From Chloroflexota bacterium (GTDB taxonomy: Bacteria > Chloroflexota > Limnocylindria > Limnocylindrales > CSP1-4): a stretch of 64,000 nucleotides of DNA. Positions 1 through 64,000 of this stretch are shown here, one piece after another (positions within the stretch are counted from its first letter, which is position 1; every line of letters begins with the position of its first letter). The stretch covers positions 114,953 through 178,952 of the forward strand of contig PLMA01000042.1 in the NCBI GenBank assembly GCA_003141455.1, given 5' to 3'. The notes under the pieces are model-generated. The model saw nothing but the letters and a program-made list of their open reading frames with translations. It ran no database searches and had not been told where the DNA came from. The translations under genes were made by a program, and so were the position numbers.

Positions 1-308
1 ACCGAGAGATCGTCTCCGGGATCGGGAACAAGGACGCCATCGCGAAGAAGGCGCTGGTCGAGGCATTCGTGTCGTTCAGCAGCCGGATCGGGGCCCAGGT
101 GATCGCCGAAGGGATCGAGAACCGGCGCGACCTGGTGGCGCTCCAGGAGCGCGAGGTGGACTTCGGACAGGGCTACTTGCTCGGACGATCCTCTCTGACC
201 CCCGTCCAACCGCGGCGCCTTTCCGATATCGACGAGCTGAAGCTCGGGATCCCGACCGTGGGCACCTGGGATGGCAAGGTCCGGCCGCCGGTCGCGTCGG
301 GGCAGTAG
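1..308 (+). CDS. C-terminal fragment of an EAL-domain (c-di-GMP phosphodiesterase-like) protein; the gene starts upstream of the window
   Basis: The frame is open from nt 3. The translation ...VIAEGIENRRDLVALQEREVDFGQGYLLGRS matches the conserved C-terminal EAL motifs (AEGVE...QGY). Stop codon at 306-308. Confidence 0.5.
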   Translation, partial: REIVSGIGNKDAIAKKALVEAFVSFSSRIGAQVIAEGIENRRDLVALQEREVDFGQGYLLGRSSLTPVQPRRLSDIDELKLGIPTVGTWDGKVRPPVASGQ

Positions 309-430
309 CGGCCCAAGGGCAGGGTCCGGCGGAGGTTCCGGCACGGACACCCAAGCGGAGAGTGGCCACGGCAGGCAGCGCGTGCCGGCGCTACCATCGA
401 GCCGACGCATAGCCGCAACTCGCGAGACCG

Positions 431-865
431 ATGACCGCCCCGAACCTGACAGCAGCACCCTTCCCCACTCTCTCGGCGGCTGCGCGCCGTTTCCTCGAGG
501 CACCGCGGTTCGGGATCGTGGCGACCATCAACCCCGACGGCAGCCCGCTCCAGGCGGTCGTCTGGTATGTGCTCGAGACCGACACGATCGTCTTCAACAG
601 TCGCGCAGGACGCCGGTGGCCGTGCAACCTGCAGCGCGACGCTCGAGTCTCCATCACGGTGGCCGACGGCTACGACTACGCCGAGATGCGCGGTCGGGTT
701 GAGATCGACGAAGATCCTGATCTCGGCCAGGCCGTCATCGCCCAACTGGCCCGCCGCTACAGGAGCGACAGTGCGGTGGCCGAGGCAGACATCGAGGGCT
801 TCCAAAAGCAGCGCCGGGTGACCTTTCGGCTCCGCCCGGAACGGGTTTTCGAGCGCTTCCGCTGA
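431..865 (+). CDS. PPOX-class (pyridoxamine 5'-phosphate oxidase-like) F420-dependent enzyme family protein
   Basis: 144-aa ORF. The motif FGIVATINPDGSPLQAVVWY...DTIVFNSRAGRRW is typical of the PPOX-class F420-dependent/FMN-binding split-barrel family. Confidence 0.7.
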   Translation: MTAPNLTAAPFPTLSAAARRFLEAPRFGIVATINPDGSPLQAVVWYVLETDTIVFNSRAGRRWPCNLQRDARVSITVADGYDYAEMRGRVEIDEDPDLGQAVIAQLARRYRSDSAVAEADIEGFQKQRRVTFRLRPERVFERFR

Positions 866-912
866 CGAGCGCGTCGCAAGCGACGGGATTTCGCCCCGGG
901 AAGGAGTCACAT

Positions 913-1902
913 ATGGGCCAGCCGAAGATCGGCTACGCGGCGATGCTCGAGCAATTCGGGCCCGACGAGGTCCTCGACCTTTGCGCCGGGGCGGAGGCAG
1001 CCGGCTTCTCCGGCGTCATGGCCGCCGACCATTTCCAGCCCTGGACCCCGCAACAGGGACAGGCGTCGTTCGTCTGGGAGGTCCTCGCGATCGCGGGCGC
1101 CCGCACGAAGGGCGACCTGGGCCCCGGCGTCACATGCCCGTCATTCCGTATGCATCCGGCTATCGTCGCCCAGGCCGCGGCCACGCTCGAGGTGATGTAC
1201 CCGGGACGAACCTGGCTGGGTCTGGGCTCCGGGGAGGCCCTCAACGAGCACATCGTGGCCAGCTACTGGCCTGAGACTCCGGAGCGGATCAACCGCATGT
1301 TCGAGGCGGTCGAAATCATCCGGAAGCTGTTCTCGGGCAAAGACGTGAAGCACGACGGCCGCTACTTCAAGCTCGAGACGACGCGGCTGTGGACGATGCC
1401 CAACGTTCCGCCGCCGATCTACATCGCGACCGCCGGTCCCGTCACCGCCAAGCGGACGGGCGCGCTCGCCGATGGCCTGATCACCGTCGGAGCGCCTGAA
1501 GGCAAGATCGAGATGATCTTCGACAAGTGCCGTGAGGGCTGTCGAGAGGCCGGCCGCGATCCCGATCGGTTCAAGTACATCCTCCAGCTCCACCTCTCCT
1601 GGGCCGAGACGGACGAACTGGCCGTTCGCAACGCCATGGAGGAGTGGCCCAACGGCGGGATGAAGTTCCCTAAGGCGGACATCCGATCGCCGGGCGACTT
1701 CGAGCAGATGGCCAAGCTCGTTCGACCTGAGGACTTCGCGGGCCGGATGGTGATGTCCGCGGACCTCGAGGTCCATCGCAAGCAGATCCAGAAGTTCCTT
1801 GACATGGGATTCGACCAGATCTACCTGCACAACGTCGGCCGGAACCAGGCCGAATGGATCGATGCGTTCGGTCGTGAGGTCCTGCCGGGGCTGACCGCCT
1901 GA
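913..1902 (+). CDS. LLM-class F420-dependent oxidoreductase (luciferase-like monooxygenase family, F420-dependent G6PD-like)
   Basis: 329-aa ORF with luciferase-like TIM-barrel motifs (GFSGVMAADHFQPW, LGLGSGEALNEH). A GGAG-like RBS (aaggag) sits 6 nt upstream of the ATG. Confidence 0.8.
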   Translation: MGQPKIGYAAMLEQFGPDEVLDLCAGAEAAGFSGVMAADHFQPWTPQQGQASFVWEVLAIAGARTKGDLGPGVTCPSFRMHPAIVAQAAATLEVMYPGRTWLGLGSGEALNEHIVASYWPETPERINRMFEAVEIIRKLFSGKDVKHDGRYFKLETTRLWTMPNVPPPIYIATAGPVTAKRTGALADGLITVGAPEGKIEMIFDKCREGCREAGRDPDRFKYILQLHLSWAETDELAVRNAMEEWPNGGMKFPKADIRSPGDFEQMAKLVRPEDFAGRMVMSADLEVHRKQIQKFLDMGFDQIYLHNVGRNQAEWIDAFGREVLPGLTA

Positions 1903-1921
1903 ACCGCAGAGGAGGCGCCAC

Positions 1922-2863
1922 GTGTCTGCCGTCAAACTCGGACTGCTCTGCTGGAACCAGAACACCGACTGGCCGTCGCTTCATGCGGCGGGGGTTCGAG
2001 CCGACCGGCTCGGCTACGACAGCCTGTGGGCCTGGGACCACCTCTACCCGATCGTCGGCGACCCGGACGGGCCGTTCTACGAGGGTTGGCTGACGATTGC
2101 GGCCTGGGCCGCCGCCACCGAGCGCATCCGAGTCGGGCTCATGGTCGGCGCCAACCCGTACCGGAACCCGGCCCTGGTCGCCAAGATGGCAACCACCCTG
2201 GACCACATCAGCGGCGGGCGTACCTACCTGGGGATCGGGGCGGCCTGGAACGAGTACGAAGCCGGCGACTTCGGGATCGAGTTCGGGTCGGGGATACCGG
2301 AGCGTCTGCGCTGGCTCGGCGAGGCACTGCCGATCCTGCGGGGGATGCTTAACGGAGAGGCGCCTACTGCCTCCGGCCCTCACTACCACGCCGTCCACGT
2401 CCGCAACGACCCGGCGCCACTCCAGCCGCGACTCCCGATCCTGATCGGCGGCGGCGGCGAGCAGGTGACTCTCAAGCTGGTCGCGCAGTATGCGGATGCC
2501 GACAACCTGGGCGGAGGATTCGAGACGGTCAAGCGCAAGGATGAGATCCTGCGCCGCCACTGCGAGGCCGTGGGCCGCGACGAGAGCGAGATCGAGCGAA
2601 CGACGGGCGTCGGGGTGGTGGTGATCCGGGACTCGCACGCCGAAGCTCAGCGGGTCTACCGACGGCTGTTCGAGGTCAACCGCGTTGCACAGCTCTGGCA
2701 GGACCAGCCCGTGGGCACACCCGAGGAAGTCATCGAGATGCTGTCGCCGTACCTGAGCATCGGCTACCGTCACCTGATTGCGGGCCACCCGGCGCCGTAC
2801 GATGAGGAATCGGCGGTTCGCCTGGCGAAGGAGGTCCGGCCGGCGCTCGAAAGGGTCGGCTGA
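1922..2863 (+). CDS. LLM-class F420-dependent oxidoreductase
   Basis: 313-aa ORF with a GTG start. Motifs GYDSLWAWDHLYP, YLGIGAAWNEYE and ILIGGGGEQVTLKLVAQYAD are characteristic of the F420-dependent luciferase-like family. Confidence 0.8.
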   Translation: MSAVKLGLLCWNQNTDWPSLHAAGVRADRLGYDSLWAWDHLYPIVGDPDGPFYEGWLTIAAWAAATERIRVGLMVGANPYRNPALVAKMATTLDHISGGRTYLGIGAAWNEYEAGDFGIEFGSGIPERLRWLGEALPILRGMLNGEAPTASGPHYHAVHVRNDPAPLQPRLPILIGGGGEQVTLKLVAQYADADNLGGGFETVKRKDEILRRHCEAVGRDESEIERTTGVGVVVIRDSHAEAQRVYRRLFEVNRVAQLWQDQPVGTPEEVIEMLSPYLSIGYRHLIAGHPAPYDEESAVRLAKEVRPALERVG

Positions 2864-2966
2864 GCAGGCTCGATCGGACTCTGATCGGGACATCGGCACC
2901 TGCCGGCGCTAACCTTCCCTGCATCGATGTGGCCTGCATCGATATGGCCGTCGAACGGGAGGAGCG

Positions 2967-3962
2967 ATGCGCGTCGTCTGTCTGGCCGGGGGCGTGGGCG
3001 GGGCGAAGCTCGCCGACGGCCTCCAGCAGGAGCTGGCGCCGGGCGAGCTGACGGTCATCGTCAACACCGGCGACGACCTCGAGCGCCACTCCCTGACCAT
3101 CTGGCCGGACCACGACACCGTCCTGTACACGCTGGCCGGCATCGCCGAGCCGGGCCAGGGCTGGGGTATCGCCGGCGAGACCTGGCAGGTCATGGGCCAG
3201 CTCGCCCGGCTGGGCGAAGAGACGTGGTTCCGGCTGGGCGACAAGGACATCGCCACTCACCTGTACCGAACCGCGAGACTCCGCGGCGGCGCCCGGCCCA
3301 CCGAAATCGCGCTCGACATGTCTCGGGCTCTCGGCGTCCCGTCGCGCATCCTGCCTATGACAGACCAGTCGGTTCGAACCCGACTCCGCACCGACGACGG
3401 CTGGCTCGACTTCCAGGATTACTTCGTCCGGCTGCGCCAGACTCCCGACGTTCGAGAGGTCCGGTTCGAGGGAATCGAGTCGGCGAGCCTGACCCCCGAG
3501 TGCCGGGAGGCCATCCGCTCGGCCGAGACGATCGTGATCGCCCCATCCAATCCGATCGTCTCGATCGGGCCGATCCTGGCTGTGCCGGGGCTGCTGGCCG
3601 AGATCCTGGCTGCCCGCTCCCGCGGTGTCCCGACGGTCGGGGTCTCCGGCATCGTGGGCGGCAAGGCCCTGCGCGGCCCGGCCGACAGGATGATGTCCGG
3701 GCTCGGCGAGGAGTCGTCGGCGCTCGGAGTGGCCCGGCGGTACGCCGCCCAGGAGTTGCTCGACCTCCTGTTCATCGACCGTGAGGACGACGCCCTCGCG
3801 GATCCGATCAGAGCGCTGGGGCCCGATGTCGTGGTCACGGACACGATCATGACGAGCAATTCGTCGCGAGCTCGACTTGCCCGCGAGATGCTCGACGCGG
3901 CGGCCGCCATGCGAGCCAAACGAGATCCAGCCATGGATCCGGAACCGAGGGCGCGGCCGTGA
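2967..3962 (+). CDS. cofD: 2-phospho-L-lactate transferase (CofD/FbiA), coenzyme F420 biosynthesis
   Basis: 331-aa ORF. The N-terminus MRVVCLAGGVGGAKLADGL is the CofD/YvcK-family glycine-rich motif, and the length and downstream motifs fit CofD. It is followed directly by cofC and cofE. Confidence 0.85.
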   Translation: MRVVCLAGGVGGAKLADGLQQELAPGELTVIVNTGDDLERHSLTIWPDHDTVLYTLAGIAEPGQGWGIAGETWQVMGQLARLGEETWFRLGDKDIATHLYRTARLRGGARPTEIALDMSRALGVPSRILPMTDQSVRTRLRTDDGWLDFQDYFVRLRQTPDVREVRFEGIESASLTPECREAIRSAETIVIAPSNPIVSIGPILAVPGLLAEILAARSRGVPTVGVSGIVGGKALRGPADRMMSGLGEESSALGVARRYAAQELLDLLFIDREDDALADPIRALGPDVVVTDTIMTSNSSRARLAREMLDAAAAMRAKRDPAMDPEPRARP

Positions 3963-4603
3963 CCGTCACGGACCTGTCCCGCATCGTCGCCCTGGTGCCG
4001 GTGCGATCGCTCAGCGGGGCAAAGTCCCGCCTTGGCGAGCCGCTGGATCCGGAGGAGAGAGCCGACCTGATCCTGGCGCTTCTTCGCCGCACCGTCGAGG
4101 CCGCGCGGGCGGCCAGACGCCTGGCCGGCGTGATGGTCGTCTCCATGGACCCCGAGCTCCTGGAGCGGGCCCGCTCCATGGGCGCTGCCACGCTCCGGCA
4201 GGAGACCGACGGGCTCAACGAAGCCCTGGTCGAGGCCCGCCTCGCCGCCAGCCCCGCTACGGCCGTGGTCGCGCTGCCGGCGGACCTCCCCGGCATCACT
4301 GCCTCCGCGATAGACCAGCTGGCCCAGACGGCGGAGCGGGCGCTGCGAGAAGCCCCAGACCGACCGGTTGTCGTCCTGGTCCCCGACCGGCACGGTTGCG
4401 GCACTAATGCCCTGCTCCTGGCTCCGCCCACGGCCATCGACTTTCGTTTCGGCGAGGGGAGTCGAGCCGCCCACGCGGCGGCGGCCGTGGCCGCCGGCGC
4501 CATCTACCTGGAGTTGGAGGGGCCACTCTCCTTCGACGTCGATACGCCCGACGACCTGCTGGAGGCGGACCGGCGCGGACTCGACCACGAGGCCGGGCGG
4601 TGA
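3959..4603 (+). CDS. cofC: 2-phospho-L-lactate guanylyltransferase (CofC/FbiD)
   Basis: 214-aa ORF. Its start overlaps the cofD stop (ATGA). MobA-like nucleotidyltransferase fold motifs (ALVPVRSLSGAKSRL, VALPADLP) and its position between cofD and cofE support the call. Confidence 0.75.
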   Translation: MTVTDLSRIVALVPVRSLSGAKSRLGEPLDPEERADLILALLRRTVEAARAARRLAGVMVVSMDPELLERARSMGAATLRQETDGLNEALVEARLAASPATAVVALPADLPGITASAIDQLAQTAERALREAPDRPVVVLVPDRHGCGTNALLLAPPTAIDFRFGEGSRAAHAAAAVAAGAIYLELEGPLSFDVDTPDDLLEADRRGLDHEAGR

Positions 4604-5403
4604 GCCCCGATCCGATCGCGCGAGGCGCCGCTCAGCCTGACGGACGCGTCACGGTGATCGCCCTCGAAGGCGTGCCGGAGATCCGCCCAGGCGACGACCT
4701 GGCGGCGGCGCTCGTGGAGGCGCTGCGAGTGACGCCCCTGGCGCTGCCACTCCGAGACGACGATGTCCTTGTCGTGACCCAGAAGGTCGTCTCGAAGGCC
4801 GAGGGCGCGATCGTCGATCTGACGGCCGTCGAGCCGCGCCCGGAGCTCGTGGCTTTCGCCGAGCGCTGGGACCGCGACGCCCGCCAGCTGGAGGTCGTCC
4901 TGCGGGAGGCCCGCCGTGTCGTCCGCATGGCAAACGGTGTGCTAATCACCGAGACTCACCACGGCTTCATCTGCGCCAACGGCGGGGTCGACGCTTCCAA
5001 CATGGGGCCATTGAGCGGGGACGTGGTGACGCTGCTGCCCGTCGACCCGGACGCGTCGGCCGCCGGGATACGCGCGGCTGTCGAACGGGCATTCAGCGTG
5101 GACGTGCCCGTCCTCATCTCGGACAGCTTCGGGCGAACGTGGCGGTGGGGCATCACGGACGTCGCCATCGGCGTAAGCGGCATGCTCCCGCTCGACGATC
5201 TGCGCGGCACCCCGGACGCGGACGGCCGCATCATGCGCAGCACGGTTCGCGCCACTGCCGACGAGATCGCTACGGCCGCCGAGCTGGCGCTGGGCAAGAT
5301 CGCCAGGAGGCCTGCGGCGATCGTTCGGGGCGCGCATCCGACCCGCGGCGAGGGCAGGATCGTCGACGTGCTGATGCCCCGCGAGATGGACCTCTTTCCG
5401 TGA
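4600..5403 (+). CDS. cofE: Coenzyme F420-0:L-glutamate ligase (CofE), standalone with no fused nitroreductase domain
   Basis: 267-aa ORF overlapping the cofC stop. Motifs DDVLVVTQKVVSKAEG and ITETHHGFICANGGVD are typical of CofE. There is no FbiB-type C-terminal NTR domain. Confidence 0.8.
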   Translation: MSPDPIARGAAQPDGRVTVIALEGVPEIRPGDDLAAALVEALRVTPLALPLRDDDVLVVTQKVVSKAEGAIVDLTAVEPRPELVAFAERWDRDARQLEVVLREARRVVRMANGVLITETHHGFICANGGVDASNMGPLSGDVVTLLPVDPDASAAGIRAAVERAFSVDVPVLISDSFGRTWRWGITDVAIGVSGMLPLDDLRGTPDADGRIMRSTVRATADEIATAAELALGKIARRPAAIVRGAHPTRGEGRIVDVLMPREMDLFP

Positions 5404-5493
5404 CCGGCAGTACCCGCCGGGCGCCCGGCAAAGCTTCCGCTCCGACCAGCCCGACGCCCGGTCTGGGGGCCGCGCCGATGTCTGCCGCCGGCA

Positions 5494-6462
5494 ATGCGGC
5501 GGCGCCCACACCGGCTCTCGGCAACGCGGCCCTCCTCTCGCCGGGTGCTTGACGTTCGGCCGGTCTCGGCCAGCTTCCCCGCCCCCCAGCCGGTCGATCT
5601 CCGACTGACGCTGGCGCCGCTCCAGCACGGTAGCGGCGACCCGACCATCCGTCTCGCCCGAAACGGCGTATGGCTCACCCGCCGGACGGAGGCGGGCCCG
5701 GCGACTCTCCGCCTCTGGACTGACGACGCCGCCGACGCGGTCCGGGCCGAAGCCTGGGGGCCCGGTGCGGCAACGGCCCTGCTGGCCGCGCCGGGACTGG
5801 CGGGACTGCTGGACGATCCGACTCCGCTGAAGCCCCAGCATGCGCTGCTCCGCGAGCTGCAGCGTCGATTCGCCGGCCTGCGGCTGCCCCGCACCGGGCA
5901 GCTGCTGCCGGCGCTCGTGCCGGCGGTCCTCGGGCAGAAGGTGACTGCAGGCGAAGCACTCGCGGCATATTCCGCCATCGTCCGCCGCTTCGGAGAGCCG
6001 GCACCCGGACCCGCCGGCCTTCTCCTGGCACCTGCCGCTGCCCGCCTCGCGGAAGTTCCCTACTTCGAGTTCCATTCCCTGGGCCTCGAACGACGCCGGT
6101 CCGAGCTCCTGGCGCTGATCGGCCTGCGCGAGTCCGGCATCGAAGCCCTGATGGCGCTTCCGCCTGCCGAGGCGTACGCCAGCCTACAGAAGATACGGGG
6201 CATCGGTCCGTGGACCGCGGCCGAGACCACGCGGATTGCCTTCGGCGATCCCGACGCGGTCAGTCTCGGCGATGCTCATCTCCCCGATCTGGTGGCGTGG
6301 ACGCTCGCTGGAGAGCCTCGGGCCGACGATGCGCGAATGCTCGAGCTGCTGGAGCCGTACCGCGGCCAGCGAGCCCGCGTGGTCCGTCTGCTGGAGGCGT
6401 CCGGAATCAGAATCCCGCGCTTCGGGCCGCGCTTCGCGCCCCGCAGGATCGGCCGCATCTAG
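5494..6462 (+). CDS. DNA-3-methyladenine glycosylase II family protein (AlkA-like, HhH-GPD)
   Basis: A C-terminal HhH-GPD signature (LQKIRGIGPWTAAETTRIAFGDPDAVSLGDAHL) with an AlkA-like N-terminal domain. The true start may lie downstream of 5494. Confidence 0.65.
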   Translation: MRRRPHRLSATRPSSRRVLDVRPVSASFPAPQPVDLRLTLAPLQHGSGDPTIRLARNGVWLTRRTEAGPATLRLWTDDAADAVRAEAWGPGAATALLAAPGLAGLLDDPTPLKPQHALLRELQRRFAGLRLPRTGQLLPALVPAVLGQKVTAGEALAAYSAIVRRFGEPAPGPAGLLLAPAAARLAEVPYFEFHSLGLERRRSELLALIGLRESGIEALMALPPAEAYASLQKIRGIGPWTAAETTRIAFGDPDAVSLGDAHLPDLVAWTLAGEPRADDARMLELLEPYRGQRARVVRLLEASGIRIPRFGPRFAPRRIGRI

Positions 6463-6507
6463 ATCGGACGCCTCCGCCGGAGGCGACGTCTGCCCACGCC
6501 CCTCGCG

Positions 6508-7776
6508 CTAGCAGGCCGCCAGGTAGTTGCAGGGGTTGGCGGCGTCGGCGGTGGTGCCCAAGCCCCACGGATAGCCGAGCCATACCTCGAAGTGGAGGTG
6601 CGGGCCCGTGGCCTCACCCGTGTGGCCGACCAACCCGACGCGCTGCCCGGCCGACACCTTCTGGCCCACTCTAACGTTCCAGTACGAGAGGTGGTTGTAC
6701 GTCGTGTAGAGCTTGGCTCCGTGCTGGATCCAAACGACGTTTCCGCCACCCGAATAGCCCCGATTGCCGACCAACACCACAGTTCCGGCGGCGGCGGCCA
6801 CGACCGGCGTCCCCTCGCTGGCGGCGATGTCGAGGGCGCGATGGCCCGACCAGTAGTACTGGCTGATGTAGTTGTAACCTGCGACCGGCCAGACGAACCC
6901 GCCACCACGACTGGACGATCCCGACCCGGACCCGGACTTCGACGCCGGCATCGGCCCGCCGCTCGCCCCTGGGATGAGGAGTGTCTGGCCGAGCACGACA
7001 TTGGTATCTGGCAGGTTGTTGACGTCGGCGATGTCCTGCGCGGAGACCTTGTATTTGGCGGCCAGCGAGTCCAGCGTGTCTTTGGCCCCCACCTTCACCA
7101 GGACGCCGTCTATCGGCGGAATCAGAAGCTGCTGGCCGGGGCGGAGCGAGTCGGGATTCGGGACTTGCGCCTTGTTGGCCCAGTAGATCGTGGGTGTGGC
7201 CAGCTCGAACCTGTGGGCGATCTGGTTGAGCGTATCGCCCGGCTGCACGGCGTAGGTCAGCAACATGCTCTTGGCATCCGTGGCGACGCCGGGGTTCTGC
7301 ATCGTGTTCGGGATCGAGCCGTCGCCGAGGTACAGATTGCCCGCGTCGGTGGGCTCCGGGCTGGCCGTCGGGTCACTCGACGCCGACGCCTCGACTGCAC
7401 CGAGCGCCGGAGCGCTGGCGGCGGGCCGAGCCGCGGCCGACGCGGACTGTACGACCGGCAGCGAGCTGATGACGGCCGCGGCCACCAGAAGCAAGCAGAC
7501 TCCGACCGGGACGAGGCGCTCGAAGATGTCATGCCGGTCGAGGTTCCCTGCGATCCGGCGGAACACGTCACCCGTCGCGAACGGGCGCCTACCGGATGAC
7601 GCCGGGACTGAGGAGGCCCCCGCCGGGCCGCCTCCCGCTCGAGATCGGCCGCGCCCAACGAGCTCGCTCACTGCGTCGGAAACCGGCGTCATGAAGGACC
7701 GCAGGCCGGCCGCGGAAATCGCAGGCAGAGCGACGTGGGAGAGTGCCCGGCTGACGGCAGCCGCTGCTCGATGCAA
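6508..7776 (-). CDS. LysM-domain M23 family metallopeptidase (membrane-anchored cell-wall hydrolase)
   Basis: 422-aa ORF with one predicted TM helix and two LysM repeats (YAVQPGDTLNQIAHRF; VKVGAKDTLDSLAAKYKV). The C-terminal M23 motifs are HRALDIAA...HTGEATGPHLHFEV. An internal start such as MTPVSD is possible. Confidence 0.8.
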   Translation of the reverse strand: MHRAAAAVSRALSHVALPAISAAGLRSFMTPVSDAVSELVGRGRSRAGGGPAGASSVPASSGRRPFATGDVFRRIAGNLDRHDIFERLVPVGVCLLLVAAAVISSLPVVQSASAAARPAASAPALGAVEASASSDPTASPEPTDAGNLYLGDGSIPNTMQNPGVATDAKSMLLTYAVQPGDTLNQIAHRFELATPTIYWANKAQVPNPDSLRPGQQLLIPPIDGVLVKVGAKDTLDSLAAKYKVSAQDIADVNNLPDTNVVLGQTLLIPGASGGPMPASKSGSGSGSSSRGGGFVWPVAGYNYISQYYWSGHRALDIAASEGTPVVAAAAGTVVLVGNRGYSGGGNVVWIQHGAKLYTTYNHLSYWNVRVGQKVSAGQRVGLVGHTGEATGPHLHFEVWLGYPWGLGTTADAANPCNYLAAC

Positions 7777-8045
7777 TACGGGCTCCTGTGCGGGGAATGG
7801 CTCCGAGAATAGGCTGGAGGGCTGCGGGGATCGGCAGGAACCCTAGCAGAGCGGCGAAAACCGCGCAAACGCGACGGGGCCCGGCAACCTTGGGCGGGCG
7901 GCCGGCTCTATGAGCGGCCCGGTCCCGGCTCGACTTCCAGGATCGCCGGCAAATCGGGCACGACCGCGGGCCGGTGCTACCCTGTCGCCACTGCCCAAGA
8001 CCCTAGATCCATGCGCCGGCCTGGCCGCCGGCAGGGAGTCCAGTC

Positions 8046-8939
8046 GTGAAGCTCGGCCTGCAAATCCCCTCGTTTACCTGGCCCGGTGGCGACGCCGCGA
8101 TCGGCCCGACGCTGGCCCGCATCGCCGAAGCCGCGGACGCGGCCGGCTTCGACTCGCTATGGGTGATGGACCACTTCTATCAGATCCGCGGTGTCGGCCG
8201 GCCCGAGGAGCCGATGCTCGAAGGCTGGACGGCCCTGGGCTACATGGCCGCCCACTCGAAGCGGGCAACACTGGGCCTGATGGTGGGCGGCGTGCACTAT
8301 CGCCTGCCGGCCATCTGGGCCAAGGCCGCCACGACGCTGGACGTGCTCAGCGGCGGGCGCGCCTATCTCGGCATCGGGGCCGCGTGGAACGAGGAGGAGA
8401 GCCACGGCCTGGGCTTCCCGATGCCGCCCCTCGGCGTGCGCTTCGAGATGCTCGAGGAGACACTCCAGATCTGCCATTCGATGTGGCAGGGCGAGCGCGG
8501 TTCCGAGAAGGCCTTCGAGGGCAGTCACTACCAGGCGTCGCGGCTGCTCAACTCGCCCCAGGCGATCAGCAAGCCTCATCCCCGGATCCTGATCGGCGGC
8601 GGCGGCGAGCAGAAGACCCTGCGCCTGGTGGCCAAGTACGCCGACGCCTGCAACATCTTCGGCGGTCCGGACCAGCTGACTCACAAGTTCGGAGTCCTGC
8701 GCGAGCGCTGCGCCGAGGTCGGACGACCGTTCGACGAGATCGAGCGCACGAACCTCCAGTCGATCGACCTGGAGCGCGACGGCCCAGCCCAGGTGATCGC
8801 GCGGTTCCGAGCCCTGGCCGCGGTGGGCGTTCAGCACGTCATCTTCAGCGTGGCGAACGTCTGGGACATCCGGAACATCGAGACACTTGGCCGCGATGTG
8901 ATCCCTTCCATCCACGACCTCGAGGCTGCGGCCCTCTAG
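8046..8939 (+). CDS. LLM-class F420-dependent oxidoreductase
   Basis: 297-aa ORF with a GTG start. Motifs GFDSLWVMDHFYQ, YLGIGAAWNEEE and ILIGGGGEQKTLRLVAKYAD make it a paralog of the 1922..2863 gene. Confidence 0.8.
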   Translation: MKLGLQIPSFTWPGGDAAIGPTLARIAEAADAAGFDSLWVMDHFYQIRGVGRPEEPMLEGWTALGYMAAHSKRATLGLMVGGVHYRLPAIWAKAATTLDVLSGGRAYLGIGAAWNEEESHGLGFPMPPLGVRFEMLEETLQICHSMWQGERGSEKAFEGSHYQASRLLNSPQAISKPHPRILIGGGGEQKTLRLVAKYADACNIFGGPDQLTHKFGVLRERCAEVGRPFDEIERTNLQSIDLERDGPAQVIARFRALAAVGVQHVIFSVANVWDIRNIETLGRDVIPSIHDLEAAAL

Positions 8940-9054
8940 GAGCGAACCGATGGCGGACGCTTCCGCTACAACGGGCGCAACCGGGCGCCCGATGGGCCCA
9001 TCGGGCGCGACGATATACTCCCCGGGAGTATCCGCGCCGTGTTAGGATTAGCGC

Positions 9055-10164
9055 ATGAGCGACGACGCCACACCCAGGTCCACACGCCCACTGGGCGGCC
9101 TCAATCTGACCTTCCTCGCCCCGGCGGAAGGTGAGGGAATGGCCCAGGCGCGCCCTGGGACAACGGCGCCGGCCGAAGCCGGCCTCGTTGAGGAGGCGCG
9201 CGTCGTCATCGTGGGCTCGGGACCGGCGGGCCTCACCGCCGCCATCTACGCCGCTCGCGCCAATCTGCGACCGATCGTCATCGGAGGCGTCAGCGGCGGC
9301 GGTCAGCTCATGATCACGAGCGAGGTGGAGAACTACCCGGGCTTCCCCGATGGGATCGGCGGACCCGAGCTGATGGGACTCTTCCGCAAGCAGGCCGAGC
9401 GCTTCGGCGCCCGAGTCGTCGATGCGGACGTATCGCGGGTCGATCTCGGCATGCGGCCCTTCCGGCTCTGGGCCGCCGGCGTCGAATATCGGGCCCAGGC
9501 GGTGATAGTGGCCACGGGCGCGGATGCCCAGTGGCTCGGTATCGACAGCGAAACCCGGCTTCGCGGTCGCGGGGTCAGCGCTTGCGCCACCTGCGATGGG
9601 TTCTTCTTCCGCGACAAAGAGGTGGCAGTCGTCGGCGGCGGCGACAGCGCCCTGGAGGAAGCTCTCTTCCTCACCCACTTCGCCAGCAAGGTTCACCTCG
9701 TCCATCGCCGGGACGAGTTCCGCGGAAGCAAGATCATGCAGGCCCGAGCGGCCGCCCATCCCAAGATCGAGCTTCATCTGAACCGCACCGTCGCGGAGGT
9801 CCTCGGCGCGGACCATGTCGAAGGGCTGCGCCTGGGCAAGACGGACGAGCCCGGCGAGGAGACGGTGCGGCTGGATGGCGTCTTCGTGGCCATCGGGCAC
9901 AGGCCCAACGTGGCCGTATTCCGCGATTGGCTCGGGACCGACGAGAAGGGCTATCTATCGACCGGCGGCGCTACGACCGCCTCCTCGATCGACGGCGTGT
10001 TCATCGCCGGCGACGTGGACGATCACCGCTACCGCCAGGCCGTGACGGCGGCCGGCGAAGGATGTCGCGCCGCGATCGACGCGGAGCGCTGGCTCGAGGC
10101 GCAGGACGCCGGCCAATCGCACCCCGCCGAGGTCCCGAAGGAGACTGCGGCCGTCACCAAGTGA
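9055..10164 (+). CDS. trxB: Thioredoxin-disulfide reductase
   Basis: The FAD motif VVIVGSGPAGLTAAIYAAR, the redox-active CATCDG motif, the NADPH motif VAVVGGGDSALEEALFL and a C-terminal GDV motif are all present. The N-terminal 28-50 aa are probably an over-extension. The alternative ATG at 9139 has a better RBS. Confidence 0.85.
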   Translation: MSDDATPRSTRPLGGLNLTFLAPAEGEGMAQARPGTTAPAEAGLVEEARVVIVGSGPAGLTAAIYAARANLRPIVIGGVSGGGQLMITSEVENYPGFPDGIGGPELMGLFRKQAERFGARVVDADVSRVDLGMRPFRLWAAGVEYRAQAVIVATGADAQWLGIDSETRLRGRGVSACATCDGFFFRDKEVAVVGGGDSALEEALFLTHFASKVHLVHRRDEFRGSKIMQARAAAHPKIELHLNRTVAEVLGADHVEGLRLGKTDEPGEETVRLDGVFVAIGHRPNVAVFRDWLGTDEKGYLSTGGATTASSIDGVFIAGDVDDHRYRQAVTAAGEGCRAAIDAERWLEAQDAGQSHPAEVPKETAAVTK

Positions 10165-10232
10165 GCGGGCTCGCATCGCCCCGCGCGTCGTCGAGAGCTT
10201 GCTGGTAGGGTCGGCCCGTACGGGAGTCATTC

Positions 10233-12260
10233 ATGTCGTATTCCGGCGGCGGCCGCTATCGCTATGCCGCCTCCAGCGCTCGCGATAACCCGACCGGCCG
10301 GCCGCACGAACCGCGGAATCGAACGGCGCGCAAGATCGTCCGATTCTTCGCCCCCTACAGGACCGAGGTCACGGTCGTGCTGGTGGCGATCCTGATTACC
10401 AGCGGCTTGGGCGTGATCAACCCGATCTTGCTCAAGCTCCTGCTCGACGTCGCCATACCCCACCGCGACTTCGCCCTGCTGAACCTGTTCGTTGGGCTGA
10501 TGATCGTCGTACCGGTCGTGTCGAGCCTGATCGGCGTCGGTCAGAGCTACCTCAACAACCGCGTCGGCCAGAACGTCATGCGCGACCTGCGCAAGCTCCT
10601 GTACGGCCATCTCCAGTCCATGCCGCTGCGGTTCTTCACCGAGACGCGGACCGGCGAGATCCAGAGCCGCCTCTCGAACGACGTCGGCGGGATCCAGTCC
10701 GTCGTGACGGATACGGCTGCGAGCGTGACCAGCAACGTCGCCATCGTGGTCAGCACGGTCATCGCCATGCTCTTCATAGACTGGCGCCTGACGGCCCTGT
10801 CGCTCGTGATGTTGCCGATCTTCGCCTTCGTCGCCAATCGCGTGGGCAAGGTCCGCCGGGCCGCCTCGACCGAAACTCAGAAGTCGCTTGCCGACATGAC
10901 CGCAGCCACCGAAGAGACGCTCAGCGTCAGCGGCATCCTGCTCTCCAAGACGTTCGGCCAGCAGCAGGCGTCGGTGGACCGCTTCAGCACGCTCAACGAC
11001 CGAGTCGCTACCAACCAGATCCGCCAGGCGATGGTCGGCCGATGGTTCTTCGCCCTCATCGGCACGATCATGTCGATCATTCCCGCCTTCGTGTACTGGC
11101 TGGCGGGCTATCTCGCGATCAATCACGACCCGCACCCGCCCTCCGCCGGCGACATCGTGGCCTTCACCACCCTCCAGAGCCGCCTCTTCTTTCCGCTCGG
11201 CCAGCTGCTAAGCGTCCAGGTCGAGTTGCAGGGGGCGCTGGCCCTCTTCGACCGCATCTTCGAGTACCTGGAAATGAAGCCCGAGATCACCGACGCGCCG
11301 GACGCGGTCGAGCTGGATCCGAAGAACGTTCGGGGTGCCGTTCGCTTCCGCAACGTCTCGTTCAGCTACCCGACCCGGGCCGCCCAGCTCGCCGTCGAAG
11401 GGGCCGAGAATGGAAACGGCGCCGCGCCAGAGGCAGCCGGGGCAACCCTTGCCGGAACCGCGGAGACCCTGGCGGGAACGGGAGCGAGCGCCGGCGCCGG
11501 TCCGGAAGCTGCCGCCCCAGCCGAGGCGCCGGAGCAAGGGCGTCCCTTTGCCCTCGAGAACCTCGACTTCGAGGTCAGGCCGGGGCAGCTGGTGGCGCTG
11601 GTCGGTCCATCGGGCGCCGGCAAGACCAGCACCACCTACTTGATCCCGCGCCTGTACGACGTCGACACCGGGGCCGTGGAACTGGACGGGCTGGACGTGC
11701 GGGCCATCAAGCTCGCGTCGATCGGACAGATCGTGGGCTTCGTGACGCAGGAGACGTACCTCTTCCACAGTTCCGTGAGAGACAACCTGCGCTATGCCCG
11801 ACCGCTGGCAACCGACGCCGAGCTCGAGGCCGCGGCCCGCGCGGCGGCGATCCACGACCGCATCGTTGAGTTCCCAGAGGGTTACGACACGATGGTCGGA
11901 GAACGCGGCTACAAGCTCTCCGGCGGCGAGAAGCAGCGGATCGCGATCGCGCGGGTGCTGCTGAAGGATCCACGAGTCCTCATCCTCGACGAGGCCACTT
12001 CCGCTCTCGACACGGTCAGCGAGCGGCTGATCCAACAGGCCCTCGAAGGGTTGGTGGCCGGCCGGACGACGATCGCCATCGCCCACCGGCTCTCGACGAT
12101 CCTGCGAGCCGACCTGATCCTGGTGTACCAGCGAGGGCGAATCGTCGAGCGCGGCACGCACGCCGAGCTGCTTGCCCTGAACGGGTTGTATGCACGGCTC
12201 TACCGCGAGCAGTTCGAAACCCCGGACTCGGCCCCGGCCGAGTCGGCGCCGGCGCGCTAG
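10233..12260 (+). CDS. ABC transporter ATP-binding/permease fusion protein (type I exporter, MsbA-like)
   Basis: 675-aa ORF with six TM segments followed by an NBD (Walker A GPSGAGKTS, signature LSGGEKQRIAIAR, Walker B LILDEATSALD, H-loop). The NBD carries a ~50-aa Ala/Gly/Glu-rich insertion. Confidence 0.85.
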   Translation: MSYSGGGRYRYAASSARDNPTGRPHEPRNRTARKIVRFFAPYRTEVTVVLVAILITSGLGVINPILLKLLLDVAIPHRDFALLNLFVGLMIVVPVVSSLIGVGQSYLNNRVGQNVMRDLRKLLYGHLQSMPLRFFTETRTGEIQSRLSNDVGGIQSVVTDTAASVTSNVAIVVSTVIAMLFIDWRLTALSLVMLPIFAFVANRVGKVRRAASTETQKSLADMTAATEETLSVSGILLSKTFGQQQASVDRFSTLNDRVATNQIRQAMVGRWFFALIGTIMSIIPAFVYWLAGYLAINHDPHPPSAGDIVAFTTLQSRLFFPLGQLLSVQVELQGALALFDRIFEYLEMKPEITDAPDAVELDPKNVRGAVRFRNVSFSYPTRAAQLAVEGAENGNGAAPEAAGATLAGTAETLAGTGASAGAGPEAAAPAEAPEQGRPFALENLDFEVRPGQLVALVGPSGAGKTSTTYLIPRLYDVDTGAVELDGLDVRAIKLASIGQIVGFVTQETYLFHSSVRDNLRYARPLATDAELEAAARAAAIHDRIVEFPEGYDTMVGERGYKLSGGEKQRIAIARVLLKDPRVLILDEATSALDTVSERLIQQALEGLVAGRTTIAIAHRLSTILRADLILVYQRGRIVERGTHAELLALNGLYARLYREQFETPDSAPAESAPAR

Positions 12261-12310
12261 GCTGAGCCGCAACAGGACCGGCCACCGGCGGCCGCTCGAA
12301 GGAGAAGAGA

Positions 12311-12802
12311 TTGGGTCAGAAGCAGGTCAGCCTCAGGCATACGGGCGGGTCGCGGTTCGTAGCCCGGTCCGGCTCGGGCCACGACATCGTCGTGGACAAT
12401 GCCGCCGGGAATTCCGGGCCCCGGCCGACCGAGCTCGTCCTTGCCGCGTTGGCCGGCTGCACGGCCATGGACGTGGTCGAGATCCTCGCTAAGAAGCGCC
12501 AGGTCGTGGACGGCTACTCGGTCGAGGTCACCGGCACCCAGCGCGAAAAGGCGCCGAACGTATACACGGATATCACCGTCCTCCACGTCGTAGAAGGCAA
12601 CGTGGATACGGAGGCGGTGCGCCGGTCGATCGAGCTATCGGCGACGAAGTACTGCACAGTGAGCGCCCAACTCGCTTCCGGGGCGGCCCGGATCAGTCAC
12701 CGTTACACCATCAAGCGGCCCGCAGCGGCCGGCGCCCCGCCAACCGAGGAATCGGGTGACGTGGTGGTCGAAGGCCCGGGCAAGGACGTTCTGGCAGACT
12801 GA
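12311..12802 (+). CDS. OsmC/Ohr family peroxiredoxin-like protein
   Basis: 163-aa ORF. The motifs PTELVLAALAGCTAMDVV...ATKYCTVS carry the two conserved Cys of the OsmC family. Confidence 0.7.
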   Translation: MGQKQVSLRHTGGSRFVARSGSGHDIVVDNAAGNSGPRPTELVLAALAGCTAMDVVEILAKKRQVVDGYSVEVTGTQREKAPNVYTDITVLHVVEGNVDTEAVRRSIELSATKYCTVSAQLASGAARISHRYTIKRPAAAGAPPTEESGDVVVEGPGKDVLAD

Positions 12803-12823
12803 CGGCCGGCGGCTCCGCCGGGC

Positions 12824-13459
12824 GTGAGGGAGGGACAAAAGATCGAAGCTCCGGACGAGGGCACCCTCGATCCAGGCAGGCCTCGGATATGGCGAATCTG
12901 GGGCGTGTCTTTCGACGCCCGTATCGTCCAGATCGTCATGGCCGCCACGCTCATCCTGATCGTCGCCTTCAACAACCGCTTCGTCCAGGACGAGTACGAG
13001 CGGTTCATCCTGGAGTTCATCGTCCCGCTCGCCATCATCGTGCTGGCCTGGCGCGAAGACCCCAGGCGCTATGGGCTCCGACTGGGCGACTGGCGGCTCG
13101 GCCTGGCGGTGACTGTCGTCGGAATCGCGGCTATGGCCATCGTCATCTGGCTGTTCGGTCGCTTGCCCGACTTCCGCCAGTACTACACGGATACCATCGG
13201 CGGCCGGCCCATGTGGCGTCTGGTGATAGACACCGGCATCGACCTGTTCGCGTGGGAGTTCTTCTTCCGCGGCTGGCTCCTGTGGGGGCTGGGACGCAAG
13301 TACGGGACGGACGCCATCTGGCTCCAGGTGATTCCCTTCGCGCTCATGCATGTCTGGAAGCCCGAGATCGAGCAGCTGTCGACTGTGCTGGGCGGAGCCT
13401 TCTTCGGGATCCTGGCGTGGCGAACCAGGTCGTTCGTGTGGGGCTTCCTGCTCCACTGA
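12824..13459 (+). CDS. CPBP family intramembrane metalloprotease (CAAX protease/Abi)
   Basis: 211-aa multi-TM ORF with the EFFFRGWLL motif and conserved His motifs (FALMHVW) of the CPBP family. Confidence 0.7.
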   Translation: MREGQKIEAPDEGTLDPGRPRIWRIWGVSFDARIVQIVMAATLILIVAFNNRFVQDEYERFILEFIVPLAIIVLAWREDPRRYGLRLGDWRLGLAVTVVGIAAMAIVIWLFGRLPDFRQYYTDTIGGRPMWRLVIDTGIDLFAWEFFFRGWLLWGLGRKYGTDAIWLQVIPFALMHVWKPEIEQLSTVLGGAFFGILAWRTRSFVWGFLLH

Positions 13460-13568
13460 TTCATGGTGGCCTGGGTCCTGATGGTGGCCGCGGGCTACGC
13501 CTGAGGGTCTGCGCCGGGCTCTTCGGCGCGGTGCGGAGAGTCCGCGGTGTGGGTGTCGTTGGCGCGGT

Positions 13569-13606
13569 CTTGCATCACTATGCAACAAACCGTATAATCC
13601 CGGACC
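13569..13606 (+). promoter_or_regulatory. argC promoter: an AT-rich island with an ARG-box-like palindrome overlapping the -35 (TTGCAT) and a perfect TATAAT -10. The predicted transcript is leaderless.
   Basis: 13569-13586 reads cTTGCATCACTATGCAAc, an inverted repeat TGCAT-N4-ATGCA. TATAAT lies at 13594-13599 with an 18-nt spacer. The argC ATG at 13607 is 8 nt after the -10, so there is no room for an SD. Confidence 0.55.
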
Positions 13607-14833
13607 ATGACCGCCACACGATCCACGCCTGACGGCGTTCCTACGGCCACTCCCGTCGAGGGAGCGGTGCCGGTTTCGGCCGGCAGTGTTCCCCAGGACG
13701 CGGGCGGTGATTCGACTGCCGGACCGGTACGCGGACTCGGGCCCAAGGCAGCCAGCACGCGATCCGGCCGCCGGACGATCACCGTCGGCATCGTCGGGGC
13801 CACGGGATACGCAGGCGGCGAGCTCGTCAGATTGCTGTTGCATCACCCGAACGTCCGTCTGGCCGGGCTGTATGGCCGCAACCGCGACAAGGAGCCGATC
13901 GCCGCGTCGCACCCGAATCTCGGGGCCACGGGCCTGGTCATCGACCGGGCGATCCCGGAGGCCGACGCCATATTCACGGCTCTGCCATACGGCGCCGCGG
14001 CAGAGATGGCCGGCGAGATCGTGGCGCGCGGCTCCGCCCTGCTGGACGTTGGGCCGGACTTCCGCCTCCATGACCCGGCCGACTATCCGCGCTGGTACAA
14101 GTTCGACCACCCTGCTCCTGAACTGCTGGCCCAGGCGGTCTACGGCCTGCCCGAGCTGCACCGCGAGGAGATACGCGAGGCGGCCGATCGACCGACCACC
14201 ATCATCGGCCTGCCGGGTTGCTACTCGACGGCGACGATCCTTACCCTCGCGCCATTGGCGCGCGCGGGTCTGATCGCGGATCTGGCGGTCGACGCCAAGA
14301 GCGGCGTTTCCGGAGCCGGGCGCGAGCCCAAACCGGACCTGCTCTTCTCCGAGGTCAACGAAAGCGTCAGGGCGTACGGCATGTTCGGCCACCGCCACAC
14401 AGCGGAGATGGAGCAGGAGCTCGGGGAGCAGGGCGAGCGCGGAGCGATGGGCAGCCGCGACGCGAACCCCGGCGTCGCCACGGTCGACTTCCTGCCGCAC
14501 TTGATCCCAATGACGCGGGGCATCCTGACCAGCTGCCACGTCCGGACCACGCGGCCGGTCACGCAGGCCGAGCTGGACACCCTCTACGGTGAGGCCTACC
14601 GCGACGAGCCGTTCGTGCAGATCGTGGCCGATGCGCCCGCCACGAAACACGTCTTCGGCAGCAACCTGTGCCGGATCTGGGTCCGCGTGGATCCGCGCAG
14701 TGGCAAGGTGCTCGCCCTGGGCGTCATCGACAACCTGGTCAAGGGTGCCGCCGGCCAGGCGGTTCAGGCACTCAACGTCCTCTTCGGCCTGCCCGAGGCC
14801 GCCGGCCTGGAGCAGTACCCGATAGCGCCCTGA
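13607..14833 (+). CDS. argC: N-acetyl-gamma-glutamyl-phosphate reductase
   Basis: The dinucleotide-binding motif ITVGIVGATGYAGGELVRLL, the catalytic Cys motif GLPGCYSTA and the C-terminal HLIPMTRGIL are present. A ~55-aa N-terminal extension is implied if the leaderless ATG at 13607 is used. Confidence 0.85.
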   Translation: MTATRSTPDGVPTATPVEGAVPVSAGSVPQDAGGDSTAGPVRGLGPKAASTRSGRRTITVGIVGATGYAGGELVRLLLHHPNVRLAGLYGRNRDKEPIAASHPNLGATGLVIDRAIPEADAIFTALPYGAAAEMAGEIVARGSALLDVGPDFRLHDPADYPRWYKFDHPAPELLAQAVYGLPELHREEIREAADRPTTIIGLPGCYSTATILTLAPLARAGLIADLAVDAKSGVSGAGREPKPDLLFSEVNESVRAYGMFGHRHTAEMEQELGEQGERGAMGSRDANPGVATVDFLPHLIPMTRGILTSCHVRTTRPVTQAELDTLYGEAYRDEPFVQIVADAPATKHVFGSNLCRIWVRVDPRSGKVLALGVIDNLVKGAAGQAVQALNVLFGLPEAAGLEQYPIAP

Positions 14834-14901
14834 GACCCTCTACCGCGAACCGTCGCACAGCCCAGCCGATTGCCGGCGCCAGTGGGAGGCAAGCCAGTCC
14901 G

Positions 14902-16299
14902 ATGCAGCCGGGTTCCGACCGCTCCTCGAAAGCGGGGGCGTCGCTGGGCGACGTGCTGGCGCCTCTGACGAACCCGCTTCCGCCCGTCGAAGAGCGAGCC
15001 GTCATGCCGTCCGGATTCCGAGCCGCGGGGCTGGCGTGCGGGATCAAGCCATCCGGCCGGCCGGATCTGGCTCTCGTGGCGACTCTGGACGGGCCGGCGG
15101 CCGTCGCCGCGGTCTTCACCCGCAATGCGGTCGTCGCCGCGCCGATTCGGCTGTCGCGGGCCCATCTCAACGCCACGGAGATCGGCGGTGGCGGACGGTT
15201 CGGCTGGGCCGATGCGGTGGTGGCCACGGCCGGCTCCGCGAACGCGGCCACTGGCCCCGAAGGCGACGCGGACCAGGAGGAGCTGAGCAGGGCGGTCGCC
15301 GCGCTGCTGAACACGGAGCCCGAACGGACGCTCGCCCTCTCGACCGGCGTCATCGGCGTGAGACTTCCGATGCCGCAGGTCTGCGACGGCGTGGCCCGGC
15401 TCGTGGCGCTGTTGGAGCCGACGAATGCAGGTCTCGAGGCGTTCGCGACGGCGATCATGACCACGGACACAAAGGTCAAGCTCGCCACTACGTCGGTCGA
15501 GCTGCCGGGGCCGGACGGCAAGGGGGTCACGGTCACGGTCTCCGGGATAGCCAAGGGCGTCGGCATGATCCATCCGCGCATGGCCACGATGCTCAGCCTC
15601 ATCCTGACCGACGCGAGCGCGTCGCCGGCGACGCTCTTCGGCCTGCTGTCTCCGGCCGTGCAGCGGACGTGGAACCAGACCAGCGTCGACGGCGACACCA
15701 GCACCAACGACACCGTCTTCCTCCTGGCGTCGGGCTCGTCGAAGGCCCGCGTCGTGGCGACCGCCAGCCCCGACGCTGAGATCCTGGGCCGGGCCGTCGA
15801 GTCGGTGGCGAGATCCCTGGCCCGCCAGCAGGCCGCCGACGGCGAGGGCGCGACGACTCTCATCACATGCCAGGTGAGCGGCGCGGCGGACGACTACGAC
15901 GCTCGCGCCATTGCCCGCGCCGTTGTGAGCAGCAGCCTCCTCAAAGCCGCCGTCCACGGCCGCGACCCCAACTGGGGCCGCGTCGCGAGCGCCGCCGGCA
16001 ACGCCCGCCTCCCAGAGGAGCAGCTCCTCGAGGCGGCGGGCCTGCACCACACCGAGGCCATGCCTCGAGCCGGCCGATCGCCCGAGCTGGAGGTCGACCG
16101 CCTGCGTATCGCCATCGCCGGAACTCTCGTCTTCGCCGGCGCTCCCCTCCCCTTCGACCGGGACGCGGTCCGCGCGGCGATGAATGCTCCCGAGGTGCTC
16201 ATCCGCCTTGACATGGGTCTGGGCGACGGCATCGGTGAAGCGTTTGGCTGCGATCTGACCGAGGGCTACGTCATCGAGAACGCGGAGTACACGACGTGA
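14902..16299 (+). CDS. argJ: Bifunctional glutamate N-acetyltransferase/amino-acid acetyltransferase
   Basis: ArgJ motifs PSGFRAAGLACGIKPSGRPDLALV...ATMLSLILTDA...TSTNDT are present. I chose the ATG at 14902, which follows a GGGAGG RBS. The alternative ATG at 15004 gives the canonical N-terminus MPSGF. Confidence 0.8.
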   Translation: MQPGSDRSSKAGASLGDVLAPLTNPLPPVEERAVMPSGFRAAGLACGIKPSGRPDLALVATLDGPAAVAAVFTRNAVVAAPIRLSRAHLNATEIGGGGRFGWADAVVATAGSANAATGPEGDADQEELSRAVAALLNTEPERTLALSTGVIGVRLPMPQVCDGVARLVALLEPTNAGLEAFATAIMTTDTKVKLATTSVELPGPDGKGVTVTVSGIAKGVGMIHPRMATMLSLILTDASASPATLFGLLSPAVQRTWNQTSVDGDTSTNDTVFLLASGSSKARVVATASPDAEILGRAVESVARSLARQQAADGEGATTLITCQVSGAADDYDARAIARAVVSSSLLKAAVHGRDPNWGRVASAAGNARLPEEQLLEAAGLHHTEAMPRAGRSPELEVDRLRIAIAGTLVFAGAPLPFDRDAVRAAMNAPEVLIRLDMGLGDGIGEAFGCDLTEGYVIENAEYTT

Positions 16300-17108
16300 G
16301 CGAAGTGCTCGTCCTCAAGCTCGGCGGGACAACGCTCGCCGACCAGGCGCACGTCCTCGACGAGGTCGCTACGGTCGCTCGTGGGCGCCCCGTCGTCCTG
16401 GTCCACGGCGGCGGAAAGCGCATAACCGAATGGCTGGAGCGTCTCGGCGTCCCGAGCCGGTTCGAGGGAGGGCTTCGCGTAACGGACCAGGCCGCGCTGG
16501 ACGTTGCCGCGGCCGTTCTCCGGGGTGTGGTGAACTCAGAACTGGTCTCCGACCTGCGCGACCGTGGCGTCGACGCGGTGGGGCTCTCCGGCGTCGACGG
16601 CGGCTTCATGATCGCCGAGCGCGTCCCCGGCCTTGGGCTTGTGGCTCACATCGTCGGCGTCAGGCGCGACTTCCTGGACACGCTGCTGGTGGCCGGGCAG
16701 GTAGCCGTGGTGGCGCCGCTCGCCCGCGACGAGCAGGGGATCGTCTGTAACGTCAATGCGGACGACGCCGCCGCCGGCATCGCGGCGGGGCTCGGTGCCC
16801 GCCAGCTCGTCCTGATGACCGACGTCGACGGCGTCCGCGACGCGGCTGGCGAGAAGCTTGCCGCCATGACCGCGGATCAGGCCGAGAAGCTGATCGCCGA
16901 CGGCGTGATCAAGGGCGGCATGGTGCCCAAGATCCGGGCCGCCCTGCAGGCGGTCAACTGGCCGGGCGCCGAGGCGGTCATCGCGGATTCCGCCGACCCG
17001 CATGCCCTGACGCGCGCACTCTCCGACCCGACCTTCGGGACCCGAATCACGCGCCATGAACGGCGGGCGTCACGCCAGGCCAATGAAGCCTCCGCCGGAC
17101 CGGCGTGA
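16296..17108 (+). CDS. argB: Acetylglutamate kinase
   Basis: 270-aa ORF with a GTG start overlapping the argJ stop. Amino-acid kinase family motifs VLKLGG, VLVHGGG and NVNADDAAAGIAAGLGA are present. Confidence 0.85.
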   Translation: MSEVLVLKLGGTTLADQAHVLDEVATVARGRPVVLVHGGGKRITEWLERLGVPSRFEGGLRVTDQAALDVAAAVLRGVVNSELVSDLRDRGVDAVGLSGVDGGFMIAERVPGLGLVAHIVGVRRDFLDTLLVAGQVAVVAPLARDEQGIVCNVNADDAAAGIAAGLGARQLVLMTDVDGVRDAAGEKLAAMTADQAEKLIADGVIKGGMVPKIRAALQAVNWPGAEAVIADSADPHALTRALSDPTFGTRITRHERRASRQANEASAGPA

Positions 17109-17112
17109 TCGG

Positions 17113-17658
17113 ATGACCTCGATGATCCTCAACGGCAGCCAGATCAACGCCAAGCAGCGCCGCCAGCGCATCCTCCTGGAACTCGTCGCCCGCTCGGCGA
17201 TCGGCAGCCAGGAGGAGCTCGTGGAGTTGCTCCGCGAGGCCGGCTTCGAGGTGACGCAGGCGACCGTCAGCCGCGATGCCGCCGAGCTCGGACTGGTCAA
17301 GGTGCCCCGCGGCGACCGCCATGTCTATGCCACGCCCGAAACCGCGGCCACCGGCGACGTCTACGACGCCAGGCTCCGCCGGCTGCTCGAGGACATCCCG
17401 GTTCGCATCGCGCGGAGCGGCCTCAGCCTCGTCTTGCTGGCGACGCCGGGCTCGGCCGGGGCAATCGCCCAGGCCATCGACCAGTCCAGCCTGCTCGACC
17501 AGATCGGCACCCTCGCCGGCGACAACACGCTGCTAGTGCTCTTCGAGACCGAGGCCGCCCTCGAACGGTGGCTGGTCCGCTTCGAGAGCTATCAACCGGC
17601 CGGCGCCGACAAGCTGCTGCCCGCCCGACCTTTTGCCAATTCGGAGGCACCTCGATGA
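17113..17658 (+). CDS. argR: Arginine repressor
   Basis: A winged-helix N-domain (QRRQRILLELVARSAIGSQEELVELLREAGFEVTQATVSRD) and a C-terminal oligomerisation/arginine-binding domain (GDNTLLVLFETEA). The ATG lies 5 nt after the argB stop. It is embedded in the arg operon as in actinobacteria. Confidence 0.75.
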   Translation: MTSMILNGSQINAKQRRQRILLELVARSAIGSQEELVELLREAGFEVTQATVSRDAAELGLVKVPRGDRHVYATPETAATGDVYDARLRRLLEDIPVRIARSGLSLVLLATPGSAGAIAQAIDQSSLLDQIGTLAGDNTLLVLFETEAALERWLVRFESYQPAGADKLLPARPFANSEAPR

Positions 17659-18941
17659 AGAAAGTAGTGCTCGCCTACTCCGGTGGACTCGACACCTCGG
17701 TCGCCGTCGCCTGGTTGCGCGAACAGTACGACGTTGAGGTTGTCACGCTCACCGTCGACCTGGGCGGCGGCGTGCTCAAGGAAGATGTCGACCGACGGGC
17801 GATCAGTGCCGGAGCGACTCGCGCATACGTGGTCGACGGACGAGAGCACTTCGTGCGCGATTTCTGCTGGCCTCACGTCCAGGCCGGCGCCCTGTACCAG
17901 GGTGTCTACCCGCTGGCCACGGCCATGGCTCGGCCGCTGATCGCCCAGCTGCTGGTCGAGGTCGCTCACAAGGAAGGAGCCCAGGCCGTTGCCCACGGCT
18001 GCACCGGCAAGGGCAACGATCAGGTTCGCTTCGACGTCGCCACGCACGCGCTCGATCCATCTCTTGCCGTCATCGCCCCGATGCGCGTCGGCATGGGCCT
18101 GTCCCGCGAGCAGGAGATCGAGTACGCCAAGGCGCGCAACATCGAGATCACGATCTCGAAGGAGTCGATCTACTCCATCGACGTGAACCTGTGGGGCCGC
18201 TCGATCGAGGCCGGCAGCCTCGAGGATCCGTGGACTGCGCCACGCGAAGACGTCTACCGCTGGACCGTGGATCCCGACAAGGCGCCCGAGCCGGTCGAGA
18301 TCGTGATCGGCTTCGAGGGCGGCGTCCCCGTCTCGCTCGACGGGGAACGGCTCGGTCCCGTGACCCTGGTCGAGCACCTCCACGATCTCGCCGGCGCTCA
18401 CGGCGTCGGACGCGTCGACCACGTCGAAGACCGCCTGGTCGGCATCAAGAGCCGCGAGATCTACGAGGCTCCCGCCGCCACGGTCATTTATCGCGCCCAC
18501 CGCGCCCTGGAGGGCCTGACGCTCTCCAAGGACACGTTGCGCTTCAATCGGCTCGTGGCCGACGAGCTGGCCCAGCTCACCTACGACGGGCTCTGGTTCA
18601 GCGCCCTGCACCGCGACCTGCGCGCCTACGCGGCGAGCAGCCAGCGCGTGGTCAGCGGCGACGTCCGCATCCGACTCGACCACGGCACCGCAATGGTCAC
18701 CGGCCGGCGCAGCCCACTGTCTCTGTATGACAAGGCCCTGGCTACGTACGAGGCGGACGACAGCTACGACCACGCCGCGGCGGTCGGTTTCATCGAGATC
18801 TTTGGGCTGCCGCTGCGGACCGAAGCCGCCCGCCACGGAGCCGTCGGCAGGAGCCACGGCGCGGCCTGGACCTGGACCGATCCACTCCTCGAAAGCCTGC
18901 CGACGAAGGTCTTCGACGCCCCGCCGGCGGCGGTTGACTAG
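17655..18941 (+). CDS. argG: Argininosuccinate synthase
   Basis: The N-terminus is MKKVVLAYSGGLDTS (PP-loop). The ATG at 17655 follows a GGAGG RBS and overlaps the argR stop (ATGA). 428 aa. Confidence 0.9.
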   Translation: MKKVVLAYSGGLDTSVAVAWLREQYDVEVVTLTVDLGGGVLKEDVDRRAISAGATRAYVVDGREHFVRDFCWPHVQAGALYQGVYPLATAMARPLIAQLLVEVAHKEGAQAVAHGCTGKGNDQVRFDVATHALDPSLAVIAPMRVGMGLSREQEIEYAKARNIEITISKESIYSIDVNLWGRSIEAGSLEDPWTAPREDVYRWTVDPDKAPEPVEIVIGFEGGVPVSLDGERLGPVTLVEHLHDLAGAHGVGRVDHVEDRLVGIKSREIYEAPAATVIYRAHRALEGLTLSKDTLRFNRLVADELAQLTYDGLWFSALHRDLRAYAASSQRVVSGDVRIRLDHGTAMVTGRRSPLSLYDKALATYEADDSYDHAAAVGFIEIFGLPLRTEAARHGAVGRSHGAAWTWTDPLLESLPTKVFDAPPAAVD

Positions 18942-18969
18942 GAGGCCCGCCCTGGGCGCAGACGAACAG

Positions 18970-20385
18970 ATGGCCAGCTCGATCGAACCGGCAAAGGCCC
19001 GTGGGCCGGCCGGTCGGCCCACGCCCGCGGCAGCCCGGGGCGGCGCCGGGAGCTCGACGGATGCCGAGCGCAAGCTGCGCGAGCTGGAGTTCCTGCACGA
19101 GTTCGCCAAGCTGCTGACCACGGCCCGAAACTGGGACGAACTGATGCGGACCATCGTCGACCGGACGACAGACGCCCTGAACGTTGAGGTCTGCTCCGTA
19201 TACATCATGGAGCGCGACGAGGCCCGCCTGCGCCTGGCCGCCACCAACGGCCTGGACCGCGACCAGATCGGACTCGTCGCCATGGCCCTTGGTGAAGGCC
19301 TGACCGGTCGAGCGGCCCAACTGGGCCAGCCCGTGGCTTCGCCGGACGTTCGAGTGGACCCGCTCTTCAAGTGGGTACCGGGCTTCGACCAGTCGCAGTT
19401 CACGTCGATGCTCTCGGTGCCTATGCCCTGGAACGACACGATCGTCGGCGTGGTCAACGTCCAGGCCATCGAGACCCGCACGTTCTCGCCCGAGGAGGTC
19501 GAATTCCTCGTGACCATCGGGGCGCTGCTCGGCGGCGTCGTGGAGAAGGGTCGCCTGCAGGCCGAGGCCCAGGAGCAGGTGGAGACCCTCACCGCGCTCG
19601 ACGGCGCCCGCGCCGAGTTGCTCGCGGTCGTGACTCACGAGTTGCGCACGCCGCTGGCCGTGGTGCGGGCATATCTGGATCTGATGGCGGATGCTGCCGT
19701 CGACGCGACCGGAGGCGGCCCCCGCGACGACCAGGGCGCGATCGCCGGCCCGCGCCCCAGCCCGGCGCTCGTCGAGGAATGGCGGGCCCAGGCTACCGCC
19801 CAGGTGACGCGGCTGGATCGGCTCGTCGACTCCATCCTGGCCTCGGTTCGGGGCGAGGGCCTGGCCGCCGGGCTGGCTCGCGATGCCTTCGACGTCGCCA
19901 CGGCCGTGAACGATACGATCGGCGAGATGACGCCGCTGCTGCGCGGACACCCTCTCCGGCGGAGCGGAACGTCGGAGGCCCTGATGGGGATCGGCGACGA
20001 GGGCCGCTTCCGCCAGGTCCTGGAGCACCTCCTGGAGAACGAGGTCAAGTACTCGCCCGAGGGCGGTTCCGTGAGCGTGGGGGCCTTGCGCAAGGACTCT
20101 GAGGTTCTGGTGTATGTCACCGATGACGGCCCCGGCATCCCGGAGCCGGAATGGGAGTCCGTCTTCGATGCCTACGTTCGCACGGCCAACCGACCTCGCG
20201 GCTCCGGGATCGGCCTGTACGCCGCCAGGCGGCTCATGGGAGCCATGGGCGGTCGCGTGTGGCTCGAGTCGAACGGGTTCGGCGGAACCCGGTTCATGGT
20301 GGCCGTGCCCGAGATGCGCCAAACTGACGAAGGCACAGCCGGTCCGGAGGCAGGTGTAATGTCCGAGGCAGGGCCGGAGGCGTAG
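18970..20385 (+). CDS. GAF-domain sensor histidine kinase
   Basis: An N-terminal GAF-like domain is followed by an H-box (VTHELRTPLAVV) and an HATPase_c domain (N, G1 and G2 boxes: LENEVKYSPEGG, DDGPGIP, GSGIGLYAA). The ORF upstream of 18970 is low-complexity and is probably not translated. Confidence 0.75.
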   Translation: MASSIEPAKARGPAGRPTPAAARGGAGSSTDAERKLRELEFLHEFAKLLTTARNWDELMRTIVDRTTDALNVEVCSVYIMERDEARLRLAATNGLDRDQIGLVAMALGEGLTGRAAQLGQPVASPDVRVDPLFKWVPGFDQSQFTSMLSVPMPWNDTIVGVVNVQAIETRTFSPEEVEFLVTIGALLGGVVEKGRLQAEAQEQVETLTALDGARAELLAVVTHELRTPLAVVRAYLDLMADAAVDATGGGPRDDQGAIAGPRPSPALVEEWRAQATAQVTRLDRLVDSILASVRGEGLAAGLARDAFDVATAVNDTIGEMTPLLRGHPLRRSGTSEALMGIGDEGRFRQVLEHLLENEVKYSPEGGSVSVGALRKDSEVLVYVTDDGPGIPEPEWESVFDAYVRTANRPRGSGIGLYAARRLMGAMGGRVWLESNGFGGTRFMVAVPEMRQTDEGTAGPEAGVMSEAGPEA

Positions 20386-20406
20386 CGCCACAATGGAGAC
20401 ATCGAG

Positions 20407-21120
20407 GTGAACGGAATGGGTCCGAATGGGGAGACCAGCCTGCTGGTACTCGTCGTCGACGATGAGCCCGCCATGGTCGGCGCCGTCTCGGCTCTCGTCG
20501 GACGCGCCGGCCACCGCGTTGTCACCGCATATGACGGCAACACGGCCCTGCGCCGTTTCTCGGAGGAGCGGCCGGACCTCGTTCTCCTCGACCTGGCCAT
20601 GCCGGGCCTGGACGGAGTCGAGGTCTGCCGGGCGATCCGGCGCATGTCGCAGACGCCGATCATCGTCCTGACGGGCGAGTCGGACGAGCGAGCCAAGGTC
20701 GAGGCGCTCGACATGGGGGCGGACGACTACGTGGTCAAGCCCTTCGGCAAGCAGGAGCTCCTGGCCCGTATCCGAGCCGTCATGCGGCGTCGAGGCAACG
20801 ACGCGGAGCCGCGAGGCGCCGGGGAGCTGCGCTGGGGATCGATCGTCCTGGACCGGGGTCGCCACACCGCCTCCGTCGCGGACGCCCAGCTCGTCCTCAC
20901 ACGCACCGAGTACAGCCTGCTCGCGTCACTGGTTGCCGCCGCTGGCCATGTGGTTTCGCACAGCGCGTTGCTGAACGCCGGCTGGCCCGGCGAGCCCAAC
21001 CCGGATCCGCAGTGGCTCAAACCCCACCTGGCCCGCCTGCGCTTCAAGCTCGGCGAAGCTGGCGCGCCCGTGCCGGCCTCGGTCCGCGGCGTGGGCTACC
21101 GCCTGGAAGAAGCCGGCTAG
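20407..21120 (+). CDS. OmpR/PhoB-family DNA-binding response regulator
   Basis: A receiver domain (LVVDDEPAM...DLVLLDLAMPGLDG...DDYVVKPF) plus a C-terminal winged-helix domain (VGYRLE). It is 22 nt downstream of the kinase. Confidence 0.85.
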   Translation: MNGMGPNGETSLLVLVVDDEPAMVGAVSALVGRAGHRVVTAYDGNTALRRFSEERPDLVLLDLAMPGLDGVEVCRAIRRMSQTPIIVLTGESDERAKVEALDMGADDYVVKPFGKQELLARIRAVMRRRGNDAEPRGAGELRWGSIVLDRGRHTASVADAQLVLTRTEYSLLASLVAAAGHVVSHSALLNAGWPGEPNPDPQWLKPHLARLRFKLGEAGAPVPASVRGVGYRLEEAG

Positions 21121-21238
21121 CAGAGGGGCGGAAGGGATCGGCTGGCCCGACGCCTCCGCGCTGTTGGTCCCGCGCACCCAGGGACCGATTCTCGCGAGGT
21201 AGTGAACGAAACGAGGGCCATCCGTCGTCATATCATGC

Positions 21239-21790
21239 ATGGGTAGGGCGGGAGCCGAGGGAGTCATGAGGGTGGAACCGATACAGCTATCGGTCGTGGG
21301 GGACGACCCTTTCGACATCTTTGCCGCGCTGACGCCTCATCATCTCGACAGGGCCTACAGGCTTGCCTGGGCGATACTCGGCAACGATGAGGAGGCCCAG
21401 GACGCCACCCAGGACGCGCTGACCGTCGCGTGGCGACAACGCCGCAGCCTTCGCGACCCGGGCAAGCTGGAGGCCTGGCTGGGGCGGATTCTGGTGAACA
21501 CATGTAGGGACCACCTTAGAAGGCGGGCGCGAAGCCGCAGCCAACCGCTGGAGTTGGGCCCCCTGCCCTCCGTCTCCGACGGCAGCCGGGCTGCCGAAAG
21601 CCGCGACCAGCTTGGCCGAGCCCTCGGAGCCCTCAACCCCGATCAAAGGATCGTGGTCGTCCTGAGGTTCTGGGCCGATCTGACTGTCGACGACATTGCG
21701 GACCGGCTGGGCGTACCGGCCGGCACCGTGAAATCGCGCCTTCATCATTCCTTACGCGCGCTCCGCTCGACTTTGGAGGAACCTCGATGA
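21239..21790 (+). CDS. ECF-family RNA polymerase sigma factor (sigma-70 regions 2 and 4)
   Basis: Region 2 is AYRLAWAILGNDEEAQDATQDALTVAW. Region 4 is VVLRFWADLTVDDIADRLGVPAGTVKSRLHHSLRALR. Its stop overlaps the start of the downstream membrane protein (ATGA). Confidence 0.85.
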   Translation: MGRAGAEGVMRVEPIQLSVVGDDPFDIFAALTPHHLDRAYRLAWAILGNDEEAQDATQDALTVAWRQRRSLRDPGKLEAWLGRILVNTCRDHLRRRARSRSQPLELGPLPSVSDGSRAAESRDQLGRALGALNPDQRIVVVLRFWADLTVDDIADRLGVPAGTVKSRLHHSLRALRSTLEEPR

Positions 21791-24528
21791 CTGACGACGA
21801 GCTGGGCCAGCGTCTTCAGGAGGAGCTTCACTCGCGGATCGACCCGCCCGTGGCTGCTCCCGACGCCATACACGAACACGTCGTGAATCTTCGTTCTATG
21901 CAAGAGGTCCGACGGGGCGAGCCCGGCTACCGGGCGCACTCGCTCAGAAACCTCTTCGCGGTCGCGGCGGGTTTCGCGATCGTCGCTCTACTGACAACCG
22001 GACTGCTCTCCTGGCAGTCGCTCAAGCCACGAACGGGCACGGTGAGCGCAGTCGGCGGGATCGAGATGTTCGGGCGGTTGGACTCGAAGGTCGCCTGGGC
22101 TGAGTCCGGCTCAGACCTGTATGTCACTCGCGACGGCGGGGTTTCCTGGTCACGAGGGACTGTACCGGGCGGGCGTTCGCTCGGCCAACTCGCAGCCTCC
22201 AATTACGCGACAGATGCGCCGGCGCTCAGCACGCCTACACCCGTGGGTCCCGATGCAGGGCCAGCGTCCAGCGTTGAGCCCGTCGGAGCAAGCTCGATTT
22301 TTGGCTTCTTCCCAGACCATCTGTATCCGACCTTTGTCGACGCCGACCACGGCTGGCTCCTCTCGTGGACGGTGTCCAACGCAACGAGCCTCCAGACGGC
22401 GGCGTGGACTCTCACTGTGCATAGGACGAAGGATGGCGGCCAGACGTGGGAGTCGACCCAGCTGCCCGGTACCTACAAGGGCTACGGAATGACCCAATTC
22501 GTCGACTCCCAGCATGGATGGGTAGTGGTCTACCGGATGGACTACGCCATGTCGGCCGGCGGGGGGAGCGGCCCTGAGCCCTCGCCGATGCCCTCTCCGA
22601 CGATGCCGTCCGATACCACGACGGTCCTGGCAACGAGTGACGGCGGAGTCACCTGGTCGCCGGCCTCGACCCTCGGGGCGCTGGCCCTCGTGCAGTTCAC
22701 GAGCGTATCCGAGGCCTGGGGCACCGAGAGCGGCTACAGCAGTGGAGCGGCCGCCGTGGTCCACTCAACCGATGGCGGCCACACTTGGTCCCGATCGGTT
22801 CTCCCCTTGCCGCAATGCAGCACACTCCCGAACGCGGCCTCCATACCGGCGCGAGCAAACGGGTTGCTCGAGCTACGGCTGGGGTGCGACCAGACCGGCA
22901 ACGTTACTGGGGGCTCCCCATATGCGCTGCTGACCTTCGTGAGCGTCGATGACGGCCAAACCTGGACCCTCGAGTCGACGAGCCAGGTTGACGGCGCCCT
23001 CTTCAACGTCAGCATGGCCTCGGTCTTGAACCTCCCCGCAGGGCAGCCCATCGTCGCCTACAGCCCCTACGGGACATACACGGGCACAGGCCCAATGCCG
23101 CTGAAGGCGACCTTCGACGGCGGGAAGACCTGGGCCACATACGCCACGGCCGGCCTACCATCCACCGTCACAGTGGCCGAGTGGGCCTCTCCCGACGACG
23201 TCTGGGTCATGGTCGGACCTGCTGGCTCCCTGGCGGGAACGCTGGCGGGCCGGTTGTACTCGACCGCAGACGCCGGCAAGACATGGACGTCCTTGCTGGG
23301 TGCGCCGGCCTGGCCTGCCTCACCGGCGCCGGCGATCACCCCGGAAATCATCTACGTGACCAACCCTCCGGTCCCGATTAGCTCCGAGGCGCCAACCCGG
23401 ACCGGACCATCGATCGCCTCCTACGGTCGGGTCGACGCCAAAGCCGGCTGGGTCGTAGTGGCCGAGTCGACGGGCAGCTACGACGTGAGACTTACGCAGG
23501 ACGGCGGGGTGACCTGGTCCGAGCCGCGAGCCATGCCGAGTGGCGGAGACGTCCAGTTCGTCGACGCGGACCACGGCTGGATCCTGACATCGGATACGGA
23601 GGGCCAAGGTGCCGCCGGCGGCTACTCGGCTGTGGTGTTGTGGACAGCAGACGGCGGACGCACCTGGGACAAGCCCGCGGGGATCGACCTGGGCGCTCTG
23701 CAGGGCAATCCGCAGAAGACCTTTGCTTCTACCTCGATCCACTTCCGAGATACTCTCCACGGCGAGTTGTATGCCGCCTTCGGGTCTAGCTCCGACGGCC
23801 CGACCTCAGCACCAACCGCATCGCCGGCCACGGCAGCGGTGTGTGAGCAGTTCTCAACCGCCGACGCGGGGGCAACATGGTCGAAGCCGAGAAGCGCGCC
23901 CTGCATGACGCAAGTGAGCTTCGAGGACGCCTCGCTCGGGTATGGCAGCGATTTGCTGCTGACTCCAGTCATACACGTCTCCGTAGACGGCGGCCAGAGT
24001 TGGATCGACGCCAATCTGCCGCTTCCCTCGGGGGTGAGCGCAGGGAGCTCCAACGGGGCAATCGTCAAGCTCCTGGAACATCGTGCGGACGGTACCTTGC
24101 GAGCGATGGTCGAGTGGAGCAACGGTCCGGCCGTCACGACGATCGTCGTCAGCGCCGATGGCGGGAGGACCTGGACGTCGGCCGGAACCGCTCAAGGCTT
24201 CTCCGCCTACGGTTATGCCGTCGCATCGCTCGGCGAGGGCAACTGGCTCGCCCTGGGGCAGACGCTCACGCCCGGCGCCACGCCGTTCGCTCTCGACGCT
24301 CGCGTCACCGACGATGGCGGCCTTACCTGGAAAGCGATCACAGCCCAGGGGCTGCCGGCTTACCCGACTACACCATTCTTCGTGAGCGCGACGGACGGGT
24401 GGGTGGCAGCCGTCGACCCCGTCTGCGACGCCTCCTCCACCGGCAGGCAAAGCTGCCCCCTGGCAACTTGGTCTATATACGGCACCAAGGATGGCGGCGT
24501 GACCTGGAAGGCAATCCTCACTCCGTAA
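21787..24528 (+). CDS. Membrane-anchored BNR/Ycf48-like repeat (beta-propeller) protein; putative anti-sigma factor cognate to the upstream ECF sigma
   Basis: 913 aa. A ~55-aa cytoplasmic N-terminus is followed by one TM helix (LFAVAAGFAIVALLTTGLL) and then about 14 repeats of the S-x-D-G-G-x-T-W motif (TRDGGVSW, TKDGGQTW, TSDGGVTW, STDGGHTW ... TKDGGVTW). It is translationally coupled to the sigma gene. Confidence 0.8.
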   Translation: MTDDELGQRLQEELHSRIDPPVAAPDAIHEHVVNLRSMQEVRRGEPGYRAHSLRNLFAVAAGFAIVALLTTGLLSWQSLKPRTGTVSAVGGIEMFGRLDSKVAWAESGSDLYVTRDGGVSWSRGTVPGGRSLGQLAASNYATDAPALSTPTPVGPDAGPASSVEPVGASSIFGFFPDHLYPTFVDADHGWLLSWTVSNATSLQTAAWTLTVHRTKDGGQTWESTQLPGTYKGYGMTQFVDSQHGWVVVYRMDYAMSAGGGSGPEPSPMPSPTMPSDTTTVLATSDGGVTWSPASTLGALALVQFTSVSEAWGTESGYSSGAAAVVHSTDGGHTWSRSVLPLPQCSTLPNAASIPARANGLLELRLGCDQTGNVTGGSPYALLTFVSVDDGQTWTLESTSQVDGALFNVSMASVLNLPAGQPIVAYSPYGTYTGTGPMPLKATFDGGKTWATYATAGLPSTVTVAEWASPDDVWVMVGPAGSLAGTLAGRLYSTADAGKTWTSLLGAPAWPASPAPAITPEIIYVTNPPVPISSEAPTRTGPSIASYGRVDAKAGWVVVAESTGSYDVRLTQDGGVTWSEPRAMPSGGDVQFVDADHGWILTSDTEGQGAAGGYSAVVLWTADGGRTWDKPAGIDLGALQGNPQKTFASTSIHFRDTLHGELYAAFGSSSDGPTSAPTASPATAAVCEQFSTADAGATWSKPRSAPCMTQVSFEDASLGYGSDLLLTPVIHVSVDGGQSWIDANLPLPSGVSAGSSNGAIVKLLEHRADGTLRAMVEWSNGPAVTTIVVSADGGRTWTSAGTAQGFSAYGYAVASLGEGNWLALGQTLTPGATPFALDARVTDDGGLTWKAITAQGLPAYPTTPFFVSATDGWVAAVDPVCDASSTGRQSCPLATWSIYGTKDGGVTWKAILTP

Positions 24529-24777
24529 TGGGGTTCCGGCGGGTCCACGTATCCAAAGAGCGCCGCCGTCAGCCACAAATCGCCCGGCGGCGCCGCACGA
24601 GAACGACCGGCCGCCCGAGCCGCACCAGGCCTCACCCAAGAATCAACGAACCCGCGCTACCTGCCGAAAGGTGCGCGGGTCGATGTTCTGTGAGCCGTCT
24701 TGTCTGGCGGCGCCGGGGTCCTCAGCCGGCCAAGGAGGCGAGAAACGACCGCGACTGCTCGAGGTCGAGAGGTTCTA

Positions 24778-24858
24778 CTCCTCCGCCTTGGCGCGAGACG
24801 GTGCTACGAACCAACCTACGACCAGGACTCCGAAACTTAGGAAGGCGGCTGCGATCAC
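24778..24858 (-). CDS. Candidate 27-aa hydrophobic micropeptide (V/M-IAAAFLSFGVLVVGWFVAPSRAKAEE)
   Basis: A GTG start is preceded by a perfect AAGGAG 6 nt upstream. A single TM-like segment is predicted. It lies 70 nt downstream of the second 5x11-bp repeat array, on the amt strand. Confidence 0.3.
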
Positions 24859-24927
24859 TCTTGGCTCCTTCGGCTGAACCGCGGGACCCTCGTCCCATTC
24901 ACTGATCGGGAGTTTATGGCCCGTGCC

Positions 24928-25002
24928 GGGCGAAATCAGTAGCGCCCGAGTAGACCAGTGGTGACGCTCCGGTGACGCGCGGGTTGCGGTTCGGGACGGC
25001 CG
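24928..25002 (-). promoter_or_regulatory. Array of five phased 11-bp direct-repeat units (GTnnC + 6-nt spacer, read on the + strand). A paralog of the element upstream of amt. Candidate OmpR/PhoB-family (GlnR-like) operator.
   Basis: The + strand reads gaaatcaGTAGCgcccgaGTAGAccagtgGTGACgctccgGTGACgcgcggGTTGCggttcgggacggc. This is 75% identical over 69 ungapped nt to 26487-26555. Confidence 0.5.
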
Positions 25003-25168
25003 ATCAGTCGACGAGAGTTTCCGACGAGGGTCCCCAACGCAGCCCCGTTCAAGAGGGTGCGGCGACGACAACCCAGCGGGTCCGTGCTGGGACTATGGCG
25101 ACCCGGGTGCGAAGGGGAGGCACCGAGGTCGCCATCGCGGCGGGAGGCGGCAGTCTGGCTGGTCCAGG

Positions 25169-26410
25169 CTAGGCCTGGTAGACGACCACCTCGCCGTGCT
25201 GGGAGGAGTCGAGGCCGGCTTCCTCTTCGGACTCCTCCACGCGGAGGCCCACGAAGAAGTCCACGACCTTGAGAATCGCGAAGGTGGCGACGCCGCTGTA
25301 GATCCACGTGGCGGCCACCGCGATGAGCTGCTTGCCGAGTTGGCTGGCATTGCCGTCGATGAGGCCCGAGGCGCCGTTGACCGCGGCGACCGCGAAGACG
25401 CCGGTCAGAATCGCGCCGAGTGTTCCACCGACGCCGTGGACCGCCCAGACGTCGAGGGCGTCGTCGACCTTGAGCCTCTCGCGCAGCAGGATCGCGCCGT
25501 AGCAGACCGACCCGGCCGCGAAGCCGATGATGATGGCCGCGCTCGCGTCCACGTATCCGGAGGCCGGCGTAATCGCCACCAGCCCGGCCACGCCTCCTGC
25601 CACCGCCCCGACGACGCTCGGCGTGCCCTTGTGCAGCCAGCTGACCGTGACCCAGGTGAGGGCGGCCATGCCGGCGGCCGTGTTCGTGACGACGAACGCA
25701 TTGGCCGCCAGGCCGTTCGCCGCGAGGGCAGAGCCGCCATTGAAGCCGAACCAGCCGAACCAGAGCAACCCGGCGCCGATGACCGTCAGGCGGACGTCGT
25801 GCGGCTCGAAGCGCTCGGATTCTCGCTTGACCCGCGGGCCCAGCACGAGCGCCGCGATCAGCGCCGCGACACCGGAGCTGATGTGGACGACGGTGCCACC
25901 TGCGAAGTCGATGGCGCCCAGCTTGTTGAGCCAGCCGCCCTGACCCCAAACCCAGTGGGCGATCGGCGAGTAGACGAGGAGGGTCCACAGGAGCGAGAAG
26001 AGGACGAAAGCCTTGAAGCGCTTCCGCTCGGCGAAGGCGCCAGTAATCAGAGCCGGCGTGATGACCGCGAACATCATCTGGAAGGCCATGTAGGCGCTGG
26101 CCGGGATGGTCGGCGCATATGAGATCGGGTCCTTGCCGATGCCGTGCAGGCCGATGAAGTCGAGGCCGCCGATGATGCCCCATCCGTTCACGTCCGTCCC
26201 GAAAGCAAGCGTGAAGCCGATCAGGACCCAGGTGACGCTGACCAGGGCCAGGATGAAGACGCTGTGCATGATCGTGCTGAGCACGTTCTTGCGGCGGACC
26301 AGGCCGCCGTAGAAGAGGGCGAGACCGGGCGTCATCAACATGACGAGCGCCGTCGAGGTCAGTACCCAGGCGGTGTCGCCACTGTCGATCGGATGTCCCG
26401 TCAAGATCAC
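25169..26410 (-). CDS. amt: Ammonium transporter (Amt/MEP family)
   Basis: 413 aa with 11 TM segments and the Amt signature motifs DFAGGTVVHISSG...GAVAGLVAITPASGYV...HGVGGTLGAILTGVFA. GTG start with an AAAGGGGA RBS. There is no glnK downstream. Confidence 0.9.
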   Translation of the reverse strand: MILTGHPIDSGDTAWVLTSTALVMLMTPGLALFYGGLVRRKNVLSTIMHSVFILALVSVTWVLIGFTLAFGTDVNGWGIIGGLDFIGLHGIGKDPISYAPTIPASAYMAFQMMFAVITPALITGAFAERKRFKAFVLFSLLWTLLVYSPIAHWVWGQGGWLNKLGAIDFAGGTVVHISSGVAALIAALVLGPRVKRESERFEPHDVRLTVIGAGLLWFGWFGFNGGSALAANGLAANAFVVTNTAAGMAALTWVTVSWLHKGTPSVVGAVAGGVAGLVAITPASGYVDASAAIIIGFAAGSVCYGAILLRERLKVDDALDVWAVHGVGGTLGAILTGVFAVAAVNGASGLIDGNASQLGKQLIAVAATWIYSGVATFAILKVVDFFVGLRVEESEEEAGLDSSQHGEVVVYQA

Positions 26411-26482
26411 TCGCGTCCCCTTTCGAATCCGTGGAATCCCGGCGCAGGTGGCGCCCGACGACCGAAGGGTAAGGATGCGGTT

Positions 26483-26556
26483 CGGGGAAATCAGTAGCCG
26501 TCGGGTGACCCCTGGGTCGCGCTCAGGTGGCGCCCGGGTTGCCGTTCAGGACGGCT
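26483..26556 (-). promoter_or_regulatory. Array of five phased 11-bp direct-repeat units located 77-145 nt upstream of the amt start codon. Candidate OmpR/PhoB-family (GlnR-like nitrogen regulator) operator.
   Basis: The + strand reads gaaatcaGTAGCcgtcggGTGACccctggGTCGCgctcagGTGGCgcccggGTTGCcgttcaggacggc. The five GTnnC pentamers are spaced exactly 11 bp apart. Confidence 0.5.
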
Positions 26557-26601
26557 GGCCGCGGTGCGGCCCGGAACGTAGCGGGGCGCAACGAACGCGG
26601 C

Positions 26602-26883
26602 CTAGCTTGCGGCGGCCTCCAGCGGAGTGGTCCGATGCGGCAGGTCGAGGCACGCAATCCGGCAGCCGCGCGCGTCGTGCCCGGGAGCTCCCAGGAAATG
26701 GCGCCAGGCTGCGTCGGGGCCGAGCATGCCGCCATCGGCAAGCGATTCGCGTGACGTGAGGCGGCAGCCGCAGGCGGCGCAGGTCAGGACGAACGAGTCC
26801 TCCCGGCGCATGGCACGCGGGTAAGGCAACTCCCCCACCGGCTCGAACTCATGCAGCTTCATCGGTCCCAGTCCAGGGCGCAC
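26602..26883 (-). CDS. Hypothetical small Cys-containing protein (93 aa), downstream of the Kelch-repeat gene
   Basis: Open reading frame with a GTG/ATG start. Contains CxxCxC and CxxxC clusters. I recognise no family. Coding status is uncertain. Confidence 0.25.
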   Translation of the reverse strand: MRPGLGPMKLHEFEPVGELPYPRAMRREDSFVLTCAACGCRLTSRESLADGGMLGPDAAWRHFLGAPGHDARGCRIACLDLPHRTTPLEAAAS

Positions 26884-26978
26884 ACGCGGGCCATGTTGAG
26901 GCTACGGCGCGACGCGCCCCAAGACTATGCCGTGCCGGTGCCGCTTGGGTGGCAGATGGGGACGCGGCCGGGCGGCGA

Positions 26979-29432
26979 CTACTGGCTCGGGTGTGAGGTC
27001 AGCCCGGTCGTCGGGCTCGGCGTGGCGGCCGGCGTCGCGGCGGGATCGTACAGCTCGGCGGATGCCATCGCCGAGAAGAAAGAAGTGTCTCCGACCGCCA
27101 CGGGGAAACTGCCTCCGGCGATCAGGACGCGGCCGTCGGACAAGAGCGTCGCGGTGTAGTTCGATCTGAGCTGTAGGAATGACCCGGTCGGGCTTGAAGT
27201 GCCGGTCGCGGGGTCGTAGACGTCAAACGTCGCGGATACCCCGGCTTGCCAGGTGGCTGCCGCAACCAGAACTCGACCGTCGGACAAGAGCGTCGCCGTG
27301 TGGCTGTAGAAGCCGAGCGAAGCGGTCAAGCTCGGGATGAACTTCCCGCCGCGCGGGTCATACAGCTCCCCTACTCCGTTGCCGAGCATCAGGACGCGGC
27401 CGTCGGAGAGCCGAGTCGCCGTGGACGTGGAGGAATCTCGAGCCTGTGCCATCGATCCCGTCGCGCTGAACGTGCCGCTTGCGGGGTCGTACAACTCGGC
27501 AGAAGAGAGCGCCGAGGCGAGTGGGCTCGGTCTCGTCGCGCCGAAGCCGCCCGCCATCAGGACGCGGCCGTCCGACAGCAGCATCGCGGTATGGAAGGAG
27601 CGAGCCTCCTGCATCGACCCCGTGGCGGTGAACGTGCCGCTGCCGGGGTCGTAGAGCTCCGCTCCGGCAACGACAAGCACCGAGTTCTGACTCGGTTGGC
27701 CTCCGGCGACCAGGACTCGGCCGTCGGGCAGGAGACTGGCCGTGAAGCCCACCCGAGGGTAGTTCATCGACCCGGTTTCGCTGAACGAGCCCGTCGCGGG
27801 GTCGTACAGCTCGGCCGAGGCAATGGCAGCTCCAGTGCCGTCATAGCCGCCCGTGACCAGGACCCGGCCGTCGGGCAGCAGCGTGGCCAGAGGGTAGGTG
27901 CGTGGGTGGGCCATCGAACCGGTCGAGCTGAATTTGCCCGTACCCGGATCGTAGAGCTCTGCTGTGGCAACAGGAGTCGCGTTCTCGTCCACGCCTCCCA
28001 CGACGAGGACGCGGCCGTCCGCCAACCGGACTGCGGCATGTTGGGCGCGGGGCTGAACCATCGGCCCCGTCGCGCCGAACGCTCCCCGCGTCGGCGGGTT
28101 GGACTGAGGCTTGGCGCTCGGGTCGTACAGCTGGGCGAACGCGATTATCTGCGGCATCGCCGTAGGGGCCCGGCCCCCCGCGATGAGGACGCGACCATCT
28201 GGGAGCAGGGTGGCGGTGTGGTCGGCGATGGGCATGGCGAGCGACCCGGCTGGGCTGAATCGGCCAGTCGCGGGGTCGTACGACTCCGCTGTTGCTGGGT
28301 ACACGTCCGCCGCCGGGTCGGGAACGAAGCCGCCCGCGACGAGGACGCGGCCGTCAGGGAGCAGGGTGGCGGTGTGGTCGTGGCGGCCGTAGGCCATGGA
28401 GCCTGTCGAACTGAACTTACCCGTCGCCGGGTCGTACAGCTCCGCGGAGGTCAGGAGTGACGGCTGGTCGCCTGCCGGCGACATGCCGCCGGCGATCAGA
28501 ACGCGGCCGTCAGGGAGCAGGGTGGCGGTGTCGTAGATCCGAGCCTCCGGCATCGACCCCGTTGGACTGAACTTGCCGGTCCCGGGATCGTATAGCTCCG
28601 CCGACGAGGTGCCACCCTGGGGGCTGAATCCACCTTCGATGAGCACCCGGCCATCCTTGAGCAGGACCGCATGGTGCAGGAAGCGCGGATGCGACATCGA
28701 GCCCGTGAGGCTGAACGTGCCGGTTCTCGGGTCGTAGAGCTCCGCCGAAGATGGGAGCGTCGCGGCACTGGCGCTGCCGCTCGCCCCGCCGGCTATCAGC
28801 ACTCGGCCGTCAGGGAGCAGGGTGGCGGTGTCGTTCCAACGCGAGTTCGCCATCGAACCGGTCGCGTTGAACGTGCCGCTCTTCGGGTCGTAGAGCTCGG
28901 CCGTGCTGTCGTCGCCACCCGTCGTGGCATCGCCGCCACCGGTGACCAGGACGTGACCGTCGGGCAGGAGAGTAGCTGTGGGGGACGTGCGAGCGTGGAT
29001 CATGGAGCCGGTGGCGCTGAACGTGCCGGTCGTCGGGTCGTACAGCTCTGCAGAGGCGAGTGCGCCGTCAGGGCCCCGCCCGCCGAGGATCAGCACCCGG
29101 CCGTCTGGAAGCAACACCGCAGCTTGATCCCCGCGGGCCTGCAGCAGCGAGCCGGTCTGGCTGAAGGCCCCAATCGACGGTTTCGTCGAGGCGGCCGGAG
29201 CCGGCCGGTTCGCGACGACTGTCAGCAGCGCCGCGGCCAAGACCAACGTTGCTGCCAATCCCACCAGCGCCGGGAGGGCGCGGCCGGTCGGCCGATGCCA
29301 GGTGAACGCACGCCGCGCCGCGGGGCGCGTGCGGTCGCGGAGCACCGCCTCGCGAAGGCGGTCGGGCGCGCCAACCACGGGAGCCGCTCCGAGGAGGTCT
29401 CCGAGACGAAGCTCGATATCGCGGTCGTTCAT
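26979..29432 (-). CDS. Membrane-anchored Kelch-repeat (beta-propeller) protein; putative anti-sigma factor cognate to the adjacent ECF sigma
   Basis: About 818 aa counted from MNDRDIELRLGDLL. A ~50-aa cytoplasmic N-terminus is followed by one TM helix (ALPALVGLAATLVLAAALLTVV) and then about 16 Kelch-like repeats (LLPDGRVLIAGG...AELYDPATGTFSATGSM). The ATG overlaps the sigma stop (ATGA). Confidence 0.8.
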   Translation of the reverse strand: MNDRDIELRLGDLLGAAPVVGAPDRLREAVLRDRTRPAARRAFTWHRPTGRALPALVGLAATLVLAAALLTVVANRPAPAASTKPSIGAFSQTGSLLQARGDQAAVLLPDGRVLILGGRGPDGALASAELYDPTTGTFSATGSMIHARTSPTATLLPDGHVLVTGGGDATTGGDDSTAELYDPKSGTFNATGSMANSRWNDTATLLPDGRVLIAGGASGSASAATLPSSAELYDPRTGTFSLTGSMSHPRFLHHAVLLKDGRVLIEGGFSPQGGTSSAELYDPGTGKFSPTGSMPEARIYDTATLLPDGRVLIAGGMSPAGDQPSLLTSAELYDPATGKFSSTGSMAYGRHDHTATLLPDGRVLVAGGFVPDPAADVYPATAESYDPATGRFSPAGSLAMPIADHTATLLPDGRVLIAGGRAPTAMPQIIAFAQLYDPSAKPQSNPPTRGAFGATGPMVQPRAQHAAVRLADGRVLVVGGVDENATPVATAELYDPGTGKFSSTGSMAHPRTYPLATLLPDGRVLVTGGYDGTGAAIASAELYDPATGSFSETGSMNYPRVGFTASLLPDGRVLVAGGQPSQNSVLVVAGAELYDPGSGTFTATGSMQEARSFHTAMLLSDGRVLMAGGFGATRPSPLASALSSAELYDPASGTFSATGSMAQARDSSTSTATRLSDGRVLMLGNGVGELYDPRGGKFIPSLTASLGFYSHTATLLSDGRVLVAAATWQAGVSATFDVYDPATGTSSPTGSFLQLRSNYTATLLSDGRVLIAGGSFPVAVGDTSFFSAMASAELYDPAATPAATPSPTTGLTSHPSQ

Positions 29433-30016
29433 CGCAGCACCTCCCTGGCGGCACGGTCCATGTGGCTTCGCAGGGCGGCGATCGCTGAGTGCAATCTCGA
29501 TTTCACAGTGCCCGCCGGGCAGTCCAACTGTGTGGCTATCTCCTCGATCGGCAGGTCCCGCCAAAAGCGCAGGACGACCACTGCCCGCTGTTCGGGGGTC
29601 AGGACAACCAGGGCTCGTCCCAATTCATCCTGGGCCAGCATGTCGCGGAACGGGTCGCGGTCCGCGACTTCCTCGCCCTCCTCGATCTCTACGAACCGGA
29701 TGAGTTTTCGACGGCGCATTCGGTCCAGGCACGTGTTGACGAGGACTCGATCCAGCCAGCCATCGAAAGCGGCCTTGTCCTTGAGAGTCCCGCGGGCTCG
29801 CCAGGCGCGGGCCATCGCCTCCTGGGTCGCATCCTCGGCCTCAGCGGCATTGCCCAGCAGGTACCCGGCCAGCGAGTAGCAGCGGTCGAGCCCACGTCCG
29901 CTCAAACGCTCGAACGCGGCGTCGATCGTGTCGGGTAGCTCACTGGGAACCACTAGCCCTCCCTGGAACGTTGGCGCTCTCTCCGGTACCTGCAAGTCGG
30001 CACGGTCCTTCGTCAC
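29429..30016 (-). CDS. ECF-family RNA polymerase sigma factor; paralog of the 21239..21790 gene
   Basis: Region 2 is CYSLAGYLLGNAAEAEDATQEAMARAW. Region 4 is VVLRFWRDLPIEEIATQLDCPAGTVKSRLHSAIAALR, nearly identical to region 4 of the other sigma. Confidence 0.85.
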   Translation of the reverse strand: MTKDRADLQVPERAPTFQGGLVVPSELPDTIDAAFERLSGRGLDRCYSLAGYLLGNAAEAEDATQEAMARAWRARGTLKDKAAFDGWLDRVLVNTCLDRMRRRKLIRFVEIEEGEEVADRDPFRDMLAQDELGRALVVLTPEQRAVVVLRFWRDLPIEEIATQLDCPAGTVKSRLHSAIAALRSHMDRAAREVLR

Positions 30017-30139
30017 CAGGGACGGACGGGCGCCTCGAAACGTTCATTCCCGGGCGCTCGCAGTGCGCCCACCGCCACCGGCAGTGCCCCACAGGAGACG
30101 CCGAAAGCCGCCGGGTCGGCCGGGTCCAGGCCGAGGCCA

Positions 30140-31555
30140 CTAGAGCCCCAGGCGTTCCCTGGCGGCCGCGAGGGCCGTGGCGACGCGACGAGGGGCGGTC
30201 CCGCCTACGACGTCGCAACTGGCCAATGCGCCTTCCAGCGCGGCCGCGGCGCGCAGCTCCCCGGGGAGGGCGGAGTCACCCATGATCGTGAGCGCAACCG
30301 AATCGTCGGACGTGGCCAGGGCCGCCGCGATCGTGGCGTCGTCCAGCGCCTCGAGCCCGATTCCGGCCCTCTCCGCCTCGGCGACGAGCGTCCCCACCAC
30401 GTGGTGGGCGGCGCGAAATGCCACTCCCCGGCGGACGAGGGCGTCGGCGACGGCCGTGGCCGTGGTGTATCCCTCTCCCGCCGCCGCCCGCATACGCTCC
30501 CGGTCCACGGTCAGCGTCTCGACCATCCCGGCCATCACCGCGAGCGAGGCCTCGAGCGTGGCCGCCGCCTCGAAGAGTGGCGGCTTGTCTTCTTGCAGGT
30601 CCCGCTGATACCCGAGCGGCAGCCCCTTGAGCAGCGCCAGAAGACCCGTCAGCGAGCCGATGACCCGCGCTGCCCGGCCTCGCACCAGCTCGGCGGGATC
30701 GGGGTTCTTCTTGTTCGGCATCATCGACGAGCCGGTGGAGAACGAATCGGCCGCCCGCACGAACCCGAACCGCGGATTCGACCACCACGTGATCTCCTCC
30801 GCCAATCGGCTGAGATGGACCATGCAGAGCGCGAAGGCGGCGAGCGCTTCGGCCACGAAATCGCGGTCGCCGACGGCGTCGAGCGAATTGGCCGTCACAC
30901 CGTCGAAGCCGAGCTCCGCGGCCGTCGCTTCGCGATCGAGCGGGTAGCCCGCGCCCGCCAGCGCGCCCGAGCCCAGCGGTGAGACGTTCGCCCGCCGCCG
31001 GCAGTCGGCCAGCCGACCCCTGTCGCGCTCGAGCATCTCGACGTAGGCCAGCAGATGGTGAGCGAACAGGATCGGCTGGGCGGGCTGGATGTGAGTGGAG
31101 CCGGGCATGATCGCATCGCCGTCACGTTCGGCGAGCCGGACGAGCGCCCGCTCCATCTCCAGGACTGCCTCGTCCAGGCCGTCGATCGTTCGCCGCAGCC
31201 ACAGCCGCAGGTCCGTGGCGACCTGGTCGTTGCGCGAGCGGCCGGTGTGCAGCCGACCGGCGATCGGTCCAACCCGGTCCCTCAAGGCCTCTTCGAGGTT
31301 CATGTGGACGTCCTCGAGGGCCGGATCCCAGGCCAGGCTGCCCTCCTCGACTTCGGACCGCAGCCCTTCGAGCCCATGCACGAGCGTCTCGACCTCGTCG
31401 GGGGCCAACAGGCCCGCCCGGCCAAGGCCGTGCACATGGGCGATCGAGCCGGCGATGTCGTCGAGCGCAAGGGCGCGATCGACATCGATCGACCGGGTGA
31501 ACTCGGCCACCCGATCGTCAGTCGTGCCTTCGAATCGACCGCCCCAGAGCCGCAT
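30140..31555 (-). CDS. argH: Argininosuccinate lyase
   Basis: 471 aa from MRLWGGRFEG. Fumarate-lyase signature GSSMMPNKKNP. A GGAGGAGG RBS sits upstream of the ATG at 31555. The longer ORF reaching 31693 is an over-extension. Confidence 0.9.
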   Translation of the reverse strand: MRLWGGRFEGTTDDRVAEFTRSIDVDRALALDDIAGSIAHVHGLGRAGLLAPDEVETLVHGLEGLRSEVEEGSLAWDPALEDVHMNLEEALRDRVGPIAGRLHTGRSRNDQVATDLRLWLRRTIDGLDEAVLEMERALVRLAERDGDAIMPGSTHIQPAQPILFAHHLLAYVEMLERDRGRLADCRRRANVSPLGSGALAGAGYPLDREATAAELGFDGVTANSLDAVGDRDFVAEALAAFALCMVHLSRLAEEITWWSNPRFGFVRAADSFSTGSSMMPNKKNPDPAELVRGRAARVIGSLTGLLALLKGLPLGYQRDLQEDKPPLFEAAATLEASLAVMAGMVETLTVDRERMRAAAGEGYTTATAVADALVRRGVAFRAAHHVVGTLVAEAERAGIGLEALDDATIAAALATSDDSVALTIMGDSALPGELRAAAALEGALASCDVVGGTAPRRVATALAAARERLGL

Positions 31556-31637
31556 CGGTCCTCCTCCATCGCGCCGTTGCCGGCATGGTACCGGGCGACG
31601 GGGGCTGACGCGAGTCGCCGCTCGCAAATGGTTGCCC

Positions 31638-32861
31638 CTACGCGGTCCCGCCGACCGACTCTGCCGCGATCCGGTCCGATGCCGTCTCGTCATGGGGAAG
31701 GGCCACGAGCCCGATGAAGCCGCCGATCACCGCGCAGACGGCCCCCACTCCAAAGACGCCCAGCGCCCCGGCCTCCGCGTAAAGCAGTCCGCCTAACAGG
31801 TTCGCGAGGATCGCGGCCAGACCGAAACCGGTGGCCTGAAGAAGAGTCTGGCCGGTCGCCTGCAGACGCTCGGGAAGAATTCGAGCAATCGTCAGCACCA
31901 ACGACATGAGAATGCCGCCAAAGAAGATCCCCGAGGCGAACCGCGTCATCAGGATCGGGCCGGCGTCGACCAGCACTATCCAGCTCACCATGCACGCCGC
32001 GAACCCCACGGACGACACCAGCAGAACGGACCGCATGCCAAGCCGGCCAACGAGCCAGCCGGCCAGGATGAGCCCGGGCACCTCGGCCGCCCAGGCGACG
32101 CCGTTTGCGAACCCGACCTCGACGGCCCCGCCGCCCAGGTCCGCTATCCGCAGGGAAATGTACGTCCCGGACGCCATGCAGCCCATGAAGACGAAAATGA
32201 CCGCGAGCAGAACGGCCACCAGCCGAGGTCGGATCCTGAACGCCTCTCCGACGGACCCGAAACGCCCCCGTTCATGGGAGAGACGATCACGTCCGTCGAG
32301 CGCGCGCCGGGCGTTCTCGTGGCGCTCGCTGTCCCGTCCCATCGGGACGAACTGGGCCGAGATGAGCGCCAGGGCCATCGTCGCGATGTACAGGAACGGC
32401 GCGGCCACGTAGCCGGTCTGGCTGTAGACGATGCCGCAACCGATCGCCCCGCCGGCCGCACCGGCGCTGCTCAACAGCCGAAGTCGCGAGTACTCGCGAG
32501 AAACATCGGTCAGGACCGGTAGGGCCATGGCGTCGGTCAGGGCCATGATCGGGCCGCCGCCGGCGCAAATGAGTATCTGGCAGACGATCACCGCCGCGAC
32601 GGGGAGTGGCACGCTGAAGCCCAGCGCGAAGACGGCCGCCGGCAGGCAGGCGATCTGCAGCGCACGCCTGGGTCCGCTTACGACGTCGCCCACGTGACCC
32701 CAGACCGGCAGCGCCAGGGTGTAGGCAACCGAGCCCAGGCTTGTCGTCAGCCCGATCAGGGCCGGATCGAATCCCTTCGCCTGCAGCAGAACGGGCACGA
32801 AGCCGTACAGGGCGCCGACGGCAAGCCCGTTGGAGACGTACAGGGCCCGCAACCAACGCAC
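31638..32861 (-). CDS. MFS transporter
   Basis: 407 aa with 12 predicted TM helices. The hydrophobicity pattern and loop motifs are typical of the major facilitator superfamily. Confidence 0.7.
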   Translation of the reverse strand: MRWLRALYVSNGLAVGALYGFVPVLLQAKGFDPALIGLTTSLGSVAYTLALPVWGHVGDVVSGPRRALQIACLPAAVFALGFSVPLPVAAVIVCQILICAGGGPIMALTDAMALPVLTDVSREYSRLRLLSSAGAAGGAIGCGIVYSQTGYVAAPFLYIATMALALISAQFVPMGRDSERHENARRALDGRDRLSHERGRFGSVGEAFRIRPRLVAVLLAVIFVFMGCMASGTYISLRIADLGGGAVEVGFANGVAWAAEVPGLILAGWLVGRLGMRSVLLVSSVGFAACMVSWIVLVDAGPILMTRFASGIFFGGILMSLVLTIARILPERLQATGQTLLQATGFGLAAILANLLGGLLYAEAGALGVFGVGAVCAVIGGFIGLVALPHDETASDRIAAESVGGTA

Positions 32862-32968
32862 ATGCAGATGGTATCCGCCGAGCCCGTGGCCCTGCCGCGT
32901 CGGCAGGAACGTGCGCGGGCTTGACGAGCGGCTGCCGGCCGTCGTAGCCGTCGATCTCGAGGGCCGGC

Positions 32969-33751
32969 ATGTCGCGGCGTGGCCGCTGGGTGAGGGCGAC
33001 GGGGTACCATCGCGGAGTGCCCGATCAGCTCGATCTCAGTCTCACCGGCGACGAGGCGCGCCTGCCCCGATCGCTGCGGCCGATGCTGCCCAGGCCCGCC
33101 GAGGCCGCCTTCGATTCGGACGAGTTTCTCTTCGAGCCGCGGTGGGGCGGCCTGCGGACACTCGCGTTCATCGAACCGGACCGATCCGGGCGTGGCGCGC
33201 GACTCCGGCTCCTGGACGAGCTGGGTCGGGACCTGGCTCCGCACCTGCCCGAGCTTGCCAGTCTGCCCGACCTCGTCGGCGAATTGCCGGCGATCCTCGA
33301 CGGCGAGATCGTGGTCCCCGACAGGATCGGCCGCATGGACGATGACGCGCTGGTCGGTCGCCTAGCCGACGGCCAAACGACGGGCTCGGCTCCGGTCTTC
33401 CTGGCCTTCGACCTTCTGTGGGCCGCAGGGCGGCCCATCATCGCTCTGCCGCTCCAGCGCCGGCGCGAGCACCTGGCCCGGATCGTGCGCCCGAGCGCCG
33501 AGCTGGTGGTCATGCCCGGCGTCGTTCACGATGGAACGGATCTCTACTCCGCGGTCGCTCAGCAAGGCCTGCGCGGCGTCATGGCGCGCCACCTCAGAAG
33601 CCCGTATCTGCCCGGCCGCCGCAGTGCGCTATGGCGATGGATCGCGGTCCAGCCCGGCGAGATACCGTTGCACGTCGTGCCGGACCTCCTGGCGACGCCG
33701 CCTTCGAGACCGGTATTGGCCCTGATCCAGCGGCTGCCGCTCGAGGATTGA
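32969..33751 (+). CDS. ATP-dependent DNA ligase-like protein (LigD/LigC ligase-domain homolog) that contains no lysine and has a degenerate motif I. Probable pseudo-ligase.
   Basis: Colinear ligase motifs are present: FEPRWGGLR (canonical EPKWDG), ILDGEIVV, FLAFDLL, GLRGVMAR (canonical GxEGxVxK) and SPYLPGRRSALW. The 260-aa ORF has zero Lys. The likely start is ATG 33083 (MLPRPAEA). Confidence 0.6.
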   Translation: MSRRGRWVRATGYHRGVPDQLDLSLTGDEARLPRSLRPMLPRPAEAAFDSDEFLFEPRWGGLRTLAFIEPDRSGRGARLRLLDELGRDLAPHLPELASLPDLVGELPAILDGEIVVPDRIGRMDDDALVGRLADGQTTGSAPVFLAFDLLWAAGRPIIALPLQRRREHLARIVRPSAELVVMPGVVHDGTDLYSAVAQQGLRGVMARHLRSPYLPGRRSALWRWIAVQPGEIPLHVVPDLLATPPSRPVLALIQRLPLED

Positions 33752-33795
33752 CCGCGGCTGGGCCGACCCGCGCGGCCGGTCCTCGGGCGTTGCGG

Positions 33796-35115
33796 CTACC
33801 GCGAGACGCGGGCGGCCTTGAGGATCTGGCGGAAACCGACGCGCTGGCCGTAGAGCAGCACGCCGGCGCTGTAGATCCGCGCGGCCACGACCAGCGCGAT
33901 CGCGATCGCGACCAGCAGGAAGACGACCGCCAGCCCGAACTCCCAGACCTCCACGTGGCCAACCGAGACCCGCGCAAGCATCAGGTACGGGCTGAAGAAC
34001 GGGATGAACGAGGCGATCCTGACCCACGTCTCGTCGATCGCCTGCAGCCCGAAGATCGACATGAAGTAGCCGATCATGATCAGCATCATCAGCGGCGAGG
34101 TTGCACTCTGGACGTCCTCCTGCCGGCTCACCATCGAGCCGAGTGCGGCGTACAGGAGCGAGTACAGCAGGAAGCCCAGAGCGAACAGGACCACGAACGC
34201 CGCGAGAACGGGAGCGTTAAGGCCGCCGAATGCGCCGCTCGTACCGGAGCCGCTCAGGACGGCTTGATGAATCGGACCCTGGGCCACCAGCCCAACGACG
34301 ATTGCTCCCAGGATGATCCCGTATTGGGTCAACCCGGCCGCCCCGTTCCCGATCACCTTGCCCGCGAGCATCTGGAGCGGCGTGGTGGCGTTGAGCATCA
34401 GCTCCATGACACGGCTGCCCTTCTCCTCAGCGACGCTCATAGCCACCCACGTGCCGTAGGTGATGATGGCCATGAAGATCAGCACGATCAGCCCTGTCGA
34501 GAGCAGCGTGGACGACACTTCCTGACTGATGCTGTGGACCGCGGCCGTCCCGGACGAGCTGACCGGCAACACCTTCAAGTTGGTAGGAGCCAGAACGGAG
34601 GCCGTCGAGGTACCGGCGCGGACCAGCCCATCCTCGATGGCGAGCATCCGCGTAGCGCTGGTGATCATCTGCGCCTGCCGGCCGTCCGAGGGCATATCTG
34701 TCCTGAGGATGAAGGCAAGGTCGCGGCTGGTTGGATCCCGATCGATGATGAGAAGGGCATCGAACTTGCCCGTTTCCAGGGTGCTCTGAGCCGAGGCCGG
34801 GTCGCCGCCGACGAACCAGCTCAACGCATATGGCTTGTGAGAGCTCGAATCGGCGGCCGTACCCGAACCGTTGAGCACCTGATCTACGACCGTCAGCGCA
34901 TCCGACGGAAGGCCCGAGGCCGTCGCGAGGATTTCGACGCGCGTCTGGCTCGTGCCTTCGGCAACATCGATCAGGACCGGGAGTTGCGTCGCCGCGAAGG
35001 CGACGACGGCCAGGATGAGCGTGCCGATCAGGAAGCTCCGGCTGGTGGCGCGGCTCCGATATTCCCGCACCGCGACGTACCAGGCATTGGGGAAGAGGTT
35101 CCGCCAGCCGCTCAT
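33796..35115 (-). CDS. ABC-2 family transporter permease
   Basis: 439 aa. An N-terminal TM helix is followed by a large extracytoplasmic loop and a C-terminal 5-TM ABC-2 permease domain. It overlaps the stop of the upstream ATPase gene. Confidence 0.75.
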   Translation of the reverse strand: MSGWRNLFPNAWYVAVREYRSRATSRSFLIGTLILAVVAFAATQLPVLIDVAEGTSQTRVEILATASGLPSDALTVVDQVLNGSGTAADSSSHKPYALSWFVGGDPASAQSTLETGKFDALLIIDRDPTSRDLAFILRTDMPSDGRQAQMITSATRMLAIEDGLVRAGTSTASVLAPTNLKVLPVSSSGTAAVHSISQEVSSTLLSTGLIVLIFMAIITYGTWVAMSVAEEKGSRVMELMLNATTPLQMLAGKVIGNGAAGLTQYGIILGAIVVGLVAQGPIHQAVLSGSGTSGAFGGLNAPVLAAFVVLFALGFLLYSLLYAALGSMVSRQEDVQSATSPLMMLIMIGYFMSIFGLQAIDETWVRIASFIPFFSPYLMLARVSVGHVEVWEFGLAVVFLLVAIAIALVVAARIYSAGVLLYGQRVGFRQILKAARVSR

Positions 35116-36056
35116 GCGTACACCGCCTTGGGGGCGAGCGTCCGCTCGCTCGTGTCCATCTGGCCGACCTGCTCGATGAAGATCTCCTCAAGCGATGGGT
35201 CGGCAATCTCGAAATGGAGGATCTTGCAGTGGCGGGCCAGGGCGGCCTGGAGGACCATCTCCGGATCGAAGCCCTTCGCTACCTCCGCCTCGGTGTAGTC
35301 CTGGCCGCGCCTCGTGACGCGAACGCCGTCGAGCGTCGCGAGCCAGCCGATCTCGGGATCGCCCTCCACGGCGAGCCGGACTACCTGCCGTCCGGACGAG
35401 CGGCGCACGTCGCGGAGGTTGCCGCCCACGACGACTCGCCCGCGATCGAGGATGGCGATCGCCTCGCACAGCTCCTCGACCGTCTCCATCTGGTGAGTCG
35501 AGAAGATCAGGGTCTTCCCGCGGTCTTTCATCTCGAGGAACGCCTCCTTGAGCAGCGCCACGTTGATCGGATCGAGGCCGGTGAAGGGCTCGTCCATCAG
35601 CAGCACCTGCGGGTCGTGAAGGATCGCGGCGATGAACTGGATCTTCTGCTGGTTGCCCTTTGACAGCTGCTCCGCGCGACGGTCGGCGTACTCGGGGATG
35701 CGGAAACGATCGAGCCAGTCGCGCGTCTCCCGTTCGGCCGCCTTGGGTTTCACGCCGTGCAGCTTGGCGAAGAAGACCAGCTGGTCGAGGACCTTCATCT
35801 TCGCGTAGAGGCCCCGCTCCTCCGGCAGGTAGCCCCAGGTCTCGTGCGGGAGATCCCTGTTCGAGCGGCCGCCCCAGGTAACCGTCCCAGAGTCCGGCCG
35901 GAGGATGTCCAGCACGACGCGCATGGCCGTCGTCTTGCCGGCGCCGTTGGCGCCCAGGAAGCCGAAGACCTCGCCCGGCTTGATCTCGAGCGAAACCGCG
36001 TCGAGGGCCAGTACGTCGCCGAAGCGCTTAGTGATCGAGTCGATGACGAGGGACAT
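35112..36056 (-). CDS. ABC transporter ATP-binding protein
   Basis: Walker A GANGAGKTT, signature LSKGNQQKIQF, Walker B LLMDEPFTGLD. It is translationally coupled to the permease. Confidence 0.9.
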   Translation of the reverse strand: MSLVIDSITKRFGDVLALDAVSLEIKPGEVFGFLGANGAGKTTAMRVVLDILRPDSGTVTWGGRSNRDLPHETWGYLPEERGLYAKMKVLDQLVFFAKLHGVKPKAAERETRDWLDRFRIPEYADRRAEQLSKGNQQKIQFIAAILHDPQVLLMDEPFTGLDPINVALLKEAFLEMKDRGKTLIFSTHQMETVEELCEAIAILDRGRVVVGGNLRDVRRSSGRQVVRLAVEGDPEIGWLATLDGVRVTRRGQDYTEAEVAKGFDPEMVLQAALARHCKILHFEIADPSLEEIFIEQVGQMDTSERTLAPKAVYA

Positions 36057-36206
36057 GCGATCTCCCGGTGGCTGCCGAATTACTCATTGGACCGAGCTCC
36101 CAACCGAATGGTTCGATTATCGGGGCTGGCGGGCGTTCTGGCGGAAGACGACGGGCGCGGCGAGTTCACGATCGGGACCGTGTGCGGGCCTGGACGGGTC
36201 GCCTCT

Positions 36207-36614
36207 TCAGAGACGGCGCCTGAACCAGACGACACCGGCCAGGTAGCTGAGGCCCACCACGACGGCCATCAGAGCAAACTGCCAGTTGTCCCGACCCGCG
36301 AACTCGGTGACGATATAGCCACCGACCGCGACGACTGCCGCGCAGGTTGCCGCGAGTTCCGTTGCCCTCGAGTTGATCAAGCCCCAGCGTTCATCCACCG
36401 GGTTACCCGCCAGGGTGCCGATCGTGTCCTTGCGAGCCTGAAAGATGAAGAGCAGGGCCGCATAACCGGCGAGGATCGCGAAGCCCAACACCGCGCTCCA
36501 GATCGGCGCGCCCTGCCTGAGCACCGCGACCATGATTAGCACGCCGCCCAACAGGCCGGCCAAGACCGTAGACCGGGCGCGGCGCCGCGGAGGCTTAGTC
36601 TTTGTCGTCGTCAT
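36207..36614 (-). CDS. Small integral membrane protein (DUF2178/DUF2975-like partner of an XRE regulator)
   Basis: 135 aa with 3-4 TM helices. It overlaps the 3' end of the upstream XRE HTH gene. The XRE-regulator plus membrane-protein pairing resembles the yozG arrangement. Confidence 0.55.
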   Translation of the reverse strand: MTTTKTKPPRRRARSTVLAGLLGGVLIMVAVLRQGAPIWSAVLGFAILAGYAALLFIFQARKDTIGTLAGNPVDERWGLINSRATELAATCAAVVAVGGYIVTEFAGRDNWQFALMAVVVGLSYLAGVVWFRRRL

Positions 36615-36804
36615 GGAAGATCTCCTCGACCGGCTTGGTGAAATAGCGTCCGATGGCCAGCGCCAGCGGCAAGGACGGCAAGTACTTGCCGGTCTCGATG
36701 GCGTTGACGGTCTGGCGCGAGACGCCCAGGTGTCTGGCCAGGTCGCCCTGGCTGAGGGTCTGCTGCTCGCGCAGCTTGCGGACGTCGTTCTGCATGCCTG
36801 TCAA
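36595..36804 (-). CDS. XRE-family helix-turn-helix transcriptional regulator
   Basis: 69 aa. The HTH_3 motif is LREQQTLSQGDLARHLGVSRQTVNAIETGKYLPSLPLALAIGRYF. Confidence 0.8.
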   Translation of the reverse strand: MTGMQNDVRKLREQQTLSQGDLARHLGVSRQTVNAIETGKYLPSLPLALAIGRYFTKPVEEIFHDDDKD

Positions 36805-36862
36805 GTCTCCTTGACATTGGTCAGCGGCCCCGAGCGCCCGGCTGGGGCGTTCGCGCAGTAGC

Positions 36863-39454
36863 TCAGGCGACCCAGGGCCTGTGGCGAATGGCGCGGTAGC
36901 CCTCGGCGAAGAGGGCGGGCGCGAGAGCGACGACCGCGACGAGGAGCCAATCGGCAGCGTCGAGCGGGGTTGCCTGGAATGCTTCGGCGAGGGCCGGCAC
37001 GAAGGGGATGACGAGCTGGATGGCTACGCACAGGACGCCACCCAGGAACAGAATCGTGTTGGGGCGCCGCAGCAGCACCGGGTAGGCGAGGCTGCGGTTG
37101 GCATTTGCACGAACCACCTGGCCCACGACCAGTGCGGTATAGGCCAGCCATCTGGCGTGCTCGAAGTCGACGCTGTGCTGCTCGATCAGGTACAGCGCGG
37201 CGAAGGCGCTGAAGCCACCGGCCAGGCAGATGCGGGCCAGTATTCCCCAGCTCAGGATTGGCTCCGTGCGCGGCCGCGGCGGACGGCTCATCGCGCCCGG
37301 TTCCTCCGCCTCGCCGGCGAAGGAGACGGCCGTGAGCATGTCGATGAACACTTCCAGCCATAGGATCTGGATCGGCAGGAGCGGCTGGCTGAATCCCGCG
37401 ATCGTGGCGATGAGGATGAAGCCGAGCATCGCGACGTGCGTCGAGACCAGGAAGACGAGACCTTTCTGGACGTTGGCAACGAGGCGGCGCCCCTCGCGTA
37501 ATCCATGCATGAGCGTTACGAACGAGTCGTCGCCCAGGACCAGGTCCGATGCCCCTCGCGCGACGGCGGTACCGCTCCCCATGGCCACGGCAACGTCGGC
37601 GTGGTGCAGGGCGGGGGCGTCGTTCACGCCGTCGCCCGTCACCGCCACGGTCCGGTTGGAGCGCCGGGCAACGTCCACGATCCGGAGCTTCTGCTCGGGA
37701 ACGGCCCGGGCCACGATGTTCAGAGTGGGCAGTTCGGCGGCCAGGCGGTCGTCGTCCCACTCCGCCAGCTCCGAGCCGGTGACCACCCGCTCGTTGGGCA
37801 GACCCGCGTCGGCCGCGATCGCGGCCGCGGTGGTGGGGTGATCGCCGGTCACGACGAGGGGCTGGATCCCGGCCGCGACGGCGAGGACCATGGCCTCGCG
37901 AATACCGGGCCGGATCCTGTCGGCAAAGGCGAGGACGCCGAGTGGCAGCCACTCCTCGCCTTCGAGGCGGCGCGCCAGCAGCAGTAGCCGCTCGCCCGCC
38001 TCGGCGCCGCTCTCCACCAGGTCCTCCCACCCTCGGAGTTCGGTCGCGGACAGGCCGGAACACATGGCCAGGACGGCTTCGGCCGCGCCCAGGGACAATT
38101 CCTCTTCGGCCGGGTTGCCATCGGGGGTTCGCGTGCGGGCGCGAGTTCGCGAATACGGACGTTCGTCGCTCGCTGGGTCGGCATCGATCAACTCCGACGG
38201 GTCCAGCTCCAGGACGATCGCCTGCTCGGACAGGAAGCCGAAGAGCGACCGGCTGAACGAGCCCGGCTTGCTGCCGGTCGCCACGCTCCAGGCATCCTCC
38301 TCGGCCCGGACCGCGAGGACGGCAAGCTCGGCTACGCGGCGGGGATCCTCCACGACGCCGATCGGCGTGCGGATGGCCGTGAGAGCGAGCTTGTTCTCGG
38401 TGAGAGTACCGGTCTTGTCGGTGACGATCAGATCGACGGAGCCGAGCGTCTCCTGAGCCGAGAGGCGTCGGACGAGGACCTTCATCTGCAGCAGCCGGTA
38501 GGCTCCCAGTCCCAGAACGACTGCCACGAGCGCCGGCGGCTCCTCGGGGATCGCCGCGATCGCCGCCGAGACTCCGGCCAGCACGTTCTTGCCGGCTGGG
38601 TTCCCTCGCAGGAAGCCCAGAGTCACGACGATGGCGATCAGCCCGATTGCCACTACCAGCAGAATCCGGACAAGACGGTCCATCTCGCGCTGGAGCGGCG
38701 ACCGGCGCCGCTCGCGACCAGCGAGGGCCTGCGAGATGCGCCCGAACTCGGTCGTCAGACCGGTCGCGACGACCACGCCCTCGCCCCGCCCTCCGACCAC
38801 GGCCGTACCCGCGTAGGCAATCGAGTGGCATTCGGCCAAGGCGGCGCCTTCGGGATCGGGCTCGACCGAACCGGGTTCCGGCAGCGATTCGCCGGTGAGG
38901 ACGCTGCGATCGAAAGCCAGCGCCTCGGCGCGGATCAACCGCAGATCCGCCGGCGCGACGTCGCCCGTCCGGAGCAGCACCACGTCGCCTGGAACCAGCT
39001 CACGGGTGAGGACGTCGTCTACTCGCCCGTCTCGTCTGACTCTGGCGTACGGGGCAGCGGCCTCGCGCAGCGCCTCGAGCGCCTTCTCGCCGCGGTACTC
39101 CGTGATGACGCCGGCGCCCACGATCGGGGCCAGGATCACGAGCACGAGCAAACCGTCCCGGACCTCGTTGAGGGCGATCGCCAGACAGCCCGCGATGAAC
39201 AACAGGACGACGAAGGGCTCGCGAGCCCCGTCCCAGATGAGCCGCAGCAGCGACGTCTTGCGAACGGCCTCGAGTTCGTTCGGACCGAACCTGGCGAGCC
39301 GCTCCGAGGTCTGTTCTGGTGTGAGCCCGGTGGCGGGATTCGTCCCGAGCCGCTCCAGCACGGAGTCGGAGGTCAGCTGTGCGGCGACGCCGGACAGGTC
39401 AGGGAAAGGGTCGACCGGGCGAGCGGCGGCGCGCTCGCGGGCGGGGAGGTTCAT
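36863..39454 (-). CDS. Cation-translocating P-type ATPase (P2-type, Ca2+/Mg2+-like)
   Basis: 863 aa. Phosphorylation motif DKTGTLT, TGES-like motif LTGESLP, hinge motif VTGDGVNDAPAL and ten TM segments. Confidence 0.9.
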   Translation of the reverse strand: MNLPARERAAARPVDPFPDLSGVAAQLTSDSVLERLGTNPATGLTPEQTSERLARFGPNELEAVRKTSLLRLIWDGAREPFVVLLFIAGCLAIALNEVRDGLLVLVILAPIVGAGVITEYRGEKALEALREAAAPYARVRRDGRVDDVLTRELVPGDVVLLRTGDVAPADLRLIRAEALAFDRSVLTGESLPEPGSVEPDPEGAALAECHSIAYAGTAVVGGRGEGVVVATGLTTEFGRISQALAGRERRRSPLQREMDRLVRILLVVAIGLIAIVVTLGFLRGNPAGKNVLAGVSAAIAAIPEEPPALVAVVLGLGAYRLLQMKVLVRRLSAQETLGSVDLIVTDKTGTLTENKLALTAIRTPIGVVEDPRRVAELAVLAVRAEEDAWSVATGSKPGSFSRSLFGFLSEQAIVLELDPSELIDADPASDERPYSRTRARTRTPDGNPAEEELSLGAAEAVLAMCSGLSATELRGWEDLVESGAEAGERLLLLARRLEGEEWLPLGVLAFADRIRPGIREAMVLAVAAGIQPLVVTGDHPTTAAAIAADAGLPNERVVTGSELAEWDDDRLAAELPTLNIVARAVPEQKLRIVDVARRSNRTVAVTGDGVNDAPALHHADVAVAMGSGTAVARGASDLVLGDDSFVTLMHGLREGRRLVANVQKGLVFLVSTHVAMLGFILIATIAGFSQPLLPIQILWLEVFIDMLTAVSFAGEAEEPGAMSRPPRPRTEPILSWGILARICLAGGFSAFAALYLIEQHSVDFEHARWLAYTALVVGQVVRANANRSLAYPVLLRRPNTILFLGGVLCVAIQLVIPFVPALAEAFQATPLDAADWLLVAVVALAPALFAEGYRAIRHRPWVA

Positions 39455-39537
39455 GCCAACCTACACATCGAGCCGGGTCCGCTGCTCGGTTGTCATGCTT
39501 CCGGACGTCCGCCCCGACGCCGCCCCTAGAATGAGGC

Positions 39538-39888
39538 ATGAACCAGAGTCCCGCAAACACGCCCGTCAACATCAACGCGGACCGTGCCGCCGGCCTGCTG
39601 ACCATAGATTGGGCGGACGGCCATCGCAGCGAATACGATGCGGTGCCGCTTCGTCTTCTGTGTCCGTGCGCCTTTTGCCGAGGCGAGGCGGAGCGACCGG
39701 GATGGCTCGACACGAATCCAACCCTGACCGCCGAGCAGACCCAGATAGTCGGGGCGCGGCTCGTCGGGCAATACGCGATCGCCATGACGTGGGCGGACGG
39801 CCACGACACCGGGTACTACACATACGAGTCCCTCCGGGACAATTGCCCCTGCCAGGCCTGCACGATCGAGCGAGCCCGTCAGGGCTGA
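39538..39888 (+). CDS. DUF971 family protein (gamma-butyrobetaine hydroxylase-like N-terminal Zn-ribbon domain)
   Basis: 116 aa. The duplicated pattern LTIDWADGHRSEYDAVPLRLLCPCAFC ... AMTWADGHDTGYYTYESLRDNCPCQAC is characteristic of DUF971. Confidence 0.65.
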   Translation: MNQSPANTPVNINADRAAGLLTIDWADGHRSEYDAVPLRLLCPCAFCRGEAERPGWLDTNPTLTAEQTQIVGARLVGQYAIAMTWADGHDTGYYTYESLRDNCPCQACTIERARQG

Positions 39889-39934
39889 GACACACCGATG
39901 CCCAATCCAGTCGGCACCAGTAGAAGGAGACCGA

Positions 39935-40282
39935 ATGATCGTCACCACAACTCCCTACCTGACCGGTTTCCAGGTCACCGAGGTCAAGGGCCAGGTCTTT
40001 GGCCTGGTGGTCCGAAGCCGCGGCTTCGCAGGCAACTTCGTCGCGGGACTGCGCTCGCTGGTAGGCGGCGAGATCCACGAGTACACGCAGCTGCTCGAGG
40101 ACACCCGGCGGCAGGCCCTGGATCGAATGGTCCAGAACGCAACTCTGATGGGCGCCAACGCGGTCCTCTCCATGCGCTTCGACTCGTCCGAGATCGGCAG
40201 CACGATGTCCGAGATCGTCGCCTACGGCACCGCGGTGGTCGTCGTACCGGGCGCCAACGCCGGCCAGCCGGTCGCCGAATAG
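39935..40282 (+). CDS. YbjQ/UPF0145 family heavy-metal-binding-domain protein
   Basis: 115 aa. The motifs TTTPYLTGFQVTEVKGQVFGLVVRSRG...GANAVLSMRFDSSEIG are typical of YbjQ_1. Confidence 0.7.
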   Translation: MIVTTTPYLTGFQVTEVKGQVFGLVVRSRGFAGNFVAGLRSLVGGEIHEYTQLLEDTRRQALDRMVQNATLMGANAVLSMRFDSSEIGSTMSEIVAYGTAVVVVPGANAGQPVAE

Positions 40283-40298
40283 CGGAGTCGGCGCGACC

Positions 40299-40592
40299 AT
40301 GGCGATGCCTGACGTCTACACCTGGATCGCCTGGGCCCTGGCCGGCCTGGCGTTCGTCCTGGGCATCCAGGTGCTGGGAGTGGCTGGGCTGTTCGTCGTC
40401 GTCGTCGTCGGGCTCGTGGTCCTGACCGCCGCCGGGTTCATGGCCGGACAGCGCGTCCGGCGCCGCCACTCCCGTCCGGATCCGCGCTTCCAGCCCACGC
40501 CGGAGGTCTTCCGAGACCCACGCACCGGCCAGACCATGCGGGTCCACGTCGACGAGAAGACCGGCGAACGCCGCTACTGGAAGGCGCGCTGA
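40299..40592 (+). CDS. Small two-TM membrane protein with a conserved C-terminal tail (RDPRTGQTMRVHVDEKTGERRYWKA)
   Basis: 97-aa ORF with two hydrophobic helices and a basic, conserved C-terminus. A paralog lies immediately downstream. Confidence 0.5.
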   Translation: MAMPDVYTWIAWALAGLAFVLGIQVLGVAGLFVVVVVGLVVLTAAGFMAGQRVRRRHSRPDPRFQPTPEVFRDPRTGQTMRVHVDEKTGERRYWKAR

Positions 40593-40629
40593 CGGCCGCG
40601 CCCGGCCGCGAGTCAGCCAGGAGGCGGGC

Positions 40630-40976
40630 ATGCTCCACCTATCGATTCGGGCTCTGGCCTTCGTCCTGGGCCTCCTCATGTTCCTGGGGGGAGTGGCCAC
40701 GGTCAGCCTCGGCGGGCCGGAGGGTCTGACCGGCGCATGGGTCATCCTGGTCGGTTCCGCGTTCATGATCGGCGCTGTCTTGCAGCGTTCCCGCTATCGC
40801 CCGGAGGTGACCGAGCGCAGCAACGTCGACCCCGGCCCCGGCGGGGCGAGACGGGCTGGCTCGAGCCCCGTTTCGTGCCCACGACCGAGCTCTTCCCGGA
40901 CCCCACGAGCCAACGCCTGATGCGGGTCTACGTCGATTCTCGAACCGGCGAGCGCCACTACAAGGCCGAGGCGTGA
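40630..40976 (+). pseudogene. Frameshifted paralog of the 40299..40592 small membrane protein
   Basis: Frame A (40630..) encodes the two-TM N-terminus. The conserved tail ...RFVPTTELFPDPTSQRLMRVYVDSRTGERHYKAEA is in a different frame (40737..40976). The shift lies in the run gaccccggccccggcgggg near 40830-40850. Confidence 0.45.
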
Positions 40977-41057
40977 CGGGACGCGGGCCCCGGCGGGCAC
41001 AGTTCTCCGGGCGCGGTATGGACGGCGCCTATTGCGCTGCGGCCGCGACTGGCGAGA

Positions 41058-43280
41058 ATGGGCCGATGCACTCAACTCCCCGTTGAGACGACAAACGTCG
41101 AGGCGTACGGGATACAAGTGACCGCCATCGTTCGAAGGACCTCCGCCAGATCGGCCTCCGCCGGTCGCAAGGCCGGCTCGGAGTTCCCGTACATCAACCG
41201 CGAGTTGAGCTCATTGGAGTTCAACCGCCGCGTCTTGTACGAAGCCCGCGACGTGCGCAATCCGGTCCTCGAGCGCGTCAAGTTCCTGGCCATCTTCGCC
41301 AGCAACATGGACGAGTTCTTCCAGATCCGCGTCGCCGGCCTGATGGATCAGGCCGCGGCGAAGGCCGCCCCCAGCACTCCCGGCGAGCACCCGGCGGCCG
41401 AGCAGCTGGCAGCCATTCGGGCCCGCTTCCGCGAGCTGCTCGTGGAGCAGCACGACGCCTTCGACGAGGTCTGCTCGGCGCTGAACGACGCGGGGCTCGA
41501 GATCGTCGACTACGCGGAAGTGCCAGAACACCACGCCGCCCTGCGCCGGCGGTTCATCGACGAGATCTCCCCGGTCCTGACCCCCCTGACCGTCGACCCC
41601 GGCCATCCGTTCCCGTATATCAGCACTCTCAGCCTCTCCGTAGCGATCCGCCTTGAAGACCCGGAGGAGCACGAGGAACGGTTCGCCCGGGTCAAGGTGC
41701 CGCCCGTGCTGCCGCGGTTCCTCGAGATCGAGCCGCACAGGTTCGTCCTGCTGGAGCAGGTCATCGCAGCCAACCTGGACCGGCTCTTCTTCGGCATGAT
41801 GATCCACGAGACGCACTTCTTCCGGATCACGCGCAACGCCGACCTCGAGCTCGAGGAAGACGAAGCCGACGATCTGATGATGGCGATCGAGGAGGAGCTC
41901 CGGCGCAGGCGGTTCGGCGAGGCCGTCCGGCTCGAGGTGGACCAGGCCATGCCGGCCTCGATGCGCCGGATTCTGGAGCATGGCGTGGGCGTCGACCCCG
42001 AGGACTGCTACGAGATCTCCGGCATGCTGGATCACACCGGGCTGTGGCAGATCGCCGCGCAGGACCGGCCCGACCTCGGGCTGCCTCCCTACTCGCCCGT
42101 GGTGCCGCCGCGTCTGGTTCCGCCGGACGAGGACGAGCCGGCCGACGTCTTCGCCGCCGTCCGCTCGGGCGACATCCTGGTGCACCACCCATACGAGAGC
42201 TTCGCGGCCTCGACTCAGAGGTTCATCGCCCAGGCCGCCGGCGATCCCGACGTTCTGTCTATCAAGATGACCCTGTACCGCACCAGCGGCGACTCGCCCA
42301 TCGTGCGAGACCTCATCTCGGCCGCCGAACGAGGCACGGAAGTCGTGGTCCTGGTCGAGATCAAGGCCCGCTTCGACGAACAGGCGAACATCACCTGGGC
42401 GCGCAAGCTCGAGCAGGCCGGCGCGCACGTCGTCTACGGTCTGGTCGGCCTCAAGACGCACTCCAAGACGGCGCTCGTCGTCCGCCGCGAAGGCTCGACG
42501 CTGCGCCTGTACGTCCACATCGGCACGGGCAACTACAACTCCGGCACGGCTCGCTTGTACACGGACTTCGGCCTGCTCTCCTGCCGGCCCGAGCTCGGGG
42601 CCGACGTCAGCGATCTCTTCAACGTCCTGACCGGCCTGTCGCGGCAGCGCGACTTCAGGCGACTGATCGTGGCCCCGATGAACCTGCGCCGCTGGGTTCT
42701 CGAGATGATCCGGCGGGAGGCCGACCACGCCAGGGCCGGCCGGCCAGCCCACATCATTCTCAAGCTGAATTCGCTGGTCGATCCGGCATGCGTTGCCGCT
42801 CTCTACGCCGCCCGGCAGGCCGGCGTCGAGATAGACCTGATCATCCGTGGCATCTGCTCGTTGTGGCCCGGCGTGCCGGACGTCAGCGACGGCATCCGCG
42901 TGCGCTCGGTCGTGGGTCAGTACCTTGAGCACTCGCGCGTCTTCCATTTCGCCAATGACGGCCACCCTGAGTGGTACATCGGCTCGGCCGATCTCATGGA
43001 GCGAAACCTCGACAGGCGCGTCGAGGCCCTGGTGCCGATCGAGGATCCGGAAGCGCAGCGCAGCGTCCAGGCCGTGATCGAAGTCCTGCTCGCCGACGAC
43101 AGGCGCTCCTGGCAGTTGGGCTCTGACGGCGCGTACCGCCGCACCGAGGAACTCACCGGCGTTCCGGGTACCATCGACATCTTCGAGACGCTGCAGAAGC
43201 GGGCCATCGCGTCGTCGACGGCCGTCGCAGCGCCGCGACGGCCGCATGCCGGCATCGGATCGCTCGATCCAAGGGCGTAG
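41058..43280 (+). CDS. ppk: Polyphosphate kinase 1
   Basis: 740 aa. N-terminal motif YINRELSSLEFNRRVL. PLD-like C-terminal domains. The conserved His sits in an LVGLKTHSK-like motif. Confidence 0.9.
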   Translation: MGRCTQLPVETTNVEAYGIQVTAIVRRTSARSASAGRKAGSEFPYINRELSSLEFNRRVLYEARDVRNPVLERVKFLAIFASNMDEFFQIRVAGLMDQAAAKAAPSTPGEHPAAEQLAAIRARFRELLVEQHDAFDEVCSALNDAGLEIVDYAEVPEHHAALRRRFIDEISPVLTPLTVDPGHPFPYISTLSLSVAIRLEDPEEHEERFARVKVPPVLPRFLEIEPHRFVLLEQVIAANLDRLFFGMMIHETHFFRITRNADLELEEDEADDLMMAIEEELRRRRFGEAVRLEVDQAMPASMRRILEHGVGVDPEDCYEISGMLDHTGLWQIAAQDRPDLGLPPYSPVVPPRLVPPDEDEPADVFAAVRSGDILVHHPYESFAASTQRFIAQAAGDPDVLSIKMTLYRTSGDSPIVRDLISAAERGTEVVVLVEIKARFDEQANITWARKLEQAGAHVVYGLVGLKTHSKTALVVRREGSTLRLYVHIGTGNYNSGTARLYTDFGLLSCRPELGADVSDLFNVLTGLSRQRDFRRLIVAPMNLRRWVLEMIRREADHARAGRPAHIILKLNSLVDPACVAALYAARQAGVEIDLIIRGICSLWPGVPDVSDGIRVRSVVGQYLEHSRVFHFANDGHPEWYIGSADLMERNLDRRVEALVPIEDPEAQRSVQAVIEVLLADDRRSWQLGSDGAYRRTEELTGVPGTIDIFETLQKRAIASSTAVAAPRRPHAGIGSLDPRA

Positions 43281-43301
43281 CGGCAAGGCCGGAGGGCATC
43301 G

Positions 43302-45182
43302 GTGGCCACGGAGCGCAAGATCGAGGTCGAGCTCAAGTACCAGGTCACGACCCCTGGCGGCGCTGATCGCTACCTCGTGGCGCCCGAAATCGGCCCGTTC
43401 AAGCCCGTCGGCCAGATCCGGTCGGTCCGGCTCGAGGACGGCTACGTCGACTCGGCCGACTGGGGACTGGCCAGGGCCGGCTTCGCGGCTCGCCTGCGCC
43501 GGACTTCCGCGGGAACGCTCATCAGCGTGAAGGCGCACGCCACGTCCGGCGTCCGGCTGCATCGGCGCGAGGAGATCGAAGGCCCGGCCGACGCGGCCAG
43601 TGCGCCTAGAGACTGGCCCGACTCACAGGCCCGAACGGTCGTCCTCGAACTGTGCGGCGACGAGCCGCTGATCGAGCTTCTCAAGATCCGACAGCTGCGC
43701 AGAGTCCGCCGTCTCGAGGCCGGCGAGTCCAGGGCTGAGCTGAGCCTGGACGAGGTCGAGGTCTTCGGCAACGACACGCTGCTCGAACGTTTCGATGAGC
43801 TGGAGGTGGAACTCAAGAAGGGGGGCGAGGAGCCCCTGGAGGCCCTCGCGGACCTATTCGACCGGGACGAGGCCCTCCGCCCTGTCTCGGGATCCAAGCT
43901 GGACCGAGCGGTCCTGGCGATGAGGACGGCCTTGCCAACCATGCCCGAAGCGGTACGGAGGCGTTGGAGCACGGCTCCGCCGGAGCTGCTCGACGGCAAG
44001 TCGAAAGCCGCCAGACGCAAAGGCCGAGCCGCGAGCGAGGGCGCCACGACCGACGGCCTCGCCAGGCCTCCGCGAGATGCCACCCGGTCCTCGACTGACC
44101 CCGCCGCCACGTCCGAGACGGATCCGGGAACCTCCCGAGTCAGCGAGGCGGAACCTGCGGCCTCGGCGCCGGGCGGGCCAGAGTCCGAGTCGTCCGAGTC
44201 CCAGCCTGAGCCCGCGCCCCAGACGCCCATCCTCGCGCGTCGCCCCGGGCCTCGCACGCTTGGGATCGTGGCGGACGACAGCCTGCCGGAAGCCGCCCGG
44301 AAGGTCCTCCGGTTCCATTTCGCCCGGATGCAGAACCGAGAAGCCGGAGCCCGGAACGGAGACGACGCGGAGGATCTGCACGACATGCGGGTCGCGGTAC
44401 GGCGGATGCGAGCGGCCTGGCGGGTCTTCGACGACGCTTTCAAGTCGAGCCGCACCAAACGCCTGAGGCGGCGTCTGGAGAGCCTCTCCGACAAGCTCGG
44501 CTCGGTGAGAGACCTGGACGTGCTGACGCAAGGGCTGGAGGCCTATCGCCTTGGCCTGGATCCCGAGCAGCAGCCGGGCCTGGACCCGCTGCTGTCGCTC
44601 TGGGCCCGGCAACGTTCGTCTGCGCGAAGACAGCTCATCGAAGAGCTCGACTCGGGCGGGTACTCCGCCTTTGTCCGCGAGATGGAGGAATTCCTCGCGG
44701 CGGGCTCGAACGCGGCCGCCTCCGTGCCCACTCCCACGATCCCCCACCGAGTCAGGGACACGGCACCGTCCCAGATCTGGGCAGCCTACGAGGCGGTCCG
44801 GGCCTATGAGCTGGTCCTGCCCTGGGCCGACATCGAGACCATTCACCAGCTGCGGATCGCCACCAAGTGGCTCCGCTACACGCTGGAGTTCTTCGGCGAG
44901 ACTCTGGGCCCGGACGGCCCGCGCCTCCTGGGCCGTGTGGCCGCCCTCCAGGACTTCCTGGGCGATCTCCACGACGCCGACGTCGCCGCCAAGCTCGCCC
45001 GAGACGTGCTGGTGGCCCGGGCCGGCGAGTTGTCCCGCACGGAGACCGAGGCGATCGGCGCGTACCTCCACTCCCGCGAGCGAGAGCTGGTGCGGCGCCG
45101 TCGTTCGCTCGGCCCGATCTGGCGTGCGGTCAACGGGGCGCCGTTCAGGCGAGCTCTGGGTCGAGCCGCGGCAGCTTTGTAG
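43302..45182 (+). CDS. CYTH (triphosphate tunnel metalloenzyme) and CHAD domain-containing protein
   Basis: The N-terminus has the EVELKY CYTH signature. The C-terminal CHAD domain has DLHDMRVAVRRMRAAWRVF...LGDLHD. A low-complexity linker lies between them. It is directly downstream of ppk1. Confidence 0.75.
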   Translation: MATERKIEVELKYQVTTPGGADRYLVAPEIGPFKPVGQIRSVRLEDGYVDSADWGLARAGFAARLRRTSAGTLISVKAHATSGVRLHRREEIEGPADAASAPRDWPDSQARTVVLELCGDEPLIELLKIRQLRRVRRLEAGESRAELSLDEVEVFGNDTLLERFDELEVELKKGGEEPLEALADLFDRDEALRPVSGSKLDRAVLAMRTALPTMPEAVRRRWSTAPPELLDGKSKAARRKGRAASEGATTDGLARPPRDATRSSTDPAATSETDPGTSRVSEAEPAASAPGGPESESSESQPEPAPQTPILARRPGPRTLGIVADDSLPEAARKVLRFHFARMQNREAGARNGDDAEDLHDMRVAVRRMRAAWRVFDDAFKSSRTKRLRRRLESLSDKLGSVRDLDVLTQGLEAYRLGLDPEQQPGLDPLLSLWARQRSSARRQLIEELDSGGYSAFVREMEEFLAAGSNAAASVPTPTIPHRVRDTAPSQIWAAYEAVRAYELVLPWADIETIHQLRIATKWLRYTLEFFGETLGPDGPRLLGRVAALQDFLGDLHDADVAAKLARDVLVARAGELSRTETEAIGAYLHSRERELVRRRRSLGPIWRAVNGAPFRRALGRAAAAL

Positions 45183-45400
45183 CCGCACCGGAGCGGCGCC
45201 GCACCAGGAACTAGCGGGACCGGCTACCCGCCGCGGGTGGACCGCTTTTCGTGACTGTATGCTTGCCAGCCAAGAGGTACGGCGTCGCCGCGTTCCTCTT
45301 CCGTGGCCTCGTGCCGATACCCGCATGCATCGCTGGATGCGGCGGGCCGCCGAACTCGCCACGGGCATGGACGGCGCACGATCTCCGGGCAGGGTCCAGA

Positions 45401-46084
45401 GTGCAGGCAAGCGACCGATTCGGCGCCCACGTCCATCGCGACGTCTTCGATCAGGAACTGCTCCTGGTCAAGGAAGGCGTCGTGCGCATGGGCGTCCTGG
45501 TCGAAACCGCGATCGACTCCGCGGTCGCCGCTCTCGCGGCCCGTGACACCCGGGCGGCCGCGGACGTAGTCGCCGGCGATCGGGCCATCAACGAGGCTCA
45601 CGCCGAGCTGACAACCCTGATCGTGACCACGATCGCGACGCAATCCCCCGTCGCCACGGATCTTCGGTTCCTGATCGCCCTGGCTCACATCGCCTACGAG
45701 CTCGAGCGGATCGGAGATCACGCCGCCGGCGTGGCGAAGCGGGTCGCCAGGATCGGGTCCATGGCCTCCTCCGCGGATTCGGGGCTCGTGACGATTGGAG
45801 AGCTGACCGGCAGCATGCTCCACGGGGTCCTTCGATCGCTCGTCGATCTCGACGCGACAGAGGCCCGCGCCATGGCCGGACGCGATGACGAGATCGACCG
45901 CCTCTACCACTCCTACTTCGAGCGCGCGCTGGAGCGCATGAGGACCGACCCTGCCTGGGTGGACACCGGGGCGCACCTGCTCTTTGCCGCCAAGGACCTG
46001 GAGCGCATCGGCGACCGAGCCACGAACATCGCCGAGGAAGTGGTTCTCCTGTCCACCGGCGAGGTCGTCGACCTCAACCCCTGA
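45401..46084 (+). CDS. phoU: Phosphate signalling complex protein PhoU
   Basis: The six-helix PhoU repeat is DRAINEAHAEL...[14 protein letters not shown] ... [12 protein letters not shown]...LERIGDRATNIAEEVV. I prefer the GTG at 45401. The longer ORF from 45251 is a likely over-extension. Confidence 0.8.
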   Translation: MQASDRFGAHVHRDVFDQELLLVKEGVVRMGVLVETAIDSAVAALAARDTRAAADVVAGDRAINEAHAELTTLIVTTIATQSPVATDLRFLIALAHIAYELERIGDHAAGVAKRVARIGSMASSADSGLVTIGELTGSMLHGVLRSLVDLDATEARAMAGRDDEIDRLYHSYFERALERMRTDPAWVDTGAHLLFAAKDLERIGDRATNIAEEVVLLSTGEVVDLNP

Positions 46085-46138
46085 CCCGCATCGCACAGTC
46101 CGGCCCGCACAGAGCCGGCGGCGTGCGATCATCGACGT

Positions 46139-46648
46139 GTGAGAACGCAGCCATCGATCCAGTTGCACCTGCTCCGGCACGCCCATGCGGGCGATCCCCT
46201 CAAGTGGACCGGCGCCGACGACGTCCGCCCGCTATCCGAGAGGGGTCGTTGTCAGGCGGAACGGCTGGGCCTCTTCCTGGCGAAGACCGGCTTCGAGCCG
46301 GATCTGATCCTGAGCTCCCCGAAGCTTCGAGCCCTGGAGACGGCCCGGCTAGTGGCGACGCCCCTGGGACTGCCGACCCGGGTCGTCGACGCGCTCGCCG
46401 GTCCGCTGGACATCGACACCCTGGAAGAGTTGCTCCACGCCTCGGGCAACCCAGTGCGGCCATTGCTGGTGGGCCACGACCCGGATTTCAGCGTTCTTGC
46501 GGCCGAGCTCGTGGGCGTGGCGGACCTGGCGATACGCAAAGGGACGCTGGTGCGAATAGACCTCGACCGGCCGATCCGGCCTGGAGCCGGCGTACTTCGG
46601 TGGTTCGTTCCTCCCGACCTGCTCGCCACCCGCGATCACCCCGATTGA
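46139..46648 (+). CDS. Histidine phosphatase family protein (SixA-like phosphohistidine phosphatase)
   Basis: 169 aa. The N-terminal catalytic motif is LHLLRHAHAGD (RHG), and the C-terminal motif is LLVGHDPDFS. Confidence 0.7.
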   Translation: MRTQPSIQLHLLRHAHAGDPLKWTGADDVRPLSERGRCQAERLGLFLAKTGFEPDLILSSPKLRALETARLVATPLGLPTRVVDALAGPLDIDTLEELLHASGNPVRPLLVGHDPDFSVLAAELVGVADLAIRKGTLVRIDLDRPIRPGAGVLRWFVPPDLLATRDHPD

Positions 46649-46745
46649 CGCTCGGCAGGGGCGCGGTATGCTTCGCCGACGTCCCACGTGCGCCGGGATC
46701 CTGAGGCGCGCCGCCGCCGCGAAGGCATCGCGGATTAGGAGACCG

Positions 46746-47174
46746 ATGGCCAAGAAGCGCGATCGAAAGAAGGGCGCGAACGCCGGCAAAGATGGGGCGG
46801 CTGCGGCCGGTCGAGGCTTGCGGCGGCGTCTTCGCCGGCTGGAGAAGATGCTCGCCGTAGCGGCGGCGAAGGAAAGCCGGCGCGTTCGGAAGCTCGAGAA
46901 GGCTCACGTCCGGCGCCAGCAGATCGAGGCCAAGATCGAGACGGCCCGGCTGGCCGCGTCACTTGCCCCTGCCGCTTCGGTCAAGGCTCCGAAGGCTCCG
47001 CCGGTGAGCTCGACCGGCGACCCAGGGCCCAAAGCCGCGCCGGCCAAGACTCCGGCCAAGGCCGTTCGGGCTAAGGCACCGGCCAAGACCGTGCGGGCAA
47101 AGGCCGCGCCGGCCAAGACCGTGCGGGCAAAGGCCGCGCCGGCAACCCCGCCAGAGTCGCCGACAGCGTCCTGA
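46746..47174 (+). CDS. Lys/Ala-rich basic histone-like protein with a tandem AKxVRAKAAP repeat tail
   Basis: MAKKRDRKKGANAGK... with a coiled-coil-like middle and a C-terminal tail PAKAVRAKAPAKTVRAKAAPAKTVRAKAAPA. The ATG at 46746 lies within the longer ORF that begins at 46668. Confidence 0.55.
   Translation: MAKKRDRKKGANAGKDGAAAAGRGLRRRLRRLEKMLAVAAAKESRRVRKLEKAHVRRQQIEAKIETARLAASLAPAASVKAPKAPPVSSTGDPGPKAAPAKTPAKAVRAKAPAKTVRAKAAPAKTVRAKAAPATPPESPTAS
47081..47140 (+). repeat. Exact 30-nt tandem duplication (ggccaagaccgtgcgggcaaaggccgcgcc x2) inside the histone-like gene, with degenerate copies upstream
   Basis: 47081-47110 is identical to 47111-47140. It encodes the repeated peptide AKTVRAKAAP. 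Confidence 0.8.
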
Positions 47175-47238
47175 AGATCAGGCGCTGCCCCATCTGGCGC
47201 AAACCCCGCCCGGCCGGCTCACCGGCTGGGTCGGTCGC

Positions 47239-48549
47239 TCACGCAGGCGCCACGGAGTCATCCTCCGGGGCAGGCTCCGTCGCCTCGCCGGCTGCCCCTG
47301 ACGCGGGACCGGCCGCGACTCCCAGCGCCGCCACCGGTACGGCAAAGGAGAAGGTCGAGCCCTCGCCCTCCTCCGACTCGACCCAGATCCGGCCGCCATG
47401 CATCTCGACCACGTGGCGGGCGATCGACAGGCCCAGGCCCGTGCCCCCGCGACCGCGGACCCTGGCCCGGTCCACCTTGTAGAAGCGCTCGAAGATCCTG
47501 GCTATGTCCGCTCGCGGAACGCCGATCCCGGGATCCCGAACCCAAACCACGACTTCGCCGTCGTCTTCGCGAACACCCACGACGATCTCGCCGCCGTTCG
47601 GGCTGAACTTCACGGCGTTGTGGAGCAGGTTTACCAGTACCTGGCCCAGGCGATCCTCGTCGCCGCGAACGGGAGTGACGTGGTCGGGCAGCTCCAGGGC
47701 AAGGCGCAGTCCCTGGCGCTCGGCGAACGGCCGCAGCCTCTCGGTGGTGGCCTGGGCGACTCCGACCATGTCCACATCGTCGAGCAGCAGCGCGGCCGTC
47801 CCGCTTTCGATCTTGGAGAGATCGAGAAGCTCGTTCACCATCTGTATCAAGTGACCGGTCTCCACCTCGATCTTGGCAATGCGGTCGCGGAGGCGCGGAG
47901 ACGCCGACTCGGCGTCGTGTCCGGCAGTCTCGGCCAGCAAGCTGATGGTCGTAAGCGGCGTTCGCAGCTCATGCGACAGGTTGTCGATGAACTCGGCGCG
48001 GATGCGCTGCAGCCGCCGGAGTTCGGAAACGTCTTCGAGGACGAGCCACACGCCCGATACAGGAGACCGACGAGCGCGGACCGTGACCGTCGCCGCCGAG
48101 CTGGACCGCACCGTCAGCTCGCCGTTTGCCGACCCGAACTCCATTGCAGTCCGGGCAACTGCCTCGATCCGGGGGTCGACGAAGGCCTCCAGGGCGGAGC
48201 GACCGACCATCGTCCCCGGCCGACGCTCCAGCATTACGTGTGCGGCGCTGTTCGCGGACTCGACCGTCAGGTCGTCGCGAAGCCGGACCACCCCCGCTGT
48301 GAGCAGCTCGGAGAGGTATCCCGTGTCGTGGATGACCTGCTCGGCGTCCCAGCGGGCGGCATCGGCCGATTCGAGGGCGCCGCGGACACGTCGCTCGACG
48401 TCGTCGGCGTCGCCGGCACCGGTCGCATCGCGCAGACGCTCGATCACTCGGCCACGAGTGATGGCGACCGCGAGAGCCCAGGCCAACAGGATCGCCAGGC
48501 CGACTATGAACAGGACCGAAACGGCGTCCACAGGTCGAGCATGGCACAC
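47239..48549 (-). CDS. Sensor histidine kinase (PhoR-like, with TM and PAS)
   Basis: N-terminal TM helix, a PAS-like region, the H-box LSHELRTPLTTI, and an HATPase (NLLHNAVKFSP, DPGIGV, GGTGLGLSIAR). Confidence 0.8.
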   Translation of the reverse strand: MCHARPVDAVSVLFIVGLAILLAWALAVAITRGRVIERLRDATGAGDADDVERRVRGALESADAARWDAEQVIHDTGYLSELLTAGVVRLRDDLTVESANSAAHVMLERRPGTMVGRSALEAFVDPRIEAVARTAMEFGSANGELTVRSSSAATVTVRARRSPVSGVWLVLEDVSELRRLQRIRAEFIDNLSHELRTPLTTISLLAETAGHDAESASPRLRDRIAKIEVETGHLIQMVNELLDLSKIESGTAALLLDDVDMVGVAQATTERLRPFAERQGLRLALELPDHVTPVRGDEDRLGQVLVNLLHNAVKFSPNGGEIVVGVREDDGEVVVWVRDPGIGVPRADIARIFERFYKVDRARVRGRGGTGLGLSIARHVVEMHGGRIWVESEEGEGSTFSFAVPVAALGVAAGPASGAAGEATEPAPEDDSVAPA

Positions 48550-48632
48550 TGCCGAGAGTTCGGCAGTCTCGGCGCGGCTGGCAGCCCGGGCCGTAGGCCG
48601 CTAACCTAAGCGAGTCAACCCACGAGGTACCG

Positions 48633-49253
48633 GTGCCGTCGTTTCGTCTGATCCCGCGCGAGGAACGCTTCTTCGACCTGTTCGTCGAGGATGCGGCCAA
48701 CGTCCTTGAGGGCGCCCGCCAGCTGGAGACGATGCTGCGCACCTTCGACAACCCGGACAAGGCCGCCAAGAAGATCCGGGAAACCGAGCACAAAGGCGAC
48801 GAGATCAGCCACGACATCGGCCGGCGCCTGGAGCAGAGTTTCGTCACCCCCTTCGACCGCGAGGAGATCCACGCCCTCATAAGCGGCCTCGACGACGTCC
48901 TGGACCTGATCGAGGAAGTGGCCGACACGTTCGTCCTGTACCACATCGATGCGCCTACCAAGACCTCGATCAAGCAGGCTGCGCTCATCGTCCAGTGCTG
49001 CGAGACGCTCCACCAGGCCCTGAGCAACCTGCGCGGCTTCAAGGATCTCGACAAGTTCGTCATCGAGGTCCATCGCCTCGAGAACGAGGGCGACCGATTG
49101 GCCCGTTCGGCAATTGCCGGTCTCTTCGACGACGGCGCCAAGGCCATGGAAGTCCTCAAGTGGAAGGACATCTACAGCTTCCTGGAAGACACCATCGACA
49201 AGTGCGAAGACGTGGCCCAGATGATCGAGCGCATCGTCGTCAAGCACGCCTGA
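48633..49253 (+). CDS. DUF47 family protein (PhoU-like phosphate-transport regulator, Pit accessory protein type)
   Basis: 206 aa. FFDLF...ETEHKGDEISHDIGRRLEQSFVTPFDREEIHALISGLDDVLDLIEE matches the TIGR00153/DUF47 family. Confidence 0.7.
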   Translation: MPSFRLIPREERFFDLFVEDAANVLEGARQLETMLRTFDNPDKAAKKIRETEHKGDEISHDIGRRLEQSFVTPFDREEIHALISGLDDVLDLIEEVADTFVLYHIDAPTKTSIKQAALIVQCCETLHQALSNLRGFKDLDKFVIEVHRLENEGDRLARSAIAGLFDDGAKAMEVLKWKDIYSFLEDTIDKCEDVAQMIERIVVKHA

Positions 49254-49303
49254 CTCTGGGAGCGAAACCTCGGGCGGGAGTGCGACGGCCGCCTGCTGAA
49301 CTC

Positions 49304-49339
49304 AACGTTTACGCCGCCCGAACACGCCGTTAACGTGGC
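49304..49339 (+). promoter_or_regulatory. PHO-box-like array of three 11-bp direct-repeat units (GTTTAcgccgc CCGAAcacgcc GTTAAcgtggc), 18 nt upstream of the atypical regulator gene
   Basis: It has the same architecture and near-identical sequence to the array at 50188-50220 (AACGTT ... N19 ... GTTAA with identical spacing). Confidence 0.45.
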
Positions 49340-49356
49340 GCTGCGACATTCGGGCG

Positions 49357-50214
49357 ATGACGCAGGCGCATGACCACGTTCCGCCAGGCGCCGGCACCAA
49401 TCCCCAGCCCGGCAGTTTCGCCTTCTCCCCTCCGGCCGAGGGGTTCACCGGCTGGCTGGCCCTCTCCGACCCGGACGGCCCGATCGATCTGGCGCGCCTC
49501 TTCCCCAATGTCGACGTCCGAGTCGAGACCAGTTCGGCGGCCTTCTCCGAGGCGCTGTCGGTAGTCGAGCCGCGCCTTGTGGTCCTCATCGCGCCACCGG
49601 CAGGACCGGGTGACCTCCAGCGTGTGGCGAGCTGGCTGGGCGGCCACGACGAATCGCGCGCGGTCCTTCTCAGCCCTCACCCGTCCGTGGCGGCCCGACT
49701 GCACGCGCTCGAATTGGGCTTCGACGATGCCGTGGACCTCTCCTCGGACCCCATGGAGGTGGTAGGACGGCTCTCGATCGCGGGGCGCCGCGGACCGGGA
49801 ACGGTGCGCCTCTCCGACGACAGGATTCCCGTGGGCGAGGGCGTAGAGCTGGACCGTCGGGCCCACGCGATCCGCCGCGACGGGCATCTCATATCGCTCC
49901 GGCCCAAGGAGCTGGCCCTGCTCGAGTTCATGGCGATGCGCCCCGGGCGTGCCTTCACCCGCGGGGAACTGCTCAAGCACGTCTGGCACGACGCCGTCGG
50001 CCACGGGCGCATGGTCGACGTCTACGTCTTCTGGCTCCGCTCGAAGATCGAACGCGATCCGGCCGGTCCGGTCCACCTCGTGACCGTGCGTGGCTCGGGC
50101 TACCTGTTCGACCCGCCCAAGACGCCCGCCGCGGATCTGGCCGGTCACGGCGCGGCACCGGGCGGTTGGCCAGCAGGACCGTCGAACGTTAACGAACCGC
50201 CAACACAGCGTTAA
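49357..50214 (+). CDS. OmpR/PhoB-type winged-helix regulator with a degenerate receiver domain that lacks the acidic pocket
   Basis: The C-terminal trans_reg_C domain is ISLRPKELALLEFMAMRPGRAFTRGELLKHVW...VDVYVFWLRSKIE...LVTVRGSGY. The N-terminal receiver-like region is LVVLIAPPAGPG. It has neither the DD pair nor the phospho-acceptor Asp. Confidence 0.65.
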   Translation: MTQAHDHVPPGAGTNPQPGSFAFSPPAEGFTGWLALSDPDGPIDLARLFPNVDVRVETSSAAFSEALSVVEPRLVVLIAPPAGPGDLQRVASWLGGHDESRAVLLSPHPSVAARLHALELGFDDAVDLSSDPMEVVGRLSIAGRRGPGTVRLSDDRIPVGEGVELDRRAHAIRRDGHLISLRPKELALLEFMAMRPGRAFTRGELLKHVWHDAVGHGRMVDVYVFWLRSKIERDPAGPVHLVTVRGSGYLFDPPKTPAADLAGHGAAPGGWPAGPSNVNEPPTQR

Positions 50215-50220
50215 GCGCCC
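50188..50220 (+). promoter_or_regulatory. PHO-box-like array of three 11-bp direct-repeat units (GTTAAcgaacc GCCAAcacagc GTTAAgcgccc), ~75 nt upstream of pstS
   Basis: Exact 11-bp periodicity. It overlaps the stop codon of the regulator gene and is paralogous to the 49304-49339 site. Confidence 0.45.
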
Positions 50221-50293
50221 CCTTCGATCATCCGAGCGGAACCTGGGAGCAGGTTGGACTCATCTAGCCGCCCACCACAGAGGAGACACTAAG

Positions 50294-51262
50294 TTGCTGA
50301 ACGGAACGCGTCGCTTCGGCGCACTGGCCATCGCAGCCGCATTGTTTGCGTCGGCGTGTTCATCGGCCGGCGCCTCGCCCACCCCGGCGCCAGCTGCCAC
50401 TCCGGCCCCGGCCACGCCCACGCCGGCGGCCATGGACACATCCTCGGCGGCCCCGGGCACGCCGGCGGCCACACCGGCGCCGACGGTCAACTGCGTGACC
50501 GGTAGCATCACCACTTCAGGCTCCACCGCCCTGCAGCCCCTCGTCGACGCGGCCGCCAAGCAGTACGCGAAGGCGTGCGCCGGCGCCACGATCACGGTCA
50601 ACGGCGGCGGCTCCGGCACGGGTCTCAGCCAGGTCGCCCAGGGCGCCGTCCAGATCGGCGACTCCGACGTGACGGCCGAAAGCAAGCTCGCCACCCCGGA
50701 CGCGTCCAAGCTCGTCGACCACGTCGTCGCCCGCCAGGGCTGGATCGTGGTCACGAACAAGGACGTGACCGTGACGAACCTGACCACTCAGCAGAACATC
50801 GACATCTGGACCGGCAAGGTCAAGAACTGGAAAGATGTCGGCGGCCCGGATATGCCGATCGTTCTGATCTTCCGCCCGGCCTCGTCCGGCACGCGCGCCA
50901 CCTTCAAGAAGCTGGTTCTCGGCGGCGCCACTGAGGCGACCGGCGGCCAGAACGTGACTCAGGACTCGAATGGTGCCGTCACGACGGCGATCACCAAGAC
51001 CGACGGATCGGTCAGCGTCATCGGCTTCGCCTACTACGACGACCCGGCCAACAAACCCCTCCTCAATGGCCTTCAGCTCGACGGCGTCGACGCCACCGTC
51101 GCGAACATGGCCGGCGGCACCTACAAGCTCGCTGCCGACGGTCACATGTACACCAACGGCCAGCCCTCCGGCCTGACCGCAGCCTTCCTGGCCTACATGA
51201 TGGGCCCGGAGGTCCAGGGCACCCTGATCCCGAGCCTCTCCTACGCTCCGGTCGTCAAGTAG
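50294..51262 (+). CDS. pstS: Phosphate ABC transporter substrate-binding lipoprotein
   Basis: TTG start after an AGGAGA RBS. A lipoprotein-like signal ends in LFASAC. PstS motifs ITTSGSTALQPL and VNGGGSGTG are present. Confidence 0.85.
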   Translation: MLNGTRRFGALAIAAALFASACSSAGASPTPAPAATPAPATPTPAAMDTSSAAPGTPAATPAPTVNCVTGSITTSGSTALQPLVDAAAKQYAKACAGATITVNGGGSGTGLSQVAQGAVQIGDSDVTAESKLATPDASKLVDHVVARQGWIVVTNKDVTVTNLTTQQNIDIWTGKVKNWKDVGGPDMPIVLIFRPASSGTRATFKKLVLGGATEATGGQNVTQDSNGAVTTAITKTDGSVSVIGFAYYDDPANKPLLNGLQLDGVDATVANMAGGTYKLAADGHMYTNGQPSGLTAAFLAYMMGPEVQGTLIPSLSYAPVVK

Positions 51263-51348
51263 CCCGTAGCCAGCTCCGAGCCTCGTTGTGACGGGCGAGG
51301 CTCGGAGCATTCCTGTATTCAGCTGGCCGTGAAGCCGAGGCAGCGCCG

Positions 51349-52332
51349 ATGGCACAACTGACATCCGCCAACCGGATGGCCGGTCTGCGGGCCGCGCCCA
51401 GCTTCGCCGAACGCATCGACCTCCCTCAACGCGTGGTGTTCCTGGCCGCGGCGTCGATGATCGGAATCGTGATCCTGCTGCTGGGCTTCATCACCTGGCA
51501 GGGACTGCAGCTCTTCCTCAAGGATGGCGTGCCGGTCACACAGGTCCTGTCGACCACATGGCAGCCTGACTCGACCAGCCCGGACGTCACTTTCGGCCTC
51601 CTGCCCTTCATCGCCGGCACGGTCTTCGTCACGGCGGTGGCGTTGCTGATCTCGACACCCCTTTCGGTGGGTCTTGCCTTGTTCCTATCCGAAGTGGCGC
51701 CGCGTTGGGCCAGAGCCATCGTCCAGCCGGCCCTCGAGATCTTCGTCGGCATCCCGAGCGTCGTCTGGGGCTGGCTCGGCATCACCATCCTGGTGCCGTT
51801 CCTCAGCGACACCTTCCACCACGACTTCGTCCTGTCCCTCCCGGTCGTGGGCGAGGTGTTCCGTGCTCCGGGCTTCCTCACCGGCTTCTCCTGGCTGGCC
51901 GGCTCGCTCGTCCTCTCGATCATGGTCCTGCCGACAATCACGAGTGTCTCCTTCGATGCCTTCCGGGCCATTCCGCAGGAGCTCCGAACCGGCTCGCTGG
52001 CCCTGGGAACGACGCGCTGGCAGACGATCCGGCACATCCTGATCCCGGCCGCGCTGCCGGGCGTCCTCACGGCGGTGGTGCTCGGCATGACCCGAGCCGC
52101 CGGAGAGGCTCTGGCGGTTCAGATGGTCATCGGCAACTCGCCGATGATGCCCCAGGCGATCAGCCAGCCCGTAACGACGCTGACGTCCCAGATCACGCTC
52201 GACATGGGCAACACGGTCTTCGGTGAGCCCTGGCAGGACGCCCTCTGGACGATGAGCCTGGTCCTCCTGATCATCTCGATCACCTCGGTCGTCCTGGTGA
52301 GGGTCATCAACAAGAGGAGGATGGCCTCGTGA
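51349..52332 (+). CDS. pstC: Phosphate ABC transporter permease PstC
   Basis: 327 aa with 6 TM segments and an EAA-like loop. It sits between pstS and pstA. Confidence 0.85.
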   Translation: MAQLTSANRMAGLRAAPSFAERIDLPQRVVFLAAASMIGIVILLLGFITWQGLQLFLKDGVPVTQVLSTTWQPDSTSPDVTFGLLPFIAGTVFVTAVALLISTPLSVGLALFLSEVAPRWARAIVQPALEIFVGIPSVVWGWLGITILVPFLSDTFHHDFVLSLPVVGEVFRAPGFLTGFSWLAGSLVLSIMVLPTITSVSFDAFRAIPQELRTGSLALGTTRWQTIRHILIPAALPGVLTAVVLGMTRAAGEALAVQMVIGNSPMMPQAISQPVTTLTSQITLDMGNTVFGEPWQDALWTMSLVLLIISITSVVLVRVINKRRMAS

Positions 52333-53285
52333 CCGCGACCGCCTCGTCTGCCGGCAGCGGCTCGCGCGGACCCTCGCCCAGCCTTCGGCACCGCCGCTCC
52401 AGCGGAAGCATCCTGGCCGACCGCGCCGCCACCGTCGTCCTGTGGGGCACGGGCATCTTCGTCCTTCTCCTCCTCGGAGCCATCATCCTCCACTTCGCGG
52501 TGGCGGCCTGGGGAGTCGTCTCGCCGAGCTTCGTCCTCAACGATCCCAGCGACTCGGCTCTCGGCGGCATCATGCCGGTGCTGTGGAACTCCCTCTACAT
52601 GCTCGCGCTGACGATGCTGATCGCTATTCCGGTGGGGCTCCTGGGTGGCATCTACATGTCGGAGTACGCCGGCGACAACCCCATCACAAGCGCGATCCGG
52701 TTCGCCGAGGAGGCGATCAGCTCGGTCCCGTCGATCGTGGTTGGTCTGTTCGGACTGATCCTCTTCGTCGACAACTTCCACATGGGCTTCACGGCTCTCG
52801 GCGGCGCCCTGGCCCTGACGCTTTTCAACCTGCCCCTGATGACCCGTCTCTCCGAGCAGGCTCTCCGGGCGGTTCCGCAGGATGAGCGCAGCGCGAGCCT
52901 GGCTCTGGGCGCGACCAAGTGGCAAACGATCCGCCACGTGGTGGTGCCCCTCGCGATCCCGGGCCTGGTCACCGGGGTGATCCTGACGGCCGGCCGTGTT
53001 TTTGGAGAGGCGGCGGTGCTGCTCTTCACGTCCGGCATCGGGACTCCGGCGCACTACGACTTCGCGAACCTGGACCTGACCAATCCCGCGTCGCCGTGGA
53101 GCCCGTTCCGGCCGGCCACCACCCTGTCGGTCTACATCTGGAAGCTCCAGTCGGAGGGGCTCGGGGCGTTCAAGAACCAGATCATCGACGGCTCGGCCGC
53201 GATTCTCATTTCTATGGTCCTGATCTTCAACCTCGGAGCGCGGCTTGTCGGCCGCCTTCTCACCCGCAGGCTGACTGCCGCATGA
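52329..53285 (+). CDS. pstA: Phosphate ABC transporter permease PstA
   Basis: 318 aa. Its start overlaps the pstC stop. PstA-like TM topology. Confidence 0.85.
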
Positions 53286-54166
53286 ACACCGGAGACGAGA
53301 TGCTTGCTGCCTCTGCCACGTATCAGGAACCCTTGATCCGGCGCGTCGAGGTGAGCGCCTCTCTCGCGGCCGACACGGCCACCGCCGCGGAGCACGAGAT
53401 CAAGATCGCCACGAGCCACGTCTCGATCTCGTACGGCGAGAAGGTCGCCGTTCGAGACGTTTCATTGGAGATCCAGGATCGTTCGATCATGGCCTTGATC
53501 GGGCCGTCGGGCAGCGGCAAGAGCACGTTCCTGCGCTGCTTCAATCGCATGAACGACCTCATCCCGAGCGCTTCCGTTCAGGGTGAGGTGACACTGGACG
53601 GCGAGAACGTGACCGATCCCGATGTCAGCGTCGTGGAGCTGAGACGCCGGGTGGGCATGGTCTTCCAGCGCCCGAATCCGTTTCCGATGTCGATCTACGA
53701 GAACGTCGCCTATGGGCCGAGACGACGGGGCCTGAACGACCGCCGGAAGCTCGAGGAGCTCGTCGAGACGAGCCTGAGGCGAGCGGCCCTCTGGGACGAG
53801 GTCAAGGACGACCTTCGACGCAAGTCCGGCCTGGCTCTCTCCGGCGGCCAGCAACAGCGCCTGTGCATCGCTCGCGTCCTGGCCACCGAGCCGGAGGTCA
53901 TCCTGATGGACGAGCCCGCGTCGGCGCTGGACCCGGTCTCCACCCTCCGCATCGAGGAGCTGATGCGGGAGCTGAGAGAGGCCTACACCATCGTCATCGT
54001 CACCCACAACATGCAGCAGGCTGCCCGCGTAAGCGACGTCACGGCCTTCTTCACGATGGCGGAAGACCGGGCCGGCTACCTGGTCGAGGTCGGACCCACC
54101 GGGCAGATCTTCACGCGGCCGAATGAGCGACTGACAGAGGACTACATCTCAGGGCGGTTCGGATGA
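53282..54166 (+). CDS. pstB: Phosphate ABC transporter ATP-binding protein PstB
   Basis: The ATG overlaps the pstA stop (ATGA). Walker [10 protein letters not shown], signature [13 protein letters not shown], Walker [12 protein letters not shown]. The N-terminal ~30 aa are an extension relative to typical PstB. Confidence 0.9.
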
Positions 54167-54954
54167 ACGCACACGGAGGCGAGGAGTCGACGATGCAGTC
54201 CCTGGAAGAAGCCGCCGGCACGCCGGCCATGGAGCCGACCGCCGCCGGATCCGACGCGGTCGCCGAGGCTGAGGCCGAAGCCGAACGCCATTCGACGCAC
54301 ATTCGAGAGAGCCTCGATGCCGAGATGCGAGACGTCAAGGAGGGCGTCTTGCGCATGGGCAGCCTCGTGGAGGAGCAGATCCTGGCTGCGCACGACGCGA
54401 TCATGAATCGGGATGCAGTCCTAGCGGCGGCCGTTATCGCCTCGGACGGGCGGATCAACGAAGTGCAGAAGGACGTTACCGGGGTGGTAGCGTTGACCAT
54501 CGCGACCCAGGCCCCCGTGGCGAGAGACCTTCGCTTCTTGCTCGCCCTGGACCGGGTCACGTACGAGCTCGAGCGCATCGGCGACCACGCCGGGTCCGTC
54601 GCGAAGCAGGCCCGCAAGCTCGCGGGGGTTACGAGCATGGTGACCTACGACGAGCTGACGCCGATGGCCACTCTGGCTGCGCAGCAGGTCCGGGACGTCG
54701 TACTGGCTCTTATCGACATCGACGAGAACAAAGCCCGGGAAGTCGCCTCCCGCGACGACGAGATCGACCGCCTCTACCACCAGGTCTTCGACGACGTTCT
54801 GGCGGAGATGCGGACCGATCCGGCCAAGGTGGACCCCGGGACCCGGATCCTCTTCGCCGCCCACTACCTCGAGCGTATCGGCGACCGTGTCACCAACATC
54901 GCCGAGGACGTGGTCTTCCTCGCGACGGGTGAGGTCGAAGACCTGAACCCCTAG
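54163..54954 (+). CDS. phoU: Phosphate signalling complex protein PhoU (second copy, pst-linked)
   Basis: Its start overlaps the pstB stop. The PhoU repeats are [14 protein letters not shown] ... [12 protein letters not shown] ... [16 protein letters not shown], preceded by an acidic, Ala-rich N-terminal extension. Confidence 0.85.
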
Positions 54955-55165
54955 AGGCCAATCCTCCACGAACGGAAAGCTTGGACGGCGGATCTGGTCG
55001 GAGGCTTGACTCCTCTCGACAAGACACGGGTGGTCGGAACGCCCGGTCCCGCAGACTGCTACGTACCGACGAGGGCAGGCTGGCGCGGCAGCTCGGTGGT
55101 ATACATGATCCATGGGACCTTCTGGAGTTGCGCGCGCAGGAGTAGTCGGGGCGAAGGCGCGGTCG

Positions 55166-56422
55166 ATGAAGTCCGCCACCCTCCTCTTGTCCCTGCTAGT
55201 CGCCGCCTGCGGGACACAGCCGGCATCGCCGCCTGCGCCTCCATCGACGGCGCTGCCTGCGACGGCGTCGCCTCGATCTCTTGGCCCGTCGCCGAGTCTG
55301 AGCCCGAGCCGCCTACTCGCGCCGGGCACTCAGTGTGGTGCGACGGTCGCGTTTGGCGGTCAAATTGTCGCCCCTCCTCTGCCCAGTTCGACCGGCCGTG
55401 GGAATCCGCCGACGTGGTCGGCACAAGCCGCAGCCTTCGCCATCGAGAGTGTCGCTGCTTCCCCCGACGGTCAGTTGTTGGCAATTGCCGGAGCCTCGGA
55501 CAGTAGCCACACTGCCCAGCTGTGGGCGGCGGACGGATCGAAGCTGGCGACACTCGCTGACGGCGGTGCGGTGGTCACATGCCTGGCCTGGTCGCCCGAT
55601 GGCGCGCTCCTTGCGGGGGCCTCTCGGGCCGGGGACGTGAGGCTCTGGGACCGGCACGGGCAGCTGGTCCGAATACTGCACGGGACGGACCCGGTCTTCA
55701 GCCTTGCTTGGTCGCCTGACGGCGCCGTACTGGCTACGGGAGCCATCCATTTCCCAGCTCCGACCGCGACCGGCCTGGCCCCCCTGCCGGGCGTGGTCCG
55801 GCTGTGGGGACGGGACGGCAGTCTCAATCGCACTCTCGGGACAGAGTCTACTGGTGGCAAGTTCCTCAATCTCGCGTGGTCGCCCGACGGGTCGATGCTC
55901 GCGGCTGGCGCCGGCGACTACAACGTCTGGCGAGCCGACGGGACACAGGTCGGCGTCCTGCGGACGGGCGGAACCCCGGCCTGGGCGATGGTCTGGTCGC
56001 CAGATGGCCGCGCACTCGCCATTGGCGACGAGAGTGGCGTCCTGCAGATCGTCACGCCCGGTGGCACGATGCAGAGCGTCAGCTCCTTCGAGGGCGACGT
56101 CAACGCAGTCAGCTACTCGCCAGACGGCGCCTCTCTGGCCGTTGGGCATGACTCGATAGTGAGCGTCGTCAAGGCTACTGACGGACGAACCGTCCTTTGG
56201 TCAGTGGCCGCCGTCGCGGCCTACACCATCTGGTCGATCGACGGACGCAAACTGCTGATCTCGGCAGCCGACGGCCTCGCCCTGGTCGGCGCGGGCGGCG
56301 CGCCCTCTTCCACACTGACTGGCTGCCCGGGCGACGTCAGCGCCTTCTCCTGGGATGGAGCGGTCGTGGTCGCCGCTACCGATACTGGCTGGCTCTGTAG
56401 CTGGCGCTCACCCGGTCCGTGA
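55166..56422 (+). CDS. WD40/PD40-like beta-propeller repeat lipoprotein
   Basis: The signal peptide MKSATLLLSLLVAACG has a lipobox. It is followed by ~7 repeats of LAWSPDG-type motifs (LAWSPDGALLAG, LAWSPDGAVLAT, LAWSPDGSMLAA, MVWSPDGRALAI, VSYSPDGASLAV). Confidence 0.75.
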   Translation: MKSATLLLSLLVAACGTQPASPPAPPSTALPATASPRSLGPSPSLSPSRLLAPGTQCGATVAFGGQIVAPPLPSSTGRGNPPTWSAQAAAFAIESVAASPDGQLLAIAGASDSSHTAQLWAADGSKLATLADGGAVVTCLAWSPDGALLAGASRAGDVRLWDRHGQLVRILHGTDPVFSLAWSPDGAVLATGAIHFPAPTATGLAPLPGVVRLWGRDGSLNRTLGTESTGGKFLNLAWSPDGSMLAAGAGDYNVWRADGTQVGVLRTGGTPAWAMVWSPDGRALAIGDESGVLQIVTPGGTMQSVSSFEGDVNAVSYSPDGASLAVGHDSIVSVVKATDGRTVLWSVAAVAAYTIWSIDGRKLLISAADGLALVGAGGAPSSTLTGCPGDVSAFSWDGAVVVAATDTGWLCSWRSPGP

Positions 56423-56541
56423 ACGCACCCAGAACAGCTCCAGCACATAGCATCCGTGCCCGCCAGTTCTCATGACACAGTCCAGCTATCGACGCGGCTG
56501 GGAGGTTTCGGCGAGGTCAGCCGGCACGCTCCGTCAACCTG

Positions 56542-56579
56542 GCCACGGATGTTCGTACCTTCACCCGTATAGTGTCGGG
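56542..56579 (+). repeat. Direct repeat, copy A (ttcgtaccttcacccgtatagtgtcgg...gactcctc), immediately 3' of the CDF transporter gene
   Basis: A 27-nt block is identical to 57585-57611, plus a conserved gactcctc 3 nt later. Confidence 0.8.
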
Positions 56580-56611
56580 CCGACTCCTCAGCGACCTCCG
56601 ACCATGCCCCC

Positions 56612-57544
56612 TCAACTGTGCGCTGCGCCTTCGAGCCTTCGCCGATCGCTGGACTCCAGCTGAAATGTCGAGTGCTCGATGTCGAAGTGTTCAGACAGGC
56701 ATCCGCAGAGGAATTGGAGCACGGCGGCGCCATCCGCGTCCGACTTGAGGACCACGTGTGCCGAGAGGACATTCACGCCTGACGTAATCGTCCAGGCGTG
56801 GAGGTCGTGGACATCGGCGACGCCGGAAGCGTCGAGGATGTGGGCACGAACCTCATCCATGTTCACGCCCTTTGGTGTCGCCTCTAGAAGCACGTCTGTG
56901 GCGTCGCGCAGCAGGCCCCAGACGCGCGGCAGGATCAGCAGGGCGATGGCCACCGAGGCGACTGCATCGGCCGGGGTCCAGCCGGTCAGCGAGATGGCCA
57001 CGGCAGCAACGATGACCGCGGCCGATCCGCCGAGGTCACCCATGACTTCGAGGTAGGCGGCGCGCATGTTGAGGCTGTGGGCCTGAGCGTCGCGCAGCAT
57101 CCACATCGAGGCAGCGTTGATCAGGAGGCCAACAAGGGCCACGCCGAGCATGAGTCCGGAGGCGACTTGAGGCGGTTCCGAGAACCGACGCCAGGCTTCA
57201 AAGAGGATGAAGCCCGCCACTCCAAAGAGCAGCACAGCATTGGCCACAGCCGCGAGGATTTCGAGGCGGAGGTAACCGTAGGTCCGCCCGGTGCTCGCTG
57301 GACGTGTCCCGATCCAGATTGCCAACAAGGCGAGGCTGATACCCGCCGCGTCAGTGAAGACGTGAGCGGCATCGGCCAGAAGCGCGAGGCTGTTGGAGGC
57401 CAGGCCGCCCACGACCTCGATTGCTAGGATTGCGAGCGACAGGCCGAGGACCGCGAGCAGGCGCCTTACGTTGGCCCGCGCGGTGGAATGAGGCATGCAC
57501 CCCAGTCTATCGGGTCGGCTCCGGGGAGTCGGACGCGACCACAC
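56612..57544 (-). CDS. Cation diffusion facilitator family transporter (CzcD-like)
   Basis: Six TM helices with the CDF signature, HxxxD-type motifs (AHVFTDAAGISLAL) and a C-terminal cytoplasmic domain. The start is probably an internal ATG (MPHSTARANV...). Confidence 0.85.
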   Translation of the reverse strand: MWSRPTPRSRPDRLGCMPHSTARANVRRLLAVLGLSLAILAIEVVGGLASNSLALLADAAHVFTDAAGISLALLAIWIGTRPASTGRTYGYLRLEILAAVANAVLLFGVAGFILFEAWRRFSEPPQVASGLMLGVALVGLLINAASMWMLRDAQAHSLNMRAAYLEVMGDLGGSAAVIVAAVAISLTGWTPADAVASVAIALLILPRVWGLLRDATDVLLEATPKGVNMDEVRAHILDASGVADVHDLHAWTITSGVNVLSAHVVLKSDADGAAVLQFLCGCLSEHFDIEHSTFQLESSDRRRLEGAAHS

Positions 57545-57584
57545 TCAGGCCGATGCCTGGCGCCCGATGGCCGTAATCCGCCCG

Positions 57585-57622
57585 CTTCGTACCTTCACCC
57601 GTATAGTGTCGGCTTGACTCCT
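57585..57622 (+). repeat. Direct repeat, copy B, 40-80 nt 5' of the CDF gene start and upstream of the PiT gene
   Basis: A 27-nt block is identical to copy A. It contains TATAGT. Confidence 0.8.
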
Positions 57623-57683
57623 CTCGCCCAGACCATAGCCATTCGGGCGGGCACCAAGATCGCCGGCGTTGGAGCCTCGCCGG

Positions 57684-58997
57684 ATGGCGAGCGACGAAGA
57701 TGCCGCTCCCTGGGCGATCGACCCCGGAGACTCCGGCTCGAGGGCGAGGTGGGAGCAAGGCCGCTCGCGACCTGATAGCCTCTCCGTTGTGGTGGCCCCC
57801 GCCGCGGCTCCACTCCCACTACGAGGGCGTGCAGGCTTGTCCGAGGCAACGCTACTTGGCCTGATCGCGATCTTCGCGCTGTCGGTGACGTTCGACTACA
57901 TCAACGGCTTTCACGACACGGCCAACGCGATCGCCACTTCCGTCTCCACCCGGGCGCTGAAACCCGAGCACGCCATCGTGCTTTCGGCCACCGCCAACTT
58001 CGTCGGTGCGCTCATCTTCGGCACGGCCGTCGCGGGTACGATCGGCAGCGGTATCGTTCAAGACAGCCACATTCTGGCCAACGGATCCATGGTGCTGGGT
58101 GCGGCGCTCATCGGCGCGATCGCCTGGAACCTGATCACCTGGGCTCTTGCGATCCCCAGCTCCAGCAGCCACGCCCTCGTCGGCGGTCTGATCGGCGCAG
58201 CCTGGGCCTCGGCCGGCGCCGACGCCGTTCAATGGGGCAACTTTGCCGTGAAAGTGCTGGTGCCCCTAGTCAGCTCGCCGGTGCTTGGCTTCGCCATCGC
58301 CCTGACGCTCATGGTCGTGCTTCTCAATGCCATCGGCTGGATGAATCCACGTCACGCCGTGGCGGCATTTCGCCGCCGGCGATCCTCGGCGGCCGGCATT
58401 GACTCCGGGTCCCCTGACGGCGAAGAGCCTGCGGAGCCCGCGCCGGTGATCGGCACCAGCCCCAAGCGAATCAACGATCGATTCCGACGCCTTCAGGTCC
58501 TGTCCGCCACTTACATGGCTCTCAGCCACGGCTCCAACGATGCCCAGAAGACGATGGGCATCATGACCCTGGCCCTCTTCAGCTCCGGCGCGATCCACGA
58601 CAAGACCGTCCCCGTATGGGTCATTCTCCTGGCCGCGACGGCGATGTCTCTCGGCACCGCGGCGGGAGGCTGGCGGATCATGAAGACGATGGGTCAGAGG
58701 GTCGTCAAGCTCGATCCGGTCCACGGCTTCGCGGCAGAGACGACGGCGGCCTCGATCATCCTGGGCGCTTCGCATTTCGGCATGCCGGTCTCGACCACGC
58801 ACGTGATTTCGAGCGCGATCATGGGCGTGGGCGCAAGCGACCGAGTCCACGCGGTCCACTGGGCAGTGGCTCGCAGCATCGTAACGGCCTGGATCCTTAC
58901 CATCCCGTGCGCCGCCGCCATCGCCGCCGTCTCATACCTGGCGCTGCACCTGTCCTCCGGGCCGGTGGCGTCGGTGCTTCACGTCTTCGGCGTCTAG
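57684..58997 (+). CDS. pit: Inorganic phosphate transporter (PiT/PHO4 family)
   Basis: Duplicated PHO4 signatures GFHDTANAIATSV and HGSNDAQKTMGI with ~10 TM helices. The true start may be the TTG at 57836 (MSEATLLGLIAIFAL). Confidence 0.85.
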   Translation: MASDEDAAPWAIDPGDSGSRARWEQGRSRPDSLSVVVAPAAAPLPLRGRAGLSEATLLGLIAIFALSVTFDYINGFHDTANAIATSVSTRALKPEHAIVLSATANFVGALIFGTAVAGTIGSGIVQDSHILANGSMVLGAALIGAIAWNLITWALAIPSSSSHALVGGLIGAAWASAGADAVQWGNFAVKVLVPLVSSPVLGFAIALTLMVVLLNAIGWMNPRHAVAAFRRRRSSAAGIDSGSPDGEEPAEPAPVIGTSPKRINDRFRRLQVLSATYMALSHGSNDAQKTMGIMTLALFSSGAIHDKTVPVWVILLAATAMSLGTAAGGWRIMKTMGQRVVKLDPVHGFAAETTAASIILGASHFGMPVSTTHVISSAIMGVGASDRVHAVHWAVARSIVTAWILTIPCAAAIAAVSYLALHLSSGPVASVLHVFGV

Positions 58998-59036
58998 CTC
59001 GATCGCGAAGGCGGGCCGTCGGGCCCGGTAGAACGC

Positions 59037-59735
59037 TTACTCCCCCTCGGGTCGGCGCAGTACGTAGCCCACGCCGCGGACAGTCTCCAGGTACACCGGG
59101 TTGGCCGGGTCAGCCTCTATCTGGGCCCGCAGCCAGTGGATGTGGACATCCACCGTACGCGTCTCTCCGGCGTAGTCGTAGCCCCAGACCTGCTCCAGAA
59201 GTTGGTCGCGCGTGAAGACATGGCCGGCGTTCCGCAGGAGGAAGAGCAGCAACTCGAAGACCTTGGGCTTTACCGGCAGGACTTCTCCCCCACGCAGCAG
59301 CCGATGCCCTGCCATGTCCACCTTGACCTGGCCGAGATCGACCGTCTCAAGCTCCGGCGCCAGAGCCTGCTGCTCGGTTCGGCGCAGCAGGGCGTGGATG
59401 CGGGCGAGCAGCTCGCGGAAGCTGAACGGCTTGGTCACGTAATCGTCCGCCCCAAGCTCGAGACCGACCACCTTCTCGACCTCGGCGCTCTTGGCGGTCA
59501 GCATCAGGATCGGCACGACCGATTCGGCTCGGATGATTCGACACACCTCGGTGCCGCTGAGCTCGGGCAGCATCAGGTCCAGCAGAATCAGATCCGGGTG
59601 ATAACGCCGGAAGGCCTCCACGGCCTCGCGCCCGTCCGCCGCCTGGACCACGGTGAACCCCTCCGTCTCCAGGCTTTCGGCCAGGGTCTCGCGCAGGGTG
59701 CGTTCGTCGTCGACGACCAGGATCGTTCGAGCCAC
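59037..59735 (-). CDS. OmpR/PhoB-family response regulator (orphan, 11 nt downstream of gltX)
   Basis: GTG start after a GGAGGG RBS. Receiver motifs ILVVDDERT...DLILLDLMLPELSG...DDYVTKPF, plus a winged helix (VRGVGYVLR). The longer ORF to 61052 is a frame artefact overlapping gltX. Confidence 0.85.
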   Translation of the reverse strand: MARTILVVDDERTLRETLAESLETEGFTVVQAADGREAVEAFRRYHPDLILLDLMLPELSGTEVCRIIRAESVVPILMLTAKSAEVEKVVGLELGADDYVTKPFSFRELLARIHALLRRTEQQALAPELETVDLGQVKVDMAGHRLLRGGEVLPVKPKVFELLLFLLRNAGHVFTRDQLLEQVWGYDYAGETRTVDVHIHWLRAQIEADPANPVYLETVRGVGYVLRRPEGE

Positions 59736-59746
59736 CGAATTCCCTC

Positions 59747-61255
59747 CTACGGCGTGACGGCCGGCTGCGCCTCGAGCCTCTCGATGGCCCGATCGATCCG
59801 GGCCAGCGTCCGTTCGTATCCGAGAGCCACCATCGTATCGAAGAGCGGCGGACTGACCGTCCGGCCGGTGATCGCGACGCGAATGGCCATGAACAGATCG
59901 CCGACCTTCCAGCCGCCCTCTTCGACCAGGCGCCGCAGCGGTGGCTCGATCTCGTCCGCCTCCCAGCTGACCCGCCCGACTTCGGCAATCGTGCGGCGGG
60001 CGGCGCGGAGCGCGGACGCGGCCTTGGCCGCGTCCCAGCGCTTGGGGATCATGAGCGCCGGGTCCGGCTCGAGATCCTTCACGAACAGGAAACCGATGAG
60101 GTCGCCCACGGCGGCCAGGGTCGGCAGGCGCTCCTGGACCACGGGCAGCAGAGCCCGCAGCTCGCCGTCGGAGGGCAGCCACTCGATGTGGCCCGCCGCA
60201 ACCTCCGCCTCCAAGAACGGGCGGAGCCGATCGATCAGATCGTCCGGCGACAGGCGCCGGATCCACTGGCCGTTCAGCCACTCGAGCCGTTCGCGGTCGA
60301 AGATGGAGCCGGCCTTGTTGACGCTCGCGAGATCGAATCGATCGATCAGCTCGGGCAGCGAAAGGACCTCCTCCTCCGTCCCGGTCGACCAGCCGAGCAG
60401 GGCCAGGTAGTTGACGAAGGCCTCCGGGATGAAGCCCTCGGCCCGGTAGTTGGCTACCGCGGTCTCGCTCTTGCGCTTGCTCATCTTGGTCCGGTCGGCA
60501 TTCAGGATGAGCGGCAGGTGGCCGAACTGAGGGACCGCCGACCCGAGCGCCTCGAAGAGGAGGATGTGCTTGGGGGTATTGGACAGATGGTCCTCGCCGC
60601 GGATCACGTGCGTGATCGCCATGGCCGCGTCGTCCACGGCCACCGTGAAGTGGTAGAGAGGCGTCCCGTCCGAGCGCACGATGACCAGGTCGCCGCCGAG
60701 GGCGCTGGTGTCGATCGCCACGTGCCCGCGAATCATGTCGTCGAAGACAATCGTGCGATCCGGTGGAATTCGGAAGCGGACGACGGGCTCGCGCCCCTCG
60801 GCCTCGAAGGCAACGCGTTGCTCGGCTGTCAGCTGGGCACAACGGCCGTTGTAGCGTGGGGACTGACGCGCGGCCTCCTGGCGCCTGCGCTCGGCGTCCA
60901 GCTCTTCGGGCGAGCAGTAGCAGTAGTAGGCCTTGTCCTCCGCCAGCAGCCGATCCGCTGCCTCCCGGTATCGCGGCAGGCGCTGCATCTGGCGGTAGGG
61001 GCCGTAGGTGCCGCATTCCGGCTCGTCGCCCACGGCCGGACCTTCGTCCCACGTCATCTCAAGCCAGTGCAGGCCATCGATGATGTCGCGTTCGAACGCA
61101 TCGGTGGAGCGGGCCTGGTCCGTGTCCTCCAGGCGCAAGATGAACGTGCCGCCGGCGTGCCGCGCGAAGAGGAAGTTGAAGAGCGCGGTCCGGGCCGTAC
61201 CCAGATGGAGCGGCCCGGTAGGGCTCGGCGCGATGCGAACGCGGACCTCGGTCAT
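59747..61255 (-). CDS. gltX: Glutamate--tRNA ligase
   Basis: 502 aa. Class I HIGH motif RIAPSPTGPLHLGTAR and KMSKS motif KMSKRK. Confidence 0.9.
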   Translation of the reverse strand: MTEVRVRIAPSPTGPLHLGTARTALFNFLFARHAGGTFILRLEDTDQARSTDAFERDIIDGLHWLEMTWDEGPAVGDEPECGTYGPYRQMQRLPRYREAADRLLAEDKAYYCYCSPEELDAERRRQEAARQSPRYNGRCAQLTAEQRVAFEAEGREPVVRFRIPPDRTIVFDDMIRGHVAIDTSALGGDLVIVRSDGTPLYHFTVAVDDAAMAITHVIRGEDHLSNTPKHILLFEALGSAVPQFGHLPLILNADRTKMSKRKSETAVANYRAEGFIPEAFVNYLALLGWSTGTEEEVLSLPELIDRFDLASVNKAGSIFDRERLEWLNGQWIRRLSPDDLIDRLRPFLEAEVAAGHIEWLPSDGELRALLPVVQERLPTLAAVGDLIGFLFVKDLEPDPALMIPKRWDAAKAASALRAARRTIAEVGRVSWEADEIEPPLRRLVEEGGWKVGDLFMAIRVAITGRTVSPPLFDTMVALGYERTLARIDRAIERLEAQPAVTP

Positions 61256-61388
61256 GCCTTAAGTGTACGGGCAGCGGCAGCGAGCCTCACGGACCGGCGG
61301 ACGCCGGCGGCCCATGCGGACACCAGGCGATCGATCGAGCCTGCATCCGCTTCGCTGAGACAACGTAGGGGTGGAGACATACAAACTC

Positions 61389-61403
61389 ACGTTGTAATAA
61401 CGT
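61389..61403 (+). promoter_or_regulatory. Palindromic candidate ArsR operator ACGTTgtaatAACGT in an AT-rich island, 17 nt upstream of arsR
   Basis: A perfect 5-bp inverted repeat with a 5-nt AT-rich spacer, inside the only AT-rich stretch of the arsR upstream region. Confidence 0.4.
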
Positions 61404-61419
61404 CTGTTAGAATAACGGC

Positions 61420-61836
61420 GTGAATACGAAGTTGACCAACCCTCCGCCCCCAGCCCTGGCACCCGACTTCGTCAGCGGCCTCCAGGCAATTGCCGAGCCG
61501 ACCCGCGCACGGATCGTCGCGCTCCTCGGCCACGGGGAGCATTGCGTCTGCGACGTCGGAGACACGCTCGCGCTCAGCCCCGCCCTCGTCTCGCATCACC
61601 TGCGCTCGCTTCGGGAGAGCGGCCTGTTGCGGGAGCGCCGCAGCGGCCGGTGGGTGTACTACTCGCTCGACATCGAGGCTCTCGAGCAGTTGCGCGAGGC
61701 CGTCACTCGCCTCCTCACGCCGACCGACGAGGCAGCCACCGCCTGCCTGTGCTCTGACTGCGGCCCCGAACGAAGCTCCCGGCCAGTCGCCTCGAGCCAG
61801 CCCGCCTTCGCGCCGTTCCCAGAGATCCTCTCATGA
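61420..61836 (+). CDS. arsR: ArsR/SmtB-family metalloregulatory transcriptional repressor
   Basis: The HTH_20 motif is IAEPTRARIVALLGHGEHCVCDVGDTLALSPALVSHHLRSLRESGLL, which includes the metal-binding CVC motif. A C-terminal Cys cluster is CLCSDC. Confidence 0.8.
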   Translation: MNTKLTNPPPPALAPDFVSGLQAIAEPTRARIVALLGHGEHCVCDVGDTLALSPALVSHHLRSLRESGLLRERRSGRWVYYSLDIEALEQLREAVTRLLTPTDEAATACLCSDCGPERSSRPVASSQPAFAPFPEILS

Positions 61837-62174
61837 GCTGCGACGTCCTTATCGTTGGGCTGCCACCCGCCGCGGGTTGCCCCAGCAACGAGACCTGGCG
61901 CGCTGCTGCCGAGTTCGTGCAATCGCGATTGGCCGGCCGATTCGGGTCCGCCACTCGGTTCGAGTATGTCGATCTCTTCAGCCCCGAGATGACGCGATAC
62001 CCGGAAATCGAGGCGCTCGTCGCTGAGGGCGCGGCGCTGCCCATAGTTGTCATTGATCGAGTCGCCCGGTTCGTTGGCGGGAAGCTCAACATCTCGGCGA
62101 TCGAACGTGCGGTCGCCGAAAACCTCTCACCGGGCGCACCGGCACCCTCAGCCACCGAGGCATCTGTCCTGTGA
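61833..62174 (+). CDS. ArsD-like thioredoxin-fold protein (divergent, non-canonical Cys arrangement)
   Basis: 113 aa. MSCDVLIVG...GCPSN ... PIVVIDRVARFVGGKLN is colinear with ArsD (FDPxxCC...PLLLLDGETVMAGRYP) but lacks the CC-x4-C triad. It overlaps arsR upstream and arsD downstream. Confidence 0.4.
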   Translation: MSCDVLIVGLPPAAGCPSNETWRAAAEFVQSRLAGRFGSATRFEYVDLFSPEMTRYPEIEALVAEGAALPIVVIDRVARFVGGKLNISAIERAVAENLSPGAPAPSATEASVL

Positions 62175-62503
62175 TCGATCCAGCCACCACCACCGCGATC
62201 GACGTCGAGGTCTTCGACCCGCCGCTCTGTTGCCCCACCGGGCTCTGCGGGCCGGTCCTCGACACGACCCTGCTCGACTTGGGCGAAGCGATCGTCGCAC
62301 TCCAATCCGAGGGTCACGCCGTCACGCGGCACATGATGACGACCGACCCGCAGGCCTTTATGCGCAACCGCGACGTCTATGAGGCCATTCGGGCTCGCCA
62401 GCTCGAGGTCCTCCCGATCACCGTCGTCCGCGGTCGCATTGTCAAGACAGGCTCATACCCGACGCTCGACGAACTGCACGCGGCTCTTGCCGCTGCCGGC
62501 TGA
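62171..62503 (+). CDS. arsD: Arsenical resistance operon metallochaperone/repressor ArsD
   Basis: VEVFDPPLCCPTGLCGP matches the ArsD Cys12-Cys13-Cys18 motif. ITVVRGRIVKTGSYPTLDEL follows. Confidence 0.8.
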   Translation: MIDPATTTAIDVEVFDPPLCCPTGLCGPVLDTTLLDLGEAIVALQSEGHAVTRHMMTTDPQAFMRNRDVYEAIRARQLEVLPITVVRGRIVKTGSYPTLDELHAALAAAG

Positions 62504-62557
62504 GCCCCGCCGTCGCCACTCCCCGCGCCATCCCCGCTGAAAGGATCCGCACATATC

Positions 62558-64000
62558 GTGACCGAGTTCCTCTTCTTCTCAGGCAAAGGCGGCGTAGGCA
62601 AGACCACGATGGCCTGCACGACCGCGGTCGCCGAGGCCGATGCCGGGCGGCGCGTTCTCATCGTGACGACCGACCCTGCTTCGAACCTGGCCGACGTCTT
62701 CGAACAGCCGATCGGTCACGCCGTCACCCCGCTCGCGGGGGTGCCGAACCTCTGGGCGATGGAGATCGATCCCGACGCGGCGACCGCGGAATACACGGAT
62801 CGAACGCTCGCCCCTCTGCGCGAGATCTTCCCGCCGGAGATCGTCCGGGTCATGGAGGAGCAGCTCGCCGGGCCGTGCACGGCCGAGGTGGCGGCGTTCG
62901 ATCGGTTCGCCGACTTCCTCGATCCAAACGCGCCCGCGGCACCGTCGGCGCCAGATGGCTTCGATCTGGTCATCTTCGACACGGCACCAACGGGTCATAC
63001 CGTCCGGCTGCTCGAGTTGCCCGAGGCTTGGACCAAGAGCATCTCCGAAGCCGAGGCCGGAGCCGGTCAGACGTGCATCGGCCCCGCGGCCGCGATCGCC
63101 GAGTCCAAGGCGAAGTACGAGCGGGCCGTCACTGCCCTGCGCGACCCGCGTTCGACCCGCTTCGTCTTCGTGCTTCAGCCGGAGGCGACGTCGATCTCCG
63201 AGACCCGCCGCGCAGGCGCCGAGCTCGCGAAGCTCGGCATCGCGACGAGCGAGCTCATCGTGAACGGCATCGTGCCCCATGAGGAGGCGTCGACACCGTT
63301 CTTCGCCGCGCGGATCGCGATGCAGGAGCGCTACCTCGGCGAGATCGCCCGCCAGCTCCCGGTGCCGACGCGACACGTGCCGCTCCTCGACGGCGAGGTC
63401 CGCGGCATCGCCCGGCTGCGCGCGGTCGTGCCGCTCCTTGCCGACGGCGGCGCGGCGAGACCCGTGTTCGGAGGCGAAAGGGCTGCGATCGCGACGCGGA
63501 CTCGAGCGGCCGATCCGGCGGCTGCGTTCGCGACGCTCGTACCCGACGGGCGGCCGCGGACGATCTTCTTCGCGGGCAAGGGTGGCGTGGGCAAGACCGT
63601 CGTCTCGTGCGCGACCGCAGTCTGGCTCGCACGCAGCGGCCATCGCACTCTTCTGGTCACGACCGATCCCGCGGCGCACATCGGCGACGTTCTCGGCGTC
63701 ACCGTGGGCCCCGAGCCTGCGCCAGTCGCCGGCGTCGAAGGGCTTTGGGCTGCGAATGTGGATGCCAAGGCCGCCGCGGTCGCATACACCGATCGGATCA
63801 TCGCCGACGCGGTTGCCCGTGGCCGAAGCGCTGACTCGATCGCGGCGATGCGCGAGGAGCTCGACTCGCCGTGCACCGAGGAGATGGCCGCCTTCGATCG
63901 GTTCATCGACCTCGCCAGCCGCGACACCTATGACATGACGGTCTTTGACACCGCCCCGACCGGTCACACGCTCCGCCTGCTCGAGCTCCCGATCGAGTGG
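62558..64000 (+). CDS. arsA: Arsenite-transporting ATPase ArsA, partial (continues past the window end)
   Basis: GTG start. Two homologous halves each carry a P-loop (FFSGKGGVGKTT / FFAGKGGVGKTV) and a DTAPTGHT signature. There is no in-frame stop before nt 64000. Confidence 0.85.
   Translation, partial: MTEFLFFSGKGGVGKTTMACTTAVAEADAGRRVLIVTTDPASNLADVFEQPIGHAVTPLAGVPNLWAMEIDPDAATAEYTDRTLAPLREIFPPEIVRVMEEQLAGPCTAEVAAFDRFADFLDPNAPAAPSAPDGFDLVIFDTAPTGHTVRLLELPEAWTKSISEAEAGAGQTCIGPAAAIAESKAKYERAVTALRDPRSTRFVFVLQPEATSISETRRAGAELAKLGIATSELIVNGIVPHEEASTPFFAARIAMQERYLGEIARQLPVPTRHVPLLDGEVRGIARLRAVVPLLADGGAARPVFGGERAAIATRTRAADPAAAFATLVPDGRPRTIFFAGKGGVGKTVVSCATAVWLARSGHRTLLVTTDPAAHIGDVLGVTVGPEPAPVAGVEGLWAANVDAKAAAVAYTDRIIADAVARGRSADSIAAMREELDSPCTEEMAAFDRFIDLASRDTYDMTVFDTAPTGHTLRLLELPIEW

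Follow-up and report, generated by a model that had tools for sequence, protein, structure and literature searches.

Organization of the pst locus

The window analyzed here, a 64,000-nucleotide stretch of Chloroflexota DNA, comes from the uncultured class Limnocylindria; the MAGs that represent it in this case derive from metagenomes of fen, peat and soil. It carries a phosphate island in which the gene for an Asp-less regulator, which we call REG, is flanked by two repeat arrays and lies directly upstream of pstSCAB-phoU (Table 1). A sequence-only reading of this DNA had proposed this order, and the assignment of pstS, pstC, pstA, pstB and phoU by Pfam and NCBIfam supports it. Domain matches also agreed with that reading in placing a PhoR-like kinase, a DUF47 protein and a SixA-like gene nearby, with the kinase on the opposite strand. 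The best models for the kinase were PnpS, WalK and PhoR, and no response regulator gene adjoins it. The synteny of the kinase and of DUF47 is conserved, and the DUF47-REG order holds throughout Limnocylindria. The arrangement of Pit with RR2, a canonical response regulator, is repeated in one related locus, where RR2 is 88% identical.

Table 1. Features of the REG-pst region (positions in the window).
Feature	Position	Strand	Remarks
SixA-like His_Phos_1 gene	46139-46648		
PhoR/PnpS/WalK-like histidine kinase	47239-48549	-	divergent from DUF47; H-box and ATPase domain intact
DUF47 (PhoU_div)	48633-49253	+	directly upstream of REG; own TAnCCT-type -10 hexamer, no array
Array 1	49307-49339	+	predicted Pho box of REG's own promoter; three 11-bp units; PWM 43.1 bits
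-10-like hexamer GACATT	49345-49350	+	5 nt past array 1, 6 nt before REG ATG
REG, Asp-less OmpR/PhoB-family regulator, 285 aa	49357-50214	+	Pfam Trans_reg_C only
Pseudo-receiver domain, residues 32-145, (beta-alpha)5	49450-49791	+	AF2, Foldseek
Winged-helix DNA-binding domain, residues 156-254	49822-50118	+	Trans_reg_C; predicted DNA-binding
Array 2	50188-50220	+	predicted Pho box of pstS promoter; three 11-bp units; PWM 52.5 bits
-10-like hexamer GATCAT, pstS promoter	50226-50231	+	5 nt past array 2
Conserved element GGAACCTGGGAGCAGGTTGG	50238-50257	+	about +1 to +20 of predicted pstS transcript
pstS	50294-51262	+	Pfam, NCBIfam; TTG start
pstC	51349-52332	+	Pfam, NCBIfam
pstA	52329-53285	+	Pfam, NCBIfam
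pstB	about 53282-54166	+	Pfam, NCBIfam; candidate start
phoU	54163-54954	+	Pfam, NCBIfam
RR2, canonical RegX3/MtrA-like OmpR-family response regulator	59037-59735	-	convergent with Pit, downstream of gltX

REG has the predicted fold of a receiver but not its catalytic residues

The C-terminal half of REG is a winged helix of the PhoB/RegX3 kind, as had been claimed: it matched Trans_reg_C (PF00486) over residues 178-251 with 72.3 bits against a cutoff of 26.2, and its best solved relatives are RegX3 and MtrA. In support of this, solved DNA-binding domains superposed on the REG model in Foldseek at 1.4-2.9 A rmsd. The recognition helix (residues 217-231, GRMVDVYVFWLRSKIE) and the wing are invariant within the family, as are 51% of the residues of the whole domain. 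REG is not a PhoB ortholog by the equivalog models, since it scored 72.4 bits against 296.2 for TIGR02154 and 50.1 against 471 for PRK10161, matching over residues 103-252 only.

The N-terminal domain escaped recognition by sequence. REG had no Response_reg (PF00072) match in Pfam at E <= 0.01, and among the best 120 REG homologues listed none carries PF00072 and more than 100 carry PF00486 only. Moreover, a phmmer search with residues 28-153 retrieved just 61 proteins from 1.84 billion representatives, and not the receiver superfamily. The AF2 model, made from an alignment of 54 sequences that included distant members, had a mean pLDDT of 85.5, with values above 93 over residues 31-140. Note that the 18 close homologues alone gave a pLDDT of 57, and that model was not used. 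The predicted order of elements is b1-a1-b2-a2-b3-a3-b4-a4-b5-a5, and Foldseek aligned about 230 columns of REG, covering both domains, to full-length KdpE, MtrA, RegX3 and PhoP. Comparison based on the predicted structure thus supports a receiver fold, and it revealed no intact Asp pocket.

Beta3 of REG (residues 74-78, LVVLI) runs into APPAG, with no phospho-acceptor Asp. The family conserves this motif at the end of beta3, LVVLIAPPAG: the wide family has an invariant P80 and a nearly invariant P81, and in the close family A82 does not vary. Relative to the family profile the acceptor "LD" of MtrA is an insertion, which corresponds to a deletion of two residues in REG. The Lys that follows beta5 is replaced by Leu128 (REG GFDDAVDLSSDP, aligned with GADDYVTKPF of RR2). 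With its acceptor Asp deleted and a Leu in place of the Lys, REG is predicted to be unable to accept a phosphoryl group. REG therefore departs from a canonical receiver, which has the Lys, the Thr/Ser and the acidic pair, although it keeps Ser106 at the Thr/Ser position as well as D38 and D40 after beta1. In the close family D38 hardly varies; in the wider one neither aspartate is conserved. The earlier claim that the receiver had lost its acidic pocket together with the acceptor was thus right for the Asp, which like the Lys is gone family-wide, but too strong for the pocket, which is only partly lost. The most conserved segment of REG is residues 101-144 (alpha4-beta5-alpha5), 64% of which are invariant, and the C-terminal tail is predicted by AF2 to be disordered. 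With a receiver-like fold lacking the catalytic residues and joined to an output domain, REG is, as far as alignments and the predicted model tell, a pseudo-receiver or atypical response regulator.

Two arrays with the layout of Pho boxes

Each array consists of three GTTAAC-type units at an 11-bp spacing, the direct-repeat phase of a Pho box (at least two repeats, about 11 bp). The units of array 1 are GTTTACGCCGC CCGAACACGCC GTTAACGTGGC, and the array ends 17 nt 5' of the REG ATG; its family consensus is GTTCACGnnnn nGGAACACngc GTTAACAnnnn. Those of array 2 are GTTAACGAACC GCCAACACAGC GTTAAGCGCCC, ending 73 nt 5' of the pstS TTG. Array 2 is overlapped by the final nine codons of REG (NVNEPPTQR*), and the TAA stop lies inside its third unit. 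To call the arrays near-identical, as had been done, is generous wording, but both have the same conserved core, which comprises 21 positions, including one W, across a span of 30 bp.

In the 68% GC window GTTAA occurs four times on the + strand, three of them within the arrays, and CGTTAACG occurs twice, once per array. The pattern AACGTTWACG-N7-AACAC-N2-CGTTAA with up to 3 mismatches gave 2 matches, against 0.00 expected from 100 shuffles. Scanning the 64-kb window with a PWM made from 69 sites, at a cutoff of 8 bits, we found no site besides arrays 1 and 2, and so no array upstream of ppk1, CHAD, phoU, DUF47, Pit, the kinase or RR2.

Both arrays were present at fixed positions, between unconserved flanks, in 34/34 related Limnocylindria loci, which were fetched via the REG protein and so say nothing on whether REG is universal. 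Array 1 was kept in 35/35 loci at a constant distance from the ATG, and array 2 was found in every related locus that reaches that far. Array 2 was also kept in seven loci where the ORF stops before it. The constraint on array 2 therefore acts on the DNA, and peptide-level selection on NVNEPPTQR was rejected, since the box persists in loci where it lies outside the ORF. Coordinates, pattern statistics and conservation thus all agree with the two Pho-box-like arrays first noticed by eye of the model reader.

The suggested search for further GTTAA-type arrays, which found none in the rest of the window, turned up the same geometry at four further promoter types in relatives. There the boxes precede a PhnW-like aminotransferase gene, a phosphodiesterase-family (Phosphodiest) gene, an SBP_bac_6 phosphonate-type ABC transporter operon and a CBS-GGDEF gene. 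The phosphodiesterase-family gene is divergent, and a single array serves two divergent promoters. The third box target was identified by a metagenome scan with the array pattern; a homologue search with a 43-aa N-terminus gave just a 54-aa fragment. As is usual for Pho boxes, these arrays stand before phosphorus-acquisition genes, namely pstSCAB-phoU in the window and the PhnW-like, Phosphodiest and SBP_bac_6 genes in relatives.

The arrays are fixed to a weak -10 hexamer

Five nt after the 33-nt array, 112 of the 114 distinct sites have a hexamer with A2 and T6, against a background of 2.5%. Taken separately, the hexamers behind array 1 and behind array 2 have both bases in 35/35 distinct sites each. 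A scan of the region for sigma-70 consensus found no -35/-10 promoter, as expected of activator-dependent promoters. The arrays thus sit just upstream of the -10 and in place of the -35, which is the position of a Pho box. Since this geometry is fixed and phosphonate and phosphodiester genes lie behind the arrays, we conclude on sequence grounds that arrays 1 and 2 are bona fide Pho boxes of this lineage, laid out as PhoB-type activator sites.

No Shine-Dalgarno sequence precedes the REG start, and the REG mRNA is predicted to be leaderless because the -10-like hexamer lies just 6 nt before the ATG. Three distant family members have the same hexamer-ATG layout. On the pstS side, the element at 50238-50257 is kept as sequence across related loci and is lineage-specific. 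An RNA explanation of the region was rejected: Rfam gave no match for the element or its surroundings, and the pstS leader folded no better than shuffled sequence (z = 0.08).

Distant relatives and a natural REG deletion

In every case, REG relatives at 29-47% identity directly precede pstS, and in these distant lineages the core module is REG-pstSCAB-phoU without an adjacent kinase. Four such loci have GTTAAC-type arrays with the geometry of arrays 1 and 2; in one of them the REG homologue directly adjoins pstS, which makes co-transcription probable. Two loci from a single lineage, with the helix VHICKLR, had no recognisable arrays. The helix variants YVFW, HVRW, HVFM and HVFN of the wider family all occur with GTTAAC-type cores. 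Because of this, there is no protein-DNA covariation that points to REG, and helix-box covariation was uninformative as a pointer to the binder. Finally, in one metagenomic contig (L061, n=1) the REG gene is lost through an internal deletion, and the pstS box and the phn-type boxes are kept.

Which protein reads the boxes?

RR2 is the closest paralogue of REG in the window. Its DNA-binding domain is closest to RegX3, and its recognition helix (RTVDVHIHWLRAQIE) has in common with that of REG an unusual Trp at the position of PhoB R201. REG is the only regulator gene in the window with a box at its own promoter; neither the kinase/DUF47 promoter region nor the vicinity of RR2 has one. It had been suggested that the arrays might be bound by the canonical regulator at 20407 or by that at 59037. 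The former is no candidate, since it has a GAF kinase of its own as partner and shares only 25% identity with REG, but the latter, RR2, is a candidate alternative or co-binder. The phosphorylation-independent Pho circuit proposed earlier is only partly supported: the Asp-less REG and the Pho boxes fit it, but the island also conserves an intact PhoR-like kinase together with the canonical RR2.

Comparative sequence analysis and structure prediction support the boxes with their geometry, the regulon, the residue loss and the fold; the binder, the sign of regulation and the input signal are inferred. We tentatively favor, at somewhat less than an even chance, a model in which REG, RR2 and the kinase jointly regulate the boxes. 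The boxes stand in for the -35 and end 5 nt before a weak -10, as in a class II activator site of the PhoB/SphR type. Array 1 would drive the leaderless REG, and array 2, embedded in the last codons of REG, would drive pstSCAB-phoU. The phosphate signal would come in via the PhoR-like kinase and RR2, which probably reads the same boxes, and PhoU would be the brake. REG, binding these boxes as a phosphorylation-independent dimer or oligomer, would activate its own promoter in a positive feedback and reinforce pst and phn expression.

A role for REG as binder is suggested by the box at its own promoter, by its constant place before pstS in distant relatives, by the invariance of its recognition helix and wing within the family, and by the precedent of atypical OmpR-family regulators (PMC12632262). 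A point against this joint model is that RR2 could account for the boxes alone, because it has a RegX3-like DNA-binding domain and shares the Trp with REG. The boxes kept in L061 and the lack of helix-box covariation also count against it.

Accordingly, one serious if rather unlikely alternative is that the boxes are read only by phosphorylated RR2, with the kinase, and that REG is a Pho-induced accessory. Such an accessory could compete for the boxes as an anti-activator, form a "poison" heterodimer with RR2 via alpha4-beta5-alpha5, or regulate other targets. RegX3, the closest relative of the RR2 DNA-binding domain, is the mycobacterial Pho regulator, and the boxes look like the sites that canonical SphR/PhoB-type regulators use. 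The common Trp and the conservation of intact kinase and RR2 in the island point the same way, as does L061, which keeps all its boxes despite the deletion of REG. However, it is REG, and neither RR2 nor the kinase, whose promoter has a box, and REG stays linked to pstS at identities as low as 29-47%, in loci where no kinase adjoins it. The DNA-binding domain of REG is also under strong purifying selection, and the only other conserved operator candidate nearby is the element at 50238-50257. In a further alternative, REG would be the sole, kinase-independent master activator, gated by protein contact (sequestration by PhoU/PstB or by DUF47 at high phosphate), with the kinase and RR2 serving another function. 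The REG-pstSCAB-phoU core of the distant lineages, the DUF47-REG synteny throughout Limnocylindria and the putative autoregulation through array 1 are in line with this, and control of pseudo-receivers by partner proteins has precedents (PMC12632262). The conserved position of the kinase in the phosphate island argues for its part in the circuit, and the deletion in L061 suggests that cells can do without REG for at least a while; we consider sole control by REG improbable. The same low probability applies to the wider proposal that, in Limnocylindria and related lineages, pst and phn answer to phosphate through the Asp-less REG as their master activator, which would bypass phosphotransfer by contact with PhoU/PstB or DUF47, or else act as an obligate heterodimer with RR2.

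Two other explanations fared much worse. REG might still be phospho-regulated via a different acidic side chain close to the former pocket (D38 or D40, for example), and the near invariance of D38 in the close family and the retention of Ser106 would fit. Yet the acceptor position is deleted, the Lys is replaced, D38 is unconserved in the wider family, and the N-domain matches no receiver model or canonical receiver sequence, which leaves this very improbable. That the arrays are non-regulatory, through chance likeness or, for array 2, through selection on its peptide, is effectively refuted: array 2 does lie within coding sequence in the window, but zero sites are expected by chance, the array is just as conserved in loci whose ORF ends before it, the same geometry recurs at four further promoters, and the tail that the peptide belongs to is predicted to be disordered.

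Implications

If the joint model holds, a Pho box that drives a catalytically dead PhoB paralogue ahead of the pst operon adds to the system a phosphorylation-independent layer, which could serve feedback, memory or damping. REG would then be a pseudo-receiver case with a clear physiological input and target sites. If REG were gated by PhoU, PstB or DUF47, this would be a signalling route from transporter to transcription factor. The analysis also provides a candidate Pho-box model and a first Limnocylindria regulon, comprising pst, a phosphonate transaminase, a phosphodiesterase, a phosphonate-type ABC transporter and a CBS-GGDEF protein. Phosphorus is commonly limiting in fen, peat and soil, and the model could be used to read phosphorus stress in metatranscriptomes. 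Finally, array 2 is a clean case of a promoter element inside the 3' codons of the upstream gene.

Comparison with known systems

Pho regulation is a textbook two-component paradigm, and the module described here is a regulatory design of a broadly known kind. A limited literature search found no earlier account of Pho boxes in Limnocylindria or of a pst-linked regulator that lacks the Asp. The cyanobacterial (Synechocystis) Pho box consists of at least 3 tandem 8-bp CTTAACCT repeats with 3-bp linkers, and in E. coli the box takes the place of the -35, about 10 bp 5' of the -10 hexamer (PMC1906773). Like these SphR/PhoB boxes, the arrays are direct repeats phased at 11 bp with a near-identical TTAAC core, and they stand before pst and phosphonate genes. 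They differ in having a palindromic core, GTTAAC, in a genome of 68% GC, a degenerate middle unit (GGAACAC or CCAACAC), an array that in relatives is shared by two divergent promoters, and a pseudo-receiver paralogue behind one box; the binders here are candidates only.

In SenX3-RegX3 of Mycobacterium and PhoR-PhoB, the targets include the pst operon, and among solved structures RegX3 comes closest to REG as well as to RR2. Unlike in those systems, the kinase and RR2 are unlinked here, neither gene has a box, and REG is without the acceptor Asp. BldM and WhiI of Streptomyces form a heterodimer. CmrR/CmrT of C. difficile pairs a canonical regulator with a partner that lacks a working phosphorylation pocket (PMC12548384), and BldM is mentioned in PMC12632262. 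These pairs serve morphology or development, not phosphate acquisition, and the pairing of REG with RR2 is hypothetical.

HP1043/HsrA of Helicobacter pylori and GlnR of actinomycetes are, like REG, orphan OmpR-family regulators whose phosphorylation site is degenerate or unused, and the Foldseek matches to REG included 2hqr and 8hih, which belong to this comparison. Both form phosphorylation-independent dimers through alpha4-beta5-alpha5, the face that is most conserved in REG. In GlnR, unlike in REG, the Asp is still present and serves to stabilise the dimer, the sites of HP1043 are inverted hexamers (PMC8345958), and neither gene is pst-adjacent or driven by a Pho box.

ChxR of Chlamydia trachomatis activates its own promoter. 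It is an OmpR/PhoB-family protein that forms a constitutive, phosphorylation-free homodimer and binds direct repeats (PMC3960148; PMC12632262), and with HP1043 and GlnR it belongs to the atypical OmpR-family regulators that dimerise and bind DNA without phosphorylation (PMC12632262). ChxR is, however, recognised as a receiver domain and has no link to phosphate genes, whereas REG has a two-residue deletion at the acceptor site, escapes PF00072, and lies in a Pho regulon beside a canonical paralogue.

A phosphate island with two repeat arrays

The window has a GC content of 68%, and homologues of its proteins place the source in Limnocylindria, a class of Chloroflexota represented in this analysis by fen, peat and soil MAGs. 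Both arrays and the regulator (REG) are located inside a large phosphate island (table below). As the sequence-only reading had described, pstSCAB-phoU directly follows the regulator gene, and the PhoR-like kinase, DUF47 protein and SixA-like phosphatase named as its neighbours were all three found upstream.

Features of the phosphate island and of related loci (window coordinates unless a locus is named)
Feature	Position	Strand	Remark
ppk1	41058-43280	+	
CYTH-CHAD	43302-45182	+	
phoU, second copy	45251-46084	+	upstream cluster
SixA-like His_Phos_1	46139-46648	+	
Lys/Arg/Ala-rich ORF	46668-47174	+	
PhoR/PnpS/WalK-like kinase	47239-48549	-	
DUF47 promoter region	48550-48632		
DUF47 (PhoU_div)	48633-49253	+	
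Array 1	49307-49339		ends 17 nt before REG ATG; -10-like hexamer GACATT
REG	49357-50214	+	
Array 2	50188-50220		overlaps last nine REG codons and stop; ends 73 nt before pstS start; -10-like hexamer GATCAT
20-nt element	50238-50257		
pstS	50294-51262	+	
pstC	51349-52332	+	
pstA	52329-53285	+	
pstB	about 53282-54166	+	
phoU	54163-54954	+	pst operon
WD40 protein	55112-56422	+	
Cation-efflux (CDF) protein	56612-57544	-	
Pit	57669-58997	+	
RR2, canonical OmpR-type regulator	59037-59735	-	downstream of gltX
Phosphodiest/PhnW-like intergenic array	L042 1491-1523		one 33-bp array of palindromic-core units; also in L043, L045, L046, L049, L051-L054, L059, L060, L063
PhnW-like gene	L042 1594-3237 and equivalents		
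Regulator deletion allele	L061 11220-11460	-	

From ppk1 to the SixA-like phosphatase the genes run in one direction and make up a polyphosphate/phosphate cluster. In most loci this cluster stays next to the kinase, and no Pho box precedes it. The ORF that follows it encodes AKTVRAKAAPA-type repeats and a coiled-coil-like middle, with no match among Pfam or NCBIfam models; related loci have a similar-sized gap here. In the window the WD40-repeat and CDF genes separate phoU from Pit, whereas in relatives phoU is directly followed by Pit or else by phosphonate and phosphodiesterase genes, so the island content varies at this point. Note that in five related loci (L003, L004, L007, L028 and L032) the pstS, pstC and pstA genes downstream of the regulator belong to another, divergent type, with PstC and PstA about 32% identical. 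Since the regulator and array 2 are nevertheless kept, this suggests that one transporter took the place of another while the promoter module before it stayed fixed.

The arrays are more than chance. GTTAA is very rare in the window, with four occurrences on the + strand, three of them inside the arrays, and CGTTAACG is confined to these two places. The pattern AACGTTWACG-N7-AACAC-N2-CGTTAA has exactly two matches in the window, the arrays themselves, even with three mismatches, compared with 0.00 in shuffled sequence. Their PWM scores were 52.5 and 43.1 bits, and the PWM scan of the window found no other site at a cutoff of 8 bits. Both arrays are at the same positions, with unconserved flanks, in 34/34 related genome loci, a set fetched using the regulator protein, so that the universality of the regulator lies outside what it can show. 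These counts bear out the sequence-only reading of two PHO-box-like arrays flanking the regulator and preceding pstS. Array 2 is equally conserved where the regulator ORF ends before it (L003, L004, L019, L023, L028, L030 and L034), which argues that the C-terminal peptide NVNEPPTxR is a by-product of the DNA constraint and not the reverse. With this and the empty shuffles, an origin of the arrays by chance or peptide constraint is effectively refuted.

Promoter layout and further box types

Exactly 5 nt after each array comes a hexamer whose second base is A and whose sixth is T, as is the case in 112/114 distinct sites of all box types, against a background frequency of 2.5%; a consensus promoter scan of the region found no -35/-10 promoter. 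The regulator gene lacks a Shine-Dalgarno sequence, and 6 nt separate its ATG from the -10 hexamer, so its mRNA is predicted to be leaderless. Distant family members have the same layout. In contrast to the box-dependent promoters, with their weak -10 hexamers and the leaderless transcript predicted from the regulator's own promoter, the DUF47 promoter region combines a GGAGG Shine-Dalgarno sequence with a conserved element of the TAnCCT -10 type, GCTAaCCTAAG. The 20-nt element GGAACCTGGGAGCAGGTTGG, just past the pstS -10 hexamer, contains the inverted repeat AACCTG/CAGGTT. It is kept as sequence across the Limnocylindria loci, while distant family members lack it. Rfam gave no match and folding no significant RNA structure; the element could be the first part of the transcript, a stabiliser of the 5' end or a further protein site.

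A metagenome scan using a third array variant (from L008, L014 and L019) gave 22 more loci, which revealed further box types. One lies between a Phosphodiest-family gene and a divergent PhnW-like gene, is flanked on either side by a -10 hexamer at a distance of 5 nt, and looks like a bidirectional Pho box. The PhnW-like product (about 550 aa, with a 2-aminoethylphosphonate aminotransferase domain) is extended at its N-terminus by a conserved stretch of about 160 aa (MPYADTVATVRSWAEDR...) without a Pfam match. Another type precedes a CBS-GGDEF gene or an SBP_bac_6 ABC transporter operon that resembles phnSTUV.

REG, a predicted atypical response regulator

By the tests that define them, REG (285 aa) is neither a canonical response regulator nor a PhoB equivalog. 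Pfam finds Trans_reg_C alone, and PF00072 is in none of the 120 closest homologues listed. NCBIfam response-regulator models mostly match from residue 100 on, with scores far below their cutoffs (72 bits for PhoB, cutoff 296). The best matches in a PDB profile search were RegX3 and MtrA; aligned to the REG family profile, MtrA has its kinase-target 'LD' as an insertion, which places a 2-residue deletion of the family exactly at the phospho-acceptor.

The AF2 model (54-sequence alignment; pLDDT 85.5, above 93 across both domains) predicts a (beta-alpha)5 domain at residues 33-144 and a winged helix at 156-251, and Foldseek aligned about 230 columns of it to full-length KdpE, RpaA, MtrA, RegX3, PhoP and PrrA. 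The PhoB-like winged helix is therefore kept, as had been read from the sequence. The same reading had the receiver without phospho-acceptor Asp and acidic pocket, to be checked at the D10/D11/D54/K104 equivalents. Judged from the model and the alignments, the Asp (I78-A79-P80-P81 at the end of beta3) and the Lys (L128 after beta5) are lost, but the acidic pair after beta1 is partly kept (S37-D38-P39-D40), so that the loss of the pocket holds only in part; the Thr/Ser at the end of beta4 is kept as S106. On the model, REG has the structure that defines a pseudo-receiver regulator.

With the N-domain alone as query, 61 relatives and no canonical receivers were found among 1.84 billion representative proteins. 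These distant relatives (29-47% identical, about 248 aa) have the PPA motif, miss the Asp, and lie directly upstream of pstS in every case examined; L035, L036, L037 and L041 carry GTTAAC-type arrays of the same geometry. In the close family, 28% of residues are invariant from beta1 to alpha3 (32-100), 64% in alpha4-beta5-alpha5 (101-144) and 51% in the DNA-binding domain (156-254), a pattern that fits a protein using both its dimer face and its DNA reading. It matches a known kind, the pseudo-receiver or atypical response regulators. Several of these in the OmpR family, ChxR, HP1043 and GlnR among them, form dimers and bind DNA with no need of phosphorylation (PMC12632262).

Candidate readers of the boxes

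Two proteins are candidate binders of the arrays. Among the regulator genes of the window, REG alone has a box in its promoter: none lies in the promoter region shared by the kinase and DUF47, and the window scan found no further array anywhere, RR2 surroundings included. Also counted for REG is its pst linkage over long evolutionary distances, including lineages without an adjacent kinase; the 20-nt lineage-specific element is the only other conserved candidate operator near it. Counted for RR2 is the intact PhoR-like kinase, which must have a phospho-accepting partner. RR2 is moreover a conserved island member (L042 has the same convergent arrangement with Pit, RR2 being 88% identical), and its DNA-binding domain is closest to that of RegX3, the mycobacterial phosphate regulator. 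Finally, an internal deletion in L061 removes array 1 together with the larger part of the regulator gene, leaving about the last 31 codons, array 2 and pstS, with more boxes elsewhere on the same contig. In this natural deletion allele an inverted repeat with a 10-bp stem comes after the DUF47 stop, and then a regulator remnant reading ..GGFFDPPK..NVNKGPTPR*; the boxes still on the contig are phn-type.

REG and RR2 are best seen as paralogues, which probably read the same boxes. A further point for RR2 is the Trp at the PhoB Arg201 position, common to REG (VYVFWLR), RR2 (VHIHWLR) and the wider family (consensus VHVRWLR), where the five closest solved regulators carry Arg. Our preferred mechanism, tentative as a whole, is that RR2~P fires the boxes and the Asp-less paralogue then reinforces. 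The PhoR-like kinase and RR2 would sense phosphate limitation, with PhoU as the brake; RR2~P would fire the boxes, including the one before REG; and REG would occupy the same boxes as a phosphorylation-independent dimer, reinforcing the expression of its own gene as well as of pst and phn. That RR2 is the sole reader, with REG a competitor or poison partner, would suit the L061 deletion but leaves the box at REG's own promoter to be accommodated, and we consider it rather unlikely. A circuit in which REG is the one master regulator, with PhoU or DUF47 as its gate, would agree with the lineages lacking an adjacent kinase; the intact kinase of the window speaks for RR2, and this alternative appears improbable. 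Phosphorylation of REG on another residue, in a receiver with part of its acidic pair but neither Asp nor Lys, is very improbable.

Comparison with known systems

By comparative evidence, a Pho circuit with a Pho-box-driven, apparently catalytically dead PhoB-family paralogue heading the pst operon is solidly documented. Pho boxes and pseudo-receiver regulators are already known; in the searchable literature we found no earlier description of an Asp-less regulator tied to pst, or of Limnocylindria Pho boxes.

The arrays are close to the B. subtilis PhoP repeat TT(A/T/C)ACA. Pho boxes of Synechocystis consist of three or more tandem CTTAACCT repeats separated by 3-bp linkers, and in E. coli the distance from box to -10 hexamer is 10 bp, the box being upstream (PMC1906773). 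The arrays have three 11-bp-phased units, a TTAAC core and a distance of about 9-10 bp to the -10, and they precede phosphorus-scavenging genes. Since unit number, phasing, core, spacing and gene context all match the published description, we assign the arrays with high confidence, by form, position and gene context, as the predicted Pho boxes of this lineage, which would act as class II activator sites.
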